Shown one piece after another: positions 1-64,000 of a DNA stretch of 64,000 nucleotides. A program made the position numbers and the translations under genes. Under the pieces are notes generated by a model. It ran no database searches. It saw only the letters and a program-made list of their open reading frames with translations, and was not told where the DNA came from. The stretch lies in assembly GCA_965208425.1 (NCBI GenBank), contig OZ242335.1, forward strand, positions 6,151,181-6,215,180. The letters are read 5' to 3'. The DNA is from Candidatus Poribacteria bacterium (GTDB taxonomy: Bacteria > Poribacteria > WGA-4E > PCPOR2b). The stretch's first letter is position 1. The number at the start of each line of letters is the position of its first letter.

Positions 1-430
1 CCACCTTCGTTCTAAATGCCTCAAATTCCCGCTCACCGTATTCGTAGAAACCGTACATCAGGTAGGAACGATCGTAGGTATCTACCTCACCCAAGTGAAG
101 CACAACGATTGGAACTTCAATTTCGACTGCCAACTCCATCGTCCGGATCGTCTGTTTAACCGCTTCGTTCCGCGTATCCGCATCAAGACTTGCCAAATGA
201 ATAGGATCATTCTCCGCTTGTGATTGTGGGAGACCGTGTAGAACGGGACAAAAGTTGTGGATCGAGCAGATCTGCGTCGTTGCTAGGTGGGGCTTAATCT
301 GCTCAATCTGTCCTCGTGTCAGATGTCGGCTGAGTTCAATCGCATCAAATCCAAGTTCCTTGAGTTCGTCAAGCAACGCGGCTCCATCAGGGCGTCTCAA
401 AGCGTTCCACATTGTCGAAATTGCTAACAT
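1..430 (-). CDS. Sugar phosphate isomerase/epimerase (xylose-isomerase-like TIM barrel) family protein, 5' part only. The gene runs off the window start. ATG at 428-430 is 1 bp from the purN stop.
   Basis: Manual minus-strand translation from the ATG at 430 gives MLAISTMWNALRRPDGAALLDELKELGFDAIELS...IEVPIVVLHLGEV with no stop down to position 1. The AP-endonuclease/xylose-isomerase TIM-barrel flavour is recognised by eye. It is not in the supplied ORF track because it is truncated by the window edge. Confidence 0.5.
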   Translation of the reverse strand, partial: MLAISTMWNALRRPDGAALLDELKELGFDAIELSRHLTRGQIEQIKPHLATTQICSIHNFCPVLHGLPQSQAENDPIHLASLDADTRNEAVKQTIRTMELAVEIEVPIVVLHLGEVDTYDRSYLMYGFYEYGEREFEAFRTKV

Positions 431-431
431 T

Positions 432-1082
432 TCATGACTCCCTCACAACGACTTTTCTGCCAACAACTTCGAGTTTGCCGGCTGCATACCACCGAACGAC
501 CTGTGGATACAGTTTATGCTCTTCAGTATGAATCCGCTTGAACAGGCTTTCTTCGTCATCATCGTCGAATATAGGCACCGAAACCTGTGCGATGATAGGT
601 CCAGCATCAATCCCTTCATCCACAAAAAAAACGCTTATGCCGCTGACCTTAACGCCATACGCTAGCGTATCGGGTACAGGGTGCGCCCCCGGAAACGCAG
701 GCAGTAGAGATGGATGAATATTGACGATACGGTTGCGGTACTTCCGCACAAACGCTGGCTGGAACAATTTCATAAAGCCTGCTAGAACAATTAGCTCCAC
801 TTCACACTTGTCAAGGATTTTTGAAATTTCCGCATCAAACGCATCTCGATTCGGAAAATCCCGGACTCTCACAACATGGGTGGGAATCCCGGCTTCCTTG
901 GCACGGGTGAGCGCGTAGGCTTTCCTTCGATCACTCATCACTACAGCGATTTCAACTCCACTATTTTCGTCATGGTGGAGCTGATCGATTAATGCCTGTA
1001 AATTGGTTCCGCTGCCAGAGGCTAATACTGCAATTTTCATATTCGCTGATTGATTCCTCGCGCAACCTTTGAGTGGGCTCAT
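432..1082 (-). CDS. purN: Phosphoribosylglycinamide formyltransferase (GAR transformylase). The conserved N-terminus MKIAVLASGSGTNLQAL starts at the internal ATG at 1040, so the true start may be 1040.
   Basis: 216-aa ORF with the PurN hallmark motifs (MKIAVLASGSGTNLQALI, NIHPSLLPAFPG, formyl-transferase fold). Confidence 0.85.
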   Translation of the reverse strand: MSPLKGCARNQSANMKIAVLASGSGTNLQALIDQLHHDENSGVEIAVVMSDRRKAYALTRAKEAGIPTHVVRVRDFPNRDAFDAEISKILDKCEVELIVLAGFMKLFQPAFVRKYRNRIVNIHPSLLPAFPGAHPVPDTLAYGVKVSGISVFFVDEGIDAGPIIAQVSVPIFDDDDEESLFKRIHTEEHKLYPQVVRWYAAGKLEVVGRKVVVRES

Positions 1083-1129
1083 AGCCTCTATTATACCCTA
1101 TTTTTTGACCATGTTGTAAGTGCTAACTT

Positions 1130-1235
1130 TGTCTGAATCGCGGATTATCGCGGATTAAGGGATTACACGGATTCAAAAATCCGCGCTATCTATTTCATCT
1201 GTTTAATCTGTGATCCAGACATTTTCCGCCCCCGC
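1130..1235. repeat. C-family hairpin repeat copy ('ttgtctgaatcgcggattatcgcggattaagggattacacggattc' arm). Related copies are at 2338, 8365, 12128, 17281 and 39175.
   Basis: Direct sequence comparison between copies. Confidence 0.6.
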
Positions 1236-1290
1236 CCCAATAGCAATTTCTTCAGGAGTCAAGTTGTATAATGAGTAACTGGTCAATCTC
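1203..1290 (-). pseudogene. Decayed 3'-terminal fragment of a type IIG RM gene. It encodes ...YSLYNLTPEEIAIGAGAENV with the stop lost. It is about 94% identical at the nucleotide level to the true 3' end of the 12170-15802 gene.
   Basis: 1215-1277 aligns to 12171-12233 with 4 mismatches in 67 nt. The peptide matches the C-terminus ...VYSLYNLTPEEIAIVEGAENV* of the 1210-aa protein. Confidence 0.7.
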
Positions 1291-1702
1291 ACTCCTCGGC
1301 TCCGCCTAAAGCGTCCGGGGATGGCGTTCTTGAAACGAATTTTGACCGTAGTGCGAGTTGAGTCGCTAAAAATAAAATGTCGTCCCGTCCATCTGGCCAC
1401 GGTATAATATCAGCATGTAAAGGATGTATAGAAGTTTCGGGTTCAACCTTTTGCTGGAGAGCGTAAACATCTTTTGCCAAAAGGTCAGCTCGACCGTACA
1501 AGGTCTTACCTCTCGGTTCAGCCACAAACTCATTACCAATTGACCAAATCGTGCTTTCGCTCAGTGTTGAGGTACGGTAAACGGACAATCGTTTGTTTTT
1601 TGGTGGAACAAATGCTTTAGCTTTAACAGTCTGATCCGACGGGCGAAACTCATTTCTACTCAGTATGAAACGACTAATTCTTTCATTTGGATCAATTGTC
1701 AT
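1289..1702 (-). CDS. Hypothetical protein of 137 aa, the distal gene of a two-gene overlapping module.
   Basis: ORF with start-stop overlap (1692-1702) with the upstream 205-aa gene. No recognisable motif. Confidence 0.45.
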   Translation of the reverse strand: MTIDPNERISRFILSRNEFRPSDQTVKAKAFVPPKNKRLSVYRTSTLSESTIWSIGNEFVAEPRGKTLYGRADLLAKDVYALQQKVEPETSIHPLHADIIPWPDGRDDILFLATQLALRSKFVSRTPSPDALGGAEE

Positions 1703-2309
1703 AACGGAGGTAAAGACCTGTAATCATGCCAATAACGGCGATAAGGTGAGGCATTGAAAAGGTTAATATCCCACGCGCTTGATTCCCCGCGCCGAAGATT
1801 CCAGCAAAAACGATGTGCCCATCTCCACCAAAACTCAAGGTAAATATCTTTTGTCCTTCTCGCCATTCGAGGCAGATTTCACCGTTGTCTAAGGGCATAA
1901 TATCCGGTAAGGGCACGAATTTGTTAACCGTTTTCAAAAACCTGTCCACATCTTCGTAAGCCGTTTCTGGGATGGCATCTAGCTCTTGATCAAGCCTCCT
2001 TTCTTCTTCCGCTTCTGCTCGTACTTTTTGGAGTATCTTCTCTATATCCTTTGGGGCGGGGTCATCTAAATCTGTGTGAACAGCACTTCCTTCTATCTGA
2101 GGTGCTTTTGCCAGTGCTTTCCATGCTCGATCGTAGTTTCTTAGTATCTCGTCCAAGGCGATTTCTGGATCACTCGCTGATTCAGGCGCGGCTTCGCAGT
2201 CTTCTTGATTCTGAAGATAGATCAGATAGTCAACGACTGCTTTCAGGTTTTCTGTTGAGAGTTGTTTGATTAATTCAACTGCTTGTTGTTGTAGGTCTAC
2301 TTTTCGCAT
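1692..2309 (-). CDS. Hypothetical protein of 205 aa. It carries a 'VVDYLIYLQ' motif shared with the TPR-TRD protein at 4162-6453.
   Basis: ORF. The N-terminal LKAVVDYLIYLQNQ resembles IGKIVDYLIYLQGQ in the 763-aa protein. The acidic middle and the C-terminal domain are unrecognised. Confidence 0.5.
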   Translation of the reverse strand: MRKVDLQQQAVELIKQLSTENLKAVVDYLIYLQNQEDCEAAPESASDPEIALDEILRNYDRAWKALAKAPQIEGSAVHTDLDDPAPKDIEKILQKVRAEAEEERRLDQELDAIPETAYEDVDRFLKTVNKFVPLPDIMPLDNGEICLEWREGQKIFTLSFGGDGHIVFAGIFGAGNQARGILTFSMPHLIAVIGMITGLYLRYDN

Positions 2310-2337
2310 GGTATTCCCTCTTTTGTTCTGTTTGCCT

Positions 2338-2480
2338 TTATTGTCAGAATCGCAGATTATCGCAGATTAAGGGATTACACGAAGACATTCTATAGACATA
2401 GCACTCCGCTGGAGTGCGGGACTTGGACCTACCACCGTTCTATAGACATGCCGCCCCGCTGGGGCGGAATACATACGGTT
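2338..2480. repeat. C-family repeat arm followed by two D-family units ('ttctatagacat..ccgctgg..' hairpins 'gcactccgctggagtgc' and 'gccccgctggggc').
   Basis: Sequence comparison with 17195-17280, 17810-17900 and 52698-52745. Confidence 0.55.
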
Positions 2481-2565
2481 GTCAAGATAGGCATAGGATT
2501 TGTATATCAGTTCAATAATTTCCAAGACTTACGCACTTCAGATTACGTGACTTATAAAAAAAGAT

Positions 2566-2660
2566 GGCTCATATAAAAAGAAAGTGCAAAGCACGAAAAG
2601 AAACCGAGTTTTCAAGAAAAAACTCGGTTTCTTTGCACTAAATCTTAACATGAGCGAAAA
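2566..2660. mobile_element. A-family MITE-like element. It has terminal 'ggctcatataaaaag' and a core perfect inverted repeat GAAACCGAGTTTT-caagaa-AAAACTCGGTTTC (2600-2631) nested in gtgcaaag/ctttgcac. It lies downstream of the 472-aa ATPase gene and is a likely terminator.
   Basis: Nine related copies in the window (15948, 19459, 39320, 40873, 53295, 55918, 60352, 62994). The 53295-53388 copy shows both TIRs (ggctcatg.../...catatgagcc). Confidence 0.7.
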
Positions 2661-2703
2661 AGATATAATGTGTGACGAATTGTGCGTATGTAGGGAACGC
2701 AGA

Positions 2704-2733
2704 TCTGCGTTCCCTACGAATATGTTCAACTGC
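2704..2733. repeat. Perfect 28-bp palindrome gtagggaacgcagatctgcgttccctac. A second copy is at 43071-43098.
   Basis: Exact match of the two copies. The sequence is self-complementary. Confidence 0.7.
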
Positions 2734-2746
2734 GTAAGTTCTACCC

Positions 2747-4165
2747 TTAATTTGCCGCTAATTCAGCTTCAAGTGTTTCCACCACTTTCATTGCCTCAGA
2801 AAGTTCTTTTTTGACCACAGTTACAGTGCGAGCATGGCTGAGTGGGTTCAGGATAATACTTCGATACAGTTCAATCTCGTTAATGAGGCTCTGCCCTAAA
2901 AAGGGTGTGCCATCCCTTAATGTTCCTGTTTTTATTGGACCCCAGAAATCTTTGCTTGTCAGATCTTTCGGATTTTCGCAGTATCTGACTTGAAGATTCT
3001 TCTTATCACAGAATCTCTTGATAGCCGCTTCAAAGGCGGTGCGAAGATAAATGACGCAGGCTTTGTAGTCGTTGGTGGTGAAATATTCCTTCGCCTTTTC
3101 AAGATATGCCTTATTTTTCGCGTAGATTGGGATCTCGTATTCGTCAGTTTGATCGGAATAGAATTCGGCGTATTCCCACTCTGCATCAGATGTTCGTTGT
3201 CTGACAATCTCATACCACGCCTTATCATACGTCATCAAAAAGATTTGGTAGTCTGAGAAATACTCATCTAGGATATCAAGCACCGGCAGGCGGTTTGACA
3301 TATCTAAGCCAATCAACACATCATCTAGGCCGAGAATCTTCAGGCGGCTTTCTGGCTGAATCAGGATTGATGAAAAGTAGATAGCGATAGCAATCGCCGA
3401 TAATCTCGCCTCGTTTAGGAAGAGGTGATGCCTAGGAATATTTCTGTTGAAGAAATCAACCGTTAAGAGAATTTGTTGATTATCAAGCTTCTTTGTCTTG
3501 TTGTTATATTTAACTCTTGGAAAATCGAAGTTGAGTTTAATGTTGTTTTCAAATTTGCCAAGAATTTCAGATGCCCTCGGCTGCAGTTCTGCTAATCTGT
3601 TTGTTAATTCATCGTTGAAATTCGCTATCTGTCTTTCAAGGATTGCAATTTGACCTGCTGCATTTCGGCGTGGATATGGTGGTTGAATGTCAGCCCAATC
3701 ATCCGCAAGGCTCCGACCCCCAATGTTGATGGTATTTGCCAAAAGCGTCTCAACCAGCAAATTGAACACATTCACAGCGTTACTTTCACGATGGATGTAG
3801 TGCGTCTCTAGAAGGGACTTATAGTCGAGAAAACCCTTTGTTTTTGATGCTTCAATAATCAGTTGGTCATCCGTCTCTCTAACGTTTTCCGACCATTCGT
3901 AGATCTCTTTTCTTGACCGTTCATTAGCACGGAGACCTAGTTTGATATAGCCCGCATCTGTGATAAAGATGTTCCGGTCGTTTTCAAATCTATGGGAAGG
4001 ATCTTCGCCGGATTCCAAGAACAGCTTTAACGCAAAATACAGGGACGATTTTCCGCTCCCATTTTCACCGTAAATTAGTAGGTTCTTCCCTGACTTGCGT
4101 AGGTCAATTCGGTAGGTTCCGTAAAAGGCTCTGAAGTTTTTGATTTCAATCTCAGTAATTCTCAC
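2747..4165 (-). CDS. ABC-type (AAA_15/AAA_21-like) ATPase, abortive-infection type. It is translationally coupled (GTG start overlapping the upstream TGA) to the TPR-TRD gene. The C-terminal ~140 aa may be a PrrC/HEPN-like effector (NPLSH motif).
   Basis: N-terminus ITEIEIKNFRAF, Walker A IYGENGSGKSSLYFAL and Walker B/D-loop RLKILGLDDVLIGLD. The tail ...YRSIILNPLSHA is an inference. Confidence 0.75.
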   Translation of the reverse strand: MRITEIEIKNFRAFYGTYRIDLRKSGKNLLIYGENGSGKSSLYFALKLFLESGEDPSHRFENDRNIFITDAGYIKLGLRANERSRKEIYEWSENVRETDDQLIIEASKTKGFLDYKSLLETHYIHRESNAVNVFNLLVETLLANTINIGGRSLADDWADIQPPYPRRNAAGQIAILERQIANFNDELTNRLAELQPRASEILGKFENNIKLNFDFPRVKYNNKTKKLDNQQILLTVDFFNRNIPRHHLFLNEARLSAIAIAIYFSSILIQPESRLKILGLDDVLIGLDMSNRLPVLDILDEYFSDYQIFLMTYDKAWYEIVRQRTSDAEWEYAEFYSDQTDEYEIPIYAKNKAYLEKAKEYFTTNDYKACVIYLRTAFEAAIKRFCDKKNLQVRYCENPKDLTSKDFWGPIKTGTLRDGTPFLGQSLINEIELYRSIILNPLSHARTVTVVKKELSEAMKVVETLEAELAAN

Positions 4166-6453
4166 GCCTTGTCCTCAATGATACGGATCGGTTTAACGCT
4201 ATTGAGAAAGAAAAGGTTCCGCCGGATCGGATGTGTTCTTTCATACAATCGCTCGAAGATCTCCTGTAACGCGGCCATTTTATCTCCCCGAATTTCTTCA
4301 AGCTGCGGCAACCGTTCATCCAACAACGGTTTGAAGAACTGCTTTTTCCCTTGATGCAGTGCTTCAGGTAGATAGGAGTCATAAACCAGTCCGTCAATGA
4401 TCCGCTCAAAGTACCCGAGCATTATGAAGTCGCGGGCGTGTGCCAAATCCACCCCACTCGTCGTCGGTTGTCCCTGAAGGTAGATGAGGTAATCGACAAT
4501 TTTGCCGATCAGGGATTTCTGCGTTGGTGTAAGATCGGGAATAGGGATTTGTTGCATATAGCGGCTGCGCGCCCGTAGATAATCGCCTGACAACTGGTTT
4601 GAAGTCTGCGAATAGAACCACTCCACAACGCGGGAATTGAGGAGACCGCACAACCACGTTTCCTCGGTCGGGATAAGGTAGCATGTATCCCCACAGTAAA
4701 ATCCTTCTGTATCAACGGCAAAGGTTTGATGGTCGTAGTTATTTGGGCAGATCAACTTCGTTTGCGTAAAGAGTTCAGCGTTGCTTCTGGTGGTTGGCAG
4801 TTCGTACCATTTCTGTTTACCCGCCCTTTTGCTCAAGGCGGATTTATATTTTTCCAAATGTTTTCGGATGGCGGGATAACGGTCTATCTCTATGCGACGG
4901 TAGGCAAAAATTAACCATGAGTCCCCGATAGATCGGGATTTATCAACCGGTTTCGCTACCCCCCAGCGTCTGATGTCTCGTCCATGCAAAAACGGTTTCA
5001 AAATATCGGCGGATGCAGGATGATCGGCAATGAGTAGATCTCGCGTCGCACTATCCACGACAAAGGCTCCGCTCCCGCCGGTCCTGATTCCGAAAGTAGG
5101 GCGCGTTTGAACATATTGCGACAGGGGTGGGCCTGCATCACGAAGCTTTGCAAGTAGATTCAATATATCGGGCGATTCAAAGGGTGTACCATCGGGTCTC
5201 AAGAATTTTTCTGTCTTGGGATAACGGCTCCTTCGCCGTTGTGTTAGCATCGCGGCAATGTCTTCGGGCAATTTAATACGATTTGCCCGCTCATACGCCT
5301 CAATGCTTCTGTAGTCATTATGAAATGCAGCGACGATATCCATTCCCAAGTCTTTGGCAGTAGTCAGATCTGATTTGGCTTCTTCCCACTCTCTCAAGTG
5401 CAACCACGCCCGGCCGCGATTGTTATAGGCGTTGACGAAAACGGGATTTAGGGCTATCGCTTTAGTATAGTCTACGATCGCACGGTCATAATCGCCTTTT
5501 TCACTGTAAGCCACTCCACGATTGTTATAGACGTTGGTATCATTGGGATTGAACTTTATTATTTTATTAAAATCTTCAATGGCGCGGTCAAAATCGCCTT
5601 TGTTGAAATAAGCAGCCCCACGATTGTAGTAGGCACCGACAAGGCGTAACTCTAATTGTATTGCAGTGTTATAGTTTTCAATGGCGCGGTCAAAATCGCC
5701 TTTGTTGAAATAAGCAATCCCGCGGTTGTTATAGGCCTCAGCATAATTAGGTTTGCGTTTTATCGCCGTGCTATGGTCTGCGATAGCACGGTCAAAATCG
5801 CCCTTTTTGTCGTAGGCAACCCCACGATTGGTATACGGCTCGGCATAATCAGGGTTAAGTTCTATCGCTTTGTTGTAGTCTTCAATGGCACGGTCAAAAT
5901 CGTGTTTTTTGTCATAAGCAGCACCACGATTGTTATATGGCTCAGCATAATTAGGTTTGCGTTTTATCGCCGTGTTAAAATCTGAGATAGCACGGTCAAA
6001 ATCGCCTTTTTCACGGTAAGCAATTCCACGATTGTTATATGGCTCGGCATAATCGGGTTTGCGTTTTATCGCCGTGTTATAGTCTGCGATGGCACGGTCA
6101 AAATCGCCCTTTAACCCGTAAACAACGCCACGATTGTTATAGGCTTTGGCATAATTGGGATTGAGTCTTATCGCTGTGTTAAAATCTTCAATGGCACGGT
6201 CAACCTCACCTTTTTTGCCGTAAGCAATCCCACGATTGTTATAGGCTTCGACAAAATCAGGTTTGAGTGCTATCGCTTTGCTAAATTCTGCGATTGCTTT
6301 GTCCTGATCCCCGTTTTCGCTATAGGTGATGCCGCGGGTATTATGTGCCTCGGCATCTTCAGATATCAGGGCTATTGCTTTGGTAGTATCCCTGTTAGGT
6401 ACACTTGTATGAGTGTAATCAAAGCTAGCAGTTGCTAAGTTGGGTACTAGCAT
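4162..6453 (-). CDS. Protein of about ten TPR repeats fused to a type-IIG/TaqI-like C-terminal TRD. It has no nuclease or methyltransferase motifs.
   Basis: Repeated AYNNRGxAYxxKGDFDRAIxDYNTAI units. The C-terminal 330 aa align block-by-block with the C-terminal region of the 1210-aa RM enzyme, sharing the CGLLNSR(V/L)xxFY motif. Confidence 0.75.
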   Translation of the reverse strand: MLVPNLATASFDYTHTSVPNRDTTKAIALISEDAEAHNTRGITYSENGDQDKAIAEFSKAIALKPDFVEAYNNRGIAYGKKGEVDRAIEDFNTAIRLNPNYAKAYNNRGVVYGLKGDFDRAIADYNTAIKRKPDYAEPYNNRGIAYREKGDFDRAISDFNTAIKRKPNYAEPYNNRGAAYDKKHDFDRAIEDYNKAIELNPDYAEPYTNRGVAYDKKGDFDRAIADHSTAIKRKPNYAEAYNNRGIAYFNKGDFDRAIENYNTAIQLELRLVGAYYNRGAAYFNKGDFDRAIEDFNKIIKFNPNDTNVYNNRGVAYSEKGDYDRAIVDYTKAIALNPVFVNAYNNRGRAWLHLREWEEAKSDLTTAKDLGMDIVAAFHNDYRSIEAYERANRIKLPEDIAAMLTQRRRSRYPKTEKFLRPDGTPFESPDILNLLAKLRDAGPPLSQYVQTRPTFGIRTGGSGAFVVDSATRDLLIADHPASADILKPFLHGRDIRRWGVAKPVDKSRSIGDSWLIFAYRRIEIDRYPAIRKHLEKYKSALSKRAGKQKWYELPTTRSNAELFTQTKLICPNNYDHQTFAVDTEGFYCGDTCYLIPTEETWLCGLLNSRVVEWFYSQTSNQLSGDYLRARSRYMQQIPIPDLTPTQKSLIGKIVDYLIYLQGQPTTSGVDLAHARDFIMLGYFERIIDGLVYDSYLPEALHQGKKQFFKPLLDERLPQLEEIRGDKMAALQEIFERLYERTHPIRRNLFFLNSVKPIRIIEDKA

Positions 6454-6613
6454 GACCTCTTCTCCTTCGCGATACGGATTTTTTTTGGTGCCATAATAAT
6501 CTGCTGATGGATAGGTGTCACCTAAATTTCACGGAGTAGACTGGCTGCACATTCTGTTTGATGCTTGGAAACGATCCGGAAGTCGTGAACTTGGGTTAAA
6601 ATGAATATCCTAA

Positions 6614-8278
6614 TTATTCGATTGGCGTGTTTTCTATCTGATCTAGCGTTTCAGAAAGTGGCAGAATACGGCTTTTGAGGGCTTGAGCCAACTGATTGTC
6701 TTTCTGAATTAGGGTGAGAACCATGCGCTCATAATCCTTTTGGTTGCGACATCTAAGGGTTGTTGCGATGATTTCAAAAGTTCGACTTTTACGCAGTGAG
6801 TAACGAGCAATAAGCTGATCTAGCTTACCCTCGTCAACGAGCTTATTGAAGCGATGCAGCTCCTCAGAATAGGGGCTTGGATCAATAGATACACAAATTG
6901 GTTGATTTGGGTTATCCATAATTGACTCCTTGGACGGAATTTGCAATAAGACTCTTTCACGTATTTGGCGTTCACATCGTAGTGAGGCCATTCGTTCAGC
7001 CGTTTTCTCCGCTTCCACTTTCAGGGCTTCAATCGCTTTCTGCTTGGCAGATTTGATGAGTTCGTCGGCATCGTAGCCAAGGGAATCCTCTTGTTGGCGA
7101 GCAACAGCGGCAATAGCGTCTGAGCAATAATAGAGAGCTTCAACCGAGTACACATCCAAGGCAAATACACCCTTTTCGGCGAGTTCCTTCACGTCGTCGT
7201 CCGTCCGGTTATCTCGGTCAATGAGGCCAAAGATCTCTACATGTACAGGGTGGATTCCTTGAGATCCACGCCACCCAAGCACCGCTTTTTGGACAGCCTC
7301 ACAACTCTCTTGCGGAACTACAGAAAGCTCGGGAAAGAGAGTAGTGTAAAGGGAAAAATCTGGACCGTCAGGCTTGCCTTCCACGAATAGAATCTTTTTT
7401 CTGGATCCAAGGATTGCAAGTTTAAGTTCTTCCGGGAGTTCAGCGTTCGGCTCCAGGACATAGGCATCCCAAGCTATACATTGATCGCCGCTCCATCGAC
7501 AAGATCTGAGCATGAGAATTTGTGCCTCTGGGTTAACAACTGGAAGTGCTATCTCATGAGTTGCAACAATAAATATGCAGTCCTCCCTTCTTTTGGCGAA
7601 TAATGCCGAGAGAAATGGTTGGATGATAGATCGGTGGAGATGTCTTTCCGGTTCGTCGATTAGAAGCACCTTTCCGGGTTCAGCCGTGATGACATGCGCT
7701 GCGATGATCATTGCGTTCCGTTCACCATCTGACATTTCTGCAACACTGAAGGGATCTCCCTGGGGATGCCTTGCGAGTAGATTCCGGTCATCGGGATTTT
7801 CGACCGTAACTGTCAGCGTACCGAGAGCAAGCAATTCATTTATCTGATCGAACGGAGAAGGCGATTCAGCAGAAATATCTCGTGCTTTCGTGAGATCTTT
7901 ACTATCTACATGACGAGCAATGGCACGGGCACGGGTGTTTTCTTTGGCAACCAAGTCAAATAGGATAGCAGATAAATCCTGCTGTGCCCTGAGATCTTTC
8001 CAGCGAGCCGCATTGGTTATGTGATAGCCTAGTGTTTGATCCTCATGTTGCTGGCGTTGTTCAGATGTAAAATCGCTGCTTCCTGAATTGAACCATGTTT
8101 GTCTGTGTGCAGCTATCCATTTAACCCGGTTATTCCTATTCTCTGAAACAAACCGCTGTATTAACGCCGATTTGCCAGAACCATTAGGTCCTACGATGAA
8201 CAATGGATTACCAATCTTTAGTGTTAGTTGTATTGGATCGCTCGATATTCTCGGAATTTGCCAGTTTATGTCTCCCAT
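6614..8278 (-). CDS. Fused ABC ATPase + DUF4435/TOPRIM nuclease, of the PARIS AriA-AriB fusion type or an OLD-family enzyme.
   Basis: Walker A FIVGPNGSGKSALIQ, signature-like MSDGERNAMI, Walker B KVLLIDEPERHLH. The C-terminal TOPRIM shows KKILFVEGKPDGPDF and GLIDRDNRTDDD. Confidence 0.7.
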   Translation of the reverse strand: MGDINWQIPRISSDPIQLTLKIGNPLFIVGPNGSGKSALIQRFVSENRNNRVKWIAAHRQTWFNSGSSDFTSEQRQQHEDQTLGYHITNAARWKDLRAQQDLSAILFDLVAKENTRARAIARHVDSKDLTKARDISAESPSPFDQINELLALGTLTVTVENPDDRNLLARHPQGDPFSVAEMSDGERNAMIIAAHVITAEPGKVLLIDEPERHLHRSIIQPFLSALFAKRREDCIFIVATHEIALPVVNPEAQILMLRSCRWSGDQCIAWDAYVLEPNAELPEELKLAILGSRKKILFVEGKPDGPDFSLYTTLFPELSVVPQESCEAVQKAVLGWRGSQGIHPVHVEIFGLIDRDNRTDDDVKELAEKGVFALDVYSVEALYYCSDAIAAVARQQEDSLGYDADELIKSAKQKAIEALKVEAEKTAERMASLRCERQIRERVLLQIPSKESIMDNPNQPICVSIDPSPYSEELHRFNKLVDEGKLDQLIARYSLRKSRTFEIIATTLRCRNQKDYERMVLTLIQKDNQLAQALKSRILPLSETLDQIENTPIE

Positions 8279-8364
8279 GAAAAAATTCTTCCTTTCCCTC
8301 CTGTCCTTCAGTACGGTGTATCAGTAACGAATTTTAGGATTCCCAAGATTTTTGGACGCCCTCC

Positions 8365-8480
8365 TACCTATCCTTTAATCCTGAAAATCCTGATTCTGAC
8401 GGTTTTCCTATTGTCAGAATCGCTGATTATCGCAGATTTAAGGATTACACAGATTCAAAAAAACCCGTCATACCATCATA
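8365..8480. repeat. C-family hairpin element with both arms (aatcctgaaaatcctgattctgac ... gtcagaatcgctgattatcgcagatttaaggattacacagattc).
   Basis: Sequence comparison. Confidence 0.6.
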
Positions 8481-9423
8481 TTGAATACTCATCAAACGCA
8501 TCGTCAAATGAAATTTTGCCTTCACACATTTGCTGCCGGACTTCCAATATCTTCCGTGCCGTAGGTAGTCCCTTCACTACAATTTTTGCCTCAATGTGCA
8601 ACCGTTGAAATAATTGATTAAGTTCGTTTACAATATGCTCCCGCATACATGCCTGCGTCCACCTCAATGTTATATTTCTATAATTCCAGTAGAACTCATT
8701 TCGGTATTCTAGGTTGTCATCCCCGTGATTCCAGCCCCACCGCGTCATAATCCTTGCTACGAAAATTTCTATCTCCCTGACGTAAAGTTGGAAGTTGAAA
8801 TATACAGGCCACTCTTGCATGCTCACTTCCTCCATTAAAAAAGGTGGGGTGGGATCCGGACAACGAGCTAGCTTCCTCAGCATTGCACGGTAACCTTGGT
8901 AACCACCCAACCTCTTCGGTATTGCGATATCCCAGATATCCTCCTCCGGTATCATAATGCAGCACCTTTCCCATACGCTACGGTCAGCCTTGGGAATTAC
9001 CTGGATGTACCTCCCAAAGACATGAAACAACCGCAGGGACGTGAAATTATACAATCGGCGTGCTTCGCCAGTTTCCACATCTCGGATAATCTCATGTACG
9101 ACACGACCATGCGATATAAGATAACGAGCAAGCTGCTCTACTGAATCACTCAACAACTCCTCCAATCTACGCCAGTCATGCCAATCCGTACTAGTGAGTG
9201 ATTCCAGAATTGCAACCGCGTGGGATTTATGTTCCGAATCGCCTTGTATGTCCACAGAGAAATTTGGGGACTGAAGCGATTCACCGCCAATTGGCATTAC
9301 CGCTAGGGAAGCATGTCGTTTGAACACATGTGTATTTGTATTGAAATCAATTTCTTCTCGTAAACTTGGAAAGTACTTGGCAGCGCGTGGTGCTTTCAAT
9401 TGTTCACAGGATTCAGATCTCAT
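8476..9423 (-). CDS. Hypothetical protein of 315 aa, distal gene of a three-gene operon (ATGA overlap with the upstream gene).
   Basis: ORF with operon context. No motif recognised. Confidence 0.5.
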   Translation of the reverse strand: MRSESCEQLKAPRAAKYFPSLREEIDFNTNTHVFKRHASLAVMPIGGESLQSPNFSVDIQGDSEHKSHAVAILESLTSTDWHDWRRLEELLSDSVEQLARYLISHGRVVHEIIRDVETGEARRLYNFTSLRLFHVFGRYIQVIPKADRSVWERCCIMIPEEDIWDIAIPKRLGGYQGYRAMLRKLARCPDPTPPFLMEEVSMQEWPVYFNFQLYVREIEIFVARIMTRWGWNHGDDNLEYRNEFYWNYRNITLRWTQACMREHIVNELNQLFQRLHIEAKIVVKGLPTARKILEVRQQMCEGKISFDDAFDEYSI

Positions 9424-11090
9424 GATGATTCGTCCATCGTATCGCGACTTTCCTCCCTTCTAATTGCTTCTTCGATATCCCCATGCCGCAGCAGCCTACC
9501 GAAATCCAAGTTTTTCCCATCTTCTCGCTGGCAAACATATTTCGCGATAAAAATGTCAATCCCATCGTAAAATAAAAAGTCGTCGTTTCTTGCGAATACT
9601 CTCACCAACGGACTTTTGTGTATCACAACAGTCTCGGTACCACCAAGGATGCCACCATAATCGAGGGCAATCTCTTTACGTTCCACATCCCCCAGTCGTC
9701 GTTGTATCATCTGCATCCATCTGGTTCTATTTGTGCTTCGGTGTGCTATCTCGAACGCTGATTCGGTGAGCGAGACAGCTTCAGCGAGAAACTTAAGCAG
9801 CGGAAGCTGCGACTGAGCTGAATCCTGGTCGAGATAATTGTCCCACTCCTTCACTATCGGTTCCTTCAGGCATACTGTATCGTGATAGTCAGAAAGTAGG
9901 TATGCGTAACCGCTAACTTCCATTAGGTCCAAAAGAGGCGCAACAGCGATTTTTAGATCTCTTTCAATTTGCCATACCGACATGTTTTCTTTAGGTTTCA
10001 GTTTTTCAAACTGTAGTGAGCTGCCATAAAAGTAACTTTTGAAAAGTGCGTCAACCATATCGCAATCATTTTCACACATAGCAGTAAGTAACGCTTCTCC
10101 AACGTTGTGCAGAAATTGTCCCGCAAAGTCTGGATACGATTCTGGTTTTGAGATCAAAGATAGTAGGATATTCTCAGTGGACATGAGCTTTAGAAGTTTT
10201 TTTTCTCGCTGCTTCCCTTTTTCTATTAACTTATCAATGTCCAAGCTTGGCCAGAGAAGATTTTCTATTCTTCGATCAGAATTGAGATCGCTCCAAAGAT
10301 GGTCCAGAGTATTTGTGTGATGATCCAGTTTGTTCCAATACTCTAACTCTGTTGATATCATTACCGCTGCCAACCATGGATGCTTTGAAGATGTTGCGAT
10401 CTCTATCCAATGCTTATAGAGATCGCCTGCTTTTTCATAAAAAAAACTCATTGCAGTCAGAAGGTTCTTTGCCTCCTGTTGTGCTATCAGCTCTTGAATA
10501 TACCAAGAAGGACTGATGACGCACCCTTCAACTCTTTCCTCGAATTCAAGCCTTGAGCGCAGCCATTCAAGTTGTGTCAGAATATGTACAGCAAATCCGG
10601 CTTTGTAGATTGATTGCTCTGACTTCCATGTAATACGATGGATACGCTGAAGTATCTCAGCCCGTCCATAAGATTCAATAGCACTAATATAGGCCAGAAG
10701 AACATTAATCGGCATCATTGCCAACTGTTCACAAATTTGCATGTGTTCCAGGGGTTCTTCTGCAACAACCTTATCCTTCTTGACAAAAATAAGAGCTTCA
10801 CAATGGGAAAAAATATCGCGTATCAGGTCGAATGCAAATTCCACCTGCTGCTCTTTTACAAGTTGTTGGATATAAGCGTCAAGATCGCCGAGGAGTTTGT
10901 CAGCTAAAGCATAACGTTTGTTTCTTATGTTGATTTCCAGACAACCTTTCACGATTGGTAATATTGCAGCTTCAATCCATCTTGGGTCGCTTACGAGTTT
11001 TGGCCGCAGTCCGGTAGCAGTCTCGTGTGCCAGAGATGTTTCTGTATCACCTGATACCAATCTGGATGCATGACTCGCTTCTCGTACCAT
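9420..11090 (-). CDS. Hypothetical protein of 556 aa, predicted all-alpha, middle gene of the three-gene operon. Its annotated start overlaps the upstream gene by about 100 bp, so the true start may be internal (for example the GTG for ...IVKGCLEIN).
   Basis: ORF. No motif recognised. Confidence 0.5.
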   Translation of the reverse strand: MVREASHASRLVSGDTETSLAHETATGLRPKLVSDPRWIEAAILPIVKGCLEINIRNKRYALADKLLGDLDAYIQQLVKEQQVEFAFDLIRDIFSHCEALIFVKKDKVVAEEPLEHMQICEQLAMMPINVLLAYISAIESYGRAEILQRIHRITWKSEQSIYKAGFAVHILTQLEWLRSRLEFEERVEGCVISPSWYIQELIAQQEAKNLLTAMSFFYEKAGDLYKHWIEIATSSKHPWLAAVMISTELEYWNKLDHHTNTLDHLWSDLNSDRRIENLLWPSLDIDKLIEKGKQREKKLLKLMSTENILLSLISKPESYPDFAGQFLHNVGEALLTAMCENDCDMVDALFKSYFYGSSLQFEKLKPKENMSVWQIERDLKIAVAPLLDLMEVSGYAYLLSDYHDTVCLKEPIVKEWDNYLDQDSAQSQLPLLKFLAEAVSLTESAFEIAHRSTNRTRWMQMIQRRLGDVERKEIALDYGGILGGTETVVIHKSPLVRVFARNDDFLFYDGIDIFIAKYVCQREDGKNLDFGRLLRHGDIEEAIRREESRDTMDESS

Positions 11091-11959
11091 AGGCTATCGG
11101 TCGGAATCAATTTTTTTCCTGTTTCATAGTACATGAGAAATAAGAGGAGACGTTTGCACAGATTGGCAAATGGCTGGCCATTCAGATGCAGTTCTTTTTC
11201 CGCTATTTCAGACACAGCAGTAAGCGTTTCTATGGCCCTTTGAGCAACTCTATAAGCATGATTTTGGAATGATTGATCAGACCAGCGATAACCACCAGCT
11301 TGCATTTGTAGATAATACCGTCGTAACTGTTTGAACAAGCGATCAGAGAGGGTCGTGGGATCAGACAGATAAAACGCGCGTGCTCCCAATCGAACGAATC
11401 CAATAATTGTCAATCCTGCCCCTAGTAGAAGTAGTGGTATTGCCAGTATGATTGGTTCGCGACCTAGGGCGTGGAAAATGAGTAAGCATACACCGAAATA
11501 GGTAAATACAGCGATGCAGCCCATGTAAGCGTTACCGACTTGTTCTTTAGCTAGTAAGCTTCGGATGTTATTGGGGACCTTCGCATAGATAGCACCACCT
11601 AGAACGCTAATGGCAGCATAATAAAGACCGATGAATAAACCTCCGGCACCTACGACGGTAGCGAGCAGAGTTCCGTAGTGGTTCTCTTTGGGGATGGTAA
11701 AGCCTATTTCTGTGAACAAGGAAACGAAATATGAGTTAGTAATTTGGAGACCGAAGACTGTGAGGGGCACCAAGACCAGTTCGACTAGCGTGGACTTCAG
11801 TAGAGACAATAGAAATTTTGTTGTTGTACTCTCCTCCCGCATCCAGTGTTTCATTCCGAACAGCATTCGATAACTGACGAATACGAGATGTGAAAGAGCT
11901 CTTTTGGTCCTCCAGAAGAGCCGGGTTTGGGCGAAAAAAAGAAACAAGGAATTAAGCAT
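10991..11959 (-). CDS. Integral membrane protein (about 4 TM helices) with a ~130-aa cytoplasmic C-terminal domain. First gene of the three-gene operon.
   Basis: Hydrophobic segments LLATVVGAGGLFIGLYYAAISVLGGAIY, YMGCIAVFTYFGVCLLIFHAL and IILAIPLLLLGAGLTIIGFVRL. Confidence 0.5.
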   Translation of the reverse strand: MLNSLFLFFAQTRLFWRTKRALSHLVFVSYRMLFGMKHWMREESTTTKFLLSLLKSTLVELVLVPLTVFGLQITNSYFVSLFTEIGFTIPKENHYGTLLATVVGAGGLFIGLYYAAISVLGGAIYAKVPNNIRSLLAKEQVGNAYMGCIAVFTYFGVCLLIFHALGREPIILAIPLLLLGAGLTIIGFVRLGARAFYLSDPTTLSDRLFKQLRRYYLQMQAGGYRWSDQSFQNHAYRVAQRAIETLTAVSEIAEKELHLNGQPFANLCKRLLLFLMYYETGKKLIPTDSLWYEKRVMHPDWYQVIQKHLWHTRLLPDCGQNS

Positions 11960-12127
11960 TGTTGGTCACTATAGGAGTTAGATTCTGTTGACATTTGGGG
12001 ACAAAACAGATGGTAAAAAACAGGCAATAAGTATACCCCACAAATGTTAAGAATTCCACATAAATATTAAGTATTGCAAATGGCACGAACAAGTGGATAT
12101 GGGGATCCCCTTTACAAAATCGTTCCA

Positions 12128-12185
12128 AAGGACTTATCCTGTTAATCCTTCAATCCTGAAAATCCTGATTCAGACATTTTCCGCC
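12128..12185. repeat. C-family repeat arm (aatcctgaaaatcctgattcagac) abutting the stop of the RM gene.
   Basis: Sequence comparison. Confidence 0.55.
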
Positions 12186-15100
12186 CCCTCCACAATAGCG
12201 ATTTCTTCAGGAGTCAAGTTGTATAATGAGTATACTTGTTGGTTGATTTTCTCTTCAAGAGCATCTGTGTCTCCATCATAGTTTAATTTTTTAATACATA
12301 GAATTTGCTCTACTAGGGTTACGATTCGATCGTGCTTTACTTTTCCACCTGAACTAGCGAAGTCTAGAGAAGGAAGTGGCAATTGTTCAATGTACTGTTT
12401 ACTCGCAGCAAAATAGCCACTCCTGAAATTCGTTGAAACTTGCTTTAGATAAAAATCAAGCAAACGGGAATTTAATAAGCCGCATAAAAAAGCCAAACTT
12501 CCAAACGAGCGACGGATTGTGATTCCATAGCCACCTGTAGTTACATTGATAAAATAATAGTTATCATCATAGTCTAAATACGCCGATAATTCTGTAATCA
12601 TATAAGGTATCATTAATTTTGGCTGCTCCCAAAGCCCAAGATTTTGAGTCCGACCAAAACGATACCATTGTTCATCTGTAAATTTACCCTTTTCGCGTGC
12701 TTCCAGAACTTTTCTGTTACGATTTAGATATGCCCAAGCTAATGGATAATTCTGTTGCATTTCATTTTCAGAGAACAGTCTTGCAGAGTGATTTTTAATT
12801 TCATAGGGAAAAAGGACAAAAGCTGACGGTCTCGCTCTATATCGATGAACGTGACCACTACGAATAACAGGTTTTAGCACTTCTAACTCAACCGGAACCC
12901 ACTCCATGAGAGATTCAGAATATATATCAATTATGTCCTCTTCTTGATTAATCTCATATTTTTTGAAGAGAAGAACCTTGTCTGTACTTGTAATTAATCC
13001 CTGATAAATCCTATTTGACACATCCGCTAATTTTAAGGGCATTTTACGTAATTTATCAAAAACCCTTCCCTCTTTTCCCACCACAAAATTCCACGCTGCA
13101 CTCGTGACCTCTGTAGCCGAAACCATTCCTTCAACAGTCTCCCCTCTGTTACGCCACGCGAGTATATCGTTCACTTTGATGAAGCGAAAATCATTACTAC
13201 CACCTTTATTCAAAAAGAGCAAACAAGTATAGTTAGTTGCCCCCTCGAAAATCTGCTCATCTCCAAAGTGAACGATACTTTTCAGATATTTCCCTCTTGC
13301 GATCAACCTTCGCAAACCTTCGCCATATTTTGCATTGAAAAACTTATGTGGCAAAATATACGCTAATTGTCCATGACCATTTAGTAAAGCCAACCCTTTT
13401 TCCGCGAAGATCACATAAACATCATAGCTGCTAACTGCCGATTTATAATATTCATTATACAATATTTTCAGTCCCGGGTCCAAACTTTGCACTCGAATAT
13501 ACGGCGGGTTCCCAATTACTACATCAAACCCCTCCGCCACACCAAACATCCACTCCGGATCAAACCACTCCGCGCTTGAGTTCTGGTCGTAGGGGTCCCA
13601 AGCGGCGACTTTATTCGCATCATCGGCGGGCATACCGATATGCTTTAATTCCGTTGCTAACGCTTGACGCAATTTCTTGTCTTCTCGTTTACACGCCAGT
13701 TTCTGTGGGCGGGTTGTGGCATGGAAATGCCGCTCACGATTTTCGCCCAATTCTACCTCCAGAGCTTTCGCTTGGGGACTGGTCAGAGTTCGCTCTCCCT
13801 CAAGGCCGATGAGTGTGTTCGCTGCGATAAACCGCGTCTCCAGATTCGGCAGCGGCTTAATCCCAAAGTTATCGGCATTGTTATCCGGCTCCTGCTCAAT
13901 GGCGAGGGAGATGAAGAAGCGGAGTTTAGCGATTTGGCAGGCGATGGATTGAATGTCCAAGCCGAAGATGCTATTTTGGATGAGGTATAACTTCCGTCCG
14001 AAATCCCCCGAATAGTTTTCAAAGATTCTGCTAATTTCCTTGAGCTCTTCGTCGCGGGTCTGTCTATCCTTTGTATCAAACGCAGCCGCCGCCCGCTGGA
14101 TGGCACGTTCTTTCTGTAGCTGCTCCCACCGGGCGTTATCGGGGTCAAGCCGCCGCAGTGCGAGGGTCAATTTGTGCAGCACCCCCATCGGAAACGCACC
14201 CGACCCCACCGCCGGATCTAGTATTTTGAGTTCTGAAATTGCCCGCACCACCGCGTCGGCTTCGCGGCTGTCGAAAAATTCGCTCGCATCGTCAAACGCC
14301 TTTGCGTAGTCGAACAGATAGCGCAGCCGCTCGTCCGTTGACGACACCTGCGCTGCGAGTGCTGCCACCAGTGCCTCCTCCACCATATAGTCCACGATGG
14401 GGCGCGGGGTGTAGTAGGAGCCGGTCTGTTTCCGTGCTGTTGCGCCGGTTTCGGGGTTATAGGCGGCGAGTAGGTTTTCAAACACCTTGCCGAGTAGTTC
14501 CGGATCTAACGCGACCTCTTGCTCTATCGGTGTGTTCTCCTCAACGGTGAACTTGTAGCCTTTCAACAGAGGAATCAGACCGCGATCGACATCAAAGAAT
14601 AGATGGTTGGGAAGGCTTAACTTTTTGTAGTGTTCATCGGAAAAGCAGTCAATCCGATAGCCGCCGTCGCGTGTCGCTTCCTCGCTATCAAGGCAGTCAA
14701 ACAAGCCGCCGTTGATAAATGGTGTTTTTTCAAATAGCGTCAACAGTTTATCGGGGTCGGTTACCTGATCTTTGTAGCGATACAGTGAGAAATTGCGATG
14801 CCCTGTGTTTCCGCCTTTGGTGAACCGACGCTTCTCTATCTCGGTGTTCAGTGTCGCAAAAAACAGGTTCTGTAGCACGGCGCGATAGTAGGAATCGCCG
14901 GTGTCCTGATCGTAATCCTTCAGCAATGGGGCGATTTGTGTCTCACTGAACAGTGCATCGGCGATCAGTCCCTTCTCCTTGATGAACCAGACGAACAGCA
15001 GGCGCGTGATTAGGCGAATGACGTGCTCCTCCGGCTTCAAAGCGCGCTTTTCATTTGTTGGAAACTTCCCCTCAGCAACCGCCCATTCAAACCAGGTGAA

Positions 15101-15802
15101 CAACTCCCGGTAGAATTTCCTGTTGAGTTCTTCGGTGTCCAGTGTCTTTGCCCAGGCACGATGCAGCTCGACAAAATTGTGGATACCGTGCGTTTGGTTC
15201 AACGGTTCAAGGGCAAGATCGAAGAGGATGTCGATGTGGGCGCGGTGGGGGTCCTTGAAATCAATATCCTTGATGAGGGTTACTTTTTCGAGGACATCGC
15301 GGGATGGGTCGGAGGTGTGCAAACGGCGATCGATAATTGACAACGTGAGCGTCTCGCCGTGCTGAAAGAGCAGCATCGCGGGCATTATGAACAATTTGTT
15401 GATTTCGCGGGTGATTTGTGACAGTTGGGTGCGGTTGTAATTGCTGCCTTCCAACCGGAGCGCGAAGAAAAGGTAGGATTGGATGATGGTGTTATCCACC
15501 TGCGTCTGGCTGGGATCGAACAGCCATCCGGTTGCATCTGTGAGCGTCAGGTCATCGCCGCTGAGTTGGAAAAGCAGGTCAATGGAGCTCCACTCCCCTG
15601 TCAATGCCCTATCGTGATTTAGTTTGCCTTGCGAATCGTACGCGGCGATAAACGCCTCGGCGGTGTTCGATTCAAGGGCTAGGGTCCTTTCGCTCTGATA
15701 GCCGAGTGTGTTGAGCAGGTTTCGGGCGTTTTGGACGAGGCCCCCCGTGGTGAAGCGGTTTAGGGCTTTCGTGATGGCGGCTTTGTGTTGTGGGTCGTTC
15801 AT
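12170..15802 (-). CDS. Type IIG restriction-modification enzyme (Eco57I/MmeI-like fused endonuclease, gamma-class N6-adenine methyltransferase and TRD).
   Basis: 1210 aa. Motif I LDPAVGSGAFP, motif IV VVIGNPPYIRVQ, C-terminal TRD with CGLLNSRLLDFY and terminal ...LYNLTPEEIAIVEGAENV. No BREX partner genes nearby. Confidence 0.85.
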   Translation of the reverse strand: MNDPQHKAAITKALNRFTTGGLVQNARNLLNTLGYQSERTLALESNTAEAFIAAYDSQGKLNHDRALTGEWSSIDLLFQLSGDDLTLTDATGWLFDPSQTQVDNTIIQSYLFFALRLEGSNYNRTQLSQITREINKLFIMPAMLLFQHGETLTLSIIDRRLHTSDPSRDVLEKVTLIKDIDFKDPHRAHIDILFDLALEPLNQTHGIHNFVELHRAWAKTLDTEELNRKFYRELFTWFEWAVAEGKFPTNEKRALKPEEHVIRLITRLLFVWFIKEKGLIADALFSETQIAPLLKDYDQDTGDSYYRAVLQNLFFATLNTEIEKRRFTKGGNTGHRNFSLYRYKDQVTDPDKLLTLFEKTPFINGGLFDCLDSEEATRDGGYRIDCFSDEHYKKLSLPNHLFFDVDRGLIPLLKGYKFTVEENTPIEQEVALDPELLGKVFENLLAAYNPETGATARKQTGSYYTPRPIVDYMVEEALVAALAAQVSSTDERLRYLFDYAKAFDDASEFFDSREADAVVRAISELKILDPAVGSGAFPMGVLHKLTLALRRLDPDNARWEQLQKERAIQRAAAAFDTKDRQTRDEELKEISRIFENYSGDFGRKLYLIQNSIFGLDIQSIACQIAKLRFFISLAIEQEPDNNADNFGIKPLPNLETRFIAANTLIGLEGERTLTSPQAKALEVELGENRERHFHATTRPQKLACKREDKKLRQALATELKHIGMPADDANKVAAWDPYDQNSSAEWFDPEWMFGVAEGFDVVIGNPPYIRVQSLDPGLKILYNEYYKSAVSSYDVYVIFAEKGLALLNGHGQLAYILPHKFFNAKYGEGLRRLIARGKYLKSIVHFGDEQIFEGATNYTCLLFLNKGGSNDFRFIKVNDILAWRNRGETVEGMVSATEVTSAAWNFVVGKEGRVFDKLRKMPLKLADVSNRIYQGLITSTDKVLLFKKYEINQEEDIIDIYSESLMEWVPVELEVLKPVIRSGHVHRYRARPSAFVLFPYEIKNHSARLFSENEMQQNYPLAWAYLNRNRKVLEAREKGKFTDEQWYRFGRTQNLGLWEQPKLMIPYMITELSAYLDYDDNYYFINVTTGGYGITIRRSFGSLAFLCGLLNSRLLDFYLKQVSTNFRSGYFAASKQYIEQLPLPSLDFASSGGKVKHDRIVTLVEQILCIKKLNYDGDTDALEEKINQQVYSLYNLTPEEIAIVEGAENV

Positions 15803-15837
15803 TGAAAACCCCTTGGCTCATTTCAACTGTCGCTCAT

Positions 15838-15950
15838 ATTATGGTAGATTTTAGGATTAATGAGACACTCCAAATCGGCGCAGTTGCAAACAGCGCCTAC
15901 CAAACATGGGGAGCGAAAGTGTTTATTTATTTTTTCAATTCACTATAAGA
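15838..15950. mobile_element. B-family MITE copy (inverted orientation: ...ttaggattaatgagacactccaaatcgg ... gcgaaagtgtttatttattttttcaattcactataag).
   Basis: Ten copies share the termini 'ctatagtggatcttagaattaatgagacactccaaa' and its reverse complement. Confidence 0.7.
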
Positions 15951-16050
15951 AATCGTGCAACAGAAACCAAGTTTTCAAGTCCCGATTCTCGGGATGATCG
16001 ACTAGTCGGCAAAAAACTCGGTTTCTATAACTGTTTCATGATTGCACGAT
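15948..16050. mobile_element. A-family MITE copy with an inserted cccgattctcggg sub-hairpin. It overlaps the last ~8 codons and the stop of the 16025-17170 gene.
   Basis: Core gaaaccaagtttt...aaaactcggtttc flanked by cgtgcaa/ttgcacg. Confidence 0.65.
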
Positions 16051-17170
16051 CTGCCGCCCATGCACCGGAGGATGTATTAGAGATTACGGTTATAATTGTA
16101 TCCTTCGCAGGGCATGTGCTCTTGAAAGAAACGCCGGCATCCCAACCGATGAGAAAGTGAACTGGATTTCCGCCCTCCTCATGGTCAATCCAGATACCGT
16201 GACCGTAAAATCTATTATCTTTGTCTTTGACCGCCTTTTCCAGAAACAGATTCGTCAACTGTTTAGAAAGGATTTTTTCGTCAAAAAATGCCCTCCACAA
16301 CTTGTCCATATCTTTTACTGTTGTGAAAGCCCCCGCATCAGATGATCCGACAATTGGCAAGGTAAAAATGTTGGTTCTCCAACCGTCGTCCTCGTCAATA
16401 TATCCGAAAGCCGTGCGTTCTGGCAAACGGTCCATCGCAAAAAATCCCGAATCACTCATGTCGCATAACTCAAAGATATTTTCTTGTATAAAGTCGATAT
16501 AGGGCGTTCCTGAGATTTCTTCAATGACGATTCCTAGTAGAATAAACCCTCCGTTTGAGTAGGAAAACCTTTCCCCTGGGTTAAACTTCATTTTTCCATC
16601 ACGAAATAGCGGTATGTAATCCTTGAGATCTCTTAGTTCAAAACAGGGGATAGCCAATTGAAAATTATCGACATCCGCAATAAGTTCCTCATCATAATAG
16701 TCGTAAACCCCAGAGGTATGGGTTAAGAGGTGGTGGATAGTGACATCTTCTGAAATATTCGGAAAATCAATATTTACACAGTCACACAACCTTGAAGTTA
16801 AAGAGAGTTCGCCACGGTCGATCAGTTTTCCGATTCCGAGCGCAGTCAGAAACTTTGTTCCTGACGCTATTCCGAAACGGGTGTCGATAGTATTCGGAAT
16901 TTTATTGCTCCTATCCGCATAGCCGTAGGCTTCTTCAAATTCTACGTTTCCGTCAAGTTTAACGAAAATCACGCCTGAAAAGCTAGTCTCACTGACGGTT
17001 TGTTCTATCACCTGATTTAACTGAGGGGCGTACATAAATACCTTTCCATGTGTCCGTGCATCAGCAGAAGGATCGCTTGCCCGCTGTAGGAGAGGCGGCT
17101 TCGCCTCAATGCACACTCTCGAATGCTTCTTAGCTGTGATGCAGCCGATAACCCGTGCAATATACACCAT
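16025..17170 (-). CDS. Serine hydrolase of the beta-lactamase/PBP (class C-like) fold. The likely true start is the internal Met MYAPQL at about 17035.
   Basis: SxxK motif GIASGTKFLTALGIGKL and overall beta-lactamase-family features. The first 45 codons of the ORF-track model read into the repeat region. Confidence 0.7.
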   Translation of the reverse strand: MVYIARVIGCITAKKHSRVCIEAKPPLLQRASDPSADARTHGKVFMYAPQLNQVIEQTVSETSFSGVIFVKLDGNVEFEEAYGYADRSNKIPNTIDTRFGIASGTKFLTALGIGKLIDRGELSLTSRLCDCVNIDFPNISEDVTIHHLLTHTSGVYDYYDEELIADVDNFQLAIPCFELRDLKDYIPLFRDGKMKFNPGERFSYSNGGFILLGIVIEEISGTPYIDFIQENIFELCDMSDSGFFAMDRLPERTAFGYIDEDDGWRTNIFTLPIVGSSDAGAFTTVKDMDKLWRAFFDEKILSKQLTNLFLEKAVKDKDNRFYGHGIWIDHEEGGNPVHFLIGWDAGVSFKSTCPAKDTIITVISNTSSGAWAADRAIMKQL

Positions 17171-17194
17171 CCGTTTAAGCGATTGAGATAAATG

Positions 17195-17280
17195 ACACCT
17201 GTCGCCCCGCTGGGGCTTGGCAGAAGTTTTATCGCCCTTCTATAAACATATCGCCCCGCTGGGGCTAAATACATGCTTCA
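17195..17280. repeat. D-family pair of hairpin units (gtcgccccgctggggc, about 47 bp apart).
   Basis: Sequence comparison. Confidence 0.55.
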
Positions 17281-17390
17281 CGTCCTCTATCCTGAAAATC
17301 CTTAAATTCTGAGTATCCTGATTCAGACAATAATCCGTGTCATCTGTGTCATCTGCTTAATCCGCAATTCAGACAAAAAAAGTAATTATG
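17281..17390. repeat. C-family repeat copy.
   Basis: tcctgaaaatcc...atcctgattcagacaa...aatccgcaattcagacaa. Confidence 0.5.
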
Positions 17391-17809
17391 CACACCCCCA
17401 TCTAAGTAGCAGCACCTTTTCGACTGGAACTTCGCTCAACTTGCCAGCACGAGCATGGAGAACGTAGGAGTTATGGTACATCGTTTTGAGGGTATCGACG
17501 GAGGAGATATCCACGCCACCGAGGCGATCAGTTTTGAGGTTTGGTTCAGCCATGATGGGCATCGGTGTTTCTCGCTTTCTGCGTGTATCATCGGGGCTAG
17601 GAAGCCCCTCCCACAATCGATAAAAATATATCACGCACTATGAACAGCGTCAAGGTTAAATCTACCATTGGCGGGAAAGGATGGTGCACTACCCGAAGGA
17701 GCGTCAGTGTTTCGTACTTGACCGCCTTCCAGGTATGTGATACAGTGATTTGGAATCTGCAGCCTCGTTGAAACGGTTGGTTCATTCATTCTTCTTACGT
17801 TCCACCCTT

Positions 17810-17960
17810 CGGATACACATGTCGCCCCGCTGGGGCTTTAGGATATTTGTTTATCCGTGTCCTATAAACATGTCGCCCCTCTGGGGCTAAATGAACCGCT
17901 GAACCAATGATTTTCACGTATCACGTTATTAACAGCTGCAAACTAGTGCTCAGTCAGATA
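17810..17960. repeat. D-family pair plus a ~95-bp extension that recurs inverted at 52640-52745.
   Basis: Sequence at 17850-17955 is about 90% identical to the reverse complement of 52640-52735. Confidence 0.6.
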
Positions 17961-17964
17961 AGTT

Positions 17965-18110
17965 TTACAATTATAGGACTTACGCATTCCAGATTGTAGT
18001 TGCCCGATTCATCGGGCGTATCGGGGCAGGTCCCGATTTATCGGGATCCTCGCTTCGCGGGAGATGCCCCTCCCACACACCCCTCAGTGCCCGCTAAAGG
18101 GGGCGAAAGG
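17965..18110. repeat. E-family composite repeat (ggacttacgcattccagatt ... cccgattcatcggg ... atcggggcagg..gatgcccctcccac).
   Basis: Related copies at 2524-2560, 17560-17625 and 59064-59215. Confidence 0.5.
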
Positions 18111-18235
18111 GCTTTGACCGTTCGGCTGGGCAAGTCCTGATATGTTATTGTTTGCTTGCAATCAATATACACAAGCATAATTTGCCTGACAGGGTACTAG
18201 CACTATTGGTCAATAGGCCGAGGTAAGAAACGATT

Positions 18236-19444
18236 ATGTCCAAACTCCGAATTGCTGTCATCGGGGTGGGAGCCAACCGCGGCTCTCGCGCTCGTCAGTA
18301 TATAGAAGCAATTACACGCTTGACCGAGCACTACGAACTCGCTGCTATCTGCGACCGCAATCCTCAAGTGCTTCAGGAGGTGGCAACCCAGTATGGGATA
18401 AAGGCGCGCTACGAAAGCGTGGCTGCCCTTTTTGATGCTGAGAAGCCAGATGTCATACTTAGCTTGGCACCGAAGGATTCCCATATTGTCATTGCCCTTA
18501 CCGCAGCGCGGCACGGCGCACATATCATCACGGAAATACCAGTGGCGTTGACACGACGCTACGCCGCAGCAATTGCCGAAACGTGCCGGTCAGCGGGGGT
18601 ACTTTGGGAGGTAGCAGAGCAGGTTTGGCTCTGGCCCGCAGAGCGTCTCAAGAGACAGATTATTGAGGCCGGGGGTATTGGTAAACTCACCCATGCCCGG
18701 CTGTGGTATCTGACCGGACAGTATCACGGTTTCAATGGGGTCAGGTCGCTTTTGGGGGCAAGGGCAACTCGCGTTCTCGGCTACTGTGGAGAGGTGGAAA
18801 CCGAACCCTATATTGCCTACGGTGGAGAACCCGAGTCAACGATAAAATGGGACCAAGCGGTAATTGAGTTTGATAATGGTGTGACCTGCCTGTTTGAGAA
18901 ACCGCCGCGCGCCTTTCCATTGCGGGAACAGACTTTTTCAACGGGTTGGCAGGTCGAGGGCACAAAGGGGCATTTCGATCGAAACCGGCTCGCGCTGTAT
19001 GGAGAACCCCATCCTTACGAAATTACAGAGCAGTACACCGAAATGGAGGGAGAACGTATACTTGAGGCGGTCCGGGTGGACACTGACCCGCCGATGGTTT
19101 GGGAAAATCCCTTCAAATCGTTCCGTATCGGCTCACCGGATGACGTTGCGAAGGCGAGCATCCTCGTCAGCTTTCACCGTGCAATTACACAAGGAGGAAC
19201 GCCACAGTACGGGGCAGAAAACGCACTACATGATTGGGAGATCTGTCTTGCGATTCGCGAAAGTGCCCGTCTGGGAAACACTTGGGTGACGTTACCCTTA
19301 GAAGGTCCGACTGAGTTAGAGGGTCAGATCGAGGCGGAGTTTGCCCGACGCTATGGACACGACCCGATTGAGGAGACTGAAGCCCTTCTGGACACCTCTT
19401 TTGGCCGGTCAGCCACACTATGGCCCTTCGCGCATTGGCTTTGA
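18236..19444 (+). CDS. Gfo/Idh/MocA family NAD(P)-dependent oxidoreductase.
   Basis: N-terminal Rossmann LRIAVIGVGANRG and family-typical length and layout. Confidence 0.75.
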   Translation: MSKLRIAVIGVGANRGSRARQYIEAITRLTEHYELAAICDRNPQVLQEVATQYGIKARYESVAALFDAEKPDVILSLAPKDSHIVIALTAARHGAHIITEIPVALTRRYAAAIAETCRSAGVLWEVAEQVWLWPAERLKRQIIEAGGIGKLTHARLWYLTGQYHGFNGVRSLLGARATRVLGYCGEVETEPYIAYGGEPESTIKWDQAVIEFDNGVTCLFEKPPRAFPLREQTFSTGWQVEGTKGHFDRNRLALYGEPHPYEITEQYTEMEGERILEAVRVDTDPPMVWENPFKSFRIGSPDDVAKASILVSFHRAITQGGTPQYGAENALHDWEICLAIRESARLGNTWVTLPLEGPTELEGQIEAEFARRYGHDPIEETEALLDTSFGRSATLWPFAHWL

Positions 19445-19458
19445 ACTGTCAGAAACAC

Positions 19459-19612
19459 GGCTCATGTGAAAAGAAAGTGCAAGTCCCGATTCATCGGGAT
19501 TCCGCTGCCGTTCCGAGCATCCCGAGAATGGGGACTTGCGGAACACGAAGAGAAACCGAGTTTTCAAGAAAAAACTCGGTTTCTTTACACGATTTCTTAA
19601 CGTGAGCGAAGG
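19459..19612. mobile_element. A-family MITE copy (long form with cccgattcatcggg insertion) between convergent genes. Probable bidirectional terminator.
   Basis: Core 19552-19583 gaaaccgagttttcaagaaaaaactcggtttc. Confidence 0.7.
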
Positions 19613-19639
19613 ACGCTGGCAGGGATCAAAAGCTGATTC

Positions 19640-21043
19640 CTACACATCCGGAGGCCGATTGTGCCACTCGGTGGCTCCTTCGTAGGCGTGACCAATCTGG
19701 CATAACAACGGTTCTGACAGGTGCTTACCCACCCACTGAATGCTTAGAGGAAGCCCTTCGTTGTTGAATCCACACGGTACTGATAATGTTGGTGCCCCGT
19801 TGAAATCAAACGGCGCGGTGAATCGTTGGAATTTCGGTTCTCGGTTTTCCGGCAGGGGTCCATATAATTCTTCTGGCTTGACGAGGTGCGGTGGTGCGGA
19901 TGTTGACGGACAGACCAATACATCAATCTCCTCAAACACACGGCGGAGATGCCCTGTGCAGGCAGCGCGTAAGTTGTTGGCTTTGGCGTACTCTGCCCCT
20001 GTCACCCTCGCCCCTTTATCCAGCCACCCACGAAACCAAGGACCGTAGTCGTCTCTTCGGGAGGGGTAGGTCGCTTCGTGGGCGGCAACCGCTTCAGCGG
20101 AACACAAAACGGGCCACGCAGCGACGTACGGGTCCATATCCGGCAGCTGCACATCGACAATCTCAGCACCCAAACCTTCCAGAACCTTTACGCCAGCTAG
20201 CACCGCTTCTGCGAGTTCAGGGTCAATATCTTGGGTAGCGTATTGCAAGTCCAATCCGATACGAACACCTTTTACACCCTTGTCTATATCTTCGAGCATG
20301 TCTGGTACAGGAGCCGGCAGGGATGTGGGATCATTCGGATCGAAACCGGAGATGGTTTCAAGCACAATGCCTGCGTCGGCGGTGCTCCGTGTCAGGGGTC
20401 CAACATGGTCGAGCGATTCAGCCAAAGCCAACACGCCGTACCGACTGACTCGCCCCCATGTGGGTTTGAGACCTACTGTGCCGCAATGTGCGGCGGGGAA
20501 ACGAATCGAACCACCGGTATCGCTGCCCAGAGACCCGAAACACAGACCGGCTGCTGTTGCGACGCCGGATCCACTGGAGGAAGCACCCGCAAATCGTTCG
20601 GCATTCCACGGGTTGATGGGAATCCTGAATTTGGGATTGTAACCGCCCATCGCGCCTTCCGTAAGATTGAGCTTGCCTAGTAGCACCGCTCCAGCCGACT
20701 CTAGCTTTGCTACAACGGTAGAATCGAAGTCAGGGACATGCTCGGCGAGTGCCTGTGTTCCTCCCATCGTGTGGACACCCTTGGTAAAACATAGATCTTT
20801 TACGGCTATCGGTACGCCATGGAGCGGTCCGCGATACACGCCAGATGTGATTTCCGCCTCAGCTTTCTGAGCTGCCGTGATCGCGTGGTCTGCCATAACG
20901 GTGGCGTAGCTTTTGAGGTGGCTATCAAGTTGGTCAATGCGATCCAGTATTGCGGTGGTAACCTCTACAGGCGATATATGTTTCGCTTTTATTAGTTCGG
21001 ATACTTCAGTAATCGTTTTGAAGTGAAGTGGTATTTTGCTCAT
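19640..21043 (-). CDS. Amidase-signature family amidase.
   Basis: Signature-region GGSSGG-type motif GASSSGSGVATAAGLCFGSLGSDTGGSIRFPAAHCG and a 467-aa length. Confidence 0.85.
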   Translation of the reverse strand: MSKIPLHFKTITEVSELIKAKHISPVEVTTAILDRIDQLDSHLKSYATVMADHAITAAQKAEAEITSGVYRGPLHGVPIAVKDLCFTKGVHTMGGTQALAEHVPDFDSTVVAKLESAGAVLLGKLNLTEGAMGGYNPKFRIPINPWNAERFAGASSSGSGVATAAGLCFGSLGSDTGGSIRFPAAHCGTVGLKPTWGRVSRYGVLALAESLDHVGPLTRSTADAGIVLETISGFDPNDPTSLPAPVPDMLEDIDKGVKGVRIGLDLQYATQDIDPELAEAVLAGVKVLEGLGAEIVDVQLPDMDPYVAAWPVLCSAEAVAAHEATYPSRRDDYGPWFRGWLDKGARVTGAEYAKANNLRAACTGHLRRVFEEIDVLVCPSTSAPPHLVKPEELYGPLPENREPKFQRFTAPFDFNGAPTLSVPCGFNNEGLPLSIQWVGKHLSEPLLCQIGHAYEGATEWHNRPPDV

Positions 21044-21378
21044 TTTTTTATTCCCTCACAGAAGTTTGTCGCTAGGGCGTGTTGACATTTTGAAGTTGCT
21101 GATTCGGCAACCGGTGTAATCATCAGGCAATCTGCCATAAGTAGCGCGAACTGTTAGTTTGCAGGCTGGATCACAATCTAACAGATCGTGGTACAAAAGA
21201 GCATTTTTACGAAACAGCTTTTTGAACAGGAGGCATCCCGATGGAAAACGGAGTTGGGTTTCACTCTATCTGTCTATAAACAGGTGTTGTTGGACGACGG
21301 AGCCTCTATTGGACTTGATAGGGATTGCCGTTTAACCGTTCAACCCAACCTACGGACTCTTGCCATGTGCAGTATCCA

Positions 21379-21450
21379 ACTATAGTGGATCTTAAAATTA
21401 ATGAGACGCTCTAAACCGGTGCGGTTAGAAACCGCACCTACCGGGGGCCG
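21379..21450. mobile_element. B-family MITE, short form (ctatagtggatcttaaaattaatgagacgctctaaaccggtgcggttagaaaccgcacctaccggggg).
   Basis: Sequence comparison. Confidence 0.65.
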
Positions 21451-21636
21451 TGTGAGTGTTCAATCGCGCATCAATTCTACACGAAAATCGGAGGAATGAC
21501 GAGAAAAAACAGTTTTGCGATACCTTATGCGATTCGGCTAAAACACTTGTAATTGAGTTTTTGCACCTAACATGATATACTAAACACATCATAACAAATA
21601 AGCAATCAAAGGTTTATTCCAAAGACGGAGAGATAT

Positions 21637-23715
21637 ATGCCACGGGAATATGGGATTGAACAGGTACGAAATATCGGCATCATGGCGCATATCGATGCCG
21701 GCAAGACAACGACCACTGAACGCATCTTATTCTATACCGGCAAAAAACATAAAATCGGTGACATCGACGATGGCACCACGGATATGGATTGGATGGTTCA
21801 AGAACGTGAGCGCGGCGTGACTATCACTGCGGCAGCGACAACCTGCTTTTGGCGCGACCACGCGATTCACCTGATTGATACACCGGGGCACGTTGACTTT
21901 ACTGTCGAAGTTGAGCGCTCCCTACGTGTACTTGATGGAGCGGTTGCCCTATTTTGTGCTGTCGGCGGCGTTGAACCCCAATCCGAAACGGTATGGCATC
22001 AAGCAGAGCGTTATCACATTCCACGAATCGCTTTCGTGAACAAGATGGACCGGTTGGGGGCGAATTTTCCCCGTGTTATCGAAATGATGAAAGAACGATT
22101 GGGAGCCAATCCGTTGATTCTCCAACTGCCAATCGGTGCTGAAAGTCAGTTTTCAGGTGTCGTGGATCTTATTCGTATGCAAGCCCTCCGTTGGCATGAA
22201 AAGGACCAAGGACAGACCTTTGACGTGACGGAGATCCCTGCGGAATTGGGTGCAGCAGCGGAGGAAGCACGTGAGGAGTTGGTCGAAACCGTTGCAAGCG
22301 AAGATGATGCCCTATTGGAAAAATACCTCGAAGGCGAGGAAATCACAGAAGCAGAACTTCTGGCGGGGATTCGTCGCGCAACCTTAAAAAATAGACTCGT
22401 CCCGGTGTTGTGTGGAACGGCTCTGAAGAATCAAGGCGTCCAACCGTTACTCGATGCCGTTATTGATTTCCTTCCGGCGCCGACTGATGTGCCTCCGATT
22501 GAGGGCATCGTCCCGCGCAAAGACCACAAGGAAGAGCGAGAGTCGAAAGATGATGCGCCGTTTGCTGCGTTAGCATTCAAGATTGCCAGAGATCCGAATG
22601 TGGCTAAGATAGTTTACTGCCGTATCTATTCGGGGACGCTCAAACGTGGGGAGGTCGTTTACAACGTAACAACAGACACAAAAGAGCGGGTAACACGAAT
22701 CTTGCAGATGCACGCGAACAAACGGGAAACCTGTGATGAAGCCCACGCAGGAGACATCGTCGCACTTGTTGGATTGAAAAACACCACCACCGGGGATTCG
22801 TTGACGACTGCCTCGCAGCCAATTCTGTTGGAATCAATGGTATTTCCAGAGCCGGTTATCTCTGTCGCGATTGAACCGAGGTCCGAAAGGGATAAAGATG
22901 CGCTTGAAGAAACACTTGATTTCATGATGGAAGAGGACCCAACCTTTACTGTGCAGATCGACGATGAAACCGGGCAGCGTGTGATCTCAGGTATGGGAGA
23001 ACTTCATCTAGAGATTTTGACGGATCGGATGCTGCGCGAATTTCAAGTCAATGCGCGTGTCAGCAAGTTACAGGTTGCCTACCGTGAGACAATCAGCCAA
23101 GTCGCTGAAGCGCAAGGCAAATATATTCATAAGATTGATGACGAGGGCATCTATGGAGATGTCATACTCAAGTTGGAACCGCTACCGAGAGGGATGGGAT
23201 TTGACTTTGTGGATGAAAGCAACGAACTAGACATGCCTCGCCAATACGTCGCCGCCGTTGAGCAAGGGGCACGAAACGCGATGTCAAACGGGGTGTTAAG
23301 TGGATTCCCCATGCAGGATATCAAAGTGGTTCTTATCGGTGGTTCATACCATGAAACGGATTCATCGGAAACCGCCTTTGAAGCTGCCACGGTCATCGCT
23401 TTTGAGCAGGCTGCCCAAAAGGCATCGCCCGTCCTGTTAGAACCGATTATGAAAATTCAGGTGATTGCACCAACTGAACATATTGGTAAGGTGATTGGCG
23501 ACCTCAATTCACGACGCGCGCAGATCCACGAAACCGGGGCAGTGGGAACATCGGAATCCATTGATGCCCATGTTCCGTTAGCGCAGATGTTCCAATATAC
23601 AACGGAATTGCGTTCATTGACTCAAGGACGTGGGTTGTTCACGATGGAATTCTCTCATCACGACGTTGCTCTCGCCAGCACACGAGATGCTGTTGTGAAT
23701 AGACCATTGTTTTAG
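21637..23715 (+). CDS. fusA: Translation elongation factor G, standalone and not in a str operon context. It could be an EF-G2 paralog.
   Basis: G1 [10 protein letters not shown]3 DTPGHVDF, G4 NKMD and a full five-domain length of 692 aa. Confidence 0.9.
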
Positions 23716-23726
23716 TACCTGAACAA

Positions 23727-23858
23727 CTATGGTGAATTCTAAAAATAAATGAACACTTTCGCCTCCCGGTAGGTGCGGTTTGTAACCGCACCGAATCGGC
23801 GCAGTTAGAAACAGCGCCTACCAATTTGGAGTGTCTCATTAATTCTAAAATTTACTAT
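23727..23858. mobile_element. B-family MITE, full form with internal hairpins (ggtaggtgcggtttgtaaccgcacc ; ggcgcagttagaaacagcgcc).
   Basis: Sequence comparison. Confidence 0.7.
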
Positions 23859-23879
23859 AAATCAATGAAAGGAGCACCG

Positions 23880-24896
23880 ATGAGCAAACCTAAAATTTTA
23901 TACCTGCCCACATCAGGGCATACCGCAGAGGTTTTTCCCCCAGACGTTTTCGCACGATTTCAGGAGCAATTTGATGTAACGTTGAATGAAACTGGCTCAA
24001 GCTATACAAGCGACGAAATTGCCGAGCGTGTTGCCGGGTTTGAAGGGATAGTCACCGGTTGGGGCGTGTCACCGATAACCGAAAAGGCGATGGCTAACGC
24101 AGACGCACTCCGAATCATCGCTCATTCGGCAGGTTCTATAAAACGTCTTGTCGGTGAGGTCCTTGATAAATACATCATGCCGCGCCAGATCTGTGTGTTC
24201 AGTGCCAACGAAGCAATCGCCTACAATGTCGCGGAATATACGATCGGCGCAATGATTATGACCACCCGCCGATGGGTTGACTTTATCTTGCACACCCGAT
24301 CAGGGAGGTGGAATCGTAGCGAAGTGGCTTCCAGCGCGCCTTCTTTACGCGGAAGCACTGTTGGGATAGTCTCGGCAAGCAAAGTTGGACGACAGGTGAT
24401 TAAACTTTTACAGTCTTTCGAGGTCAGAAAACTGATTTACGATCCGTATCTCTCAGATTGGGAGGCGGGCACGCTCGGTGTGGAGAAAGTTTCGCTCAAC
24501 GATCTTTTTGCCACAGCCGATATTGTGACCGTTCACACACCGAGTATTCCGGAAACAGATAAGATGATTGGTGAGGAACAACTAAAATTGCTTCGGGATG
24601 GAACCACACTGGTCAATACCTCACGGGGCAGCGTCATCGATCATGATGCTTTACTAGCTGAAGCGCGGACTGGTCGTATTTTTATCACACTTGATGTCAC
24701 AACTCCAGAACCATTGCCGCCAGATAGTCCGTTTTTAGGGCTGCCAAATGTTTTTGTGACACCCCATGTTTCTGGAACAGGTGCTTACGGCTACGCCAAA
24801 ATCGGTGAATCGACACTTGCAGCGTTAGAAGATTTTTTCGCAAATAGACCCGTTGTAGGTGCAGTTGACTTTAACCGATTCGATTTGATAGGGTAA
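23880..24896 (+). CDS. D-isomer-specific 2-hydroxyacid dehydrogenase family protein. The ORF-track start at 23826 lies inside the MITE. The ATG at 23880 follows aaaggag.
   Basis: NAD-binding domain GSTVGIVSASKVGRQV and catalytic region ...VTPHVSG. Confidence 0.75.
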   Translation: MSKPKILYLPTSGHTAEVFPPDVFARFQEQFDVTLNETGSSYTSDEIAERVAGFEGIVTGWGVSPITEKAMANADALRIIAHSAGSIKRLVGEVLDKYIMPRQICVFSANEAIAYNVAEYTIGAMIMTTRRWVDFILHTRSGRWNRSEVASSAPSLRGSTVGIVSASKVGRQVIKLLQSFEVRKLIYDPYLSDWEAGTLGVEKVSLNDLFATADIVTVHTPSIPETDKMIGEEQLKLLRDGTTLVNTSRGSVIDHDALLAEARTGRIFITLDVTTPEPLPPDSPFLGLPNVFVTPHVSGTGAYGYAKIGESTLAALEDFFANRPVVGAVDFNRFDLIG

Positions 24897-24964
24897 TCCC
24901 TTCTTCTGACTCCATTCAATCGACAATGTATGAGCACATCCGCTCATATCTGTAGGATTGACGA

Positions 24965-25025
24965 GAAAATTGCACCAAATGGTGCAATTTCAAAAATTCA
25001 TTTTACACCATTTGGTGCAGAAAAT
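24965..25025. promoter_or_regulatory. Two related dyad sites, TTGCACCAaaTGGTGCAA and CACCAttTGGTG, about 35 bp apart, upstream of the DUF4159 gene. Candidate operator.
   Basis: The palindromes are seen directly in the sequence. Confidence 0.3.
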
Positions 25026-25192
25026 CGATTAATTGGCGACAGGAAACCTGCGTTTCGTGGGTATTCTTGATTTATAAGAAATGGCACAATAATTGCTACT
25101 ATTGCCGACATATTACGGCTCACTTTTGCATACACATGATGTGAGGGTTTGCTCAAATCTTTACACACAAACAAAATTTTTGGAGGAAAAAT

Positions 25193-26671
25193 ATGAGTGC
25201 CAAGAAGACTTCAGGGGCTTTGATGACCTCGTTGATTGTTCACGGAGTCGCCTTCGTCATCGCGGGTATCTATCTCGTTACCCAGACCCAGCAGTTCAAA
25301 GACTTGGTCGGTGCCGAAGTTCTGCAAGCCAAAGAACCCCCCAAACCTCAAGTTCGTAAACCGGTTATCAAGCCGGTGGTAAAACCAACCGTTCCAACCA
25401 CAAATACAGTGGTTGTCGAGCAGGTTCAGGTCCAACCCAGAGTGACGACAGCAGCGGTCGTGCGTCCGACCTCCGTACAGCCACAAACCGTTTTGGAATT
25501 TTCCAATAAAGTGGTGAAGTTGGATGCTCCCATAAACCCCAACGTGCCTAAAGTGGTCAGTGCTAATGCACCAGTGCCGCAAGTTGTGACCCATGCTGAC
25601 TTGCCTGTTTCTGACGCTCCCGGCGCACTAGCATTTAGTGCTCCAGTAGCAACGGCTCCAAGTGCTGCGCCCGCTAACATTGGTCGTGGTATTGGTGGTG
25701 TCGTACAGGTAAAAGTCGCCTTTGAGCGTCCGGCTGGACTCGCTATGGTCGAACACGTTGGTGCAACCCGCGATGCCTTGGGTGATGTTGTTGAGAACAT
25801 TACGCTGGGTAACGTAGAAGTACCGCCACTGCCCCGTGGCGAACCCGGTGGTCGTGTCATTGGACGTGGTGCTGACATTCGCGGTGTGTTCCGGTTTACC
25901 CGTGTCCGTCACAGTCTCTCCGACTGGTGGGCTGATGCCTCCTCGCTGAACGCGTGGACGAAGTGGATGAACGAACGAACCAAGATTAAAACAGACATGA
26001 ACGTCGAAGGCGGCGCTTTGAAGTTCACCGATGCGAACTTGCAAAAAGCTCCTATGCTCTTCATGACGGGTCATGACCCAGCACTTACTCGTTCCAAGAA
26101 CCTGATGAGTCGTCAGTATGGCGGTGGCAAATTGGACAATCGTCTGTCTGAAAGCGAAGCAGCGGCACTCCGTCGGTATCTCGTTGAAAGAGGCGGCGTC
26201 CTTGCTTTTGATGACTGTGGCGTGAACGCACCAGCGCAGGCAATGATTCGTCTGTTCCTCGCTCAGATGCGGTTTGTTATGCCTGAATATCAGGTCACAC
26301 GAATTCCGAATGACCATGAGATGTACAGCAACTTCTACGAGATGGGTGGACCACCGGTTGGATTCGACCTGTGGTGGTGGGGAACTCACCCGCCGAAACG
26401 GAACTATCTTGAGGGAGTTATGGTTGGCGACCACGTTTCCGTGTTAGTATTCCGTCGTGATTATATGTGTGCGATGGAGTCGGTTAGTTTGCCAACCCGT
26501 AGTGTCCATTATTCACCAGGTGTTTATCGTTTCATGACCAACGTTGCAGTTTACGCATTGACGCACGGCTCGATTTCTGACTACTCCGGTTATGTGCCAG
26601 AAGATACAATGGCAAAGAAGAAACTGCCGACCAGTGCTCCTGAAGCTGCGAAGATTGGTGCTGTTGAATAA
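25193..26671 (+). CDS. N-terminally membrane-anchored protein with a Pro/Val-rich linker and a C-terminal DUF4159-like domain.
   Basis: TM segment LIVHGVAFVIAGIYLV. The C-terminal region resembles DUF4159 by recall. RBS ggagg 7 nt upstream. Confidence 0.55.
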   Translation: MSAKKTSGALMTSLIVHGVAFVIAGIYLVTQTQQFKDLVGAEVLQAKEPPKPQVRKPVIKPVVKPTVPTTNTVVVEQVQVQPRVTTAAVVRPTSVQPQTVLEFSNKVVKLDAPINPNVPKVVSANAPVPQVVTHADLPVSDAPGALAFSAPVATAPSAAPANIGRGIGGVVQVKVAFERPAGLAMVEHVGATRDALGDVVENITLGNVEVPPLPRGEPGGRVIGRGADIRGVFRFTRVRHSLSDWWADASSLNAWTKWMNERTKIKTDMNVEGGALKFTDANLQKAPMLFMTGHDPALTRSKNLMSRQYGGGKLDNRLSESEAAALRRYLVERGGVLAFDDCGVNAPAQAMIRLFLAQMRFVMPEYQVTRIPNDHEMYSNFYEMGGPPVGFDLWWWGTHPPKRNYLEGVMVGDHVSVLVFRRDYMCAMESVSLPTRSVHYSPGVYRFMTNVAVYALTHGSISDYSGYVPEDTMAKKKLPTSAPEAAKIGAVE

Positions 26672-26710
26672 AGCATACTGATTTGGACAGACCTTCATAT
26701 TATGTCACAT

Positions 26711-26746
26711 AAGCAGCCAAGCCGTTCGCTTGGCTGCTTTTTTTTT
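26711..26746 (+). terminator. Intrinsic terminator: stem agcagccaagc/gcttggctgct, loop cgttc, followed by T9.
   Basis: Directly visible hairpin and T-tract downstream of the 25193-26671 gene. Confidence 0.8.
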
Positions 26747-27014
26747 GGAATATTCCGCAGTCATGCAATCACTTGGATACAGATCTGGGTGACTTTGACA
26801 ATTCCTATCTTTGTGATATAATGCCCTACCTGTGAGACCACATAGTACCTTTGCAAACGGGATGAGATTTTTTTTATCTCAGTCCATTTTTTCCCGAACA
26901 AAATCTGAATTTATCGTCCTAAATGTAATGAATAGTATAACTATCGATCTATAACGTCTATTCATCAGAACACGAGCCCTTGATTCAGACCCCAATTTCT
27001 AAACGAGGTGAACA

Positions 27015-27464
27015 ATGATGAACCGAATCAGTTTGAAGAATGTATGTGTTGGATTTATTTTTATCTGTATCCTAGGAATAGGTATATCATTGATAGCTAA
27101 AGCGCAACAGGAAGATACCTCCAAATACACTATCTTGGTTTTCGCCAAATTACACCTGACCCCCACTGGAGATCCGGAAGTCGCTGAGAAACTGATGAAG
27201 GAGAAGTTGTTATCAGCAGCAAAAGGAATTGAGGGGTTGAAGATTACCGCACTCAAGCGGATGCAACTTCCGGGACCAGAAGCACCCACGAACTCCAGTC
27301 AACCTGACTTTGTAATGATGGCTGAACTGACGGATGAGGCGGTCTTTGCCAAACTCATTACAGCAACACCCACAGCCTTAAAAGAATATGGTGAGGGGAT
27401 GAAGGCGCAAGCCGGCGCACCTCAATTTGAATTGTATCAAATTTTGGGTAGATCAACAGAGTGA
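27015..27464 (+). CDS. Small secreted or membrane-anchored protein of unknown function.
   Basis: Signal/TM segment VCVGFIFICILGIGISLIA and RBS gaggtg. Confidence 0.45.
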   Translation: MMNRISLKNVCVGFIFICILGIGISLIAKAQQEDTSKYTILVFAKLHLTPTGDPEVAEKLMKEKLLSAAKGIEGLKITALKRMQLPGPEAPTNSSQPDFVMMAELTDEAVFAKLITATPTALKEYGEGMKAQAGAPQFELYQILGRSTE

Positions 27465-27511
27465 ACTATACGCGATATGACACCCTCAAAATACGCATCA
27501 GGAGAGCATTG

Positions 27512-30500
27512 ATGAAACCAATCTTTCAACACATCTATCAAGTTCTGATAATCACTTTCGCGTTCGCTGTGTTACTCACAAGTTGTAGGCAGGAGGCTAC
27601 CCGCAAAGCGGATTGGGAAACCCATTTCACGGACCTGCACTTCGCCAACCCCAAGTACGGCTGGATTGTTGGGGAAAAAGGATTCATCATCCACACAAAC
27701 GATGGTGGCAAAACATGGAATCGGCAAGAAATAGAAACAGAGGAAGACCTTAAAGCTGTCTACTTTACAAACCTAAAATACGGCTGGGTAGTGGGGGACA
27801 ACGGTGTTATTGCTGCAACGGATGATGGCGGCAGATACTGGTATCTCCAGAAAAGCCGCACATCCGGTATGATCAGAGATGTAATCTTTGCCAACTCTAA
27901 CGAGGGCTGGGTTGTAGGGGAAGACAACTACGTAATTGCCACAAAGAATGGTGGAAAGACGTGGGAACGCCAAAATTATACGAGCAATTTCCCCCTCAAC
28001 GGTGTTTGGTTTATCAATGATCAGCATGGCTGGACTGTCGGCGAATATGAGCGTATCTTTCACACGGAGGATGGTGGAAAGACATGGCAAGAGCAGACTA
28101 CCCGTCACCAGTTCGCACGAACCCGATTGGTCAACGACAATCGACGTGTTATCTTCATAAATGAAAATGAAGGTTGGCTAGCAGGCACGGATGGTTCAAT
28201 CTTCCACACACAGAACGGTGGCGCTAAGTGGGATATGCAAGATAGCCGTATTCCGAATATTAACGGTCACGTCAAAGAAACCGTCAACGGTATCCACTTC
28301 GTCGACAACAAGCGTGGTTTGGCGGTCGCCGACATCGGGTTTATCACGTTCACCGAAGATGGCGGAGATAACTGGCGGCTGCTCGATAGCGTCACAGAAA
28401 ACAATCTGATGGCTGTTCAGTTCACGAGTCAGACCGAAGCATGGGCAGTCGGCTGGCACGGCACAATCGTACACTCTACTGATGGCGGACACACATGGAC
28501 GATGCGGAGTGGTACTACGGCAAACGACCTAGAAAACATCCAATTCACTTCGGAGGACCGTGCTATCGCTGTCGGACAACGTGGTGCTATCGTGGTCTCC
28601 GAGGATGGTGGACAGACATGGCAGGAGATCGATACCGATATATGGGATAATATTCGTAACATCTTTTTCATCTCCGACAAAGAGGGTTGGTTGATTGGCG
28701 AACGGAACATGATTGGTCATACCACCGATGGCGGACGGACATGGGAGCGTCAATACGCCGGCATGGGACATATGCTCAACGGTGTTTACTTTGTAACACC
28801 GAAGAAGGGCTGGGTGGTCGGCGAACTTGGTACAGTCTTGTTCACCGCTGACGGCGGTGCCTCGTGGGTTCCTCAGACTCCAACGGAATTTAACTCGCTC
28901 AAAGGTGCTTTCTTCCTGAATGAGAAAGAGGGCTGGGTGGTCGGTTGGCCCGGGGTTGTCTATCACACGAAGAATGGTGGGCTATCCTGGACATCACAGA
29001 CTTCTGGAACCTTCAACGAACTCTACGCAGTTCACTTTACAGATAGCAATAATGGTTGGGTCGTCGGTCAATTCGGTGAAATTCTGCGCACAAAGGATGG
29101 TGGCCAAACTTGGAGGTTTCAACCGAGCGGTGTTCAAGAAAACCTAAACAAGGTCTACCTCGCTGACACCTTGCACGGCATTATCGTTGGGGATAAGGGC
29201 ACAATTCTGACTACAACCAACGGTGGCGCGAAATGGGAAAAACAGGAAAGTGGCACAGAGAACGATCTCTTGGGATTCTCGCTCTCGCCAGAAGGGATGG
29301 TTGCGGTGGGACGCGGTGGGGTTGCAATGCACTATTCGATTGATCCAGAACAACTCCCTGTGACTTTGCCACCTATAGCCGAGATCATTGAAACACCCGA
29401 AATCCCTGAAGAGGAGGTAACCGTCGAGGAGGTAACCTACCATTGGGATATTATCCGTCGTGCCACATGGCAGACCGATTTTTCAGATACCTACTTTCTT
29501 GATGAGCACACCGGCTGGGCGGTTGGGGGAGGTGGCGTTATCGCTCACACGACCGATAGTGGAAAAACATGGCTGCCACAACACAGCAGCGTCGAGGCAG
29601 ATCTGTATCAGGTTATGTTTGTTGATAAATCCCACGGTTGGATTACCGGCAGCCGTATGCTGCTCCGCACCGAGGATGGCGGAAAAACATGGCAGGTAGT
29701 GAAAGGTGTTCTACAAAACTTCCGTCGCGTCAACACGATGCAATTTATCAACCCCAAAGAGGGTTGGCTAGGGGTCGGTGCCGCAGAGATGCTGCACACC
29801 GCCGACGGCGGACTGACGTGGGAACGTCAGCGAACCGGAATGAACGAGAACCCTATTGTCGACCTGCATTTCATCAACGGTCTGGAAGGTTGGGCGGTCA
29901 TGCTAGAACGCCTCGACGGTGGAGCAAGGGAAGGTGGAGTTATCCTGCACACCACCGATGGAGGCGAATACTGGAAGGTCCTTGACAACACCAACCAACC
30001 CGCCATTGCCGTCCATTTTGCAGACTCAAAATCGGGGTGGGTCGTGTTGAGAAACGGTGTATCGATCGCAACCCATGACGGAGGCGCAACTTGGAAGCGG
30101 GTCCTGTCCGATTCAGATAGCGGCTGGCCACCCCGGCGAATTGGTCGCATCACCTTCCAAGACCATCAAACAGCGTGGGCGCTTGGAGGAGATGGTAGAC
30201 TCTTCATCACACGCAACAGCGGTCAAACATGGAAAGGGGCGAACGTTCCACAGCATGAAAGTTCGGTCAACTCCGGAATTGCATCCGAAGAGGACACCGA
30301 TTGGCTCGCGCTCTGGCTGGAAGAGGAAGGAGAATCAGGCAATCGTGCCGACGACCAATCCAACAACACCAACACTTCAGAATGGGATCAGGATTTCGCA
30401 GAAGAATTCCAAACAGAAATGACAGATAGACGTCAACGCGCCGGACGTTTCACGCCAGAGGGCGATCTCGGTGAGGAAAATGGGGATTTTTCCAACGAAA

Positions 30501-31579
30501 CGCAAAGACGGCGGAGGCCTGCCCAACAAGACCGCCCACAACCACGACGAAACAGGAGACGCGGAAATCGTTTAATTAACAACATCCATTTCGTTAATGA
30601 CCAAATTGCGTGGGCGGCCGGTGAAGCTGGGCATATCTTCCACACCACAAACGGTGGAAAGACATGGGAACGACAACTCGGTGAGCAACTGGACGATTTC
30701 CGAGATGTACTGTTTCTTAATGACCAACAGGGCTGGATTGCTGGGGATAACGGACTTTTGATAGAAACACAAGATAGTGGAGCTACATGGACTACGCTGC
30801 AAAGCGGATCGCGGCAGCGATTAATTGGTGTTCACTTCCCCAGTCTCGACCCAAAATGGGGCTGGGCGATGCAGCGCGACGGCACAGTTCTCTACACAAC
30901 TGATGGCTCAAACTGGTCGGCTGGGCAGACACCGATGCGCCCCGGTTTCATGGAAGATGACCCACCGAGACCTTTTGCAATCAACGACGTAGCCTTTAGA
31001 CAGTTCTCCGAAGGCTGGGCAGCTGGTGGCGACGGACAGATTATACACAATCAGGATGGTGGACCCATCTGGACGCCACAACGGACATCAACCGGGAAAG
31101 ACCTTTACGGGATCGAGATGAGGTACGCACCGCTTGGATGGGCGGTGGGCGATGACGGCATCGTTCAACGCACCATCAACGGCGGCGGCTACTGGAAATT
31201 CCATGAAACAGATACGGGCTACAGCCTGTATGATGTCTCATTCACTACCAAGCGTAAGGGTTGGGCGGTTGGAGCCTATGGCATCATTCTCCGAACCATC
31301 GGCGGTGGATTTAAGTGGGAACCCTTGTCCAGTGGCGTTACAGCAGACCTTTACAGTGTTACTGTACTGTCTGACGATGAAATCTACGCTGTCGGTGCCA
31401 AAGGTACTATTGTCCGTTCAACGGATGGCGGAAAAACATGGGAGCAAGAGCATACTGATATTGGCAATGACTTGTACCGGATTGTCCGTGCGAAGGAAGG
31501 GGATACGCTCTGGGTTGTTGGACAATGGGGTGTCGTGCTGCGTCGAAAGATTGATGACACAAAGGTGTCAATGCGGTAG
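27512..31579 (+). CDS. Giant lipoprotein of tandem Ycf48/BNR-like beta-propeller repeats, with about 26 Asp-box D-G-G-x-T-W blades and a ~100-aa charged low-complexity linker (aa ~940-1040).
   Basis: Start at 27512 follows aggaga, and the lipobox LLTSC is present. The blade pattern GWxVG..G.I..T.DGGKTW recurs. Confidence 0.8.
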   Translation: MKPIFQHIYQVLIITFAFAVLLTSCRQEATRKADWETHFTDLHFANPKYGWIVGEKGFIIHTNDGGKTWNRQEIETEEDLKAVYFTNLKYGWVVGDNGVIAATDDGGRYWYLQKSRTSGMIRDVIFANSNEGWVVGEDNYVIATKNGGKTWERQNYTSNFPLNGVWFINDQHGWTVGEYERIFHTEDGGKTWQEQTTRHQFARTRLVNDNRRVIFINENEGWLAGTDGSIFHTQNGGAKWDMQDSRIPNINGHVKETVNGIHFVDNKRGLAVADIGFITFTEDGGDNWRLLDSVTENNLMAVQFTSQTEAWAVGWHGTIVHSTDGGHTWTMRSGTTANDLENIQFTSEDRAIAVGQRGAIVVSEDGGQTWQEIDTDIWDNIRNIFFISDKEGWLIGERNMIGHTTDGGRTWERQYAGMGHMLNGVYFVTPKKGWVVGELGTVLFTADGGASWVPQTPTEFNSLKGAFFLNEKEGWVVGWPGVVYHTKNGGLSWTSQTSGTFNELYAVHFTDSNNGWVVGQFGEILRTKDGGQTWRFQPSGVQENLNKVYLADTLHGIIVGDKGTILTTTNGGAKWEKQESGTENDLLGFSLSPEGMVAVGRGGVAMHYSIDPEQLPVTLPPIAEIIETPEIPEEEVTVEEVTYHWDIIRRATWQTDFSDTYFLDEHTGWAVGGGGVIAHTTDSGKTWLPQHSSVEADLYQVMFVDKSHGWITGSRMLLRTEDGGKTWQVVKGVLQNFRRVNTMQFINPKEGWLGVGAAEMLHTADGGLTWERQRTGMNENPIVDLHFINGLEGWAVMLERLDGGAREGGVILHTTDGGEYWKVLDNTNQPAIAVHFADSKSGWVVLRNGVSIATHDGGATWKRVLSDSDSGWPPRRIGRITFQDHQTAWALGGDGRLFITRNSGQTWKGANVPQHESSVNSGIASEEDTDWLALWLEEEGESGNRADDQSNNTNTSEWDQDFAEEFQTEMTDRRQRAGRFTPEGDLGEENGDFSNETQRRRRPAQQDRPQPRRNRRRGNRLINNIHFVNDQIAWAAGEAGHIFHTTNGGKTWERQLGEQLDDFRDVLFLNDQQGWIAGDNGLLIETQDSGATWTTLQSGSRQRLIGVHFPSLDPKWGWAMQRDGTVLYTTDGSNWSAGQTPMRPGFMEDDPPRPFAINDVAFRQFSEGWAAGGDGQIIHNQDGGPIWTPQRTSTGKDLYGIEMRYAPLGWAVGDDGIVQRTINGGGYWKFHETDTGYSLYDVSFTTKRKGWAVGAYGIILRTIGGGFKWEPLSSGVTADLYSVTVLSDDEIYAVGAKGTIVRSTDGGKTWEQEHTDIGNDLYRIVRAKEGDTLWVVGQWGVVLRRKIDDTKVSMR

Positions 31580-31775
31580 CCTGCTGTAATATGAACGCAG
31601 CCACATAAACGGATAGTGATCAATCAAGATTTTTTCGGCTTTGTCTATTTTTTCCGAACTAATGTGAGGTCTATCTGCCTAATGAATCAAATCCGAATCC
31701 GTTCAAACAAGCATCTAAAGGACACAAAATGTTCAAATGGAACATAGACAGATTCGTTAGGAAATAAACCAATCG

Positions 31776-32432
31776 ATGGACATAATCCGAGAAATTTTTG
31801 CTCCATACTCCCTCGCAACGCTAGGGACCATTATTCTCAACCTGATAATCGCATTTGCACTCGGTCTGGTCATTGCTACTGTTTACCGGTGGACCGCCGA
31901 TATGGCAGAAAACGCAATGACTGATGCACTCATCATTCTCTGTATGCTCATTGCGGTCGTTATGGTGGTAATTGGCGATAGTGTGGCGCGTGCCTTCAGT
32001 CTGGTGGGTGCCCTGTCAATTATCCGCTTTCGCACCGTGGTACAGGATGCACGAGATATTGCCTTTGTCTTTTTCTCCTTAGCTGTTGGCATGGCAATCG
32101 GTGCCGGTAATCCGCCTGTGGCTGTTATTGGGACATTTCTGATAAGCGTTGTCATTATTGCACTCCATCGCTGGCATATGGCACCAGCCAATGATGGGGA
32201 TTTTCTCCTGACTTTCCAAATGCCACTTGAGACCGAGCACGAGCAGAGTTATAAACCGATTTTTAGTGAGCAGGTGGCAGCCAGCCAACTCCTCGGTCAG
32301 AGGACAACAAAATCGGAAACCGCTGAACTGAAATTTCATGTAAAATTGAAAGACCCGAAACGCTGGACCGGTTTTGTCCAAGAACTCTCTGCATTAGAAA
32401 ACATCACCGGTGTGAGGTTAGAGAAGCAATAA
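31776..32432 (+). CDS. DUF4956-like membrane protein.
   Basis: Two TM helices and the motif ALSIIRFRTVV. Confidence 0.5.
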   Translation: MDIIREIFAPYSLATLGTIILNLIIAFALGLVIATVYRWTADMAENAMTDALIILCMLIAVVMVVIGDSVARAFSLVGALSIIRFRTVVQDARDIAFVFFSLAVGMAIGAGNPPVAVIGTFLISVVIIALHRWHMAPANDGDFLLTFQMPLETEHEQSYKPIFSEQVAASQLLGQRTTKSETAELKFHVKLKDPKRWTGFVQELSALENITGVRLEKQ

Positions 32433-32467
32433 ATTTTTCCGCAGAAGTTGATAAAGGCATATCAGAG

Positions 32468-33367
32468 ATGAGCAAGAAGATCCTTATATTAATTCTGGTT
32501 GTCGTCGTCAGTGTGCTGCTGATATTCCTTCTGCGCCAAACGCAGCGGTTTGCACATAAACAGAATCCATTATACGGATTGGCACCGATTCAATTGCCAC
32601 ACAAGTCAATCGGTAATATTGCCCCAATCCCGATGCGTGAACTATCGGGGGCGACTTATCACCCACAACGCCAGACCGTGTTTGTTGTCGGCGATGAGGG
32701 GGATATCTACGAGATACGGACCGATGGCGGATTGATACGAAAGGGATTTTTGAAACATACCGACATCGAAGGGATTACAGTCCATCCGGAGACAGGGTTC
32801 CTATACGCCGTAGTTGAAGGGGACGAAGAAATTCTTGAAATTGCCCCTCAAAACTTTCACATCACGCGGAAATTCAACGTTAACCGGCAATTTGAGGGCA
32901 AAGAACTGCTAAAAAAGGGAGGCATGGGATTGGAGGCAATCGCTTTTATTCCAAACGCCTTCCATCCCGAAGGCGGTACATTCTGGGTTGGAAATCAATC
33001 TTTCAGCCTAAAGCAGGGGAAAGAGCCGTCGGTCATCTGTGAAGTCGTTGTGCCGCTCGTTTCGTCAAAGGGCACTTGGGGTGCGGATAAAACCGGAACA
33101 AAGACAGTAGAAGGACAGATTTCTCGTTTTTTTTCGCTTTCAATCATTGATATCTCCGGGCTTGCTTACGATCAGGAACGTCAGTGCCTGCTTGTTATGA
33201 GCGATACGACCAACCTGTTACAAGAGATGACGCTGGAGGGAAACGTACGCCACCAATACCTGATACCGGGACATGATCAGGAAGGAATTGTAATAGACAA
33301 GATGGGGTTTATGTACATCGCCCAAGAAAATGGGGAAGTTATTAAACTCGAAGACCACCGGAATTGA
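32468..33367 (+). CDS. Membrane-anchored putative beta-propeller protein (SdiA-regulated/phytase-like). Low certainty.
   Basis: N-terminal TM KKILILILVVVVSVLLIF and repeated hydrophobic/Gly-rich blade-like segments. Confidence 0.35.
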   Translation: MSKKILILILVVVVSVLLIFLLRQTQRFAHKQNPLYGLAPIQLPHKSIGNIAPIPMRELSGATYHPQRQTVFVVGDEGDIYEIRTDGGLIRKGFLKHTDIEGITVHPETGFLYAVVEGDEEILEIAPQNFHITRKFNVNRQFEGKELLKKGGMGLEAIAFIPNAFHPEGGTFWVGNQSFSLKQGKEPSVICEVVVPLVSSKGTWGADKTGTKTVEGQISRFFSLSIIDISGLAYDQERQCLLVMSDTTNLLQEMTLEGNVRHQYLIPGHDQEGIVIDKMGFMYIAQENGEVIKLEDHRN

Positions 33368-33401
33368 GCAACCAGGAAAATCTTTTGACAAGGGTATTAC
33401 G

Positions 33402-33944
33402 ATGAAGAATCATGATCGCATTCAAAACCAACTCTCCGCATATTTGGACAATGAGCTAAGTCCAGAACAACGCACGGTTGTCGAAACACATCTGAGCGAA
33501 TGTCGTGAGTGTACCGAGATGCTTGCTGACTTTCAACGAAATCGTCAGTGGATTGGCGCGTTAACGCATGAAGCTCCCCCAATTGCAGACGTAGTTCTCC
33601 CACAGTTGGCAGACCGAGGTCCTGTTCGACGAAAACTGCTCCCCAGCTTTGGTGAACTCTGGGACTGGGTGTGTCGTCCAGCCATCAGTGGTGTTGGGGC
33701 ATTAGCGATGGTTGGCTTGGTTTTGGCGCTCGTCTATTTCAATTTGATGATGCCGGAATCTCAAGATACGTATACTTCCGATTCCCTCGATTTCTACCTG
33801 ACGGTTCACACCGAGGACGCAGTGTACAATCCTTTATACTCATACGCTGTTACCGATTCGTTTAGTGTAGATACCAACGTACCGGACACCACTGTTGAAG
33901 ATAACACCGACTTTCTTCTGGAAGTTCATTTAGGAGATCAATAA
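33402..33944 (+). CDS. Zinc-finger (zf-HC2) anti-sigma factor with one TM helix.
   Basis: Motif HLSECRECTE and TM ISGVGALAMVGLVLALVYF. No sigma-factor gene is adjacent. Confidence 0.55.
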   Translation: MKNHDRIQNQLSAYLDNELSPEQRTVVETHLSECRECTEMLADFQRNRQWIGALTHEAPPIADVVLPQLADRGPVRRKLLPSFGELWDWVCRPAISGVGALAMVGLVLALVYFNLMMPESQDTYTSDSLDFYLTVHTEDAVYNPLYSYAVTDSFSVDTNVPDTTVEDNTDFLLEVHLGDQ

Positions 33945-33946
33945 CC

Positions 33947-35032
33947 ATGATTGCAAAGCCAAGATACATGGATTGGTTATCACCAATCGTGTTTATGCTG
34001 CTGATTTTGATAGCAAATCCGATCGCCGAAGCATCGCCTGAATCGCTGAAGATCCTCAAGCGCATAATGAACGCAGAGGAAAAAGTTGCTTATGCCGGTA
34101 CTCGCATGATTGTTATAAATACGCCGCGTGGGACGGTCGCTCGTGAGGAAGCTGTGATCCATCAACCTCCGGAGATTCATGCCGTCACCGTGTTGCCAAT
34201 TTTGGAAGATGGCCGTTCCCTAAAACCTCGCGATCAAGAACTACACAAAGGTAACGAACGAAATCGACGGGATGGCAGACGCGACGACAGGCGTGGAGAT
34301 CGAAGAAGATTCTCGCTGGATCGGAAACGGATGTCAACCCTTTCTCAAAAAGAGGTCGAACTGCTCGTGCAGAATTATACATTCGATTCGGTTCCCACGG
34401 ATCCGATCGCAGGAAAGGAAACCGATCTGGTAACAGTTTCTCCACGATTTGAGGCACGACCAACAAAACGTCTCTACCTTGCACGCGACACAGGAGTCAT
34501 CTTGCGAATAGAAGACTTTGATGCGGACGGAAACCTCCGTTTTATGTTTGTCTACACACAGATTAGCTTCAAAGAGGAAGCAATCCAGCAGAAGTTAGCC
34601 GAATGGAATCGTAACGGAAAATCCCCGGCTGAAAAAAGACGTCGTCGAAGTCAGCCGATCACGCTCGCTGAAGCGAAAAAGGTGTTGGATAATAAACTCA
34701 TTGAACCTACCTATCTTCCATCCGGTTTTCAACTCCTAGAAGCCCGATATTTCAAGCATCGCTCGGACACAGTCTATCTGCGATATACAGACGGTATGCT
34801 GACTTTTACAGTGTTTGAATCGAAAAGGAAACAGGGAAACAGTCGGAACGGTGAACGGAGGGGCGTGGAACATTTACAGATCCAAGGGATAGAAGCGCGA
34901 CACGAAAAGCGCGGACCAACGCATATTCTACAGTGGCATATTTCTGACCTGAATTTTACGGTGATGGGTGAACTTCACCAAGATGAACTCATAAAAGTTG
35001 CCGAGTCATTGATTCTTGCCGCTAAACAATAA
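33947..35032 (+). CDS. Periplasmic MucB/RseB-like (LolA-fold) protein, possible anti-sigma-factor modulator, with an Arg-rich insert.
   Basis: Signal peptide, position downstream of the anti-sigma gene, and RBS aggaga. Confidence 0.35.
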   Translation: MIAKPRYMDWLSPIVFMLLILIANPIAEASPESLKILKRIMNAEEKVAYAGTRMIVINTPRGTVAREEAVIHQPPEIHAVTVLPILEDGRSLKPRDQELHKGNERNRRDGRRDDRRGDRRRFSLDRKRMSTLSQKEVELLVQNYTFDSVPTDPIAGKETDLVTVSPRFEARPTKRLYLARDTGVILRIEDFDADGNLRFMFVYTQISFKEEAIQQKLAEWNRNGKSPAEKRRRRSQPITLAEAKKVLDNKLIEPTYLPSGFQLLEARYFKHRSDTVYLRYTDGMLTFTVFESKRKQGNSRNGERRGVEHLQIQGIEARHEKRGPTHILQWHISDLNFTVMGELHQDELIKVAESLILAAKQ

Positions 35033-35057
35033 GTCTGTTTACTCTGTTAGGGTCATT

Positions 35058-35166
35058 TATAGTGAATTCAAAAAATAAATAGACACTTTTGCCCCCCGTA
35101 TTTGGTAGGCGCTGTTTGTAACTGCGCCGATTTGGAGTGTCTCATTAATTCTAAGATCCACTATAG
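35058..35166. mobile_element. B-family MITE copy.
   Basis: Sequence comparison. Confidence 0.7.
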
Positions 35167-35400
35167 TTTTACCGTAGGAGGGATCTCCGAATCCCGACAT
35201 CTCACTGTAGGTACGATTCCCCGATTGCGACTTTCCAAACAAAATGGTTAAAAAGCCGAAAACTGAATAGCCCTATTTACTCTGTAGAAGTCCTTGATTT
35301 TATATGGCAGTTGGTTTAGAATTGTATCCTAGAAGGGTATTGGTGTGTGACACCGCAGACAACCAACACAAATCAAGTTTAACAGAGGAAAACAAGACCT

Positions 35401-36360
35401 ATGAGAGATTGGAATCAAAGCATTGTCAGGTATCCAGACCCGTCCATTGAAGAAATTGACTCACGTTTCTCCAAATACAAAATTGGTAACGCAGCAGTAG
35501 AACGACTGTGGACAGGAGCGCGATGGGCGGAGGGACCGGTCTGGTTTGGAGATGGTCGTTATCTGCTTTTCAGTGACATTCCAAACAACCGGATAATGCG
35601 CTGGAGCGAGGAAACGGGTGAAGTCAGCGTTTTCCGCAGTGCTTCCAACAACAGCAACGGCAACACCCGCGACAAACAGGGACGACTCATCACCTGCGAA
35701 CACGGTTCACGCCGAGTCACTCGTACCGAGTATGATGGCAACATTACGGTATTGATCGGCAGCTTTGAGGGCGGACGCTTGAACGCTCCGAATGATGTGA
35801 TCGTTCATCCGGATGGACATGTGTGGTTCACCGATCCCGGATACGGCATCCTCATGAACTATGAAGGACATCGTGCTGAGTTTGAGTTGCCGACCAATGT
35901 CTATCGGCTCAACCCGGATACCGGCGAGGCGACAGTCGTTACGGACGAACTCGACAAACCGAACGGTCTCTGCTTCTCACCCGACTTTTCCAAACTCTAC
36001 ATCTCTGATACCGGCATCTCACACGCCCCTGATCATCCGAGTCATGTCTATGTCTATGATGTCGTGGATAACGCTCGCTTAGCAAACGGTAGACCGTTTT
36101 GCGACATGGGATCAGGGTTCTCGGATGGCATCCGCTGTGATATTGATGGTAACCTCTGGTCAAGTGCGGGTTGGGTAGGTGAAGGGTTCGATGGCGTGCA
36201 TATTTTCGCTCCTGATGGCGATCTCATCGGCAAAATCCATCTCCCGGAGGTCTGCTCGAACGTTTGCTTCGGCGGTGTCAAACGGAACAGGCTGTTCATG
36301 ACCGGCAGTCAATCGCTTTACTCCGTCTATGTAGAAACACAAGGCGCCCAGATCCCATAA
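35401..36360 (+). CDS. SMP-30/gluconolactonase/LRE family protein.
   Basis: Characteristic six-bladed propeller motifs (NAPNDVIVHPDGHVWFTD, NGLCFSPD). Confidence 0.8.
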   Translation: MRDWNQSIVRYPDPSIEEIDSRFSKYKIGNAAVERLWTGARWAEGPVWFGDGRYLLFSDIPNNRIMRWSEETGEVSVFRSASNNSNGNTRDKQGRLITCEHGSRRVTRTEYDGNITVLIGSFEGGRLNAPNDVIVHPDGHVWFTDPGYGILMNYEGHRAEFELPTNVYRLNPDTGEATVVTDELDKPNGLCFSPDFSKLYISDTGISHAPDHPSHVYVYDVVDNARLANGRPFCDMGSGFSDGIRCDIDGNLWSSAGWVGEGFDGVHIFAPDGDLIGKIHLPEVCSNVCFGGVKRNRLFMTGSQSLYSVYVETQGAQIP

Positions 36361-36436
36361 TCAGTAGGTCGAAACTCACATCTCGACACGGCGATCGTCG
36401 AGTTTGGAAACTCGACCTACAAGATTTTTACCCGAT

Positions 36437-36565
36437 TATAGTAAATGCTAAAAATAAATAGACACTTTCGCTCCCCAGTAGGTGCCGTGGTCGGTTGAAA
36501 CGGCGCAGTTGGAAACAGCACCTACCAATTTGGAGTGTCCCATTAATTCTAAGATCTACTATAAT
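36437..36565. mobile_element. B-family MITE copy between convergent genes.
   Basis: Sequence comparison. Confidence 0.7.
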
Positions 36566-36597
36566 TCTTCAAATTTCATCAGAATAACGGTGCTTGC

Positions 36598-37809
36598 CTA
36601 CATCACGACGGTTTCATGCTGGCGGTAGACCCGATCATAGCGTTCCTGATCGATTTCTATCCCTAACCCCGGCGCGGAAGGCACTTGGTAACAGCCGTTT
36701 TCAAATTCGTATCCCTGCATGTTGTAGAGATCAAAATGCAGGGTCGAATCCTCAGCAATGACAAACCGCTCTGTCACCGCACCGAACTGGATATCACCGC
36801 GTAAACCAATTGCTGCAGCGTTGTAGTTGTGCGGGCAAATCATTGTCGCATAGCCAGAATCTTCGATGTCGCGAGCGAGCGTGTGGAAGGGCCAGAAACC
36901 CATGTCTAACATATCAGGCTGTATGCCATCCAGGAGCCCTTCCTCCATCAGCTGCCAGTAGATCGTATTACGACCACGATGCCCCTCGCCGTCTACCAGC
37001 ATCGTCTCTGGCGACCACCGGTCCCGCCACTCCTTAAGCTTTCGGTAGTCTGCCACGTTCTCAGTGATCATCTCTTCCATCCAGAACGTCTTAGCTGGAC
37101 CCGTTTCACGCACAAAGGTTTCTAGGAGCGGCAATTTGCCATCGTAACCGTTGTTTGCGTCAACAAGGATTTTGATCTCTGGACCCACCGCTTCCCGCAC
37201 AGCGTGCACCACTTCAATGTCACGTGCTACGCCGGCATTCGGCTCAAACCAGCGACCCGGTCGACCAAGTTTCAACTTCATTGCCCGCCAACCGTTGGCG
37301 ACAGCGTCCTTCGCTTCACGAGCCACAGCACTGGCACCCGCTTCGGGGTGCACCATGTCTTGGAAGTAGAGGGTGGAGTCGTAACTTTCAACCCAGTCAC
37401 GAACACGATCGCCCAGCAGACGATATGCGGGAATATCCAGTGCCCGACCCATCAAGTCAAAGATGACGAAATCGATGAAACCGTTCTCTCGTAGTAACTC
37501 CTCCCAGCGAGGGTTCACCCCTGTAACGCGATCTCCGCTTACGCGATAAAACTCGAACACGTCTCTGCCCAGCAGCAACTGGAGTGTGGTGTAGAGTGCC
37601 GTCAACTTGTCCCGGTTCATTGCTGGTCGAGCGTTTGTTACACCGGTGAGACCGCTGTCAGTAGTTACTTGCAGCAGCCATTCACGCTGATTGTGACCAT
37701 AGTTTTCACCCTTCGAGTTACGACCGACAATTCTGCCAATGCCGGGTGCACCGAAGTATGTCTCGACCGGTGCTATCCGAATGTCTTTGATGATGTGTTT
37801 TTCTGACAT
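36598..37809 (-). CDS. Enolase-superfamily (mandelate racemase / muconate lactonizing enzyme-like) sugar-acid dehydratase, paralog 1.
   Basis: MR/MLE fold layout with KxK and the Asp/Glu metal ligands region LVDANNGYD. Confidence 0.75.
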   Translation of the reverse strand: MSEKHIIKDIRIAPVETYFGAPGIGRIVGRNSKGENYGHNQREWLLQVTTDSGLTGVTNARPAMNRDKLTALYTTLQLLLGRDVFEFYRVSGDRVTGVNPRWEELLRENGFIDFVIFDLMGRALDIPAYRLLGDRVRDWVESYDSTLYFQDMVHPEAGASAVAREAKDAVANGWRAMKLKLGRPGRWFEPNAGVARDIEVVHAVREAVGPEIKILVDANNGYDGKLPLLETFVRETGPAKTFWMEEMITENVADYRKLKEWRDRWSPETMLVDGEGHRGRNTIYWQLMEEGLLDGIQPDMLDMGFWPFHTLARDIEDSGYATMICPHNYNAAAIGLRGDIQFGAVTERFVIAEDSTLHFDLYNMQGYEFENGCYQVPSAPGLGIEIDQERYDRVYRQHETVVM

Positions 37810-37842
37810 AGTTTCCTTCGGGTTAGGCAGGACTGAAAAACC

Positions 37843-39024
37843 TCACTCCACCTGCCATTCGTGTAAAGCATACTTTTCTTGGAACAGGTCTTCGTCAATA
37901 GAGATACCGAGTCCGGGGCGTTCCTCCACCTGATATGCTCCGTCCTTGAAAGTGGGAAACGGACCAAAGATGTGGGGGAGGTTGCGTTCGTCCTCCAGCG
38001 ACACGAAGGTTTTAGATGCTGCACCGAACACCAGCGTCGCGAAGGTGCCGAAAGTGCCGTTGCCGAAGTTGTGCGGAATTGAGCGCACTTCTGTTCCGCG
38101 CAACGCCCCTTCAATCTCTATCCAACGGAGGTAACCGGCACCCACGATGTCCGGCTGGTAGCCGTCAATCAGACCGTCTTCGATGAGATGGCGGAAGGTC
38201 TCGCTGATGGGGTCGCGGTCTGTTTCGCCGCACACGAGAAGGGCTTTGGAACCGTGTTTTGCCTGCATCTCTCTCATGGCGCGGTAGCCTGCCACGTCGT
38301 GTGTTATCATCTCCTCCAACCAGTAGATGTTAGCGGGGATCGTCTCCCGAATGAAATCTTCGAGCAGGTCGAGCCGGTCATCATAGCCGAAGTTGGCGTC
38401 AACGTAGATATGGAAATCTTCTCCGACAGCTTCTCGCACGCCCAAAACCACATCGACATCCCGCTGCATACCGGCTTCCGGCATCATCCAACGGCCACCG
38501 CGTCCAGTTTTTATCTTGAGTGCCCGATACCCAGCAGCCTTCGCCTCGGCAGCCTCTTCGGCGACCTGCTTCGCGCCTTTTTCAGGGACAAGGAAATCTT
38601 GGAAGTAGAGTGTAGTGTCATAGGCTGGCACGGCATCTCGCACTTTTCCTCCGAGTAGACTGATAGCGGAAACGTTGTGAGCTTTGCCGTAGAGATCAAA
38701 GGCAAGGGCATCCATCCATCTAGTGCTGCGGAAGGTGCGTGCTACGTCTGTGCCTGGTCCGGTAACAACCCCGTTTTGTACCTGCAGCAGCGAGTCTACT
38801 TCTCTGCCTAACAGCGACGTTTTCAGTAGTTCGAGCAGATCTTCTACCCGTCCCTGCCGTACCGATCGGTTGGCGATGGACACACCTTCTATACCGCCAT
38901 CCGTTCGGGCGCGTACGATCCATTCCAGTCGTTGTTTACCAATGTTATCTGAAAATGCGTTTTTGCCTAGCTCCTTTGGGTAATACGAAGGAACCGGTGT
39001 TACAGATATGTCTGTGATTTTCAT
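37843..39024 (-). CDS. Enolase-superfamily dehydratase, paralog 2, in tandem with 36598-37809.
   Basis: Same architecture (IYVDANFGYD). Confidence 0.75.
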   Translation of the reverse strand: MKITDISVTPVPSYYPKELGKNAFSDNIGKQRLEWIVRARTDGGIEGVSIANRSVRQGRVEDLLELLKTSLLGREVDSLLQVQNGVVTGPGTDVARTFRSTRWMDALAFDLYGKAHNVSAISLLGGKVRDAVPAYDTTLYFQDFLVPEKGAKQVAEEAAEAKAAGYRALKIKTGRGGRWMMPEAGMQRDVDVVLGVREAVGEDFHIYVDANFGYDDRLDLLEDFIRETIPANIYWLEEMITHDVAGYRAMREMQAKHGSKALLVCGETDRDPISETFRHLIEDGLIDGYQPDIVGAGYLRWIEIEGALRGTEVRSIPHNFGNGTFGTFATLVFGAASKTFVSLEDERNLPHIFGPFPTFKDGAYQVEERPGLGISIDEDLFQEKYALHEWQVE

Positions 39025-39174
39025 TGTTTGTATTCTGCACGTTTGTTATTCCAAGATTAAGTTTCAATTTTCACTGCCTATCAGTTAAAAACTTTAGACA
39101 TTTTACTAGTACTCCCACATCACGGTCAATAAAAATATTGGGATTATATGCGCTACTAGATAAGTGAGAGGTGT

Positions 39175-39235
39175 GCATGATTGTTGTCTGAATCAGGATT
39201 CTCAGGATTTAAGGATTTACAGGAGGCTATGACTG
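39175..39235. repeat. C-family repeat copy in inverted orientation.
   Basis: The reverse complement reads cctgtaaatccttaaatcctgagaatcctgattcagacaa. Confidence 0.5.
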
Positions 39236-39319
39236 AAGCTGATGCCTATGCGTATCCGCGGCGAGGGCATAAGGGTTGTTTGAATAACAGATTAAACAGA
39301 TCACTCACACGACACGGAC

Positions 39320-39415
39320 GCTCATGTGGAAGAAACTGTGCTAAGAAACCAAGTTTTGCAGAAAAAACTCGGTTTCTCTGAACTGTTCTGCACTTTCTTT
39401 TGATATGGGCGAACC
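39320..39415. mobile_element. A-family MITE copy in inverted orientation.
   Basis: agaaaccaagttttgcagaaaaaactcggtttc plus ..catgtgg/..atatgggcgaa ends. Confidence 0.6.
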
Positions 39416-39556
39416 TATTACCTATTTATGTACACCCCTCAAATAAGCGTTGTATGCGCGGACAATATGCGTGAGAAATGAAGATTGAGGATTTATGTTG
39501 ACGCGGATTTGCGAATGCGTATAATGTGAAATAATCTACTAAGCAATAGGGAAAAA

Positions 39557-39988
39557 ATGGTCGAAAAGCAAAAAGTGCTGTTTCTGTGTACAGGGAACTC
39601 GTGCCGGAGTCAAATGGCGGAAGGCTTTTTGAGGGATATAGCTGGCGATCGCTTCAAGGTCTATAGTGCGGGGCTGAAGCCATCAGCCGTTAATCCGTTG
39701 GCAATCAAGGCGATGGATGGTGTCGGGGTTGATATTTCATCGCATACCTCTGATTCGCTCAATAAATACCTCGACCAAAATTTCCATCATCTGATTACTG
39801 TCTGCGACCATGCGAAGGAGAGTTGTCCAATTTTCCCTAGTGCTGGAGAAAGTCATCATTGGGGATTTGACGATCCGGCGGAGGCGGAAGGGACCGAATC
39901 GGAACGGTTCACCGTTTTTTGTCGAGTCTGCAATGAGATTCAGGAAAAAATCCAACAGTGGTTAAAGACGCTTGCCCCATCTCAATAG
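39557..39988 (+). CDS. arsC: Arsenate reductase of the LMW-PTP fold (thioredoxin-coupled).
   Basis: CTGNSCRS P-loop with MAEGF, plus downstream Cys residues. Confidence 0.8.
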   Translation: MVEKQKVLFLCTGNSCRSQMAEGFLRDIAGDRFKVYSAGLKPSAVNPLAIKAMDGVGVDISSHTSDSLNKYLDQNFHHLITVCDHAKESCPIFPSAGESHHWGFDDPAEAEGTESERFTVFCRVCNEIQEKIQQWLKTLAPSQ

Positions 39989-40029
39989 GATGGAATCTCC
40001 ACATTCAACCGAGAAAGACAGGGGAGACA

Positions 40030-40863
40030 ATGTTACCGCGCTTTTTAGCCATCGGTCATTTCTGCTACGATGTGGCACCAGATGGATATGTGCTAGGCGG
40101 GGGTGCGGCGTACTCAACGATTACGGCTCGCAACCTCGGCTGCGATGCCTGTGCGGTCACTGCTGTCGGTTCAAATTTTGACCGACAACAGTCGATCCTA
40201 AATGGGGTTGATGTTTCATATCACGAATCGCCTGAAACCACCATTTTTGATAATCGGTATGACTCGCATGGCAAACGTCAACAGCTAATCTTGGGGGTCG
40301 GTGGTGAGTTGCGGGAACACCACATTCCAACCAAGTGGAAAGACACAGACATCGCCTATCTTTGCCCACTTACCGGCGAGGTGGATTCCCCCGTTGCCCA
40401 ATTCTTCAACCGTGCATTAATCGGCGTCACGCCGCAAGGGTGGATGCGTGGGTGGGACGAGAATCATCGGGTGCACCCCAAGCGATGGCACACCGCCGAA
40501 GCCATCCTACCTCACGCAGACGTTCTGATTTTAAGTGAGGAGGATATCGCTGCCTCTCCCGAAGACCTCGAAAAGTATATTCAGTGGACTCGAATCGTAG
40601 TGCTAACGAAGGGACGGCACGGTGCAACGTTGTACGAGAAAGGTCAAATCTTGGAGTCCATCGGCTATCCCGCAGATGAAGTTGACCCGACAGGTGCGGG
40701 GGATGTGTTCGCTGCGGCATTCCTAATCAAATATCACGAGACCCGTTCGCCCCAAGCAGCGTTGAACTTCGCACACTGCACAGCATCATTTGCGGTCGAG
40801 GGGCATGGAACGACAGGAATCCCAACGCTGAATCAGGTCAACACACGCCTCAGAAAAACCTAG
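40030..40863 (+). CDS. PfkB-family carbohydrate/sugar-acid kinase. The start was chosen at 40030 after gggga. The ORF-track start at 39958 overlaps arsC.
   Basis: C-terminal anion-hole motif DPTGAGDVFAAAF. Confidence 0.7.
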   Translation: MLPRFLAIGHFCYDVAPDGYVLGGGAAYSTITARNLGCDACAVTAVGSNFDRQQSILNGVDVSYHESPETTIFDNRYDSHGKRQQLILGVGGELREHHIPTKWKDTDIAYLCPLTGEVDSPVAQFFNRALIGVTPQGWMRGWDENHRVHPKRWHTAEAILPHADVLILSEEDIAASPEDLEKYIQWTRIVVLTKGRHGATLYEKGQILESIGYPADEVDPTGAGDVFAAAFLIKYHETRSPQAALNFAHCTASFAVEGHGTTGIPTLNQVNTRLRKT

Positions 40864-40872
40864 GAATCAAGA

Positions 40873-40965
40873 ACGCTCATATAAAACGAAAGTGCAAAGC
40901 ACGAAGAGAAACCAAGTTTTCAAGAAAAAACTCGGTTTCTTTGCACTAAATCTTAACATGAATGA
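40873..40965. mobile_element. A-family MITE between convergent genes. Probable terminator.
   Basis: About 90% identical to the copy at 2566-2660. Confidence 0.7.
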
Positions 40966-41011
40966 TCAAGAAAATCTCCTTCCATATCCTCCCGCCGACG
41001 CATGATAGCCG

Positions 41012-42976
41012 CTACCACGGTTCTGAATAGGACGGTTCATTCACATAACGTTCAGTAGTCAAATCCAAGGTAATCTCAGCACCCGGCGGAAGCGTGAGAC
41101 GCAGATGTTTGTCGTTTATAGCGGCTGTCTGCGCCTCGGTTGTCAATGGTGGCGGGGCATAGCTGCCGGCGTATCCGCCCAGTTCTCCGGGCCAGTCACT
41201 CGTACGCGTTATGTATTCCGCCGTGCCAAATCGGTGCTCACCGAAACCACCTGCTTGGATGATTAGCTCCCGTCCCTCGTTGGGGTTGAGATTGACTAGA
41301 CGAACAACCGTGCGTGCCGCTTCCAATTTTTCGACCAACGCACCCACATCTTCGGGTAGACCAGGGCGACGACGATGAACATCGAAGTAACGGAGGCGAC
41401 AGTGCAGCAGCCCTCCATTGTAGATCGGCTGTGGAGCACCGAGCGTCAATTGGATTAACGCCTCCGACGAGACCGGGTTGCCCCACTGCCAGTGATGGAC
41501 GTGGTGATGCGTTCCTACCGCTTCATCTTCCCGAAGCAAGGCAAGCCGTCGACACACTATCTGGTGACTGGCGTGGAGGGTGTGTTCAGGATAGGTCGCA
41601 TTCTGTCCCGCCAAATACCGCACCCACGGTTGCTCATGCCCAGAATCCTCCTTGTTGTGGAAGGCAAAGGTTGCGTTCCAGTCGAAAGCCTCCGCACCCC
41701 GAACCCGCTCCATACTCTCCCAGTCTTCGTTTGCCATCGAGAGGTTCCACAACGTTACCATATACACAGGGGAGATAGGCTGCCAGTCAAACCAGCCAGC
41801 ATCTCCGTATCGGTAAGGCACCAAGAAGGTCTCGTACTGATCGCCCATGGAGGCAAACTGGCTATTCCAGCGTTCACTGACGCTCATGTCGAAGTCGCGG
41901 ATGTCCTTCACCTCGCCAAGCTCCAGAATACGATTCATCTGCTGTCGTGGAAGTTCAAGATAGGCGTCGTCGCGGGTCAGCAGATAGGCGTTCGCAGCGG
42001 CGTCAAGCGTTGCTTTCTGAAGCGTCAGGAAGCCGTGCGGAAATGTCCAGCCGTAACGACCGCCATACCACTTGCCGTTACAGTATTCGCCTACCTCTCC
42101 GGAATGTCCGACATTATCTGGCAGGAGTCCGTTGTTCCGCCGGGCTCGCTCGACCCAAGCGTCGGTGTACTCCACCACCCAATCGCGGTACTTCTCCTCA
42201 CCGGTCAGGAGAAAGGTATTCGTAACCAGTGAAGTTATAGACAAGTTTGTCGGCGTGTCTCCCTTCCTCCAGCGATCAAACAGTGCCTGTCCCATGGCGC
42301 GGGCGTTATCTGGATCCCCTAGATCCTGCACAGTGGAGATGCCGGGCAGATCGAAAAAGGGTAAGCTATACCGTTCCATGGTGCTGCCGAGGGGCGCATA
42401 GTTCGCTGTTTCCCGCTCTGACATCGGTGCATAATACGCCCCTTTGCTACCGTTGAGTCCAGAAAGGACGATTTTGTGCTCAGGGTCGTAGTTGATGGCG
42501 TCGGGATCCTCGTTGAGGTAGAAACCCGCAAAACGTTTGGCGCGCTCACGACGCCTGTGTTCATTCGGATGTGCTAGGCAGAGGTGGAAAAAGAGGATGT
42601 CGCTCTCAGACTGGTGCATCTGGTCTTCGCTGATGCCATACTCTTTGTAGACCGTACCGAGGCGCGTCAGCTGCTTGGTGACTGCCTCCCATTGGCGATC
42701 TGCCAACGTGAGTAGATGGTCTCCACCGCCCATCAGGTAGACAAGGGGCCAATTGAAGAAAGGTTCGTAATAGTCGTCGGGACTGCCACCGCCCCATTCG
42801 TCGTTCCAGATGAACTCTCCATCTCCCCGCGTGAAGTGGTTGAGGAAGAGTTGGACAGACTGATTCATTGTATCGAATAGTTGTCGTTCCCAGACCGCCC
42901 AGGAGGGTGGCGTCATGATCGGTACATTAGCAGATATGTTAATCATCAGAAATGCGTGCTCCTTGTGTGGTATCAA
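41012..42976 (-). CDS. Hypothetical 654-aa protein, possibly a glycoside-hydrolase-like fold. Unknown function.
   Basis: Long ORF. No motif recognised. Confidence 0.45.
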   Translation of the reverse strand: MIPHKEHAFLMINISANVPIMTPPSWAVWERQLFDTMNQSVQLFLNHFTRGDGEFIWNDEWGGGSPDDYYEPFFNWPLVYLMGGGDHLLTLADRQWEAVTKQLTRLGTVYKEYGISEDQMHQSESDILFFHLCLAHPNEHRRRERAKRFAGFYLNEDPDAINYDPEHKIVLSGLNGSKGAYYAPMSERETANYAPLGSTMERYSLPFFDLPGISTVQDLGDPDNARAMGQALFDRWRKGDTPTNLSITSLVTNTFLLTGEEKYRDWVVEYTDAWVERARRNNGLLPDNVGHSGEVGEYCNGKWYGGRYGWTFPHGFLTLQKATLDAAANAYLLTRDDAYLELPRQQMNRILELGEVKDIRDFDMSVSERWNSQFASMGDQYETFLVPYRYGDAGWFDWQPISPVYMVTLWNLSMANEDWESMERVRGAEAFDWNATFAFHNKEDSGHEQPWVRYLAGQNATYPEHTLHASHQIVCRRLALLREDEAVGTHHHVHHWQWGNPVSSEALIQLTLGAPQPIYNGGLLHCRLRYFDVHRRRPGLPEDVGALVEKLEAARTVVRLVNLNPNEGRELIIQAGGFGEHRFGTAEYITRTSDWPGELGGYAGSYAPPPLTTEAQTAAINDKHLRLTLPPGAEITLDLTTERYVNEPSYSEPW

Positions 42977-42979
42977 CTC

Positions 42980-43098
42980 ATATATGGTAGATTTTAGAAT
43001 TACTTAGACACTCCCAATACACGCCAACCCCCTAAATCCCCCTTGTCAGGGGGACTTTGGAAACCTCGTAGGGAACGCAGATCTGCGTTCCCTACTGC
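42980..43098. mobile_element. B-family MITE variant carrying a ccccctaaatccccc-ttgtca-gggggactt hairpin and the 28-bp palindrome.
   Basis: Sequence comparison with 45526-45665. Confidence 0.6.
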
Positions 43099-43102
43099 CG
43101 CT

Positions 43103-43996
43103 TTACATATCGCCCCGGTACGGGGTTGGACCCTCCGGTCGATTTTTACGTGGGACCTTTGTCGGATATTTTTCGAGTGCCGCGATCCAAGCCTTCCGCC
43201 ATTCCTCGTACTCGGTTTCGGAATCCGGAGCCAGACGGCTACGGGCATCAAAACTGGGCCAGAAAGCGCGCCCGGTGGGCGTTCCTCTTTTCTGGTAGCG
43301 TATATCCAGACTCCAACGGATGGCATCTGTGCTATTCGTACCCGACGAATGGGGGGTTAGCTTGTGAATAAAGATAACATCTCCCTTTTTCATCGGCACC
43401 GAAACCCAATCCCCATCTGGCAGACTGTCGCCCCAGTATACCGTGCGGTGTTTGTGTATCCGGGGCATCACGCGCAGGCAGCCGTTCTCCTCTGTGGTAT
43501 CGCACAAAGGGATCCACACGGTCAGGACAAAGGTCGCATCCGCTTCCTCATGGAAGAATATTGCATCTTGGTGCCAGAAGACCACATTCGAGTTCCGTCC
43601 CTGCTCTAGGTCCGAAGGCAGCTTCGCCCGTATATGTGTCATAGGACTACAGCAGATCTCTGGACCGATAAGCCCCTCTATTAGATCTAACAATCGCCGG
43701 TTTCGCATAAAGTGAAACGTGCCTTTGCCTCGGATATGCCCTACATCCAAAAATGTATCCGATTCAAAATAGGTTGCTTCGTCTTCATCACATATCCGAG
43801 CGAGACGCGTTTCAAAGGGTTCGTCCTCGTACAGTTCGCTGATTCGACCTTCAGCGTATAGGTCTTTGGCGAGCTTGTCTATAACTCTCTCATAATCCTG
43901 AACCACCGGCTCGAAATCGACATCTTGTAATGCTGCTTCTAGCACCACGTACCCCTCTTCTTTGAAATGCTCAAGCTGTTCCCTTGTCAGTGTCAT
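43103..43996 (-). CDS. Phytanoyl-CoA dioxygenase (PhyH) family Fe(II)/2-oxoglutarate oxygenase.
   Basis: HxD...H pattern (VVFWHQDAIFF ... HSSGTNSTD) and PhyH-like length. Confidence 0.75.
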   Translation of the reverse strand: MTLTREQLEHFKEEGYVVLEAALQDVDFEPVVQDYERVIDKLAKDLYAEGRISELYEDEPFETRLARICDEDEATYFESDTFLDVGHIRGKGTFHFMRNRRLLDLIEGLIGPEICCSPMTHIRAKLPSDLEQGRNSNVVFWHQDAIFFHEEADATFVLTVWIPLCDTTEENGCLRVMPRIHKHRTVYWGDSLPDGDWVSVPMKKGDVIFIHKLTPHSSGTNSTDAIRWSLDIRYQKRGTPTGRAFWPSFDARSRLAPDSETEYEEWRKAWIAALEKYPTKVPRKNRPEGPTPYRGDM

Positions 43997-44318
43997 TCGT
44001 CAGTCCTCTCAGTCAGCAAAAAACATGATTCTATATCTGATTTTAACGGCAGCAAGCCTTGAAACTTTAGGGCAACATTATACGCGGAAGCCATGAAGCT
44101 GTAAAGGGAAATTAGACGCAGCTTTCCACGCTTCTATACCGCTTGCATTTAATATTAGGACGTGATATAATGCCGTATATAGCTGCCAAGCCGGTTCTGG
44201 TAGCAAAGAATAATTCGCTCCCAGATTTTTGGGAGTTTTTTTGTGTATCCAACAAACAGGAGAGATTGACGGAATCGGTGCTGTCCTATCAACAATCTTT
44301 CCTCAACATGAATTCTAT

Positions 44319-44535
44319 CTATAGTGGATCTTAGAATTAATGAGACACTCCAAACCGGTGCGGTTAGGAAAACGAAACTACCCTTCTACCGTTTGGTAGG
44401 CGCTGTTTCTAACTGCGCCTATTCGGTGCGGTTGAAAACCGCACCTACCGGACCCGATAATTAGTTTACCCCGATTTATCGGGGGGATCGAAACCGAGGG
44501 GCGAAAGTGTCTATTTATTTTTAGAATTCAACATA
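44319..44535. mobile_element. B-family MITE. This is the longest copy and carries all sub-hairpins.
   Basis: Sequence comparison. Confidence 0.7.
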
Positions 44536-44551
44536 ATAATCAAATAATAAA

Positions 44552-45541
44552 ATGTACGATAAACTGACAGATGTTAAACTGAAAACTGGCGAGAAGATGG
44601 AAGTCGGCGTTATTATTGCTCCGGACGAAGTGCATGCGGAACAGATTAAACCGTTCTTAGCACACAAGGGAGGTGGCTTCAAATGGCATCTTGAACGCTC
44701 TGTTGTCGAAACACTCGATGATTTGGAGACCCGCTTCTACGTCGGCAAAGTGGACGGAGAAATTATCGCAAACATCATGATAGTTGAACACGGGCACGTC
44801 GGTATTCTTGGGCATGTGTTTACAACACCGACCCAACGTCGTAAGGGCGCTTGTAACTCGGTGATGCGGTTTCAAATGGAGGACTTCCGTCAGCGGGACG
44901 GTGAAGCACTCTACCTCGGAACAGGGTACAACAGTCACCCTTACTATATCTACAACAGTTTTGGCTTTGAGAGTGTTTTCCCCGGTTCGGGCTTCATGAA
45001 ATACCGTGCGGTCGATGACTTCGATGACCGGTACTTTGCCGCGAGTCCTGTTCACGCAAAGGATGTGGTCTGGCACAATTGGTCCAAGATGACTGCCCTA
45101 ACTGGGATCGTAGAGGGCGACTATCTCCGCAGTATCGCATTTGGCATCTACGGACCGGCAAATTTCGAGGGCGGCTTCCTTGGGTTCAAACAAGCGTTGG
45201 AAGATGGGAATATCTACCACGACGCCAAGCTGTTGGAATCGGAGTCCGGGGCAATTGTCGGCGTGGCAACAGTCTCTTGGGATACGCGCTGGCAACCCGA
45301 CACAGCGGTGTTGGACCTATTCGTCCATCCGAACTTTTATGGATCAGCATCGACCCTGCTTGAAGCGATTGATCTCCCAGACACCAAAATCCAGTGTTAT
45401 GTTGAGTCAACCTCAACGCACAAAGCTGAAGCGGTCCAAAATGTAGGATTTCACCACGAAGCGACGTTAAAAAACCAAATCCAACATCAGGATAGGGGTG
45501 TTGATGTGCTGGTTTTTGCACACAACTATAGTGGATTTTAG
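44552..45541 (+). CDS. GNAT-like acyltransferase-fold protein (tandem GNAT halves). Its last 6 codons and stop lie inside a B-family MITE.
   Basis: GNAT core-like segment HVFTTPTQRRKGACNSVM. The ...HNYSGF* tail is encoded by cacaactatagtggattttag. Confidence 0.45.
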   Translation: MYDKLTDVKLKTGEKMEVGVIIAPDEVHAEQIKPFLAHKGGGFKWHLERSVVETLDDLETRFYVGKVDGEIIANIMIVEHGHVGILGHVFTTPTQRRKGACNSVMRFQMEDFRQRDGEALYLGTGYNSHPYYIYNSFGFESVFPGSGFMKYRAVDDFDDRYFAASPVHAKDVVWHNWSKMTALTGIVEGDYLRSIAFGIYGPANFEGGFLGFKQALEDGNIYHDAKLLESESGAIVGVATVSWDTRWQPDTAVLDLFVHPNFYGSASTLLEAIDLPDTKIQCYVESTSTHKAEAVQNVGFHHEATLKNQIQHQDRGVDVLVFAHNYSGF

Positions 45542-45665
45542 AATTAATGAAACACTCCCAGTGCACAACCAACCCCCTAAATCCCCCAACCCCCTAAATC
45601 CCCCAACCCCCTAAATCCCCCTTGTCAGGGGGACTTGGGAAACTCAGGGGGACTTGGGAAGCTGC
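45526..45665. mobile_element. B-family MITE variant carrying a 17-bp tandem repeat (caaccccctaaatcccc x3) and duplicated cagggggacttgggaa units.
   Basis: Seen directly in the sequence. Confidence 0.65.
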
Positions 45666-45748
45666 GCGAAGATCGGAGTTGTTGGCAAATGTCCGCTCAT
45701 TTGTCTAATTCACCATAAATAACCCCGGCACCCGATGCAGCGTATACG

Positions 45749-46774
45749 GTGCCATCAACTATTATGGGGAGAGATCAGATGCTTGGTGTCCAACTTTTGG
45801 GAAATGAGACAGTCACCATCAAAGAATATCCAGAACCAACACTCACCTATAAGAACGATCTATTGATTCAGGTTACGGCGTCAGGAATCTGTGGCAGTGA
45901 GATGCACGGCTACCGCAGCCCAACTCCTCACACATCCAACGGCGGACACGAAGTCGCAGGAGAGGTCATTGACGCGGGCAGATCAACAAAATTCAAGGTT
46001 GGAGATCGCGTTGGCATTCACGCTGTTTGGGGGTGCGGGGATTGTCGGTGGTGCGGAGTTGGACAATATACCTCTTGTAAAAACCGCATAGGCCGCGATT
46101 TGGGAACTCATGTGGAACGGTTCGCTGCGCCAGATCACGTTTGTCTCAAGCTGCCTGAAGATGTTCCGTTTGATATAGGAGTGCTCCTGACCGGCGATGG
46201 CTGTGGGGTGCCTTATCGCGTTAGTCAACGCCTTAGCACCAAAGGCGGGGATTTTGTGTGCGTCTTGGGAGCCGGTCCCGTAGGGCTTGGAAATACCATA
46301 GTGCAATCGTTCTTGGGTGCAGAAGTGATAGTTATTGACATCAACGACTATCGACTCTCCCTTGCAAAGGAAGCCGGTGCCGCACACACTATTAACTCAA
46401 AGAATACCGACCCCCTTGAGGCGATCACGGAAATTACCCACGGCATGCTTGTGGACAAGTGCATCGAGGCAGCTGGACGTCCGGAGACGCTTAAGCTAGC
46501 CTTCACCTTAGCTGCGGTGGCAGGGACTATTATGTGCGTTGGCGAGCAGGGCGAGCTGCCGATCAGTCCAAGCCGTGATCTTATTCGGAAGAACCTCACA
46601 TTGATGGGGAGTTGGTTCTATCACTATTCAGAATATCCTGCTATGCTTGATCTGTATCGACGCGGTTTACCTATTGGACGGATGATTACCGATCATTTTC
46701 CACTTGTCGAAGCACAGACAGCGTTTAGCAAATTTGCCAATGGCGAAGCGGGCAAGGTAATGCTTGAACCGTAA
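45749..46774 (+). CDS. Zinc-dependent alcohol/polyol dehydrogenase (MDR family).
   Basis: GICGSEMHGY catalytic-Zn motif, structural Cys cluster CGDCRWC, and GAGPVGLG Rossmann. Confidence 0.85.
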   Translation: MPSTIMGRDQMLGVQLLGNETVTIKEYPEPTLTYKNDLLIQVTASGICGSEMHGYRSPTPHTSNGGHEVAGEVIDAGRSTKFKVGDRVGIHAVWGCGDCRWCGVGQYTSCKNRIGRDLGTHVERFAAPDHVCLKLPEDVPFDIGVLLTGDGCGVPYRVSQRLSTKGGDFVCVLGAGPVGLGNTIVQSFLGAEVIVIDINDYRLSLAKEAGAAHTINSKNTDPLEAITEITHGMLVDKCIEAAGRPETLKLAFTLAAVAGTIMCVGEQGELPISPSRDLIRKNLTLMGSWFYHYSEYPAMLDLYRRGLPIGRMITDHFPLVEAQTAFSKFANGEAGKVMLEP

Positions 46775-46892
46775 CTGGTAAATTTGATGTTGACACGGTT
46801 TTGGTGCAATGATATATTTTCTTTTGGATTATAGATAGATACGAGCTTTTCTCATAAGCAGTACGGAACGAGCAATACGTAAAGGAGAAGTA

Positions 46893-47684
46893 ATGGATCT
46901 CGGACTCAAGGATAAAGTTGCAGTCATTGGGGCATCAAGCAAAGGGCTCGGCAAAGCCATCGCGCTCGGTCTAGCGGCAGAAGGCGCGAAGGTGACAATC
47001 TGTGCGCGGGAAGCGGATACGTTGGAGGCGACCGCTGCTGAAATTGATAAAAAAACGGGGGCGGAAGTCTTGGCAGTCCCAGCGGATGTTAGCCAACCAG
47101 ATCAGGTTAGTGGGTTGATTGCCAAAGCCATCGATCGATTCGGCGGAATTGATATTCTGGTCAGTAACGCCGGCGGTCCCAGAGCGGGTCGGTTCGCAGA
47201 TCTATCTCCCGAAGATTACCAAGCCGCACTGCATCTTAACCTGCTCAGCACAATTAATCTGTGCCGTGGTGTTGTGCCGAGCATGAAGGCACGAGGAGGG
47301 GGTCGCATAATCAATCTCACCTCTATTTCCGTCAAACAGCCGGTAGATGGATTGATGCTATCCAATATGGCGCGGACCGGCGTCATCGGGTTCGCCAAAA
47401 CACTTGCGTCCGAACTTGCATCCGAGAATATTCTTATAAATAATGTCTGTCCGGGGGTCATCTTTACCGATCGAATTAAACAGTTAGCCACTGTGAGGGC
47501 AGAGGAGGCGGGGATCACGTATGAGGAAGCCCTCGAAAATATGACCCAAGATATACCACTTGGTCGGATCGGTGATCCGAAGGAATTCGCCAATCTCGTT
47601 GTGTTCCTCGCCTCCGACCGCGCGAGTTATATCACCGGCACCACAATCCAAGTGGATGGCGGTATGGCAAAGGGGCTGTTATAA
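46893..47684 (+). CDS. SDR-family oxidoreductase.
   Basis: VIGASSKGLGKAIA glycine motif, NAG, YxxxK region. Confidence 0.85.
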   Translation: MDLGLKDKVAVIGASSKGLGKAIALGLAAEGAKVTICAREADTLEATAAEIDKKTGAEVLAVPADVSQPDQVSGLIAKAIDRFGGIDILVSNAGGPRAGRFADLSPEDYQAALHLNLLSTINLCRGVVPSMKARGGGRIINLTSISVKQPVDGLMLSNMARTGVIGFAKTLASELASENILINNVCPGVIFTDRIKQLATVRAEEAGITYEEALENMTQDIPLGRIGDPKEFANLVVFLASDRASYITGTTIQVDGGMAKGLL

Positions 47685-48437
47685 TTGAGAAAGCCGGGAC
47701 AACCGGTGAGTGGAGATACCGCACACCGTCCCCCAACCCTGTCGGTCATCATCCCAGCCTTTAATGAGGCAAGGACAATTCGGCAGGTTGTTGAAGCGGT
47801 TAAGGAAATACCAATCGACACGGAAATCATCGTTGTCAACGATGGCTCGACCGATGAGACATCTGAGATCTTGGAGCAGATGCGCGATGAACCGAAGTTA
47901 AAAATCCTTCAGTGCGCAGAGAATCGTGGAAAAGGGGGCGCGATTCGGCTTGGACTGGAACAGATCACCGGTGAGTTTGTGGTCATTCAAGACGCCGATC
48001 TTGAACTCTGTCCGAGAGATCTGATACTAATTCTAGAAACGTTGCAAAAAGGTATTACCAAAGTGGTCTACGGTTCAAGATTCCTGAACGGTAAAAAACG
48101 GGCAAGCCTGAAAACCTACATAGCGAATCGTATGCTTGCTAGTTTTACAAATCTGTTGTATCATGTTCGCATCACTGACGAGGCAACATGTTACAAAGCA
48201 TTTAACACAAGGCTGATAACCAGTCTCAATCTTACCGCTCAGGGGTTTGAGTTTTGCCCAGAAGTAACGGCGAAGGTGCTACGCGCAGGTTATCATATCC
48301 ATGAAGTGCCCATTTCCTATTTTCCACGCACAAAGGGTGGTGGAAAAAAACTCCAATTCTGGCGGGAGGGCATTCGCGCAGGGTGGATCCTGCTCAAATA
48401 TCGTTTTGTCCCCACGTCGAAAATCCTTAAAAAATAA
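47685..48437 (+). CDS. Family-2 glycosyltransferase (polyprenyl-phosphate sugar transferase-like). Probable TTG/GTG start.
   Basis: LSVIIPAFNEA ... VVNDGSTDET ... QDADL. Confidence 0.8.
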   Translation: MRKPGQPVSGDTAHRPPTLSVIIPAFNEARTIRQVVEAVKEIPIDTEIIVVNDGSTDETSEILEQMRDEPKLKILQCAENRGKGGAIRLGLEQITGEFVVIQDADLELCPRDLILILETLQKGITKVVYGSRFLNGKKRASLKTYIANRMLASFTNLLYHVRITDEATCYKAFNTRLITSLNLTAQGFEFCPEVTAKVLRAGYHIHEVPISYFPRTKGGGKKLQFWREGIRAGWILLKYRFVPTSKILKK

Positions 48438-48446
48438 GCAGTGTTT

Positions 48447-48516
48447 GTAGTGGACCTTAGAATTACTGAGACACGCCAAACCGGTGCGGTTGAAAACCGC
48501 ACCTACCGGGGGACGC
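48447..48516. mobile_element. B-family MITE, short form.
   Basis: Sequence comparison. Confidence 0.65.
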
Positions 48517-48663
48517 TTAAAAAAACAGGTTGTGTCAAATAAAAAAATAATCCAATTTTAGCAAAGTTGAATGACTGCCACCTATCCGAATTGTATTTCG
48601 TCAATTTTGCTGTGAAATGTAACCGACGGAACACCCCTAACTCAAATAAGGAGGGAGACGCAA

Positions 48664-49086
48664 ATGGCAGAACAAGTGAAACGCGAAGTGACTTTGAACA
48701 TTCCGATACACCCCAATATGGAATTAGTCGCTGCGCATACCGCTTCTATCCTCGCGGAAATCATGGAGTTTGAAGAGAATCACATTGATGAGATTCAGTT
48801 GGCTATTATTGAAACCTGTATCAACGCTTTTGAACATAGTAATAGCAAAGACAGTAAAGTGACAGTCACCTATGTTCTCACCGATGATGAGTTGGAGCTA
48901 AAAATTACAGATCACGGCATCGGATTTGGTATGGAACAAGCCAAGTTTTTAACGGGAGAAGCTACGGCTCGCGCCATGCAAAAACGTGGGTGGGGCTTGG
49001 AGATTATTCGGGAGATGATGGATGAAGTGGGCATTGACAGTAGTGATGAAGGCACAACCATCACAATGCTGAAAAAAAGGATTTAA
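48664..49086 (+). CDS. Anti-sigma regulatory factor / Ser-protein kinase (RsbW-like HATPase_c).
   Basis: N-box ETCINAFEH and G-box DHGIGF. Confidence 0.75.
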   Translation: MAEQVKREVTLNIPIHPNMELVAAHTASILAEIMEFEENHIDEIQLAIIETCINAFEHSNSKDSKVTVTYVLTDDELELKITDHGIGFGMEQAKFLTGEATARAMQKRGWGLEIIREMMDEVGIDSSDEGTTITMLKKRI

Positions 49087-49140
49087 TTAAAAATAGAAGA
49101 CACATTCACCACCCAAAAATTTTGACGAAGGAGGACACAA

Positions 49141-49485
49141 ATGGCAACATCTTTCAATGTCAACACCCGCACCGAAGACGGTTACGCCGTTATTGAAACG
49201 GATGGATACCTCAACGGTCCCACGGGTGAAAAACTCGCCGAAACTGCTAAAGATCTACTGAATCAAGGATACGGCACACTTGTGATTAATCTTGAGAAAA
49301 CCCGACTCGTTAACAGCATCGGTATTTCCATCTTGATTGAGGTTATTGAATTCCTTCAAGAGCACGGCGGGGCGCTGCATTTCTGCCACTTAACACCCGT
49401 CATTGAGCGGACGTTCAAAATGATGGGGCTTGCTCAACATGCCGAGATCCATCCCGATGAGGCGTCTGCAACCACCGACCTTTAA
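49141..49485 (+). CDS. STAS-domain anti-sigma-factor antagonist (RsbV/SpoIIAA-like).
   Basis: STAS fold features, conserved phospho-Ser region NSIGISILIEV. Confidence 0.8.
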   Translation: MATSFNVNTRTEDGYAVIETDGYLNGPTGEKLAETAKDLLNQGYGTLVINLEKTRLVNSIGISILIEVIEFLQEHGGALHFCHLTPVIERTFKMMGLAQHAEIHPDEASATTDL

Positions 49486-49594
49486 TTGGATTGTTTGGGC
49501 ACGACTGATCCGAATCAACCGATAACGCTATCGGTATCTTCACAATCTGCGATGAATTATCAATCTCAATCAACCAGTCAGAGGTAATTAAGAG

Positions 49595-51409
49595 ATGCAA
49601 TCCGTTTCTGCTGAAGAGACAATACAACGCTTGATTTTTAGCCTTTCTGAGATTGAACAACTGGGTGAAACAATCATCTCTGGGCGCGGTAACTTTAACG
49701 TATCAAGTCGGACCTATCTACGAATCATCCACGGCACCTTGCAGGTAAACCGTTGCGCAATTTTGCTCTTTCAGCCCACCGAGAATTGCCTCACTATCGA
49801 AGCGGCAATTAATGTCGAAGATGAATCATTGAGCATTCCAGTGACTGACGACGACATCGCGGTGATGCTCGAATCTTCAACCATCGATCCCTCTAGCCCT
49901 CCGCCTACGTTGGATAACTTTTTCAATCAGATCCAACCCCAATTAGAACTCCTCGGTGCCAATTTATGGGCACCCCTCAAGATACGCGATGAATTTCTGG
50001 GGGTTATCAGTCTGGGCAGTTTTAGGCTGCAGGACGATTTGGAGGACTGGAATCGAGAACTATTGCCGGTGCTGGCAAATCAGGTCTCCGTTGCCATCGC
50101 TTACTCGCGCCTCTTAGACAAGACTCGCGCGGAACAGTTCCGCCTATTTATGCTGTCTGACACTGCCACCCAGATCTGTAAATCACTCGACACTGAGGCT
50201 GTGCAGGAAGAGGTTGTGACGCATGCAATCACGCTGCTGGACGCGAGTACAGGGGGATTGTTGATAGTTGATCCGGTCACACAACGCCTTGAAATGAAAT
50301 CCATTTTTACCCTTGAACCGCAAGCCAACACCGAACTGGAAAACCTATCGATCCCTTTACAAACGGATCAGGATGCCCCATCGGCGCTATCACCCCTTGC
50401 TGAAGTCGCAACGCCAGAAGGCGAAACGCTAATCTCCAATAATAGAGGAAATGGGGTACTGCTCGGTCGCAGAAATTTGATGGCGGTCCCGATGCGTGGC
50501 CGTGAAGATACGCTAGGCGTGTTGATTGTTGCGGACAAGGAAGGACGAGGAGGAGCTACTCTAGATTTTACGGATGAGGATAGGGTTCTACTTGAAGCTT
50601 TCGCCAATCAGGCAGGGGTGTCAATCGAAAACGCACAACTCTACCAAGAAGCACTGGAAGGACGGCAACTGCAGGCAGAGATGGAAGAAGCGGCAAAGAT
50701 TCAGCAGAATCTGATTCCCGATAGGCTTCCCGACATCTCTGGCTATGAGGCGACCGGGCTTTACTTTCCCCGCGGCGGCGTCGGTGGAGACTACTACGAC
50801 TGCCTCCCAGATGTAAACAACACATGGGGCCTTGCAATAGCCGATGTCTCTGGGAAAGGGATGCAAGCCGCGCTGCTCATGGCGACATTACGGGCGGGGC
50901 TGCACTCGGAAGTCACGCGAAAAGAAGATCTGCCAAGCATGGCTGAGGCACTCAACTCATTGCTTTATGCAAGTAGTACCGATGGCAAATTTGCAACCTT
51001 CTTCTACGCTCAACTACACCCGGAAATGGATCAGATTACTTCAATCAACGCCGGACACAACTACCCGCTCGTCATCCGGAGTGCCGGCGGTTGTGACGAA
51101 CTGGAAAAGGGTGGAGTGATGTTGGGCATGTTTCCTAACGATGTTCTGTCTCAAATTTCAGAGTATGAACAGGAGACAACCCAACTTTCCAGCGGAGATG
51201 TCGTGCTCTTCTACACCGATGGGGTAACAGAAACTGTAAACCCCGATGGGGAACTGTACGGGGAAGAGCGTCTGGAAGAGGTTGCGACACGCGTGAAAGA
51301 TGACAGTGCGGACCAGATATGCCAAGCCATCTACGATGACGTTATCGCATTTCAGGGGGAAGCCCAGCAGTTTGATGACCTAACAATGATGGTGCTAAAG
51401 AAAACATAA
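49595..51409 (+). CDS. GAF-domain(s) + PP2C (SpoIIE/RsbU-type) phosphatase.
   Basis: C-terminal PP2C motifs GDYYD, ADVSGKG, TDGVTE and N-terminal GAF-like regions. Confidence 0.8.
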   Translation: MQSVSAEETIQRLIFSLSEIEQLGETIISGRGNFNVSSRTYLRIIHGTLQVNRCAILLFQPTENCLTIEAAINVEDESLSIPVTDDDIAVMLESSTIDPSSPPPTLDNFFNQIQPQLELLGANLWAPLKIRDEFLGVISLGSFRLQDDLEDWNRELLPVLANQVSVAIAYSRLLDKTRAEQFRLFMLSDTATQICKSLDTEAVQEEVVTHAITLLDASTGGLLIVDPVTQRLEMKSIFTLEPQANTELENLSIPLQTDQDAPSALSPLAEVATPEGETLISNNRGNGVLLGRRNLMAVPMRGREDTLGVLIVADKEGRGGATLDFTDEDRVLLEAFANQAGVSIENAQLYQEALEGRQLQAEMEEAAKIQQNLIPDRLPDISGYEATGLYFPRGGVGGDYYDCLPDVNNTWGLAIADVSGKGMQAALLMATLRAGLHSEVTRKEDLPSMAEALNSLLYASSTDGKFATFFYAQLHPEMDQITSINAGHNYPLVIRSAGGCDELEKGGVMLGMFPNDVLSQISEYEQETTQLSSGDVVLFYTDGVTETVNPDGELYGEERLEEVATRVKDDSADQICQAIYDDVIAFQGEAQQFDDLTMMVLKKT

Positions 51410-51700
51410 TCGCCCGAGTTGCTAGGCTTTAGTGACATTTTTCTATTACCAATTCAGTAACGCTGTAAACATCTGTCAACAAAGTCCGTAGGTCGAGATT
51501 TATATCTCGACACCGAAATTTCAATGTTGGGCAATTGACCAATGGCAGGGCAACCACAAGGGTTGCCCCTACAGAAATCTACCCAATGTTGGGACAAGTC
51601 CCCGATAAGACCGGGATTCCAAGCGACTTGTGCCTGCCCAAGATACAGGCAGATGGAAGACTGAAGTAAGATACCCCTGATATAGACAAGGACAAAATTG

Positions 51701-52603
51701 ATGCAAGATCGAGAAGGGCAGCGTTATCTGGATCCCGCCGCATTGGCAAAAATTGGGAATCTCGAACTCATTGCAAAATTTGTCGTCGAAGGATTTATCT
51801 CAGGTCTCCACAAAAGCCCCTATCACGGTTTCAGCGTCGAGTTCGCGCAGTACCGACAATATATGCCCGGCGATGATATCAAACATCTCGACTGGAAAGC
51901 CTATGGACGGACCAATCGGTACTACATTAAGCAGTTTGAGGAAGAAACGAACCTCAACTGCTACCTCCTCCTCGACACCAGCGAGTCGATGACCTACGGT
52001 TCCGGCGGGCTGACGAAGCTGCAATACGCCAGCTACCTTATCGCTTCAATCGCCTATTTCATGGCAAAGCAACGGGATGCCGTCGGATTCGCCTACTTCG
52101 ACGAAAGACTTCACGAATACCTTCCTGCCCGAAGTTCTCCCGCCCATCTCCACGCAATTCTGCTGACACTTGAACGGATCCAAACCAGTAAACTCACGCA
52201 CATGGGCGAACCCATCCACCAGATTGCTGAACGTCTCACCAAGCGCGGATTGGTTATCCTGATCTCCGATCTCTACGAAGAAGATCCCGACACGGTTGTG
52301 AACGCGCTTGAACATCTCCGCTATGACGGACATGAGGTGATTGTCTTTCATGTTTTGGATCATCAGGAGCTGGATTTTGCGTTTGACCGCGTGGCGCGTT
52401 TCGTCGATGCCGAAACGGACGAAGAAATCATCGCAACGCCGCAGGCGATCCGGCAAAGCTACCTCACTCATCTACACGATTTCATCAACTACTACAAGTT
52501 GGAATTGAGCCGAGCCGACATCGACTACAACACAATCGACACCGCAACCCCCGTTGATTATGCACTGTCAGCCTATCTTGCTAAACGGGAAGGATTGATA
52601 TGA
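51701..52603 (+). CDS. DUF58 (vWA-like, MoxR-associated) protein.
   Basis: GFSVEFAQYRQYMPGDDIKHLDWKAY and the LLLDTSESM vWA MIDAS-like start. Confidence 0.7.
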   Translation: MQDREGQRYLDPAALAKIGNLELIAKFVVEGFISGLHKSPYHGFSVEFAQYRQYMPGDDIKHLDWKAYGRTNRYYIKQFEEETNLNCYLLLDTSESMTYGSGGLTKLQYASYLIASIAYFMAKQRDAVGFAYFDERLHEYLPARSSPAHLHAILLTLERIQTSKLTHMGEPIHQIAERLTKRGLVILISDLYEEDPDTVVNALEHLRYDGHEVIVFHVLDHQELDFAFDRVARFVDAETDEEIIATPQAIRQSYLTHLHDFINYYKLELSRADIDYNTIDTATPVDYALSAYLAKREGLI

Positions 52604-52639
52604 GAGCCTAAGTTGCGACCTAAAATCCCAACAGGATAA

Positions 52640-52745
52640 TAACCAATGGTGCTAGTTTGCAGCTGTTGATAACGTGAAACGTAAAAATCATTAGTTCAGT
52701 GGTTCATTTAGCCCCAGCAGGGCGACAGGTCTATAGTACACGAAT
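52640..52745. repeat. D-family extended repeat (inverted copy of 17850-17955).
   Basis: Sequence comparison. Confidence 0.6.
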
Positions 52746-52914
52746 AAACAAATACCCGAAAGCCCCAAATACCCGGCGGGTTATCCATCAATTCTTGGCT
52801 CATTGAGCCTAGCACCTTATGCAACATTCCGGGTATTTTCGACATGTGTATCCGAAGGGTGGAATTTGACATACTCCGCAAACCTAAAGGCTTGGGATTC
52901 TTAAAAGCCCGCTT

Positions 52915-53290
52915 CCGATAGAAGAGCTAATTGTGCGATCAACAACGATGCGTGTGATCAAACCACGTCTTACTTCGTCTCCTGCAATGGACGATGCCCC
53001 GCCCACTCCCCCGCCTGTTAGGCAAAGCCTAACAGGCATTGGGGAACTTTGGCGAAATGGAAAGCACCGCACCGTCGCCGCCGGGAGGCTGACACTCGGT
53101 TGTGGATTTGACCCCGACTCACCGTGAGGCAATGCTTCGATTTCTGATGCGTATTATACCAGAAACGAACACAAAAAGTGTAAGGTAGATTACACTTTTT
53201 TACTTTTTGGCAACTTTAATGCTAAAGCCGTCTGTATAGGCTTCGCCCCAACTGCTCCAAACATAAATGTTGGGGTTTTAGACCTAAAGG
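52915..53290 (+). ncRNA. Candidate small RNA or 5' leader element X1. It has a conserved 5' block (ctaattgtgcgatcaacaacgatgcg...gacgatgccccgccc), a 10-bp perfect hairpin (cctgttaggc-aaa-gcctaacagg), and a 3' hairpin + T-run (ccaaacataaatgttggggtttt). It is paralogous to 57420-57650.
   Basis: Nucleotide-level similarity to X2 without protein-level conservation of the overlapping ORFs. Confidence 0.3.
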
Positions 53291-53294
53291 TTTT

Positions 53295-53388
53295 GGCTCA
53301 TGTAAAGAAATCGTGCAACAGCAACCAAGTTTTCAAGAAAAAACTCGGTTTCTCTTCATGCTCTGCACCCTCTTTTTATATGAGCCAA
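53295..53388. mobile_element. A-family MITE, the copy with both terminal inverted repeats visible (ggctcatgtaaag.../...ctctttttatatgagcc).
   Basis: Seen directly in the sequence. Confidence 0.7.
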
Positions 53389-53845
53389 GGTTTTTTCGAT
53401 AAGGTGTATATAAAATTCTGCTATACACATTGCGCTCCTCCCCGATACATCGGAATGCAAAACTGGAGCGAAAGCCTGAACACTTCAACTGGAACAGAAA
53501 GAAGATGCCCTTGACTCAATTCTGTTGATGCAACATACCCTAGTATTGGTGTAGCATTTTTGCGACGACGGTGTAGCACTATTCCCACAACCTCCTCGTG
53601 AATAAGCCCCGCCCTTTAAGATCACAATCCACCCCAAAAGCAAACCCAAAGTCCCCCAGAGAAAGAATTTGCCGAAAAACTCAGTTTTTTGTACAATCTC
53701 TTTAGGCGATCTGAGATAACAGTGGTATTGAAATTGCGCGTACTTGATGAACAGAGTGCATTGTATTGGGTAACGATACACGTCAAATCCTATCCGGCTC
53801 TATTGAGATGTTCATAGAGCCTAACGGGCAGAATAGGAGGAAATC

Positions 53846-54985
53846 ATGTTACACGTCTTGCGCCGTTCCACACTGTTCTTCACATTATTCGCTCTGGGGA
53901 CTGCATGGATTGGGTGCACACAAGAGAACGCTCCGGTCAACATACCGGATGCCAACCTCCGCACTGTCATTGAGCGTGCCCTTGACAAGCCTGAGGGTGC
54001 CACAATCACAAGCACTGCCATGGCAACCTTGACGGATCTCGGAGGAGATAGGGCTGATATTCGCGAGTTAACCGGCCTTGAGTTTGCCACCAACCTGATA
54101 AGTCTACACCTTAGGTCCAATCAACTATCGGACCTGTCACCCCTTGCGGGCCTAACAAATCTGAAACTCCTAGATATCAGTGAGAGTAGTGTAACAGATC
54201 TCTCGCTCCTCGCAGGATTAACAAACCTAGAGTCCCTCAATATCAGCAACAGCTCGCTATCAGACCTATCGCCGCTCGCAGGATTAACGAATTTGGACTC
54301 CTTGAGTATCAGCGATAGCGGTATATCAGACATATCATCTCTCGCAGGATTAAAAAAACTGAAATGGCTAAATCTGTTCGAGAACCAAATCTCAGACCTA
54401 TCACCTCTTGCTGGATTAAAAAATCTGGAAGAGTTGGAACTTGACGTTAACTGTGTCTCGGACCTGTCACCCTTGGCGGGATTGGTAAATTTGCAGAGAT
54501 TATACCTTACCGTTAACAGGGTATCAGATATATCGCCACTGGCGGGATTAACCAATCTGAGGTCAATTTGGCTCATGGATAACCGCGTTTCAGATTTGTC
54601 GCCCTTGGCACAACTTTCCCAACTTGAAACTTTGCTACTTGCTGACAACAACGTATCAGATATATCATCTCTCCCAAAATTAACCAATCTGAAACTCCTC
54701 CAACTTACCGATAATCAGATCTCGGACCTCTCGCCGATAGTGGAATTAACAAACCTAGAACAACTGGGGCTTTACGGTAACTACGTCTCGGATCCGTCGC
54801 CCTTGGTACGGCTAACCAATCTGAAAGAGCTGGGACTTTCCGCCAATCGTGTGTCAGATTTATCATCCCTACTGGAATTAACCAATTTGAAGGAGCTAGA
54901 TGTTCTATCGAACCCCTTGAGCTCAAAAACAGTCACCGTTGACGTGCCGATCCTCAAAGCCAAAGGTGTTTCTGTCAGGCATTAG
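53846..54985 (+). CDS. Secreted leucine-rich-repeat protein (about 22-residue LxxLSPLAGLTNLxxLxLxxNxISD repeats).
   Basis: Signal peptide, RBS ggagg, LRR periodicity. Confidence 0.8.
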   Translation: MLHVLRRSTLFFTLFALGTAWIGCTQENAPVNIPDANLRTVIERALDKPEGATITSTAMATLTDLGGDRADIRELTGLEFATNLISLHLRSNQLSDLSPLAGLTNLKLLDISESSVTDLSLLAGLTNLESLNISNSSLSDLSPLAGLTNLDSLSISDSGISDISSLAGLKKLKWLNLFENQISDLSPLAGLKNLEELELDVNCVSDLSPLAGLVNLQRLYLTVNRVSDISPLAGLTNLRSIWLMDNRVSDLSPLAQLSQLETLLLADNNVSDISSLPKLTNLKLLQLTDNQISDLSPIVELTNLEQLGLYGNYVSDPSPLVRLTNLKELGLSANRVSDLSSLLELTNLKELDVLSNPLSSKTVTVDVPILKAKGVSVRH

Positions 54986-55017
54986 TATCGGTAAATCCTA
55001 TTGATTGGAGGAAAATC

Positions 55018-55911
55018 ATGTCGCACTTCTTGCGTCGTTCAACACCGTTCCTCATGCTACTTGTTCTCGGAGTTATATGGGGCGGGTGTGCGAAAGCGAT
55101 TCTTTCTGTCCAACCGGTCAATATACCGGATGCGAATCTCCGCACTGCCATTGAAGATGCCTTACACAAGCCTGCGGGTGCCACAATCACAAATGCTGAC
55201 ATGGCGACTTTGACGAGTCTTGAACCGGGTTGGGGCGATATCCGTGAGCTAACCGGTCTTGAATTTGCGGTCAATCTCACGTACGTGCGCCTAGGCCACA
55301 ACCAGATATCGGATCTGTCGCCCTTCGCTGGATTGACAAAACTGCAATTCCTATATATCGAAGAAAACAGGATAACAGACCTATCACCTCTTACGGGACT
55401 AACAAAACTGAGAGAACTGGATCTCTACGGCAACGAAATATCGGATCTATCGCCTCTCGCTGGATTGATAAATCTGAGATTCTTGAGTATTAGTGATAGC
55501 AAGGTATCCGACCTTTCACCACTCATAGAATTAACAAACCTAGAAAATCTAGGTATCGACGGCAGCCAGATATCGGATCTATCGCCTCTCGCTGGATTGA
55601 CAAAGCTAGCGTTCCTGAGTATTAACGATAGCCGGGTATCAGACCTGTCGCCCCTTGCAGAATTAACACATCTAAGGGAGCTAGGTCTTTACGGAAACGA
55701 AATATCAGATCTTTCACCTCTCGCTGGATTAACAAAGCTAGAAGGCCTAGGACTTAATGTTAACCGCGTATCGGACCTGTCGCCTTTGGTCGGATTAACC
55801 AATTTGAGAAGTCTGCACGTGCAATCAAACCCGCTGAATCTAAAGACAATCGCCGTTGAGTTGCCGTTTCTTGAAGCCAAAGGTGTTCATGTCTGGCATT
55901 CGCATCAATAA
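55018..55911 (+). CDS. Secreted LRR protein, tandem paralog of 53846-54985.
   Basis: Shared N-terminal block NIPDANLRTAIEDALHKPAGATIT and the same LRR consensus. Confidence 0.8.
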   Translation: MSHFLRRSTPFLMLLVLGVIWGGCAKAILSVQPVNIPDANLRTAIEDALHKPAGATITNADMATLTSLEPGWGDIRELTGLEFAVNLTYVRLGHNQISDLSPFAGLTKLQFLYIEENRITDLSPLTGLTKLRELDLYGNEISDLSPLAGLINLRFLSISDSKVSDLSPLIELTNLENLGIDGSQISDLSPLAGLTKLAFLSINDSRVSDLSPLAELTHLRELGLYGNEISDLSPLAGLTKLEGLGLNVNRVSDLSPLVGLTNLRSLHVQSNPLNLKTIAVELPFLEAKGVHVWHSHQ

Positions 55912-55917
55912 TCCTGT

Positions 55918-56040
55918 GGCTCATGTAAAAAGAAAGTGCAAGTCCCGATTCATCGGGATTCCGCCTTGCGGAACACGAAGAGAAACCGAGTTTTAAAGAA
56001 AAAACTCGGTTTCTTTGCACTAAATCTGAACATGGGCGAA
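55918..56040. mobile_element. A-family MITE, long form. Likely terminator after the LRR gene.
   Basis: Near-identical to 19459-19612. Confidence 0.7.
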
Positions 56041-56078
56041 GATAGATTCTATTTTTCATTTCCGAAGGAGATTCAAAT

Positions 56079-57140
56079 ATGATTGGTTTCAAGCGCATCA
56101 TGATATTCGTATTTGGTTTTGTTTTCCTCGTTTTATCAATTGTCTCCGCCGTTGCACAGGTTGATACTCCCGCTGTCTGCCTGATTGATGACCATCCGGG
56201 CATCCTCGAATCAGACGCACAGACCGCAGCGATGCTGGTGTGTGATGCGCTGCGTAAGCAGGGTATATCGGTCAGCGATCCCGTTTACGAAGCACCCACT
56301 TCAGCGAATGCGTATCGCGTTATTTTACGCCGGTTAGGTGAGAAGATTATCGTGCGCCTGAGCCAGGAAAATCCCATCGGCACAATTATCATCGAGCGGC
56401 AAATTATATTGGCAAATATCGAAGAGATGATCCCAGCAGCACCGAGACTGGTTGACGCACTTGTTCACGACAAGCCGATCGATGATACGGTCGATATGGA
56501 AACCGTCACTGAACAGGAGGCTCGCGAACTCAGGAAGATATCGGGTGAGTCCCTGTGGCATGTAGGAATCTTTGGAACCTTTGTTCCCGGCACAGACATA
56601 TCCGCAGAACCCGGCTTTGAGTACGGTTGGTCTTATCAGACACCATCGTACGCTGTGGGAACCGAGTTCCGAACAAGTGGACGCGATACGTTTGAGGAGT
56701 CTGTGGGAACCGGGATTCAGGATAGTGACCCCGAAGGTTTTTCCTTCTTCGCTTGGTCAATCGGTGGACGCTACTTCTTTAACAAACAGAATATTTCACC
56801 CTATGTGGGCGGCGGACTCGCCATCGTTAACACCAGCTATGAAACGACGGTAAGGAGACGCAAAGAGTGGTTCGGTTCTGCAGAAAGGTATAGTCAGTTG
56901 TGGGGAGAGGAGTGGGAGTGGACCGATGAATCTGAGTCAGATACCGGTTTGGGCACCTATGCCATCGTTGGAATAGAGGCACTGCGCCTCACTCAGAGTC
57001 GCTTAAATCTTGAACTACGAGTAGATAGACCGTTATTTAAGCTGCCAAGCCAAGATATAATGCCGATAACATTTGGTATCTCCTTTTCTCGGAATTATGT
57101 TCCCGGCGGCTCGGGCTGCTTGTCGGGTTGCCTGTTTTGA
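56079..57140 (+). CDS. Secreted protein of unknown function with a possible C-terminal beta-barrel-like domain.
   Basis: Signal peptide IMIFVFGFVFLVLSIVSAVA, RBS ggag. Confidence 0.45.
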   Translation: MIGFKRIMIFVFGFVFLVLSIVSAVAQVDTPAVCLIDDHPGILESDAQTAAMLVCDALRKQGISVSDPVYEAPTSANAYRVILRRLGEKIIVRLSQENPIGTIIIERQIILANIEEMIPAAPRLVDALVHDKPIDDTVDMETVTEQEARELRKISGESLWHVGIFGTFVPGTDISAEPGFEYGWSYQTPSYAVGTEFRTSGRDTFEESVGTGIQDSDPEGFSFFAWSIGGRYFFNKQNISPYVGGGLAIVNTSYETTVRRRKEWFGSAERYSQLWGEEWEWTDESESDTGLGTYAIVGIEALRLTQSRLNLELRVDRPLFKLPSQDIMPITFGISFSRNYVPGGSGCLSGCLF

Positions 57141-57141
57141 T

Positions 57142-57247
57142 TTATAGTGGATTTTAGAATTAATGAGACACTCCAAACCGGTGCGGTTGGAAACCGCACC
57201 TACCGGGCGGGTGAAAGTGTCTATCGATTTTTTGAATTTACTATAAG
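57142..57247. mobile_element. B-family MITE copy.
   Basis: Sequence comparison. Confidence 0.7.
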
Positions 57248-57419
57248 TCCCCGCTTGAATCAGATTTCCCCTCAACGAGTTATCCCTTCTGCAATGAATT
57301 GGCTGAGTCAATCTTAGTCCATCTAGCCCGCACTTTAGACACTCGGCATTTTTTTTGTAAATAGTTTTTGACGTACTCCAAAAGCTGAAGCATTTGGATT
57401 CTTGTTAGGAATCCACTTT

Positions 57420-57650
57420 CTACTTTCTAATTGTGCGGTCAACGACGCTGCACCCCGTCGGGTGTCTTAATGCGTCTCTCGCAAGGGACAACGCCCTGCC
57501 CCTATACCAGCGTCTATATCCTGCTCCCCGGTGCCGGTAACTGTAGAAAGTATACTATATTTGTTCAGGAACATCAAACAAAAAATGCGCTAAAGCATGG
57601 GTGTATCCCAAAGGTAAACCTTGGGGTTTTACCCCTAAAGGAATTTTTAT
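57420..57650 (+). ncRNA. Candidate small RNA or 5' leader element X2. It has the conserved 5' block ctaattgtgcggtcaacgacgctgc...gacaacgccctgccc and a 3' hairpin + T-run (cccaaaggtaaaccttggggtttt). It is paralogous to X1.
   Basis: About 70% identity over ~85 nt with X1, plus a shared upstream 'ggattctt' segment and a shared 3' terminator-like end. Confidence 0.3.
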
Positions 57651-57839
57651 GATAAAAAAAACTTGACAAACGTTTTGCAGCAATTTATAATACTATAAAA
57701 TCTACATGCGAATGAGTCTCAATATCATTCATTAGCGAGGTCAATCGGGCAAAAGATGCCCGTTTTTATTTCAGACTATATTGAAATTGAGACTCTATAT
57801 CAACAACTCCGAGGGTTAGAATTGCGAATCTGCTGTTGT

Positions 57840-59063
57840 GTTATGTTTCTGTTTCTGATGGTTCAAATCGTACCCGCTGAATCCAAACGGTTTAGTGTCT
57901 CCGGTTACGGAGTAATCAATTACGCTAACTTCTATTGGGAGACCGATCCAGAGCGACGTGCCCACATTGACGTTGAACGGCTTGTCGTTGCGCCGAAGTT
58001 CCGGATGAGTGAGACTATCCGGCTTGAAGCGGAACTCGAGTTTGAGCACGGTGGGACCGGCACCACAATGGAGTTTGACAAATTTGAGGAATTTGGCGAA
58101 TTTGAGACAGAAATCGAAAAAGGCGGCGAGGTCATCGTAGAGAAACTCGCCGCGGTCTTTGAGGTTCGCCCGACACTTAACTTTCGGATAGGTCACATCA
58201 TCGTGCCGGTCGGCTTAACCGCCAAACGGCATCGTCCCCAGCACTACTTCACAACCACCCGCCCTGAATCTGAATCAAATCTGATTCCAACCATTTGGCA
58301 TGAAAATGGGATTGAGCTATTCGGCAAATTCGGTGCACTCAGTTATCAAGCGCAAGTTGTCAACGGCTTGGATTCCACCGGCTTCAGTTCGCGTCGTTGG
58401 GTTTCCAGCGGTCATCAACTGCGTTTTGAAACTGCCAATGCGGAAGATTTCGCGCTGGTCGGTCGTGTCGATTATACAGTTATGGATGGAGCAGTTCTCG
58501 GTGTCTCTGGCTATTACGGAGACAGCGCGGACAACCGTCCGAAACCGGACTTCGATCTCGATGCTCATGTTTCAATTGTTGACCTGCACGGTTTTTATGA
58601 GGTCGGTGCGGTGAAGGTTCGTGGACTGTTCCTTTACGGAACGCTCGAAAATTCGGAACTGATCTCCAAAACCAATCGAAATCTATCAAACAACCTGAAC
58701 GTCAAGCGGACACCCGTCGGCAGCCAAGCCGTTGGGGGATACCTCGAAGTCGGTTACAATGTGCTCACGTTTTTCAAATCATCGTTGAACACAGAAGCAG
58801 GGCTTGATTTTTTCGTTCGCTACGACAACTACGATACGATGGCTGAGGTCCAGGGCGATATCTTTGATAATCCGCGTTGGGAACGGCAGACGTGGACACT
58901 TGGCCTCAATTATCACCCGCATCCACAACTTGTTTTTAAGGGACATTATTCCGCACGGGTATTGGGTTCCAAACCTGTAGAGGTATTGGACACCATACCC
59001 ATATTGGACACCGAATTTGAGGATGAACACACCCTCGCACTCGGCTTCGGGTTTCAATACTAA
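57840..59063 (+). CDS. Outer-membrane beta-barrel porin-like protein. The start was chosen at the signal-peptide Met. The ORF-track start is 57756.
   Basis: Signal peptide MFLFLMVQIVPAES, alternating amphipathic strands, C-terminal ...LGFGFQY aromatic end. Confidence 0.5.
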   Translation, partial: VMFLFLMVQIVPAESKRFSVSGYGVINYANFYWETDPERRAHIDVERLVVAPKFRMSETIRLEAELEFEHGGTGTTMEFDKFEEFGEFETEIEKGGEVIVEKLAAVFEVRPTLNFRIGHIIVPVGLTAKRHRPQHYFTTTRPESESNLIPTIWHENGIELFGKFGALSYQAQVVNGLDSTGFSSRRWVSSGHQLRFETANAEDFALVGRVDYTVMDGAVLGVSGYYGDSADNRPKPDFDLDAHVSIVDLHGFYEVGAVKVRGLFLYGTLENSELISKTNRNLSNNLNVKRTPVGSQAVGGYLEVGYNVLTFFKSSLNTEAGLDFFVRYDNYDTMAEVQGDIFDNPRWERQTWTLGLNYHPHPQLVFKGHYSARVLGSKPVEVLDTIPILDTEFEDEHTLALGFGFQY

Positions 59064-59215
59064 CAGGACTTACCCACTTCAGTTCGTAGTAGCGCAATTC
59101 GTTACGCGCATATCGGGGCAGGGATGCCCCTCCCACGCCTAGTGGCGATAAATCGCCGAACTACAAGACACTAAACTTTTAACTGCGTAAGTCCTAACTA
59201 ATTTAACTTCAAACT
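59064..59215. repeat. E-family composite repeat with inverted ends (ggacttacccacttcagtt ... aactgcgtaagtcc).
   Basis: Seen directly in the sequence. Confidence 0.55.
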
Positions 59216-59231
59216 AAAAAGGAGGAATCCA

Positions 59232-60335
59232 GTGAGATTAAATCAGTATTTGGCAAAATTCTTTTGCTGTACCCTATCGACCCTTCTGGTCCTATCAATT
59301 GGTCTCATCGGTTGCAGCCTCACCGGCTGTGGCAGCGACGAAGAAGATGATGTTACTACTGTAAGTGAAAGTGAAGAAGAAGCGTTTGATGCCAGCCCTA
59401 TCTTGGACAACTTCGCCGATGCAATCGTAACCGCAACCTACACCGATTTGGACAACAAAGCAGGTTCTCTGCTAGGCGCTGTCCAAGCGTTGGGAGCTGC
59501 TACCAATCAAGCGCATTTAGAACTAGCACAAGATGCTTGGAAAGCAGCCCGGATACCGTGGGAACAGAGTGAAGCGTTTCTGTTCGGTCCTGTTGATACA
59601 CAGGGTCTTGACCCGGCACTCGATAGCTGGCCCGTCAATCGAGTTGACCTTGATGGCGTTCTTGGGAGTGGGCAAGCGTTGACTGAGGCGTCAATCGACG
59701 CGCTTGAAGATACGCTGAAAGGGTTTCATACCATCGAGTATCTCCTCTTCCGTGAGGGCAATCAGCGCAAAGCTGAAGATATTACCCCCCGTGAGTTGGA
59801 ATACCTCGCTGCATCAACGGAAAATCTGAAAGCAAAAACCGCTCAACTAGCTAACGCATGGGCTGCGTCAGGCGAAAATTATGCTGGAGAGATCGCCAAC
59901 GCCGGCACCACCAGCACTATTTACAAATCACAGAAAGACGCGATGCAGGAAATGGTCAACGGCATGATTGTCATCGCTGATGAAGTCGCGAACGGTAAGA
60001 TCTCCGACCCGTTCAATGAGAAGGATACAACCCTTGTCGAGTCGCAGTTCAGTTTCAACTCGATTAGCGACTTCCAAAATAATATCCGCGGAATCCAAAC
60101 TGTCTACGCGGAGCTTAGCAAATTTGTAAACGGTGCGAACGCTGACCTGGACGCAAGGTTCAAAACCGAAGTTCAGACTGCTATTAACGCCATCGGTGCA
60201 ATTCCAGACCCGTTCCGTGATTCAATCACTGCGAATCGTGGTGCTGTCCAAGCAGCAATCGATGCGGTTAGCACGGTTCAAACAACACTGGAAAACGATA
60301 TCTTGACGTTGGTGCTAGAGAGCGATTTTAACTAG
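59232..60335 (+). CDS. Imelysin (peptidase M75 / IrpA-like) lipoprotein.
   Basis: Lipobox LIGCSL and GxHxxE motif KGFHTIEYLLF. Confidence 0.7.
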   Translation: MRLNQYLAKFFCCTLSTLLVLSIGLIGCSLTGCGSDEEDDVTTVSESEEEAFDASPILDNFADAIVTATYTDLDNKAGSLLGAVQALGAATNQAHLELAQDAWKAARIPWEQSEAFLFGPVDTQGLDPALDSWPVNRVDLDGVLGSGQALTEASIDALEDTLKGFHTIEYLLFREGNQRKAEDITPRELEYLAASTENLKAKTAQLANAWAASGENYAGEIANAGTTSTIYKSQKDAMQEMVNGMIVIADEVANGKISDPFNEKDTTLVESQFSFNSISDFQNNIRGIQTVYAELSKFVNGANADLDARFKTEVQTAINAIGAIPDPFRDSITANRGAVQAAIDAVSTVQTTLENDILTLVLESDFN

Positions 60336-60351
60336 CGCGGACTAATGCATG

Positions 60352-60395
60352 ACAGAGAAACCGAGTTTTTCCAAAAAACTCGGTTTCTTTACACG
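60352..60395. mobile_element. A-family hairpin core only (gaaaccgagtttttccaaaaaactcggtttc). Terminator-like.
   Basis: Seen directly in the sequence. Confidence 0.6.
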
Positions 60396-60412
60396 GTTTA
60401 GAGGTAACAGCA

Positions 60413-60997
60413 GTGATACCGAAAAACGCCCCCGATAAGATCGGGATTCAGAGCAACTTTCCAAACCTGTTTGGGCGCACCAGTTGGGGAACTGTAACCT
60501 GTGAGTTTGAATGCCTCAATGAGATGCCACCTCTCAACTTGATTAGCAATGTTAACCTTGTTCCGTTCAAAGGAGATCGGTGGTTAATCCTTCGCTTACA
60601 AACAGGGGAATGGGAAATTCCGGGTGGTACGTTGGAGCCGGGCGAAAGCTACTCGGATGCAATAAGTCGTGAGTTAATTGAAGAGGCTGGAGCACGTCTG
60701 ATAACCTTTGAACCGCTCGGTGCTTGGCACTGTTTTTCGACTGCCCCAAAACCGTATCGTCCGTATCTGCCACATCCCGAATTTTATCGGCTTGTGGGTT
60801 ACGGAGCGGTAGAAATCACCGGCAGCCCTGAAAATCCTGAGAGTGGCGAGCAGGTAGTAAGCGTAGATTTCGTCCCTATTGAGGAAGCCATTCAGCGATT
60901 TCGTGACATAAATCGGTTTGAGTTAGCAGAGCTATATCAGTTAGCGGCAAGAATGCGTAACGCCAGAAGTGAAAGCAGGCGAGAGATTGGCGTTTGA
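60413..60997 (+). CDS. NUDIX hydrolase with an N-terminal extension (GTG start in the ORF model).
   Basis: Nudix box GGTLEPGESYSDAISRELIEEAG. Confidence 0.55.
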   Translation: MIPKNAPDKIGIQSNFPNLFGRTSWGTVTCEFECLNEMPPLNLISNVNLVPFKGDRWLILRLQTGEWEIPGGTLEPGESYSDAISRELIEEAGARLITFEPLGAWHCFSTAPKPYRPYLPHPEFYRLVGYGAVEITGSPENPESGEQVVSVDFVPIEEAIQRFRDINRFELAELYQLAARMRNARSESRREIGV

Positions 60998-61001
60998 AAT
61001 C

Positions 61002-62405
61002 ATGAGATCAAATCAGCCTTCATACATGCTATTCTTTATAATAATATTACTTTGTATCTCGATTTCTGCTTGTGATTCGGAGGATCCGACCGATCCGTCG
61101 AAGATGGATTATTCAAATAAAGCGCATTTAGGCGGCGAAACGACGGTTTTTGACGCGACGAGTCATGCATTTTCAACACCTGCGCCGAACCTCTCAGCAG
61201 ACGGACTAGCAAAGCATCTCGATGGCGATGTCGAATTTGAGGCGGTTTTCGTCACGGTTCCGGCGGAAGTTAATCCGGGGCTCGGTCCTGTTTACAATAA
61301 TATCGCGTGCATCAACTGTCACGCGAGAGATGGGCGGGGACGTGCACCGACATCGGGTGAAAAACTTACATCAATGCTTTTCCGCGTGAGCCTCCCAAAC
61401 CCGGAGGGCGACGTTACACATGGACCTGTGCCAGTTCCCGGTTTTGGTACACAACTCAATAATCGCGCGATCTTCGGTGTACCCCCGGAGGGAACAGTAA
61501 CGATCAATTACACCGAAGGTGAGCTCACGACAAGTGACGGGGCGAAGGTGTATCTCCGCACACCTAGCTACGAAATCAAAGATGCGTACCAACCGTTGCC
61601 AGACAATGTTGAACTCTCGCCCCGTGTTGCACCGGTTGTATTCGGCTTAGGGTTACTTGAAGCGATACCTGAATCAACAATCCTCGCCTTGGCGGACGAA
61701 GACGATCAGGATGGCGATGGAATTTCAGGGAAAGCGAATTATGTCTGGGATGTCCAGAAGAATGGATCGAGCCTCGGTCGATTCGGGTGGAAAGCGAATC
61801 AACCGACACTGATCCAACAGGTCGCTGCCGCCTATCACGACGACATAGGCATTACGACCTCGCTGTTACCGATAGAGAGTTCGGATGGGCAAAGGCAATA
61901 CGACGGACGGGGTGACGATCCAGAACTCAGTGATGAGATTTTGGATGTGGTTACATTTTATGTCCAAACCCTCGCTGTACCTGCTCGACGCGACCTTGAC
62001 AACCCAGTCGTTCAACGTGGCGAGGAACTTTTTGAGAGCGCGGGTTGTTCCAGTTGCCATATTCCAACATTGGAGACAGGATCGTTATCGGATGTGCCGG
62101 AGGTCTCCAACCAGACGATTCATCCGTACACCGATCTGTTGTTGCACGACATGGGTCCGGGGTTGGCAGACTATCGCCCTGATTTCCTAGCGAGTGGGTC
62201 AGAATGGCGTACACCGCCCCTGTGGGGTATCGGGTTGCTTAAAGTGGTCAATGGGCACACCAACCTTCTCCACGATGGTAGGGCAAGAGGATTACTAGAA
62301 GCAATTCTGTGGCACGGTGGGGAAGCAGAACAATCACGTGAGGCAGTTCAGCAGATGTCCGCAAGCGACAGAGACGCGCTCATCACTTTTCTGGAATCAT
62401 TATAG
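61002..62405 (+). CDS. Di-heme cytochrome c DUF1111-family protein (putative thiol oxidoreductase/peroxidase), lipoprotein. The ORF-track start at 60969 overlaps the NUDIX gene.
   Basis: Two CxxCH motifs (CINCH, CSSCH) and the lipobox ISISAC. Confidence 0.7.
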   Translation: MRSNQPSYMLFFIIILLCISISACDSEDPTDPSKMDYSNKAHLGGETTVFDATSHAFSTPAPNLSADGLAKHLDGDVEFEAVFVTVPAEVNPGLGPVYNNIACINCHARDGRGRAPTSGEKLTSMLFRVSLPNPEGDVTHGPVPVPGFGTQLNNRAIFGVPPEGTVTINYTEGELTTSDGAKVYLRTPSYEIKDAYQPLPDNVELSPRVAPVVFGLGLLEAIPESTILALADEDDQDGDGISGKANYVWDVQKNGSSLGRFGWKANQPTLIQQVAAAYHDDIGITTSLLPIESSDGQRQYDGRGDDPELSDEILDVVTFYVQTLAVPARRDLDNPVVQRGEELFESAGCSSCHIPTLETGSLSDVPEVSNQTIHPYTDLLLHDMGPGLADYRPDFLASGSEWRTPPLWGIGLLKVVNGHTNLLHDGRARGLLEAILWHGGEAEQSREAVQQMSASDRDALITFLESL

Positions 62406-62421
62406 CATACACGGACGCAAG

Positions 62422-62907
62422 CTACGCTCCCTCTTCTTCATTGATAATTTGTTGCGCGAGATAGTTTTGGATGCCTACTTGACTAATCTGGTCGCGTTGA
62501 GCCTCTATCCAGTCAATATGTTCTTCCTCGTCTCTGAGGATCTGTTCAAGAAGCTCTTCCGAACCAAAGTCTTTGTGGGTATGGGCAAGCTGGATAAATT
62601 CATTAAGTCGCTCGATCGCTTCTGCCTCAAGAGCAAGGTCGTATTCCATCATCTCTTCAACAGTCGTGCCGATTTTAATTTCAAAATAGCGTGCCATGTT
62701 CGGCATGGCATTGAGATATAGGACACGGGCGATAAGTTCTTCAGCGTGCTTCATCTCTCCGATGGCATGTTCACGTATCGCTTGGTGGAGACGCTCATAT
62801 CCCCAGTTTTCGCAGATTTCGGAATGGGCAAAATATTGGTTGATAGCAGTAAGTTCAGCGGTTAAAACTTCGTTAAGCACTTCAATAATTTCAGGATGTC
62901 CGTCCAT
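62422..62907 (-). CDS. bfr: Bacterioferritin. The probable start is the MDGHPEII Met. The ORF track begins at 62943.
   Basis: Ferritin-like di-iron ligands (E..ExxH pattern) and the heme-ligand Met region. Confidence 0.85.
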   Translation of the reverse strand: MDGHPEIIEVLNEVLTAELTAINQYFAHSEICENWGYERLHQAIREHAIGEMKHAEELIARVLYLNAMPNMARYFEIKIGTTVEEMMEYDLALEAEAIERLNEFIQLAHTHKDFGSEELLEQILRDEEEHIDWIEAQRDQISQVGIQNYLAQQIINEEEGA

Positions 62908-63058
62908 TGGTTTCTCCTTATATTTGAAATGAGGTAGAATCAATTAAAACTGTACATAATAACGCTGTGAAAGAGTGAAGGGTTGACCCAAGGTGAAAAC
63001 TCGGTTTCTCTCAGCAGCTCTGCTCCTGTTTTTGATATAAACCAATTAGAGGAGGCTT

Positions 63059-63478
63059 ATGGCTTTACAAGTTCAAGAGGTACAACGAAATCCGGGAGTC
63101 TCCCGATTCGTAAAAGCAGCCAAAACAGATGAGGTAAGTCCCGGCAACTGTATCAGCGCGAAGTTGGAAGGCAATTTCATCGGCATCCACAATGTCAATG
63201 GAAAGTATTACGCGGTGAACAATATCTGCCCCCATGTCGGTGGTATCTTACACGCGGGTCAGTTAGAAGATGACGTTATCGTTTGCCCGATTCATCAGTG
63301 GAAGTTCGATGTTAAAACAGGCAAGTGCATCTGGCCTGGCAAATGCGGGATTGCGACCTATCCCGTGAAGGTTGACGGGGAGGATATTTTTGTTGATATC
63401 AACTCACCCAGCCAGCCGATCCAACACAATCCCATTCGCGTTTACCATACGAAACCAGAACGGAGGTTAACACCGTGA
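63059..63478 (+). CDS. Rieske [2Fe-2S] domain protein.
   Basis: CPH...CPIH motifs (NNICPHVGG ... VIVCPIHQW). Confidence 0.7.
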   Translation: MALQVQEVQRNPGVSRFVKAAKTDEVSPGNCISAKLEGNFIGIHNVNGKYYAVNNICPHVGGILHAGQLEDDVIVCPIHQWKFDVKTGKCIWPGKCGIATYPVKVDGEDIFVDINSPSQPIQHNPIRVYHTKPERRLTP

Positions 63479-63831
63479 TAACTGTCGCAAATCGAATCTA
63501 CGTCGCACTCGAATATCGGGAAGCCTTTGAGGAAAGGTTTCGCAATCGCGCTCGACTCATTGACGGGATGCCCGGGTTCATCTCAAATCAGGTGTTACGT
63601 CCGGTCAATGACGATGACCCCTACGTCGTGTTCACACTTTGGGAATCGCGGAAAGACTTTGAAAATTGGGTCGAGTCAGAAGAATTTCGCAAGGGACATG
63701 CCCAATCGGGAACATTGCCCCAAGAAGCGTTTACACAGTCAAACAAATTGGAACTTCACGAGGTATTCCTCGATTCTGCTCGTCCTGACCTTGAGGAGGA
63801 GCCGGCAGGTGGTCCGTTCAGGGTACACTAA
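63475..63831 (+). CDS. ABM (antibiotic-biosynthesis monooxygenase)-fold protein, possibly an IsdG/HmoB-type heme-degrading monooxygenase.
   Basis: ABM dimeric alpha+beta barrel features (about 100 aa, FTLWESRKDFENW). It overlaps the Rieske gene by 4 bp. Confidence 0.6.
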   Translation: MITVANRIYVALEYREAFEERFRNRARLIDGMPGFISNQVLRPVNDDDPYVVFTLWESRKDFENWVESEEFRKGHAQSGTLPQEAFTQSNKLELHEVFLDSARPDLEEEPAGGPFRVH

Positions 63832-64000
63832 TGTGTATGAATCAACTCTGTCTGGCAAATCCAAGCGAGCGGGAAAGACGGGTAAAAATGAAAACCAAAC
63901 TGATTTTAGCTAAACATACTCGCGAAGCATCTAAGAACGTTTTTATTACCGCGGCAAGTATCACTTCATAAAGTTGCGCATTTATTGAGACTGAGACTCA

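Follow-up and report, generated by a model that had tools for sequence, protein, structure and literature searches.

Insertion with long target duplication was reportedly described for RM gene complexes by Nobusato et al. in 2000. In the RM gene complexes treated by Furuta et al. (2010; PMC2853133), the repeats that result from this kind of insertion are well above 30 bp, the insert is shorter than 20 kb and free of mobility genes, and a resident gene that is overlapped by one repeat at its 3' end remains intact; the same paper describes amplification via repeats of this kind and, for type IIG genes, allelic diversity of the TRD. Defence hotspots flanked by core genes, such as cDHS1/2 of Pseudomonas aeruginosa (PMC10250203), and HGT hotspots (PMC5635113) are also known.

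We found a duplicated 3' end of a putative type IIG RM gene beside purN in a 64-kb stretch of Candidatus Poribacteria DNA, which we call the window. The features under discussion are, with coordinates and strand:

432..1082 (-), purN (phosphoribosylglycinamide formyltransferase), conserved distal flank; Pfam Formyl_trans_N, E 3.7e-59
1131..1220 (-), H1, complete hairpin repeat of 90 nt; terminal inverted arms GTCTGGATC...GATTCAGAC
1211..1277 (-), left repeat copy, the orphan RM tail; 63/67 to 12166-12232, exact core of 31 nt
1215..1291 (-), full RM-derived orphan fragment: ~23 codons, (N)EIDQ..YSLYNLTPEEIAIGAGAENV, and the former stop; 5-nt deletion
1289..1702 (-), 137-aa gene, its stop codon within the first RM-derived bases
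1692..2309 (-), 205-aa gene overlapping the 137-aa gene (tblastn, ORF families)
2341..2391 (-), H1-type 3' half, upstream of the 205-aa gene (repeat family D3; pattern search)
2747..4165 (-), SMC/RecF-like ATPase of 472 aa that pairs with the TPR-TRD gene; Pfam SMC_N, AAA_15, AAA_23
4162..6453 (-), TPR-repeat protein, 763 aa, with a C-terminal TaqI_C-like TRD; Pfam TPR families, TaqI_C E 3.3e-14
6614..8278 (-), candidate PARIS-like fused AriA-AriB (ABC ATPase and DUF4435); PADLOC AriAB E 6.4e-57
8330..8461 (-), punctuation separating AriAB from the three-gene operon: H1 3' half (8411-8461), then H2-type from 8400 (repeat families D3 and D5, pattern search, sequence)
8476..11959 (-), three co-oriented genes, 322/556/315 aa, adjoining the RM stop; window-specific
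12101..12175 (-), H2-type hairpin repeat after the native RM stop, which it supplies (GTCTGAATCAGGATTTTCAGG...); lower boundary approximate
12166..12232 (-), right repeat copy: the last 20 RM codons (12173-12232), the stop (12170-12172) and 4 nt of flank
12237..13495 (-), swapped RM C-terminal module: methylase motif IV region and TRD; low GC, no close relative
13496..15802 (-), conserved RM head, ~aa 1-769, proximal homology anchor; Pfam Eco57I, N6_Mtase
16025..17170 (-), beta-lactamase-fold serine hydrolase, conserved proximal flank; Pfam Beta-lactamase E 3.2e-48

As in the cases of Furuta et al. (2010), co-oriented repeats of more than 30 bp (here 67 nt) surround an insert of less than 20 kb, in nine ORFs of which no mobility genes were found, and by this analogy the type IIG tail duplication would have a precedent among RM genes (PMC2853133). 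Unlike those cases, the insert carries no R and M genes but other (candidate) defence genes and small hairpin repeats, and RM is not inserted but serves as the target. Its tail, which is that of a multi-copy family, is targeted repeatedly, giving cassette-like strings and arrays. With the defence hotspots and the 'minimal mobile elements' of Neisseria, the locus shares conserved flanks, cargo that is in part of defence type and differs between relatives, and recombination in the conserved flanks as the presumed route of exchange. It differs from those hotspots in that dispersed hairpins and parts of a defence gene, the RM head and tail, are among its anchors, and in that orphan tails punctuate the interval; the organisms of the window group are uncultivated sponge symbionts.

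The RM gene itself resembles the products of TRD or domain swapping in type IIG and type I RM systems, with a conserved head, a divergent C-terminal specificity module, a conserved extreme C-terminus and sharp homology breakpoints, except that its C-terminal anchor is duplicated downstream, where it delimits non-RM cargo. Co-oriented cassettes parted by imperfect hairpin repeats recall integron cassette arrays as well as REP/BIME and MITE arrays, as do tandem hairpin units at gene 3' ends. Unlike an integron, however, the locus has no IntI-type integrase, and its hairpin arms are GTCTGAATC/GATTCAGAC and not the attC core RYYYAAC/GTTRRRY; unlike in all these arrays, part of a coding sequence is contained in the punctuation. 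In the loci around RM genes, neither a RAYT nor a transposase of the kind that would be expected of REP/MITE arrays was identified.

The original prediction proposed a co-oriented direct duplication of the type IIG 3' end, which is real and above the family background, although its boundaries are 1211-1277 and 12166-12232 and not 1215-1277 and 12171-12233. The two copies are 67 nt long, agree at 63 of 67 positions, contain a 31-nt exact core (1247-1277/12202-12232) and start 10,955 bp apart; the 64-kb window holds no further copy, and the chance expectation is 0. Native tails of 74 RM genes, compared in 663 pairs, have a mean identity of 75% and a 99th percentile of 93%, which places the two window copies, at 94%, in the top 1%. 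The best match of the window orphan among these 74 native tails is the window's own, and the sequences closest to the window's native tail are in turn the orphans of L002 (42/44), the window (60/64) and L001 (43/47).

The left copy has lost its stop, as predicted: TGG at 1215-1217 replaces the RM stop TGA (12170-12172), and the translation ends ...SYSLYNLTPEEIAIGAGAENVWITD*. Both copies also enter a hairpin-repeat arm, GTCTG(A/G)ATC, again in line with the prediction. The right copy had been read as the last 7 codons and about 45 bp of downstream flank; because the RM ORF (1210 aa) spans 12170-15802 (-), it is the coding tail and not 3' flank. At the left copy, similarity was thought to end at 1281, 8 bp from the stop of the 137-aa gene, but RM-derived sequence extends to 1291, and the copy therefore overlaps that stop codon (1289-1291). 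A profile search (nhmmer, 31 RM 3' ends) aligned the orphan to profile positions 181-265 (E 2.7e-19), and window positions 1291-1130 align over 155-168 nt with native RM 3' ends and H1 in five loci (L009, L002, L023, L014, L005). The fragment may reach up to ~1327, where the in-frame RTPSPDALGGAEE resembles RM HTDPDADVSDLE.

H1 is joined directly to the orphan tail, its 5' arm covering the last codon and the former stop, and it follows the native RM stop in eight other loci (L001, L002, L005, L009, L014, L023, L057, L098). It folds into a single long hairpin (-32.7 kcal/mol, z -5.35) and is MITE/REP-like in being short, multi-copy, bounded by inverted terminal arms and hairpin-forming. The H2 element after the window's native stop has the same start in L010 and in the arrays of OZ244042.1. 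The 9-mer hairpin arms occur nine times in the window against two expected, and many times in related loci. Hairpin elements at 17305-17328 and 39186-39209 of the window stand without a tail, and a composite unit of hairpin, mini-tail and hairpin recurs between cassettes.

The cargo was predicted to be defence genes, which holds for part of it, namely the PARIS-like AriAB and, at sister loci, TIR, PIN and other genes; most of the cargo is unannotated. AriAB is the sole confident known defence gene in the window cargo: the PADLOC fusion model is matched over positions 43-567 of 570, Pfam matches are AAA_21, ABC_tran and DUF4435, and the combination of an ABC-type ATPase with a DUF4435/TOPRIM nuclease marks it as a candidate PARIS gene. 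No AriAB homologue is present in the 80 related loci, which had been gathered by RM homology. The three-gene operon had no match in Pfam, NCBIfam or PADLOC and no homologues in the 80 loci or a metagenome scan. PADLOC type IIG models match the TPR-TRD protein in its C-terminal part only, and the TPR-TRD/ATPase pair also lies downstream of RM paralogues in L009, L035, L073, L021, L066, L032 and L047. No integrase or transposase was found among the nine cargo ORFs of 130 aa or more compared with Pfam, NCBIfam and PADLOC.

The 137-aa and 205-aa genes are the oldest resident cargo. The former, without a match in Pfam, NCBIfam or PADLOC, belongs to a family of 38 proteins in which conservation stops near aa 124, and only a subset carries the 13-aa extension beyond that point. 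In A3, the extension is borne by the 137-138-aa proteins P0002, P0004, P0005 and P0008 and, in more diverged form, by P0012 and P0014; P0002 and P0004 are the homologues at the orphan-bearing loci L098 and L001. The C-terminal domain of the 205-aa protein is fused to TPR or TIR-TPR proteins in L001, L002, L098 and L099.

The order hydrolase–RM–[variable]–purN is kept in 11 related Poribacteria loci. Their conserved surroundings comprise AP endonuclease and EPSP synthase in addition to purN downstream, and the hydrolase and RM head upstream (in up to 11 loci, some contigs being cut on one side); the hydrolase is 77-94% and purN 84-90% identical. The purN ORFs of these loci are 202-203 aa, and the true start in the window is probably near 1040. 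From the RM stop to purN, the ten loci with both ends measure 3.7-11.1 kb, and gene sets differ throughout, with sister-locus cargo including TIR, PIN and cNMP-TIR genes. Different cargo at the same site had been proposed as a check on the idea of a recombination hotspot, and the content of the RM–purN interval does differ in each of the 11 loci, which supports such a hotspot. The converse check gave a negative result: none of the 11 syntenic loci has an empty site (RM-tail-hairpin-purN), where RM would be followed directly by the downstream flank, and a contrast of filled and empty states is therefore not demonstrable at the window locus.

The cargo is not the single ~11-kb block that had been proposed. 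L002, L001, L098 and L099 share a collinear junction of 137-aa gene, orphan, H1 and purN promoter at 90-94% identity, and degenerate remnants occur in L023 and L009. Orthologues of the orphan, joined to the 137-aa gene, exist in at least five genomes, so that it predates most of the 11-kb cargo, of which the TPR-TRD/ATPase pair is common to only some loci and the three-gene operon and AriAB are confined to the window.

The RM gene is a mosaic with defined breakpoints. Its product, with Pfam matches to Eco57I (4.2e-36), N6_Mtase and TaqI_C and a PADLOC match to REase_MTase_IIG (1.4e-90), appears to combine a methylase core and a TaqI_C-type TRD in one chain, as a type IIG enzyme would. The head is 94.3% identical in nucleotide sequence to L009 and 86-90% to L001, L005, L098 and L099, whereas nucleotide homology to the syntenic alleles is absent between 13496/13499 and 12236, where it resumes 4 nt off the edge of the repeat. 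The C-terminal module has 36-41% GC, against 52-57% in the head, and its protein identity to any of the 80 loci does not exceed 31.7%.

Orphan tails are not peculiar to the window: about 15 other, paralogous RM loci carry them too. We counted 17 co-oriented orphans at 15 loci, all of 180 nt or less and without intermediate-sized RM fragments, frequencies that are conditional on sampling because the loci were gathered by RM homology. In the RM sense, a 21-nt tail motif occurs 125 times, against a single antisense occurrence. The repeats are between 22 and ~180 nt long; their left edges lie -39 to -133 nt from the stop and may in part mark where family-wide conservation starts rather than true junctions. 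At the paralogous locus L037, a 130-nt repeat adjoins a 1-kb insert, and L031, which is upstream-syntenic with it, has a single tail and H1; the two resemble the filled and empty states of a site, the duplicated target measuring 130 nt. In L064, a 90-nt repeat of 94% identity lies around 5 kb. OZ244042.1 carries cargo-free arrays at four RM loci, with up to ~17 units of ~154 bp, each a tail of 57-70 nt and a hairpin, and close tail doublets spaced 265-410 nt occur in L043, L047, L048, L062 and L057. Every tail in doublets and arrays is preceded by a hairpin arm, in contrast to the window group and L037, where the 5' edge of the orphan touches the cargo directly. Full-length co-oriented RM genes stand in tandem, 2-6 kb apart, at 4 of 80 loci (L008, L024, L030, L061).

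We favour, with moderate confidence, an insertion at the RM 3' end with long target duplication, after which tail and hairpins served as recombination anchors. The original prediction had the cargo inserted into, or replacing most of, a second RM gene copy, an assumption that is not needed given that all 17 orphans are so short. A related possibility, that an ancestor had two co-oriented type IIG genes separated by cargo and a deletion spared only the last ~80-120 nt of the distal one, which thereby became fused to the 137-aa gene's end, draws on the four loci with tandem genes, on orphan positions 1278-1291, and on the 137-aa ORF entering RM-derived sequence, as in a deletion fusion. These 14 nt upstream of the repeat fit the family consensus and not the window's present RM allele, so that the insertion reading needs the extra assumption of a later swap of the RM module. 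Random deletions in a 3.6-kb gene should, however, also leave larger fragments, tail-and-hairpin units multiply without an RM body nearby (arrays, doublets), and the comparison of L037 with L031 agrees with insertion and duplication; we consider such a relic improbable, and less likely than insertion with long target duplication. It is similarly doubtful that the tail was first copied passively with hairpin repeats, through MITE-like insertion or unequal crossing-over, and that cargo arrived later and was bracketed incidentally. The cargo-free arrays, the close doublets and the recurring composite unit speak for this order, against which stand the orphans that adjoin cargo with no hairpin arm (window group, L037) and the two window hairpins that lack a tail. 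If the hairpin element is counted as the insert, this order of events and insertion with long target duplication overlap.

Cargo that behaves as an integrative element with its attachment site in the RM tail, comparable to islands at tRNA 3' ends, would explain the direct repeats around the insert, the reconstituted target gene and the conservation of the tail block CTTGAAAATGAGATTGAT even at synonymous positions. We nevertheless judge it very unlikely: neither the cargo nor the surroundings of the arrays yielded an integrase or recombinase, and no tyrosine recombinase was found in the window region or the loci examined, the only mobility genes seen in the loci being an IS1595 transposase (L022) and an IS605 OrfB (L099); unlike in site-specific integrative elements, repeat lengths and boundaries vary across insertions (about -39 to -133 nt); and the cargo is heterogeneous and of differing ages. 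That the copies have no direct relationship, being alike through a conserved C-terminal peptide or through misassembly, is hardly credible either. The peptide ..VYxLYxLTxEEIAIVE.. is indeed conserved in 74 genes at the first two positions of its codons, but third positions vary in the family and the window copies still reach the top 1% of tail pairs. An assembly artefact appears unlikely because the same orphan with the same junction recurs in the independent long assemblies of L001, L002, L098 and L099.

Under insertion with long target duplication, the left copy would be an orphaned duplicate of the RM 3' tail (its last ~23, perhaps ~40, codons and stop), still attached to the hairpin repeat that normally succeeds the RM stop. 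We infer that, in a common ancestor of several Poribacteria, DNA ending in the 205/137-aa pair entered the RM 3' end and duplicated its target; homologous Campbell-type integration of DNA already bearing a tail copy would be an equivalent route. Either way, the RM gene would remain intact and the old RM end would be stranded beside purN. Similar events may have recurred in the lineage, with gene cargo (L037, L064 and others) or with hairpin elements alone, which could have produced the doublets and arrays. RM head, tail, dispersed hairpins and the purN promoter region could then have anchored gain, loss and exchange of cassettes; the window lineage would have gained the PARIS-like gene and the three-gene operon beside the RM stop, and the C-terminal methylase/TRD module of RM would have been replaced, with the right crossover within the tail. 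The orphan tail may thus represent an old marker of a site with repeated insertion and exchange of defence genes.

Both ends of the variable interval next to the type IIG RM gene carry the 3′ end of that gene as a direct repeat, in the same orientation, with 63 of 67 nucleotides identical and an exact core of 31 nt, which confirms the duplication described in the original prediction. The 64-kb window holds no third copy of the 67-nt repeat, and none is expected by chance.

Features of the repeat and of the interval between its copies (window positions)
1131-1220: H1, a complete 90-nt hairpin directly 3′ of the orphan tail (-32.7 kcal/mol, z -5.35)
1211-1277, minus strand: left copy of the direct repeat
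1291-1212, minus strand: orphan tail, the match of a profile built from 31 RM 3′ ends (E 2.7e-19)
1289-1291, minus strand: stop codon of the 137-aa gene
1692-2309, minus strand: 205-aa gene
2747-6453, minus strand: TPR-TRD/ATPase gene pair
12166-12232, minus strand: right copy of the direct repeat (native tail)
12170-12172, minus strand: TGA stop of the RM gene
12170-15802, minus strand: RM gene, 1210 aa (Pfam Eco57I, N6_Mtase, TaqI_C)

The right copy comprises the final 20 RM codons, the TGA stop and just 4 nt of flank, and not the seven codons and about 45 bp of flank first proposed. In the left copy, hereafter the orphan tail, the stop has been lost as predicted: TGG replaces the TGA of the RM gene, and the translation ends ...SYSLYNLTPEEIAIGAGAENVWITD*. 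Both copies also enter a hairpin-repeat arm, GTCTG(A/G)ATC, as had been noticed, and the last RM codon and stop sit within this arm. Because the profile matches nothing farther upstream, the RM-derived orphan amounts to about 23 codons and the former stop, although the left edges of orphans may partly reflect the point where family-wide conservation starts. The similarity, earlier thought to end 8 bp from the stop of the first cargo gene, reaches 1291 and overlaps this stop, which lies within the first RM-derived bases; the orphan carries a 5-nt deletion. With the native RM 3′ end and H1 of the related RM loci L009, L002, L023, L014 and L005, window 1291-1130 shares an alignment of 155-168 nt and 77-87% identity. 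Behind its own RM stop the window has H2, a hairpin unlike H1; the orphan thus keeps the combination of RM end and H1 found natively in sister genomes. The orphan start near profile position 170-181 was rejected as a cleavage site: it is inseparable from the onset of family-wide conservation, and the orphans of L037, L019, L053, L048 and L064 begin earlier.

Family conservation could in principle mimic a duplication. The RM tail peptide is conserved at codon positions 1 and 2 and variable at position 3 in 74 native tails, whose pairwise identity over 67 nt has a mean of 75%, a 95th percentile of 90% and a 99th of 93%. The identity of the window pair is within the top 1% of these values. Among the 74 tails, the best match of the window orphan is the window's native tail, whose own nearest relatives are three orthologous orphans (L002, 42/44; window, 60/64; L001, 43/47). 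Judged by these identities, the two window copies are true duplication partners.

Nearly all of the closest kin of the RM protein come from Candidatus Poribacteria MAGs, with several paralogues per genome. The gene order amidase, oxidoreductase, beta-lactamase-fold hydrolase, RM, variable interval, purN is shared by L001, L002, L005, L009, L010, L014, L023, L057, L098 and L099, with flank proteins about 77-95% identical. Every syntenic locus has its own gene set between RM and purN, and the distance from RM stop to purN is 11.1 kb in the window versus 3.7-6.5 kb elsewhere. This comparison, which the original prediction had proposed, revealed the same site with different cargo and supports its reading of the interval as a recombination hot-spot. 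The orphan is present as well in L001, L002, L098 and L099, where the C-terminal part of the 205-aa gene, the 137-aa gene, orphan, H1 and purN-side promoter region are collinear at 90-94% identity; L023 and L009 hold degenerate tail remnants at the matching position. The duplication is therefore older than the split of at least five genomes, and its junction, being common to them, is unlikely to be the assembly artefact that had been considered. Similarity of the copies by chance or artefact is highly improbable. No empty site was found among the syntenic loci compared. A metagenome scan with purN gave just distant relatives (at most 75% identity), with no RM gene or tail upstream and so no empty site, and an exact-sequence look-up of purN and the RM protein gave no match on record.

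In four sister genomes (L002 16360-17259, L005, L014 and L023), a gene of 200-242 aa separates purN from the shared promoter-like region. The window (1040-1130) lacks this gene; its promoter region adjoins purN, and the purN ORF gains an N-terminal extension of about 14 aa. L099 (1043-2266) has an IS605-family OrfB/TnpB gene directly upstream of the syntenic RM gene on the opposite strand; hairpins serve as the ends of IS605-family elements, so that a connection with the hairpin repeats is conceivable.

The window cargo consists of a three-gene operon, a PARIS-like AriAB fusion gene (PADLOC E 6.4e-57), a TPR-TaqI_C gene with an SMC-like ATPase gene, and the 205/137-aa pair, all in the orientation of the RM gene.

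Genes between the tails at syntenic loci with the orphan
L002: fusion of TPR and the 205-aa C-terminal domain
L001: two TPR genes
L098: a small gene and a PIN gene, and a fusion of TIR-TPR and the 205-aa C-terminal domain
L099: TIR-TPR and two other genes

The operon and AriAB have no homologues in any of the 80 RM loci and so appear to be later arrivals specific to the window. With cargo differing among genomes, the 11 kb is therefore not one single cargo, as had been assumed; the orphan and the 137-aa junction are old. AriAB is the sole gene of this cargo confidently predicted to act in defence. The 137-, 205-, 315-, 556- and 322-aa proteins have no match in Pfam, NCBIfam or PADLOC, a metagenome scan with the 556-aa protein gave no relative, and modelling of the 137-aa protein with AlphaFold2 on 25 homologues gave no usable structure (mean pLDDT 36). 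A tRNA-targeted island or known RNA element was rejected, since the window has no tRNA genes and positions 1-17000 no Rfam family. A consensus promoter/terminator scan of 1000-12400 found sites no more numerous than in shuffled sequence.

Several cargo components recur in other contexts. At eight loci (the window, L009, L035, L073, L021, L066, L032 and L047), a type IIG RM paralogue is directly followed by the gene pair for a TPR protein with TaqI_C-like DNA-recognition domain and an SMC/RecF-like ATPase; the pair is covered by no PADLOC system model and may represent an uncharacterised RM-associated system. Its TPR-TRD gene contains 8-9 near-perfect tandem units of 102 nt (5350-6363; 34-aa TPR repeats), whose number varies among orthologues (763 aa in the window vs 651 aa in L009), and its C-terminal region shares the motif VDYLIYLQ with the 205-aa protein. 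The latter is modular (window 1692-2309 and 4162-4500 compared with L001, L002, L098, L099, L005, L014 and L023): its N-terminal 50-68 aa or so are also found as small ORFs of their own, each next to another small gene in a pair that resembles a toxin-antitoxin module, and in other genomes TPR or TIR-TPR proteins carry its C-terminal domain as a fusion, with the 137-aa gene always following. The intergenic stretch upstream of the 205-aa gene contains two 25-nt direct repeats 50 nt apart (2388-2412 and 2438-2462; TTCTATAGACAT.GC.C.CCGCTGG), each belonging to a small palindrome. A 67-nt palindromic, terminator-like element 3′ of the ATPase gene (2592-2658) belongs to another dispersed repeat family, with 97% identity to L009 6882-6948, a different locus, 84% to L009 23848-23944, and a weaker relative at window 15959-15979.

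The RM gene itself is a mosaic. Over residues 1-750 it shares 95.6% identity with L009 and 83-89% with the others; over residues 751-1200 the identity drops to at most 32% with any of the 80 loci, and in the last 10 residues it recovers to 70-100%. In all comparisons, nucleotide homology is lost at 13496/13499 and regained at 12236, and GC within 12237-13495 (residues ~770-1189) is 36-41%, against 52-57% in the RM head. This pattern points to a recent replacement of the C-terminal methylase/TRD half from an unsampled source. The right breakpoint, 12236, lies 4 nt from the repeat edge at 12232, and the tail would thus anchor, by its homology, the 3′ side of a swappable methylase/TRD module. In the bases directly upstream of the repeat, the orphan resembles the family consensus and differs from the present RM allele, which a swap of the module would explain. 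Within the tail, the block CTTGAAAATGAGATTGAT (12229-12258, minus strand; profile positions 173-204) has a synonymous-site conservation of 0.76-1.0 versus 0.42-0.69 in the rest of the tail, is the starting point of many orphan tails and, together with GTATACT, forms a sigma-70-like TTGAAA-18-TATACT directed towards the downstream cargo; it could be a putative promoter or recombination site.

Orphan tails are not confined to the window. With the same RM 3′-end profile, and in loci sampled by RM homology, we found 17 further co-oriented orphans of at most 180 nt, spread over 15 loci and each lying 3′ of an RM paralogue. Of the copies of a 21-nt tail motif in 81 sequences, 125 have the RM sense and one the antisense orientation, and 20 loci hold more than one copy. 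At L037, a 130-nt repeat (-119 to +11 from the stop, 90% identical) directly adjoins a 1-kb insert with one 223-aa ORF; L031, which has its upstream flank in common with L037, has one tail and H1. At L064, a 90-nt repeat of 94% identity surrounds 5 kb of cargo. Cassettes elsewhere encode ThsB-like TIR, cNMP-binding CAP12/Pycsar-type TIR, TIR_2, FRG-TPR and DUF2806 proteins, and each of three cassettes in L098 is followed by a composite hairpin/mini-tail/hairpin unit. OZ244042.1 has cargo-free arrays at four RM loci, with up to about 17 units of ~154 bp made of a 57-70 nt tail and a hairpin; the units differ by point mutations and so are not assembly stutter.

Arrays and composite repeats at related RM loci
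L022: array, 13450-15170
L008: arrays, 6250-7410 and 13510-14870
L007: array, 13490-14870
L006: array, 13350-14170
L057: composite repeat, 13790-13990 and 17265-17345
L023: composite repeat, 5100-5200
L009: composite repeat, 17505-17590
L098: composite repeat, 8130-8210 and 12380-12480

The arrays at L022, L008, L007 and L006, all loci of OZ244042.1, each adjoin a different RM paralogue on its downstream side, in L008 also upstream, with 13-22 RM tail codons per unit. No recombinase is consistently near them; housekeeping genes and one IS1595 transposase were seen. The composite repeat between cassettes is built from the 3′ arm of a hairpin, a mini-tail of 27 nt (GCAGAAATCGCCCTTGTGGAGAAACCG) and a third hairpin element (CCGCCCCAAAATCCTGAAAATCC...CCAGATTCAGAC); it also makes up the 3′ part of the L001, L002, L098 and L099 orphans. 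Hairpin elements thus seem to have hit the RM tail at no fewer than three positions.

The simplest joint account of the window, L037, L064 and the arrays would be an insertion, bringing in either genes or a hairpin element, at the 3′ end of RM or at the hairpin arm, with duplication of the tail. RM gene complexes are known to undergo insertion with long target duplication, among them cases whose repeats overlap a resident gene's 3′ end, and to be amplified via such repeats (PMC2853133); in contrast to those complexes, the RM gene is here the target and not the passenger. After the initial event, the interval would act as a defence hotspot flanked by core genes, similar in behaviour to those known (PMC10250203, PMC5635113) and differing from them in its extra internal anchors. 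Homologous, Campbell-type entry of DNA already bearing a tail could yield the same product. An exact core of 31 nt is within the length range usually deemed enough for RecA-dependent exchange.

The original prediction saw in the left repeat the remnant of a second RM gene into which the cargo had inserted, or most of which it had replaced. Tandem full-length RM genes do exist at 4 of the 80 loci, but a relic leaves the uniformly short orphans, the arrays and the L037/L031 pair unexplained, and we consider this origin unlikely. That the duplication preceded the cargo overlaps with the insertion model, and as a separate history it seems improbable to us. Site-specific integration is very improbable; the window cargo contains no integrase or transposase (Pfam, NCBIfam, PADLOC). 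Membership of an integron-like system was rejected, as neither IntI nor an attC core was found. A more far-reaching reading, which we regard as doubtful, is that the tail of the multi-copy type IIG RM family and its hairpin form a dedicated capture and exchange site: cargo and one tail would be excised as circles by tail-by-tail recombination and re-enter any paralogous RM tail of the genome or of a recipient cell, an integron-like platform without the integron integrase. Such a site would leave the RM gene always intact and produce, downstream of it, strings of co-oriented defence cassettes punctuated by tails and possibly transcribed from the promoter-like sequence in the tail; the search for new defence genes in uncultivated bacteria could then use orphan tails as a practical marker.

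Recognisable mobility genes are often missing from defence islands, whose route of assembly is still unclear; here, the boundaries are directly readable. Our case combines known kinds of event, namely long target duplication, defence hotspot and type IIG module swapping, and for the recurrent tail-and-hairpin punctuation we found no description in the literature searched. If the tail is not a recombination handle, the locus is still a well-documented ordinary hotspot flanked by core genes. If it is one, looking at what an RM stop and an orphan tail 3′ of it enclose becomes a search rule for candidate defence genes, which in the window nominates the unannotated three-gene operon, the TPR-TRD/ATPase pair and the 205/137-aa pair, and insertion with long target duplication would be widened from RM passengers to RM landing pads. 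Tail and small hairpins recur as punctuation among co-oriented cassettes beside a mosaic RM gene at many loci of this uncultivated sponge-symbiont phylum, and a tail acting as handle would account for the joint shuffling of RM specificity modules and neighbouring defence genes.

Follow-up and report, generated by a model that had tools for sequence, protein, structure and literature searches.

An orphan type IIG target-recognition domain on a TPR scaffold, coupled to an ABC-ATPase-HEPN gene in Poribacteria

What is a target-recognition domain (TRD) of a type IIG restriction enzyme doing without its enzyme, joined to TPR repeats and placed directly before an ATPase gene? The question is raised by two genes in a stretch of 64,000 nucleotides from a Candidatus Poribacteria bacterium (the window; positions are counted from its first letter). 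A sequence-only reading of the window had described a 763-aa TPR protein ending in an orphan TRD, with a stop codon overlapping the GTG start of a 472-aa ABC-type ATPase, and had proposed the two as an undescribed defense module. Both open reading frames lie on the minus strand where that reading had placed them, and their lengths, the GTG start and the overlap were borne out by the sequence.

4162..6453, minus strand: gene of the TPR-TRD-extension protein, 763 aa, partner of the ATPase (open reading frame; Pfam TPR families and TaqI_C).
2747..4165, minus strand: ATPase gene, 472 aa, GTG start (open reading frame).
4162..4165, minus strand: GTGA stop/start overlap of 4 nt (junction ...AAG GCG TGA / GTG AGA ATT...).
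6493..6521, minus strand: weak promoter-like site, 40 nt upstream of the TPR-TRD start codon (GTGACA-17-TATTAT, 10/12 matches).
12170..15802, minus strand: Eco57I/MmeI-type type IIG-like enzyme, 1210 aa (Pfam Eco57I, N6_Mtase and TaqI_C; PADLOC REase_MTase_IIG E 1e-90).

The GTGA overlap is a sequence sign indicating translational coupling from the TPR-TRD gene to the ATPase gene. The number of promoter-like sites in the region was not above shuffle expectation. The module is located in a defense island, beside a fused PARIS AriAB gene at 6614..8278 (PADLOC E 6e-57) and the type IIG enzyme listed above. No defense-system model in PADLOC, Pfam or NCBIfam covers the pair, and no published description of the gene pair was found in the literature.

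The TPR-TRD protein is divided into four segments.

5338..6357, minus strand: TPR array of ten 34-aa units in perfect register, aa 33-372 (Pfam TPR_1 E 4e-99).
4531..5103, minus strand: TRD core of the TaqI_C / MmeI_TRD type, without a methyltransferase domain, aa ~451-641 (TRD-core HMM match).
4369..4530, minus strand: helical spacer after the TRD, aa ~642-695, with the LVYxxYL motif common to TaqI_C enzymes (spacer HMM matches).
4165..4368, minus strand: 68-aa C-terminal extension of ATPase-coupled TRD proteins (segment HMM).

The estimate of about ten TPR repeats was confirmed, with ten units at aa 33-372. The underlying DNA is a tandem array of 102-bp units at 5469..6294 (74% matches). The last of the ten TPR units caps the array and continues into a conserved linker. 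The C-terminal region had been proposed to be a type IIG TRD, and profile searches retrieved TRDs of this kind in several ways. First, TaqI_C (PF12950) matched aa 487-638 (E 3.3e-14; 53.6 bits against a cutoff of 26.5). Secondly, PADLOC type IIG models matched aa ~430-654 (E 4e-21). Third, a profile of the TPR-TRD family matched the TRD of M.BseCI (PDB 7qw5, residues 333-572; E 2.6e-11). Lastly, BLASTP against the neighboring 1210-aa enzyme gave 26% identity over 180 aa (E 1e-11); of the blocks that the sequence-only reading had aligned between the two proteins, the second and third fall within this HSP, but the first lies outside it. That reading was also correct that the 763-aa protein has no methyltransferase motif, since neither xGxG nor [NDS]PP[YFW] is present, and the protein has no Eco57I or N6_Mtase match. 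Judged by these profiles, the TPRs are joined to a true C-terminal TaqI_C/type IIG TRD that has no enzyme domain attached. The predicted structure of the TRD (pLDDT 48) was too poor for surface inspection.

The pairing was followed through 35 loci with upstream sequence (29 genome loci and 6 viral-contig loci, from at least nine phyla). The two genes are conserved together throughout: a TRD-bearing gene was found upstream of the ATPase on the same strand in all 35 loci, and in 33 it ends at or near the ATPase start. The 4-nt overlap (ATGA, GTGA or TTGA) recurs in 10 other loci among the 29 genome loci surveyed, and most of the remaining loci have gaps of 1-46 nt. In addition, contig sizes correspond between the list of TRD matches and the list of ATPase matches. 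At every locus (35/35) the ATPase is partnered by either a type IIG enzyme or a TRD-only protein. In most phyla this partner is the full enzyme, and about 26 loci have a full-length one of the Eco57I/MmeI type. The enzyme part is swapped for TPR, TIR-TPR, FRG-TPR or nothing in Poribacteria and one Nostoc, and paralogues with TIR or FRG N-termini were observed. Homologues of the TPR-TRD protein form at least 239 protein clusters, with intact open reading frames in at least 120 distinct 90%-identity clusters. The arrangement had appeared to be an isolated oddity, but it is a derived form of a commoner operon present in many phyla; on this comparison of loci, the window pair is derived, without the enzyme part, from a widespread operon of two genes, which encode a type IIG enzyme and an ABC-ATPase-HEPN protein.

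The origin of the parts can be followed in an ATPase-coupled type IIG enzyme of Latescibacteria (L003). This enzyme combines an N-terminal part like that of the window type IIG enzyme (59% identity to its aa 1-880), a variable TRD, and a C-terminus with 59% identity to the tail (spacer and extension) of the orphan protein. By identity, the orphan tail is most closely related to the C-terminal ends of ATPase-coupled enzymes, and not to the neighboring type IIG enzyme. An HMM of the 68-aa extension matched 21 of the 35 partner C-termini (one marginally), all of them partners of this ATPase family, and 19 of these 21 genes end at the ATPase start, while other genes lie between in L011 and L014. 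The HMM did not match the type IIG enzymes of the window, L001 or L002. The extension is a candidate docking element for the ATPase. Both methyltransferase and TRD are present in the window type IIG enzyme and in upstream genes elsewhere (Eco57I, MmeI_Mtase, TaqI_C, NPPY), and the PDB and Pfam matches of these proteins span the methyltransferase and TRD alone. In the syntenic locus L001, the type IIG enzyme is contiguous with TIR-TPR-TRD and ATPase genes. In evolutionary terms, the module's other half is probably the window type IIG enzyme, which may also be a functional partner. The window, L001, L002 and L006 have a type IIG enzyme beside the pair or close to it; none was found within 10 kb at the TRD-only loci L004, L005, L008 and L012, so any role of the neighboring enzyme is optional.

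The ATPase consists of a head and a tail.

3146..4165, minus strand: ABC/SMC-type ATPase head, aa 1-340 (Pfam SMC_N E 9e-12 over aa 3-320; AAA_15, AAA_23).
2750..3145, minus strand: HEPN-fold tail, aa 341-472 (invariant R375, E379, N440, H444).

The head carries the Walker A (GENGSGKS at aa 33) and Walker B (ILGLDD at aa 277) motifs described previously. The SMC_N match is above the gathering cutoff and AAA_15 and AAA_23 match as well, but AAA_21, which had been named together with AAA_15, matches only weakly and below its cutoff. Positions G33, N35, G36, G38, K39, D281, D282, Q307, T312 and D314 are invariant in an alignment of 42 members. In the Walker B motif (DD in place of DE) the position usual for the catalytic Glu holds a second Asp, and Tyr313 replaces the histidine of the H-loop; given these residues, ATP turnover may be slow or absent. 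No long coiled-coil insertion was found. The PADLOC models LmuB, AriA, GajA and PtuA match only within aa 1-~100, and membership in PARIS, Gabija, Septu or Lamassu was not indicated, with no full-length ATPase match and no Toprim, HNH or LmuA partner. Among PADLOC models, mad3 of MADS (E 3e-9) alone spans the whole head.

Fold evidence assigns the tail to HEPN, and the structure search gives a "classical" HEPN domain. DUF4145 and CARF_HEPN match weakly; PADLOC models found nothing beyond CARF_HEPN (E 0.024) on the ATPase tail and the TRD tail. One relative (P0391) carries an additional canonical DUF4145/HEPN domain. Residues R375, E379, N440 and H444 are invariant across the diverse 42-member alignment, down to 31% overall identity, and the E-x3-[KR] motif is present, as E379 is invariant and position 383, K in the window ATPase, is mostly K or R. 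The sequence-only reading had noted an N-x3-H arrangement reminiscent of PrrC and RloC. The NPLSH motif at aa 440, the invariance of N440 and H444 and the HEPN fold uphold it in part, but the arginine of the canonical Rx4-6H catalytic motif is absent: residues 437-439 (H-7 to H-5) are I, I and L, and R or K is common only at H-9 in the alignment. RNase activity is therefore plausible but not assured, and the tail could be non-catalytic. HEPN families that keep the histidine without the arginine exist, and HEPN domains without the motif are known as non-catalytic binders (PMC3710099). AAA_13, the Pfam family that includes PrrC, gives the window ATPase 14.1 bits against a cutoff of 36; among the 42 relatives it matches parts of the protein, with E 1.5e-6 at best.

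With moderate confidence, and by analogy, the pair may be considered one module resembling PrrC with EcoprrI, in which a latent ABC-HEPN RNase would be controlled through its TRD partner. This parallel, already drawn in the sequence-only reading, is the best available analogy, and a precedent of R-M-linked ABC-HEPN proteins exists (PMC3710099).

An alternative that we consider unlikely is that the ATPase is an SMC/Rad50-like DNA clamp or sensor, recruited by the enzyme or TRD protein, with a non-catalytic tail, and that it acts on DNA and not RNA. The head is best matched by SMC_N, RecF, Rad50 and SbcC models, and mad3, whose model spans the head, is needed for MADS defense but not for methylation (bioRxiv 10.1101/2023.03.30.534895). 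The missing HEPN arginine would also agree with this, as motif-less HEPN domains can be non-catalytic binders (PMC3710099). However, the invariant N440, H444, R375 and E379 are hard to square with a purely structural tail, and the ATPase has neither a long coiled coil nor a nuclease partner. The pair is also retained at loci that have lost every restriction and methylation domain, so the ATPase cannot be merely an accessory of cleavage.

It is less probable again that the ABC-HEPN protein brings about abortive infection by itself and is merely near R-M genes and unlinked to the TRD protein, although RloC-type ABC-HEPN proteins act alone (PMC3710099) and the clustering of defense genes has causes besides interaction. 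The same kind of gene precedes the ATPase on the same strand at all 35 loci, usually overlapping or a few nt away, the partner-specific extension co-occurs with the ATPase, and the TRD and extension are retained even after the enzyme is lost.

The TPR-TRD protein could also be an alternative specificity subunit acting in trans for the neighboring type IIG enzyme, as HsdS and type IIB S subunits do, with the ATPase as a passenger. The type IIG enzymes at or near the four loci named above would agree with this, and binding in trans could run through a TPR array; we nevertheless find it improbable. The orphan TRD has a mean pairwise identity of 72% and its core is 91% identical between the window and the syntenic L001, while the neighboring enzyme's own TRD is only 26% identical between the two, which is the opposite of a specificity cassette. 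In addition, the type IIG enzyme already has its own TRD, four TRD-only loci have no such enzyme within 10 kb, and the strict coupling is to the ATPase and not to the type IIG enzyme. The sequence-only reading had suggested that the TRD might be a sequence-reading sensor; its unusual conservation, however, fits a ligand that stays the same better than DNA targets that vary.

Both genes are under purifying selection (dN/dS 0.09-0.28 overall). Poribacteria are rich in TPR proteins and one relative is visibly decaying (L002, with a frameshift between TIR-TPR and TRD and an ATPase truncated to 295 aa), but the notion that the TRD gene is a decaying type IIG fragment fused by chance to a TPR gene of sponge symbionts, and that the pair is functionless, is very hard to credit and is largely refuted by the conservation data, namely the at least 120 clusters with intact open reading frames, a dN/dS of 0.09-0.23 for the C-terminal 372 aa of the TPR-TRD protein, a loss of the enzyme part that cuts exactly at the methyltransferase/TRD boundary, ordered N-terminal modules (TIR, FRG, TPR) and a conserved overlap with the ATPase start.

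Under the PrrC-like reading, the ABC-HEPN protein would be a latent RNase, as are PrrC and RloC, docked to and controlled by the partner that carries the TRD and extension. The trigger would be a disturbance of the TRD surface on infection, most likely by a phage anti-restriction protein or DNA mimic at the DNA-binding face, or else by the binding of foreign DNA. The ATPase would then switch the HEPN domain on, and the cutting of cellular RNA, possibly tRNA, would abort the infection. In the window version the TRD would serve solely as a sensor or bait, mounted on TPRs, and the TPR array may tether it to the neighboring type IIG enzyme or to itself; TIR-bearing paralogues would have added a second effector. 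More tentatively, the TRD, parted from its nuclease and methyltransferase and carried by TPR, TIR-TPR or FRG-TPR scaffolds, may have been exapted to sense infection on its own; together with the extension it would be a bait and would gate the ABC-HEPN RNase directly, independently of R-M activity. Such a TRD could be a bait for phage anti-restriction proteins or a reader of a fixed DNA feature. If this is true, the commoner operon of type IIG enzyme and ABC-HEPN protein would be a built-in "guard" of type IIG enzymes.

Several known systems share parts of this module. MADS is a methyltransferase-linked (mad2) defense in which mad3 serves defense and not methylation, as noted above. It is, however, an eight-gene system without a TRD-only partner, and its mad3 model, of 374 positions, does not extend into the HEPN tail of the window ATPase. 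The mad6-8 genes are mandatory in the MADS model (bioRxiv 10.1101/2023.03.30.534895); none is present here, and no other mad models matched neighboring proteins among the PADLOC matches listed. In PARIS, the ABC ATPase AriA senses phage anti-restriction proteins and releases a tRNA-cutting effector, the Toprim protein AriB. Unlike the pair, PARIS has an ATPase of the OLD-type clade, an effector that is not HEPN and no TRD partner, and the PADLOC AriA match to the window ATPase is the P-loop only (aa 1-64).

The TRDs of Eco57I/MmeI type IIG enzymes, M.TaqI, M.BseCI and CamA are homologous to the orphan TRD, and the LVYxxYL spacer motif is common to them. Unlike type IIG enzymes and gamma-class methyltransferases, the 763-aa protein has neither a nuclease nor a methyltransferase domain; its family has the 68-aa extension and a TPR, TIR or FRG N-terminus, and its TRD is conserved whereas those of type IIG enzymes are hypervariable. 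ABC-HEPN fusions linked to R-M systems are of a known kind (PMC3710099). RloC, APECO1_4465 and ERFG_01251 (Anantharaman et al. 2013, PMC3710099) share the two-domain architecture of the window ATPase, several are linked to R-M operons, and ERFG_01251 has a "classical" HEPN domain like that found here by structure search. However, these families keep Rx4-6H, which the window ATPase family does not, RloC works by itself and contains a long zinc-hook coiled coil, and for none of the three is an invariable coupling to a TaqI_C TRD gene described.

The closest parallel is PrrC with EcoprrI, a type Ic R-M system of the E. coli prr locus. PrrC likewise has an ABC-type NTPase head with a C-terminal HEPN-fold domain and a gene embedded in or coupled to a restriction-modification gene. 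Its Walker B is also of the DD type. Several differences separate the two: the window ATPase is below the AAA_13 threshold and has N-x3-H without the canonical arginine, the siting in a type I (hsdMSR) locus was found at none of the 35 loci, all of which have a type IIG or TRD-only partner, and the ATPase has as its partner, instead of the HsdMSR proteins of EcoprrI, either a type IIG enzyme in one chain or a TRD protein without the enzyme part, apparently coupled through the TRD and the 68-aa extension. The logic of an R-M protein that silences and senses for a suicidal RNase fits the strict coupling of the pair, and, if the TRD is a stand-alone sensor as suggested above, the commoner operon would be a widespread and unnoticed type II counterpart of PrrC-EcoprrI.

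The TPR-TRD gene and the ATPase gene of the window form a real and conserved pair, found here in an unusually informative minimal form. The two ORFs make up one unit (2747..6453), in which the stop of the upstream gene, encoding a TPR protein with a target-recognition domain (TRD), overlaps the start of the downstream gene as GTGA.

4162..6453, minus strand: TPR-TRD gene, 763 aa, upstream member of the unit
5469..6294: 102-bp tandem DNA array encoding the TPR units
2747..4165, minus strand: ATPase gene, 472 aa, ABC/SMC-type, GTG start

The TPR-TRD protein consists of a 32-aa leader, ten 34-aa TPR units in perfect register (aa 33-372; Pfam TPR_1, E 4e-99), a conserved linker, a TaqI_C TRD, a helical spacer and a final 68 aa, referred to here as the extension. 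The TRD was identified by Pfam PF12950 (TaqI_C; 53.6 bits vs. a cutoff of 26.5, E 3e-14, aa 487-638) and by the PADLOC type IIG models (E 4e-21, aa ~430-654), and the TPR-TRD family profile matches the TRD of M.BseCI (E 2.6e-11). The AF2 model of the TRD region, from a 30-sequence family alignment, was too low in confidence for use (pLDDT 48), so the identity of the TRD rests on sequence profiles. The protein is 26% identical to the 1210-aa single-chain type IIG restriction-modification (R-M) enzyme, of the Eco57I/MmeI type, encoded at 12170..15802 (BLASTP, E 1e-11). An NPPY-type motif, an xGxG motif, a methyltransferase profile and a nuclease profile were all sought in the 763-aa protein, and none was present. 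The ATPase has a Walker A motif (GENGSGKS) and a Walker B motif (ILGLDD) and matches SMC_N over aa 3-320 (E 9e-12). Its Walker B aspartate is followed by Asp, not Glu, and the H-loop position is occupied by Tyr in the window ATPase and by His in some relatives. The sequence-only reading had described about ten TPRs, a C-terminal TRD without enzyme motifs and a stop overlapping the GTG start of a 472-aa ABC ATPase with Walker A and B motifs. This observation is correct, since the ORFs, domains, GTGA overlap and Walker motifs of the pair were found as it stated.

The same reading had also noted an N-x3-H arrangement in the ATPase tail (aa 341-472). Profile matches to the tail are limited to DUF4145 (E 0.036) and CARF_HEPN (E 0.024), both weak; when PADLOC, NCBIfam and PHROGs were used, the ATPase gave P-loop or head matches only, and its tail and the TRD tail gave the CARF_HEPN match alone. 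In an alignment of 42 ATPase representatives, down to 31% identity, the tail residues R375, E379, N440 and H444 are invariant, and C386 and E454 are kept in 90% or more of the sequences. E379-x3-K383 fits the E-x3-[KR] motif of HEPN domains (PMC3710099). The N-x3-H residues proposed earlier are invariant, but the canonical Rx4-6H arginine, sought in this alignment, is absent, with I, I and L at positions 437-439. The tail is a HEPN domain by fold, and it may be catalytic.

The genes preceding the ATPase in other loci were examined in a sample of one genome per species plus viral contigs, scanned with the ATPase alignment. Of the loci with upstream sequence, 29 of 29 from genomes and 6 of 6 from viral contigs have a same-strand TaqI_C TRD gene upstream of the ATPase, which bears out the co-occurrence of the gene pair. 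In all 35 loci except L011 and L014 the TRD gene stops at, or close to, the start of the ATPase gene, and the 4-nt stop/start overlap seen in the window is shared by 10 of the 29 genome loci. In about 26 loci the upstream gene is full length (1080-1370 aa, with Eco57I, MmeI_Mtase and TaqI_C domains), and most of these proteins carry an NPPY-type motif. The full-length enzymes are from Bacteroidota, Latescibacteria, Acidobacteriota, Planctomycetota, Pseudomonadota, Spirochaetales and Campylobacterota; PDB sequence searches of the IIG enzymes did not confirm a nuclease domain. The TRD-only upstream gene was found in Poribacteria-like genomes and in Nostoc sp. LEGE 12447, with the following partners (L numbers denote related loci fetched for comparison).

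Window, L004, L006 and L007: TPR-TRD partner
L012: 569-aa partner of the TRD-only group, with a further N-terminal part
L001 (intact) and L002 (frameshifted): TIR-TPR-TRD partner
L005, 7653..10001: FRG-TPR-TRD partner, with an N-terminal FRG (PF08867, E 9e-11), then TPRs and TRD
L008 (Nostoc sp. LEGE 12447): bare TRD partner, 356 aa

The module copy in L002 (8461..12042) is decaying: a frame change splits TIR-TPR (521 aa) off the TRD (385 aa), and only 295 aa of the ATPase remain. The IIG and ATPase operon may be mobile, because it is also present on IMG/VR contigs (L036-L042) that are classed as viral and are possibly prophage regions.

An HMM of the 68-aa extension matches 21 TRD partner genes, one of them marginally, and 19 of the 21 end at the ATPase start. 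It does not match the window IIG enzyme or the upstream IIG enzymes of L001 and L002. Because the HMM matches partner genes and misses these enzymes, the extension is, as judged from its distribution, a signature of coupling to the ATPase. In the two remaining loci, both from Bacteroidota (L011, 6669..9983; L014, 6245..9910), one 1104-aa gene or four smaller genes lie between the extension-bearing IIG gene and the ATPase gene; these may be embedded extra components.

The arrangement in the window can be traced by comparison with two loci. L001 shares synteny with the window (formyl transferase downstream; amidase, GFO_IDH and EF-G upstream), and its IIG (1180 aa), TIR-TPR-TRD (651 aa) and ATPase (467 aa) genes are contiguous. 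In the window a 5.7-kb block separates the IIG gene from the TPR-TRD gene; it contains a PARIS gene (fused AriAB) and three ORFs that have no match. In L003 (Latescibacteria) the IIG enzyme is directly coupled to the ATPase. The identity of this enzyme to the window IIG enzyme is 59% over aa 1-880 of the latter and 23% in the TRD; to the spacer and extension of the window TPR-TRD protein it is 59%. Thus, one ancestral chain corresponds to two genes in the window, since the L003 enzyme matches both the IIG N-terminal part and the TPR-TRD tail.

Between the window and L001, the IIG enzyme is 89% identical in its N-terminal part and only 26% identical in its TRD. These values fit a specificity swap in the IIG gene, which looks like a recent TRD replacement by recombination; a GC drop inside the gene (0.36-0.41 at 12170..13300, the TRD-encoding third, vs. 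0.52-0.59 at 13600..15800) also agrees. The orphan TRD core, meaning that of the TRD without an enzyme part, is 91% identical between the same two loci and averages 72% pairwise identity across the TRD-only family. Thus, the orphan TRD does not behave as a variable specificity element. A recombination cassette, with the orphan TRD as a silent source of specificity for the IIG gene, was considered and rejected: protein identity between the two TRDs is only 26%, and the orphan TRD is both conserved and part of an expressed fusion.

The other genes around the pair are as follows.

6614..8278, minus strand: single-chain PARIS-like gene, 554 aa, AriA ATPase fused to AriB/DUF4435 (PADLOC AriAB PDLC02982, E 6e-57)
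8476..11959, minus strand: three ORFs (322, 556 and 315 aa), closely spaced or overlapping, between the IIG and PARIS genes
1289..2309, minus strand: two ORFs of 205 and 137 aa, between the ATPase and formyltransferase genes

The PARIS-like gene is the immediate upstream neighbour of the TPR-TRD gene; the syntenic L001 lacks it. For the three ORFs, Pfam, NCBIfam, PADLOC and PHROGs gave no match, nor did tblastn against the compared loci, and the block is possibly an uncharacterized cassette inside a defense island. The 205- and 137-aa ORFs, without family matches or a counterpart in L001, could be specific to the strain or not real genes. Neither the promoter scan nor the terminator scan exceeded chance.

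Homologues of the C-terminal 372 aa of the TPR-TRD protein form at least 239 protein clusters. The best 120 of these are 56-91% identical, and those among them with a named source are from Candidatus Poribacteria, plus one Curvivirga. Architectures among the relatives of the TRD region include TRD alone (~385 aa), TPR(n)-TRD and TIR-TPR-TRD (651 aa). The ATPase search gave thousands of matches; when 50%-identity representatives were searched exhaustively, 2600 proteins reached E <= 1e-3 and at least 550 reached E <= 1e-30. The best-scoring relatives mostly align near full length, tail included. One relative, P0391 (606 aa), continues past the HEPN-like tail of the family into another, canonical DUF4145/HEPN domain (aa 493-602, E 3e-7). 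Many TRD and ATPase matches fall on contigs of identical size. For the window against three relatives, dN/dS was 0.09-0.23 in the TRD region and 0.10-0.28 in the ATPase.

The pair is conserved and translationally coupled, one partner being the TRD with its extension and the other an ABC-HEPN protein, and the enzyme part of the former is dispensable in one lineage. In PrrC/EcoprrI, the R-M protein holds an ABC-HEPN anticodon nuclease latent and relays the phage signal (PMC3710099); by analogy, the module would work in the same manner. On this view the ABC-HEPN protein would monitor the TRD face together with the extension, would be triggered by foreign DNA or by an anti-restriction factor, and would then cleave RNA and abort the infection. 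Tethering of this bait to the IIG enzyme in trans, or its multimerization, may be the task of the TPR array, and the TIR or FRG heads of paralogues may be added effectors.

Other explanations were weighed against this PrrC-like module. First, the ATPase could be a DNA-side accessory with a non-catalytic tail; the absent arginine and the invariant tail residues both bear on this reading, which we consider unlikely but worth serious thought. Secondly, the ABC-HEPN protein could be an independent RloC-like Abi protein, which is improbable beside a TRD gene upstream in all 35 loci. Third, it is very doubtful that the TPR-TRD protein, with its conserved orphan TRD, is a trans-acting specificity subunit. 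Lastly, a decaying TRD remnant is scarcely credible next to the dN/dS values; the orphan TRD is under purifying selection for something besides variable sequence specificity.

No system model in PADLOC, NCBIfam or Pfam covers the pair, as the sequence-only reading had supposed, and current defense-annotation tools split this common gene pair into "RM type IIG" and an unnamed ATPase. The literature examined, which included reappraisals of BREX and Dnd and a survey of HEPN proteins, describes neither the pairing of IIG with ABC-HEPN nor TPR/TIR-TRD proteins; a mention in the ABC-ATPase classification of Krishnan et al. 2020 is possible. Poribacteria and Nostoc present a natural deletion in which the TRD, a short extension and the ATPase-HEPN alone remain. 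On the PrrC-like reading, this deletion would pinpoint the part of the R-M enzyme watched by the suicide module, and it offers a minimal two-protein system for the study of how such guards get triggered.

R-M-linked ABC-HEPN fusions are already known, namely PrrC, RloC, APECO1_4465 and ERFG_01251 (PMC3710099). The window ATPase family is not filed as PrrC because it falls outside the PrrC Pfam family by sequence, its partner differs and the canonical arginine is missing. To our knowledge, PrrC is the one well-studied R-M-linked ABC-HEPN "second-line" nuclease. The type Ic R-M system tied to PrrC is rare, and the same logic appears to be hard-wired to single-chain type IIG enzymes in many phyla.

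Follow-up and report, generated by a model that had tools for sequence, protein, structure and literature searches.

The gene on the minus strand at positions 6614..8278 of the window, by which we mean the whole 64-kb stretch of DNA analysed, probably codes for a single-chain defence protein of PARIS type that belongs to the fused "AriAB" class, in which an AAA_21-type ABC ATPase is joined to a DUF4435 Toprim nuclease. Its best match among defence profiles was PADLOC AriAB (PDLC02982; 6.4e-57, 191.4 bits), which aligned end to end (aa 21-545 against profile positions 43-567 of 570), in agreement with the PARIS AriA-AriB fusion type named in an earlier note on this DNA. The gene is real and intact. 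The ORF list and its translation place exactly one ATG-started open reading frame, of 554 aa plus stop, at these positions; more than 2400 homologues, mostly of about 550 aa, also indicate that the gene is complete, and an identical protein, encoded on a 6.8-Mb contig, is on record (NCBI/ENA).

Domain architecture and conserved motifs

A Pfam scan of the whole protein returned AAA_21 (6.4e-15, 56.4 bits; cut-off 27), ABC_tran (3.5e-9) and DUF4435 (3.1e-7, 30.8 bits; cut-off 27). Together with the AriAB match, this bears out the combination of an ABC ATPase and a DUF4435/Toprim domain on a single polypeptide that the earlier note had read from the sequence. The published detection rule for PARIS asks for AAA_21 at a minimum of 27 bits (or AAA_15 at a minimum of 32) plus DUF4435 at a minimum of 27 bits or, alternatively, for a single-protein fusion profile (AAA_21+DUF4435) at a minimum of 20 bits (Rousset 2022; PMC9122126). 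AAA_21 exceeds the ATPase threshold, with AAA_15 at 27.1 bits lying under its own cut-off; DUF4435 exceeds the nuclease threshold both in the whole protein and in aa 278-554; and the fusion threshold is surpassed with the PADLOC AriAB profile.

The ABC ATPase half (aa 1-277; 7448..8278; this and all features of the protein below are on the minus strand) was delimited by the AAA_21 and ABC_tran matches, by Foldseek matches to Rad50, SMC heads, PtuA, GajA and TsOLD, and by an hhalign match to AriA. In a conservation alignment of 70 sequences of the fused family, at 30-81% identity, the invariant columns of this half are motif residues: G30, G33, G35 and K36 in Walker A (GPNGSGKS, aa 30-37; 8168..8191), S183 and D184 in the ABC signature-like motif (MSDGER, aa 182-187; 7718..7735), D208 and P210 in the Walker B/D-loop (LLIDEPERHLH, aa 205-215; 7634..7666), and H241 in the H-loop (ATHE, aa 239-242; 7553..7564). 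E209, which follows D208 in Walker B, and E211 are conserved at 90% or above in the same alignment. The signature-like motif lies opposite SSGER of AriA and the Walker B/D-loop opposite LIDEPEISLH. Between the Q-loop (AHRQ, aa 57-60) and the signature motif, the secondary structure of the AF2 model indicates a helical insertion (aa 60-180; 7739..8101) with helices at 72-86, 98-125, 129-138 and 142-152.

The C-terminal half begins with the DUF4435 Toprim core (aa 278-400; 7079..7447), which comprises four beta-alpha units and is indicated by Pfam DUF4435, by PADLOC AriB (4.5e-8) and by the AF2 strands at 295-300, 319-323, 348-353 and 371-373. When the C-terminal 277 aa (aa 278-554) were scanned alone, DUF4435 scored 33.1 bits, the match spanning aa 17-119 of the half against profile positions 2-102 of 238 only, and no other Pfam family was significant in a listing up to E 10. 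Failure of this half to match DUF4435/Toprim profiles, the outcome that the earlier note had held to tell against its reading, was thus not what we observed. Seven columns of the half are invariant in the 70 sequences (E300, G301, D307, G351, D354, D356 and E380). They include the Toprim glutamate of LFVEGKPD (E300; aa 297-304; 7367..7390), both aspartates of the DxD motif in DRDNRTDDD (D354 and D356; aa 354-362; 7193..7219) and the glutamate of SVEALYY (E380; 7127..7147). All motifs listed in the earlier note could be located in the protein, far beyond chance. The remainder of the chain forms an all-helical domain (aa 401-554; 6617..7078; AF2 pLDDT ~90), which lies outside the Pfam DUF4435 match and is kept in the Clostridia-type fused family (hhalign E 1.4e-40, 232 columns). 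The AF2 model of the whole protein is confident (pLDDT 92.9, pTM 0.85), which is consistent with a fixed packing of the domains.

These features are shared with the fused PARIS class as it is currently defined (DefenseFinder AAA_21+DUF4435 "merge", PADLOC PDLC02982). That class has both Pfam domains in identical order, is of matching length (a 570-position profile against 554 aa) and is also found as a lone gene. We found no difference from the window protein at the level of the definition. Fused PARIS forms have been acknowledged in the literature (PMC11464382; PMC10568477), and the literature that we searched contained no experimental test of any fused member.

Comparison with two-gene PARIS and related systems

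The two-gene PARIS of E. coli B185 (8ux9, 8v46) likewise combines an ABC ATPase with a DUF4435 Toprim that is followed by a helical domain. In sequence comparisons, the fused protein is very distant from these studied AriA and AriB proteins. Alignment to them, suggested in the earlier note as a check, held for one half of the protein only. The ATPase half was significantly aligned with B185 AriA by hhalign (87% probability, E 3.7e-6), if over 76 columns only (aa 140-215 against AriA 323-399), whereas the alignment of the Toprim half with the AriB family was not significant (E 0.054, probability 1%). The LIDEPE of the fused protein aligns with the LIDEPE of AriA, and the AriA catalytic residues K39 (Walker A) and E393 (Walker B) find their counterparts in the invariant K36 and the conserved D208-E209. 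In the non-significant AriB alignment, E300, D354, D356 and E380 are in register with AriB E26, D88, E90 and E122 (the last within HSLENYF); AriB D30 lies opposite D304, a position without conservation across the family; three residues further on comes the invariant D307.

Searches of solved structures gave a similar picture for AriB. HMMER with two profiles of the C-terminal half against PDB sequences returned no AriB match at E<=10, a negative result that is real, since AriB is present in that set (8ux9_A, 8v46_D). phmmer with the whole protein and the C-terminal half, together with hmmsearch with three family profiles, returned generic ABC matches or none from the PDB. Foldseek with the C-terminal model found nothing below E 0.1 in PDB and BFVD, the best BFVD match being a RloB-like protein at a non-significant E 0.12. 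Taken together, no sequence or fold similarity to the solved AriB was detectable by HMMER, hhalign or Foldseek.

The two ATPases also differ in what separates Walker A from the signature motif: the insert there measures ~145 aa in the fused protein and ~330 aa in AriA. Likewise, the distance from the Walker A lysine to the aligned segment is ~105 aa in the former and ~285 aa in the latter (from K39). By these spacings, ~180 aa of the coiled-coil insert of AriA are missing from the fused protein. In E. coli, this insert builds the hexamer and the trigger-binding surface (PMC10802264), and Ocr binding maps to the AriA coiled-coil interface and pores (PMC11464382; PMC10802264). The two-gene system frees AriB from the complex; the fused protein, which has neither the long AriA-type insert nor a separate AriB to be released, is a single polypeptide for which release in the manner of AriB is impossible.

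Other ATPase-nuclease systems share part of this architecture. Gabija GajA (Class 2 OLD) also carries an ABC ATPase and a Toprim on one chain (Foldseek 8x5i, E 8.9e-6). We rejected an assignment to Gabija, as no UvrD/PcrA-like GajB helicase is adjacent and the GajA profile matches only aa 177-242. The ATPase half also matched the AbiLi profile (9e-11), and RloAB is known from inside restriction-modification (RM) operons (PMC10802264), the setting of one fused relative, L002, as well. Unlike the fused protein, both AbiL (AbiLi/AbiLii) and RloAB are two-gene systems, and neither AbiLii nor RloB profiles were matched in the defence-profile scan or in the Pfam scan of the C-terminal half.

Family size and genomic settings

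The family comprises 2563 representatives at E<=1e-3, 1812 at 1e-10 and 726 at 1e-30, the last figure counting clusters at 50% identity. Nearly all of the best 150 relatives are 530-560 aa long and match over their full length. For seven relatives, whose sources are plasmids, prophages and MAGs, PDLC02982 was likewise the best match. The family occurs as a lone gene in prophages, small plasmids and defence islands. One relative (L012) is flanked by P2 gpA and the portal gene in a P2-like prophage, and four more (L010, L011, L014 and L017) adjoin capsid, integrase or terminase genes. A homologue is the largest gene on a 5.3-kb Rop-type E. coli plasmid, where it stands alone. The E. coli plasmid homologue is recorded as WP_053888063.1 (NZ_CP041680.1). 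The distant relative L002 is flanked by type III-like Mod and Res genes in an RM operon, and the fused gene in the window itself lies within a defence island. Since members occur singly in prophages, on E. coli plasmids of 5 kb and within an RM operon, the protein probably works autonomously. A scan of genome contigs returned only five distant loci, with generic Walker motifs dominating the matches.

Genes around the fused gene

The neighbours of the fused gene in the window include a type IIG enzyme, an SMC-like ATPase and TPR-effector genes. The gene immediately downstream (4162..6453, minus strand) encodes a TPR protein of 763 aa with nine TPR repeats and a TaqI_C-like C-terminal module (Pfam TaqI_C, 3.3e-14). 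We considered and rejected this protein as a type IIG or other RM enzyme, because it has only the TaqI_C-like recognition domain, fused to TPRs. It is separated from the fused gene by a 160-nt spacer (6454..6613, minus strand) with 78% mean column identity across five loci. The spacer holds a promoter-like TTGACA-17-TATTAT (6493-6521, minus strand) and a GAAGGAG ribosome-binding site, both of which belong to the downstream TPR gene. A TPR protein immediately follows the fused gene on the same strand at all nine loci of the clade (63-81% identity), and six of the nine have a common N-terminus. Their C-terminal module varies between genomes, being a TaqI_C-like recognition domain, a 176-aa domain or none.

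On the other side, the 5' intergenic region (8279..8475, minus strand) is partly conserved in relatives, as revealed by an upstream alignment of five loci, and contains a GGA-rich ribosome-binding stretch. Repeat-family analysis located two repeat elements within it, D6 (8360-8401) and D5 (8409-8450), and a promoter scan found no sigma-70-type match on the minus strand of this region. Neither an Rfam scan nor a tRNA scan of the window returned a match. The type IIG gene (12170-15802) lies 3.9 kb upstream of the fused gene, with three unrelated ORFs between them. The block that holds the fused gene is flanked by two copies of the 3' end of the type IIG gene, an arrangement that suggests an insertion hotspot rather than functional coupling. 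The position next to a type IIG RM gene described in the earlier note was therefore not borne out, as the adjacent gene encodes the TPR protein and proximity to the type IIG gene is not conserved. A metagenome scan with the neighbouring cytochrome b of other clade loci returned relatives at 54% identity or below only.

Alternative explanations

The earlier note had offered the OLD family as an alternative to PARIS. Class 1 OLD proteins (P2 Old; Thermus scotoductus OLD, 6p74) are also single chains with an N-terminal ABC ATPase bearing a helical insert and a C-terminal Toprim, and they are likewise encoded by stand-alone genes (PMC10568477). The location of L012 in a P2-like prophage, with gpA on one side and the portal gene on the other, fits this family too, TsOLD 6p74 was the top full-length Foldseek match in the PDB (E 1.1e-7, 534 columns), and a 2023 review of OLD proteins calls the distinction between fused AriAB and Class 1 OLD unclear (PMC10568477). 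On such a reading, the fused protein would act as a stand-alone ATPase-Toprim homodimer that degrades DNA and is not a tRNase, and the PARIS label would be misleading. We consider this unlikely. Neither OLD-type Toprim nor DUF2813 Pfam families were matched by the whole protein (E<=0.01) or by the C-terminal half (E<=10), for which DUF4435 was the only Pfam match; the structural match to TsOLD is weak (TM 0.30-0.32, rmsd 16 Å), with an E-value no better than that of ATPase-only matches such as Rad50; and PADLOC places AriAB far above GajA. The OLD alternative is thus left without profile-level support. Far less probable still, to the point of being negligible, is a housekeeping ABC ATPase for transport, translation or repair with an inert C-terminal extension and no part in defence. 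Some sources do name relatives [quoted passage not shown], and the closest PDB sequence matches are transporter ATPases (E ~0.005). However, no permease or binding-protein genes lie nearby, the protein has one ABC domain only, NCBIfam transporter and ABC-F models scored 20-37 bits against cut-offs of 130-800, the C-terminal half retains invariant acidic residues, and the family sits in mobile elements and defence islands; a transporter ATPase was rejected as a candidate.

If the preferred reading of a fused AriAB protein is kept, the neighbouring genes raise two further questions, one of which concerns the type IIG enzyme. By analogy with E. coli PARIS, which senses Ocr (PMC9122126; PMC11464382), the fused protein could be a dedicated guard of this enzyme that responds to Ocr and other anti-restriction proteins that mimic DNA. 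An Eco57I-type enzyme does lie within 10 kb upstream at five of the nine clade loci (the window, L006, L007, L021 and L022), and L002 sits between Mod and Res genes. Such a role is nevertheless very unlikely in view of the 3.9 kb and three unrelated ORFs that intervene, the close relatives L008, L009 and L020 that adjoin cytochrome b without an RM gene, the prophage and plasmid relatives that have no RM gene among the features seen, the insertion hotspot indicated by the duplicated 3' end, and the absence of ~180 aa of the AriA insert, Ocr binding in E. coli being mapped to the coiled-coil interface and pores of AriA. The other question is whether, within the clade, the fused protein and the TPR protein make up a two-gene module in which the latter, through its swappable C-terminal module, senses or targets in the way that the long insert of AriA does. 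A functional tie is possible: TPR adjacency holds at every clade locus, the pair is retained in two chromosomal settings, behind either the type IIG gene or cytochrome b, the spacer is conserved, the neighbour is the only TPR protein of its type in the window, and most of the AriA insert is absent from the ATPase. Against this, no TPR protein was found among the scanned neighbours of relatives at 38% identity or below, including the 5.3-kb plasmid on which the gene is alone; the TPR gene is served by a conserved promoter-like element of its own; TPR-effector genes (TIR-, FRG- and PDDEXK-TPR) are common in these islands generally; and the synteny may simply be inherited, because the nine loci come from related genomes. 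We regard such a module as unlikely.

Proposed mechanism and implications

For the fused AriAB protein, we infer a mechanism in which two ATPase heads would pair around ATP while the Toprim and helical half, lying against the ATPase, is kept inactive in cis. A cue from the infection might then alter the ATPase cycle, whereupon the Toprim domains could engage nucleic acid, which might be tRNA if AriB is the guide or DNA if OLD is, and cleavage would halt growth of the infected cell (abortive infection). As the two halves are covalently joined, activation would have to be a rearrangement within the complex, without the liberation of the nuclease that is seen in E. coli PARIS. It is unlikely that fused AriAB is mechanistically a kind of its own, autoinhibited in cis with a nuclease that is never released, and with a polymorphic TPR partner that replaces the AriA sensing insert in this clade.

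E. coli PARIS, which responds to the anti-restriction proteins Ocr and Ptr1/2, cleaves tRNA-Lys/Thr/Asn in the anticodon stem (PMC12409363). Ocr sensing, AriB release and tRNA cleavage are all known from AriA/AriB, and the release step is closed to a covalent fusion. For the fused protein, the Ocr trigger, cleavage of tRNA and a "guarding" role over the type IIG enzyme, which the earlier note had put forward in part, are extrapolations by analogy. Both DefenseFinder and PADLOC already have a label for the class, single-gene PARIS, of which the window gene is one more case; it adds annotation and not biology. Caution is warranted with that label, as the fused class is defined solely by domain co-occurrence and the protein can hardly be aligned with the E. 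coli AriA/AriB behind the mechanism. The relation of fused AriAB to Class 1 OLD is listed as an open question in the OLD-family review (PMC10568477), and the size of the family, together with its native representative in E. coli, carried on 5-kb plasmids, would make it easy to test. A homologue is present in 19 of 5426 complete E. coli genomes, where it is mostly plasmid-borne.

Identification of a single-gene PARIS-type protein

The minus-strand interval 6614-8278 corresponds to exactly one ORF, which begins with ATG and translates into 554 aa plus a stop codon. The earlier note had called its product a fused PARIS or OLD-family protein, and every motif that it quoted was indeed found in place: Walker A GPNGSGKS (aa 30-37), Q-loop AHRQ (aa 57-60), signature-like MSDGER (aa 182-187), Walker B/D-loop LLIDEPERHLH (aa 205-215) and H-loop ATHE (aa 239-242), followed in the C-terminal half by LFVEGKPD (aa 297-304) and DRDNRTDDD (aa 354-362). 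Pfam analysis of the whole protein returned AAA_21 (6.4e-15, 56.4 bits), ABC_tran (3.5e-9) and DUF4435 (3.1e-7, 30.8 bits, cut-off 27). That note had made its reading depend on a DUF4435 or Toprim match in the C-terminal half, and the reading survives since the C-terminal 277 aa alone matched DUF4435 at 33.1 bits, with no other significant Pfam family in a listing to E 10.

In PADLOC-DB, the fused AriAB model PDLC02982 was the top model by far (6.4e-57, 191 bits), with an end-to-end match (aa 21-545, profile positions 43-567 of 570); a second fused model came next, then the models for AriA and the one for AriB. NCBIfam contained no specific model for the protein, and its transporter and ABC-F models scored far under their cut-offs. 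The published detection rule for PARIS asks for AAA_15 at >=32 or AAA_21 at >=27 bits together with DUF4435 at >=27 bits, and single-protein fusions are recognised at a 20-bit threshold by a profile constructed from AAA_21+DUF4435 proteins (PMC9122126). The corresponding values here are 56.4 bits for AAA_21, 30.8 bits for DUF4435 and 191 bits for the PADLOC fused profile. These profile matches support the assignment of the fused protein to a known, profile-defined class.

When 1.84 billion cluster representatives were scanned exhaustively with HMMER, 2563, 1812 and 726 homologues were retrieved at E<=1e-3, 1e-10 and 1e-30, respectively; of the best 150, nearly all have 530-560 aa and match end to end. 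A word-indexed search gave more than 2400 matches, among them an identical protein on a 6.8-Mb contig. In an alignment of 70 sequences with 30-81% identity to the query, no variation was seen at G30, G33, G35, K36, S183, D184, D208, P210, H241, E300, G301, D307, G351, D354, D356 and E380, which are the catalytic motif residues. The AlphaFold2 model calculated from this alignment was confident (pLDDT 92.9, pTM 0.85). In it, an ABC head carries a ~120-aa helical insertion (aa 60-180), the Toprim-like core (aa 295-373) has four strands in a beta-alpha arrangement, and the C-terminal domain is all-helical. The C-terminal half forms one family across the fused class, as revealed by hhalign between the clade of the window protein and a Clostridia-type clade (E 1.4e-40, helical domain included).

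Relation to AriA, AriB and OLD-type proteins

For comparison we used E. coli B185 AriA (first 399 aa), B185 AriB and O42 AriB from the supplement of PMC9122126; AriB was also present among the searched PDB sequences as 8ux9_A and 8v46_D. With the family profile, hhalign matched aa 140-215 of the ATPase half to AriA 323-399 (76 columns, 87% probability, E 3.7e-6), placing SDGER opposite SSGER and LIDEPERHLH opposite LIDEPEISLH, and by this measure the two are detectably related. The Walker A lysine lies ~285 aa before the aligned segment in AriA and ~105 aa before it in the fused protein, indicating that ~180 aa of the AriA insert are missing from the latter. In E. coli, this insert forms the coiled-coil interface through which the hexamer assembles and Ocr is bound (PMC10802264, PMC11464382).

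Searches with two family profiles matched the C-terminal half to neither AriB nor any other PDB chain at E<=10, and Foldseek with a separate high-confidence model of aa 278-554 (pLDDT 90.2) gave no match under E 0.1 in either PDB or BFVD; in BFVD the top match was an RloB-like protein (E 0.12). Profile-profile hhalign against a 25-sequence AriB alignment reached E 0.054 at 1% probability; the nuclease half is only marginally alignable with AriB. In that alignment E300, D354, D356 and E380 stand opposite AriB E26, D88, E90 and E122, the published metal-binding residues (PMC11464382). The position matching AriB D30 is D304, a residue that varies within the fused family; the invariant D307 lies three residues further on. 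Given these values, the link to AriB consists of a shared Pfam family and motif register rather than direct similarity. As for the OLD-family reading, the top PDB match of the full-length model in Foldseek was Class 1 TsOLD (6p74; E 1.1e-7, 534 columns, but TM 0.30), ranked before PtuA, Rad50, SMC heads and GajA, and Pfam detected no OLD-type Toprim profile in either the whole protein or the C-terminal half.

Proposed mechanism

The fused proteins combine an intact ABC ATPase with an intact acidic Toprim constellation in fixed domain length and order, and their genes occupy defence-type locations. By analogy with Rad50, SMC, AriA and OLD, two heads would pair in an ATP-dependent manner, and the nuclease half may be kept inactive in cis, with which the fixed domain arrangement suggested by the high pTM is consistent. 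An infection cue would act on the ATPase cycle, and Toprim-mediated cleavage would halt growth. The nucleic acid cut would be tRNA on the model of AriB (PMC12409363) or DNA on the model of OLD. Activation of E. coli PARIS proceeds through trigger-induced release and dimerisation of AriB, a route that cannot apply here because the two halves are covalently fused.

Genomic contexts of the relatives

As a rule, relatives with 27-38% identity are encoded by solitary genes on mobile elements. On IMG/VR contigs, a 31% identical homologue is flanked on a viral contig by a P2 gpA-type replication gene and a portal gene (L012, 7428-9059), and others adjoin a capsid gene (L010), an integrase (L014) or a large terminase (L017) or lie between a ligase and an integrase (L011). 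Matches were present in 64 plasmid records, 47 of which cover >=80% of the query. A 559-aa fused homologue (H5-H23) is encoded on 5.3-6.5-kb plasmids from E. coli and Salmonella, for example NZ_CP041680.1 (L024, 3508-5187; 31% identity, 99% coverage, PADLOC AriAB 2.6e-43), a mobilisable Rop-type plasmid of 5330 bp on which it is the largest of four annotated genes. Of 5426 complete E. coli genomes, 19 have this gene, on plasmids in 24 of 26 places; it is named in RefSeq only 'AAA family ATPase' or 'ATP-binding cassette domain-containing protein'. A fused class far from the E. coli model system, with a tractable native E. coli plasmid representative, provides the most useful leads.

In a Hyphococcus MAG (L003) the homologue sits amid housekeeping genes. 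In a Clostridia MAG (L002, 1663-11007) it belongs to a type III-like RM operon, with an N6_N4 methylase on one side and a ResIII helicase-nuclease on the other, and a SIR2 and HerA pair comes after (homologue: PADLOC AriAB 3.9e-164). PDLC02982 was the best PADLOC model for all seven relatives tested. The mostly lone-gene, mobile-element contexts support an autonomous single-gene defence function for the fused class.

The TPR neighbour

In all nine clade loci (the window and eight further loci with proteins 63-81% identical), the next same-strand gene downstream encodes a TPR protein of one repeat type, with an N-terminus common to six of the nine. The 160-nt spacer is 78% conserved and includes a ribosome-binding site as well as a TTGACA-17-TATTAT element. 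Genomes differ in the C-terminal module: it is TaqI_C-like (363 aa) in the window (4162-6453) and L006 (11796-14471), and absent from some loci. A copy 86% identical ends a TIR-TPR protein of L008 (TPR-family genes at 11819-13510 and 14467-17337); a further TPR-family gene lies at 11832-13085 in L009. In L007 (11901-13448) the TPR protein ends in a 176-aa module 81% identical to the free-standing window ORF 1692-2309, and the 137-aa ORF of the window is kept behind the TPR gene (87% identical). The window ORFs at 1289-2309 look like a detached module and its partner, displaced by the TaqI_C-like module and an ATPase gene. Near distant relatives, no TPR protein was found among the neighbours scanned, and a functional link between the fused protein and its TPR neighbour is therefore only a minority hypothesis.

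The TPR core is common to the family, and N-termini elsewhere bear TIR, FRG or PDDEXK_3 domains. The 64-kb window contains no second TPR protein of this type.

The island and the nearby type IIG RM gene

The genes from 1289 to 15802, all encoded on the minus strand, are flanked by purN (432-1082) and a beta-lactamase-family gene (16025-17170). In transcription order they are a type IIG enzyme (12170-15802; Eco57I, N6_Mtase and TaqI_C; PADLOC REase_MTase_IIG 1.4e-90), ORFs of 322 aa (10991-11959), 556 aa (9420-11090) and 315 aa (8476-9423), the fused gene, the TPR gene, a 472-aa SMC_N/AAA_15/AAA_23 ATPase (2747-4165) whose start overlaps the TPR stop, and overlapping ORFs of 205 aa (1692-2309) and 137 aa (1289-1702), both without a family match. 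The three ORFs in 8476-11959 had no Pfam, NCBIfam or PADLOC match and no homologue in any related locus, and may be an uncharacterised defence cassette; the 556-aa and 315-aa ORFs overlap by 4 nt. The 472-aa ATPase, absent from all related loci examined, matched PADLOC mad3 nearly full length (2.8e-9) and LmuB, AriA and PbeC at its N-terminus only.

The earlier note had placed a type IIG RM gene next to the fused gene, possibly with one system guarding the other, but the direct neighbour is the TPR gene and the true type IIG gene is 3.9 kb away. Homologous Eco57I-type enzymes (39-74% identity) do lie upstream in four clade loci (L006, L007, L021, L022); in L008, L009 and L020 the fused gene follows cytochrome b, and in L023 TIR-TPR genes. 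These recurrent RM neighbourhoods, L002 included, fit ordinary defence-island clustering and do not show guarding. A 70-nt direct repeat (94% identity) flanks the 10.9-kb block holding the fused gene: the copy at 12164-12236 forms the final 21 codons of the type IIG gene (...YSLYNLTPEEIAIVEGAENV*), and that at 1209-1281, after the 137-aa ORF, has lost the stop. The same pairing recurs in L007 (4542-4572 and 13874-13911). The arrangement points to insertion or recombination of a cargo region at the RM gene 3' end, which provides a simple positional explanation for the RM adjacency. The observation of the earlier note is confirmed and its identity call supported, whereas its Ocr and RM-guard context is not supported.

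The type IIG enzyme is 74% identical to that of L007 (1143-4568) over aa 5-870, and the alignment stops before the C-terminal region holding the TaqI_C domain (aa 1037-1143), which would fit a swapped DNA-recognition domain and changed specificity. The TaqI_C-like module of the TPR neighbour is a distant paralogue of this region (29% over 129 aa). In L021 (2915-7777) and L022 (2110-6621), IS transposase genes interrupt or flank the Eco57I-type gene that lies upstream of the fused gene, with a separate 226-aa TaqI_C fragment after a DDE transposase in L021. A ~1100-aa PLD and SNF2 helicase gene precedes the Eco57I-type gene in L006, L021 and L022 and is missing from the window.

Across the entire 64-kb window, no tRNA genes or Rfam families were detected. 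A 42-nt element (gene orientation GTGTAATCCCTTAATCTGCGATAATCTGCGATTCTGACAATA, tandem AATCTGCGAT) occurs at 1127-1168, 2339-2380 and 8409-8450, confined to the island within the window, and in L006 (9831-9874, 15860-15906, 16233-16271, 19733-19778) and L007 (5215-5259, 14064-14109). It lies in constant orientation 30-130 nt upstream of purN, the 205-aa ORF, the fused gene and FRG genes of L006, and may serve as a common promoter or operator or mark the boundary of a cassette. Dispersed intergenic GC-rich hairpin units (GCCCCGCTGGGGC) were found at 2380-2474 and 17195-17896, and a 25-nt element (AATCCTGAAAATCCTGATTCAGACA) has four window copies, at 8377, 12152, 17305 and 39185, one of them outside the island.
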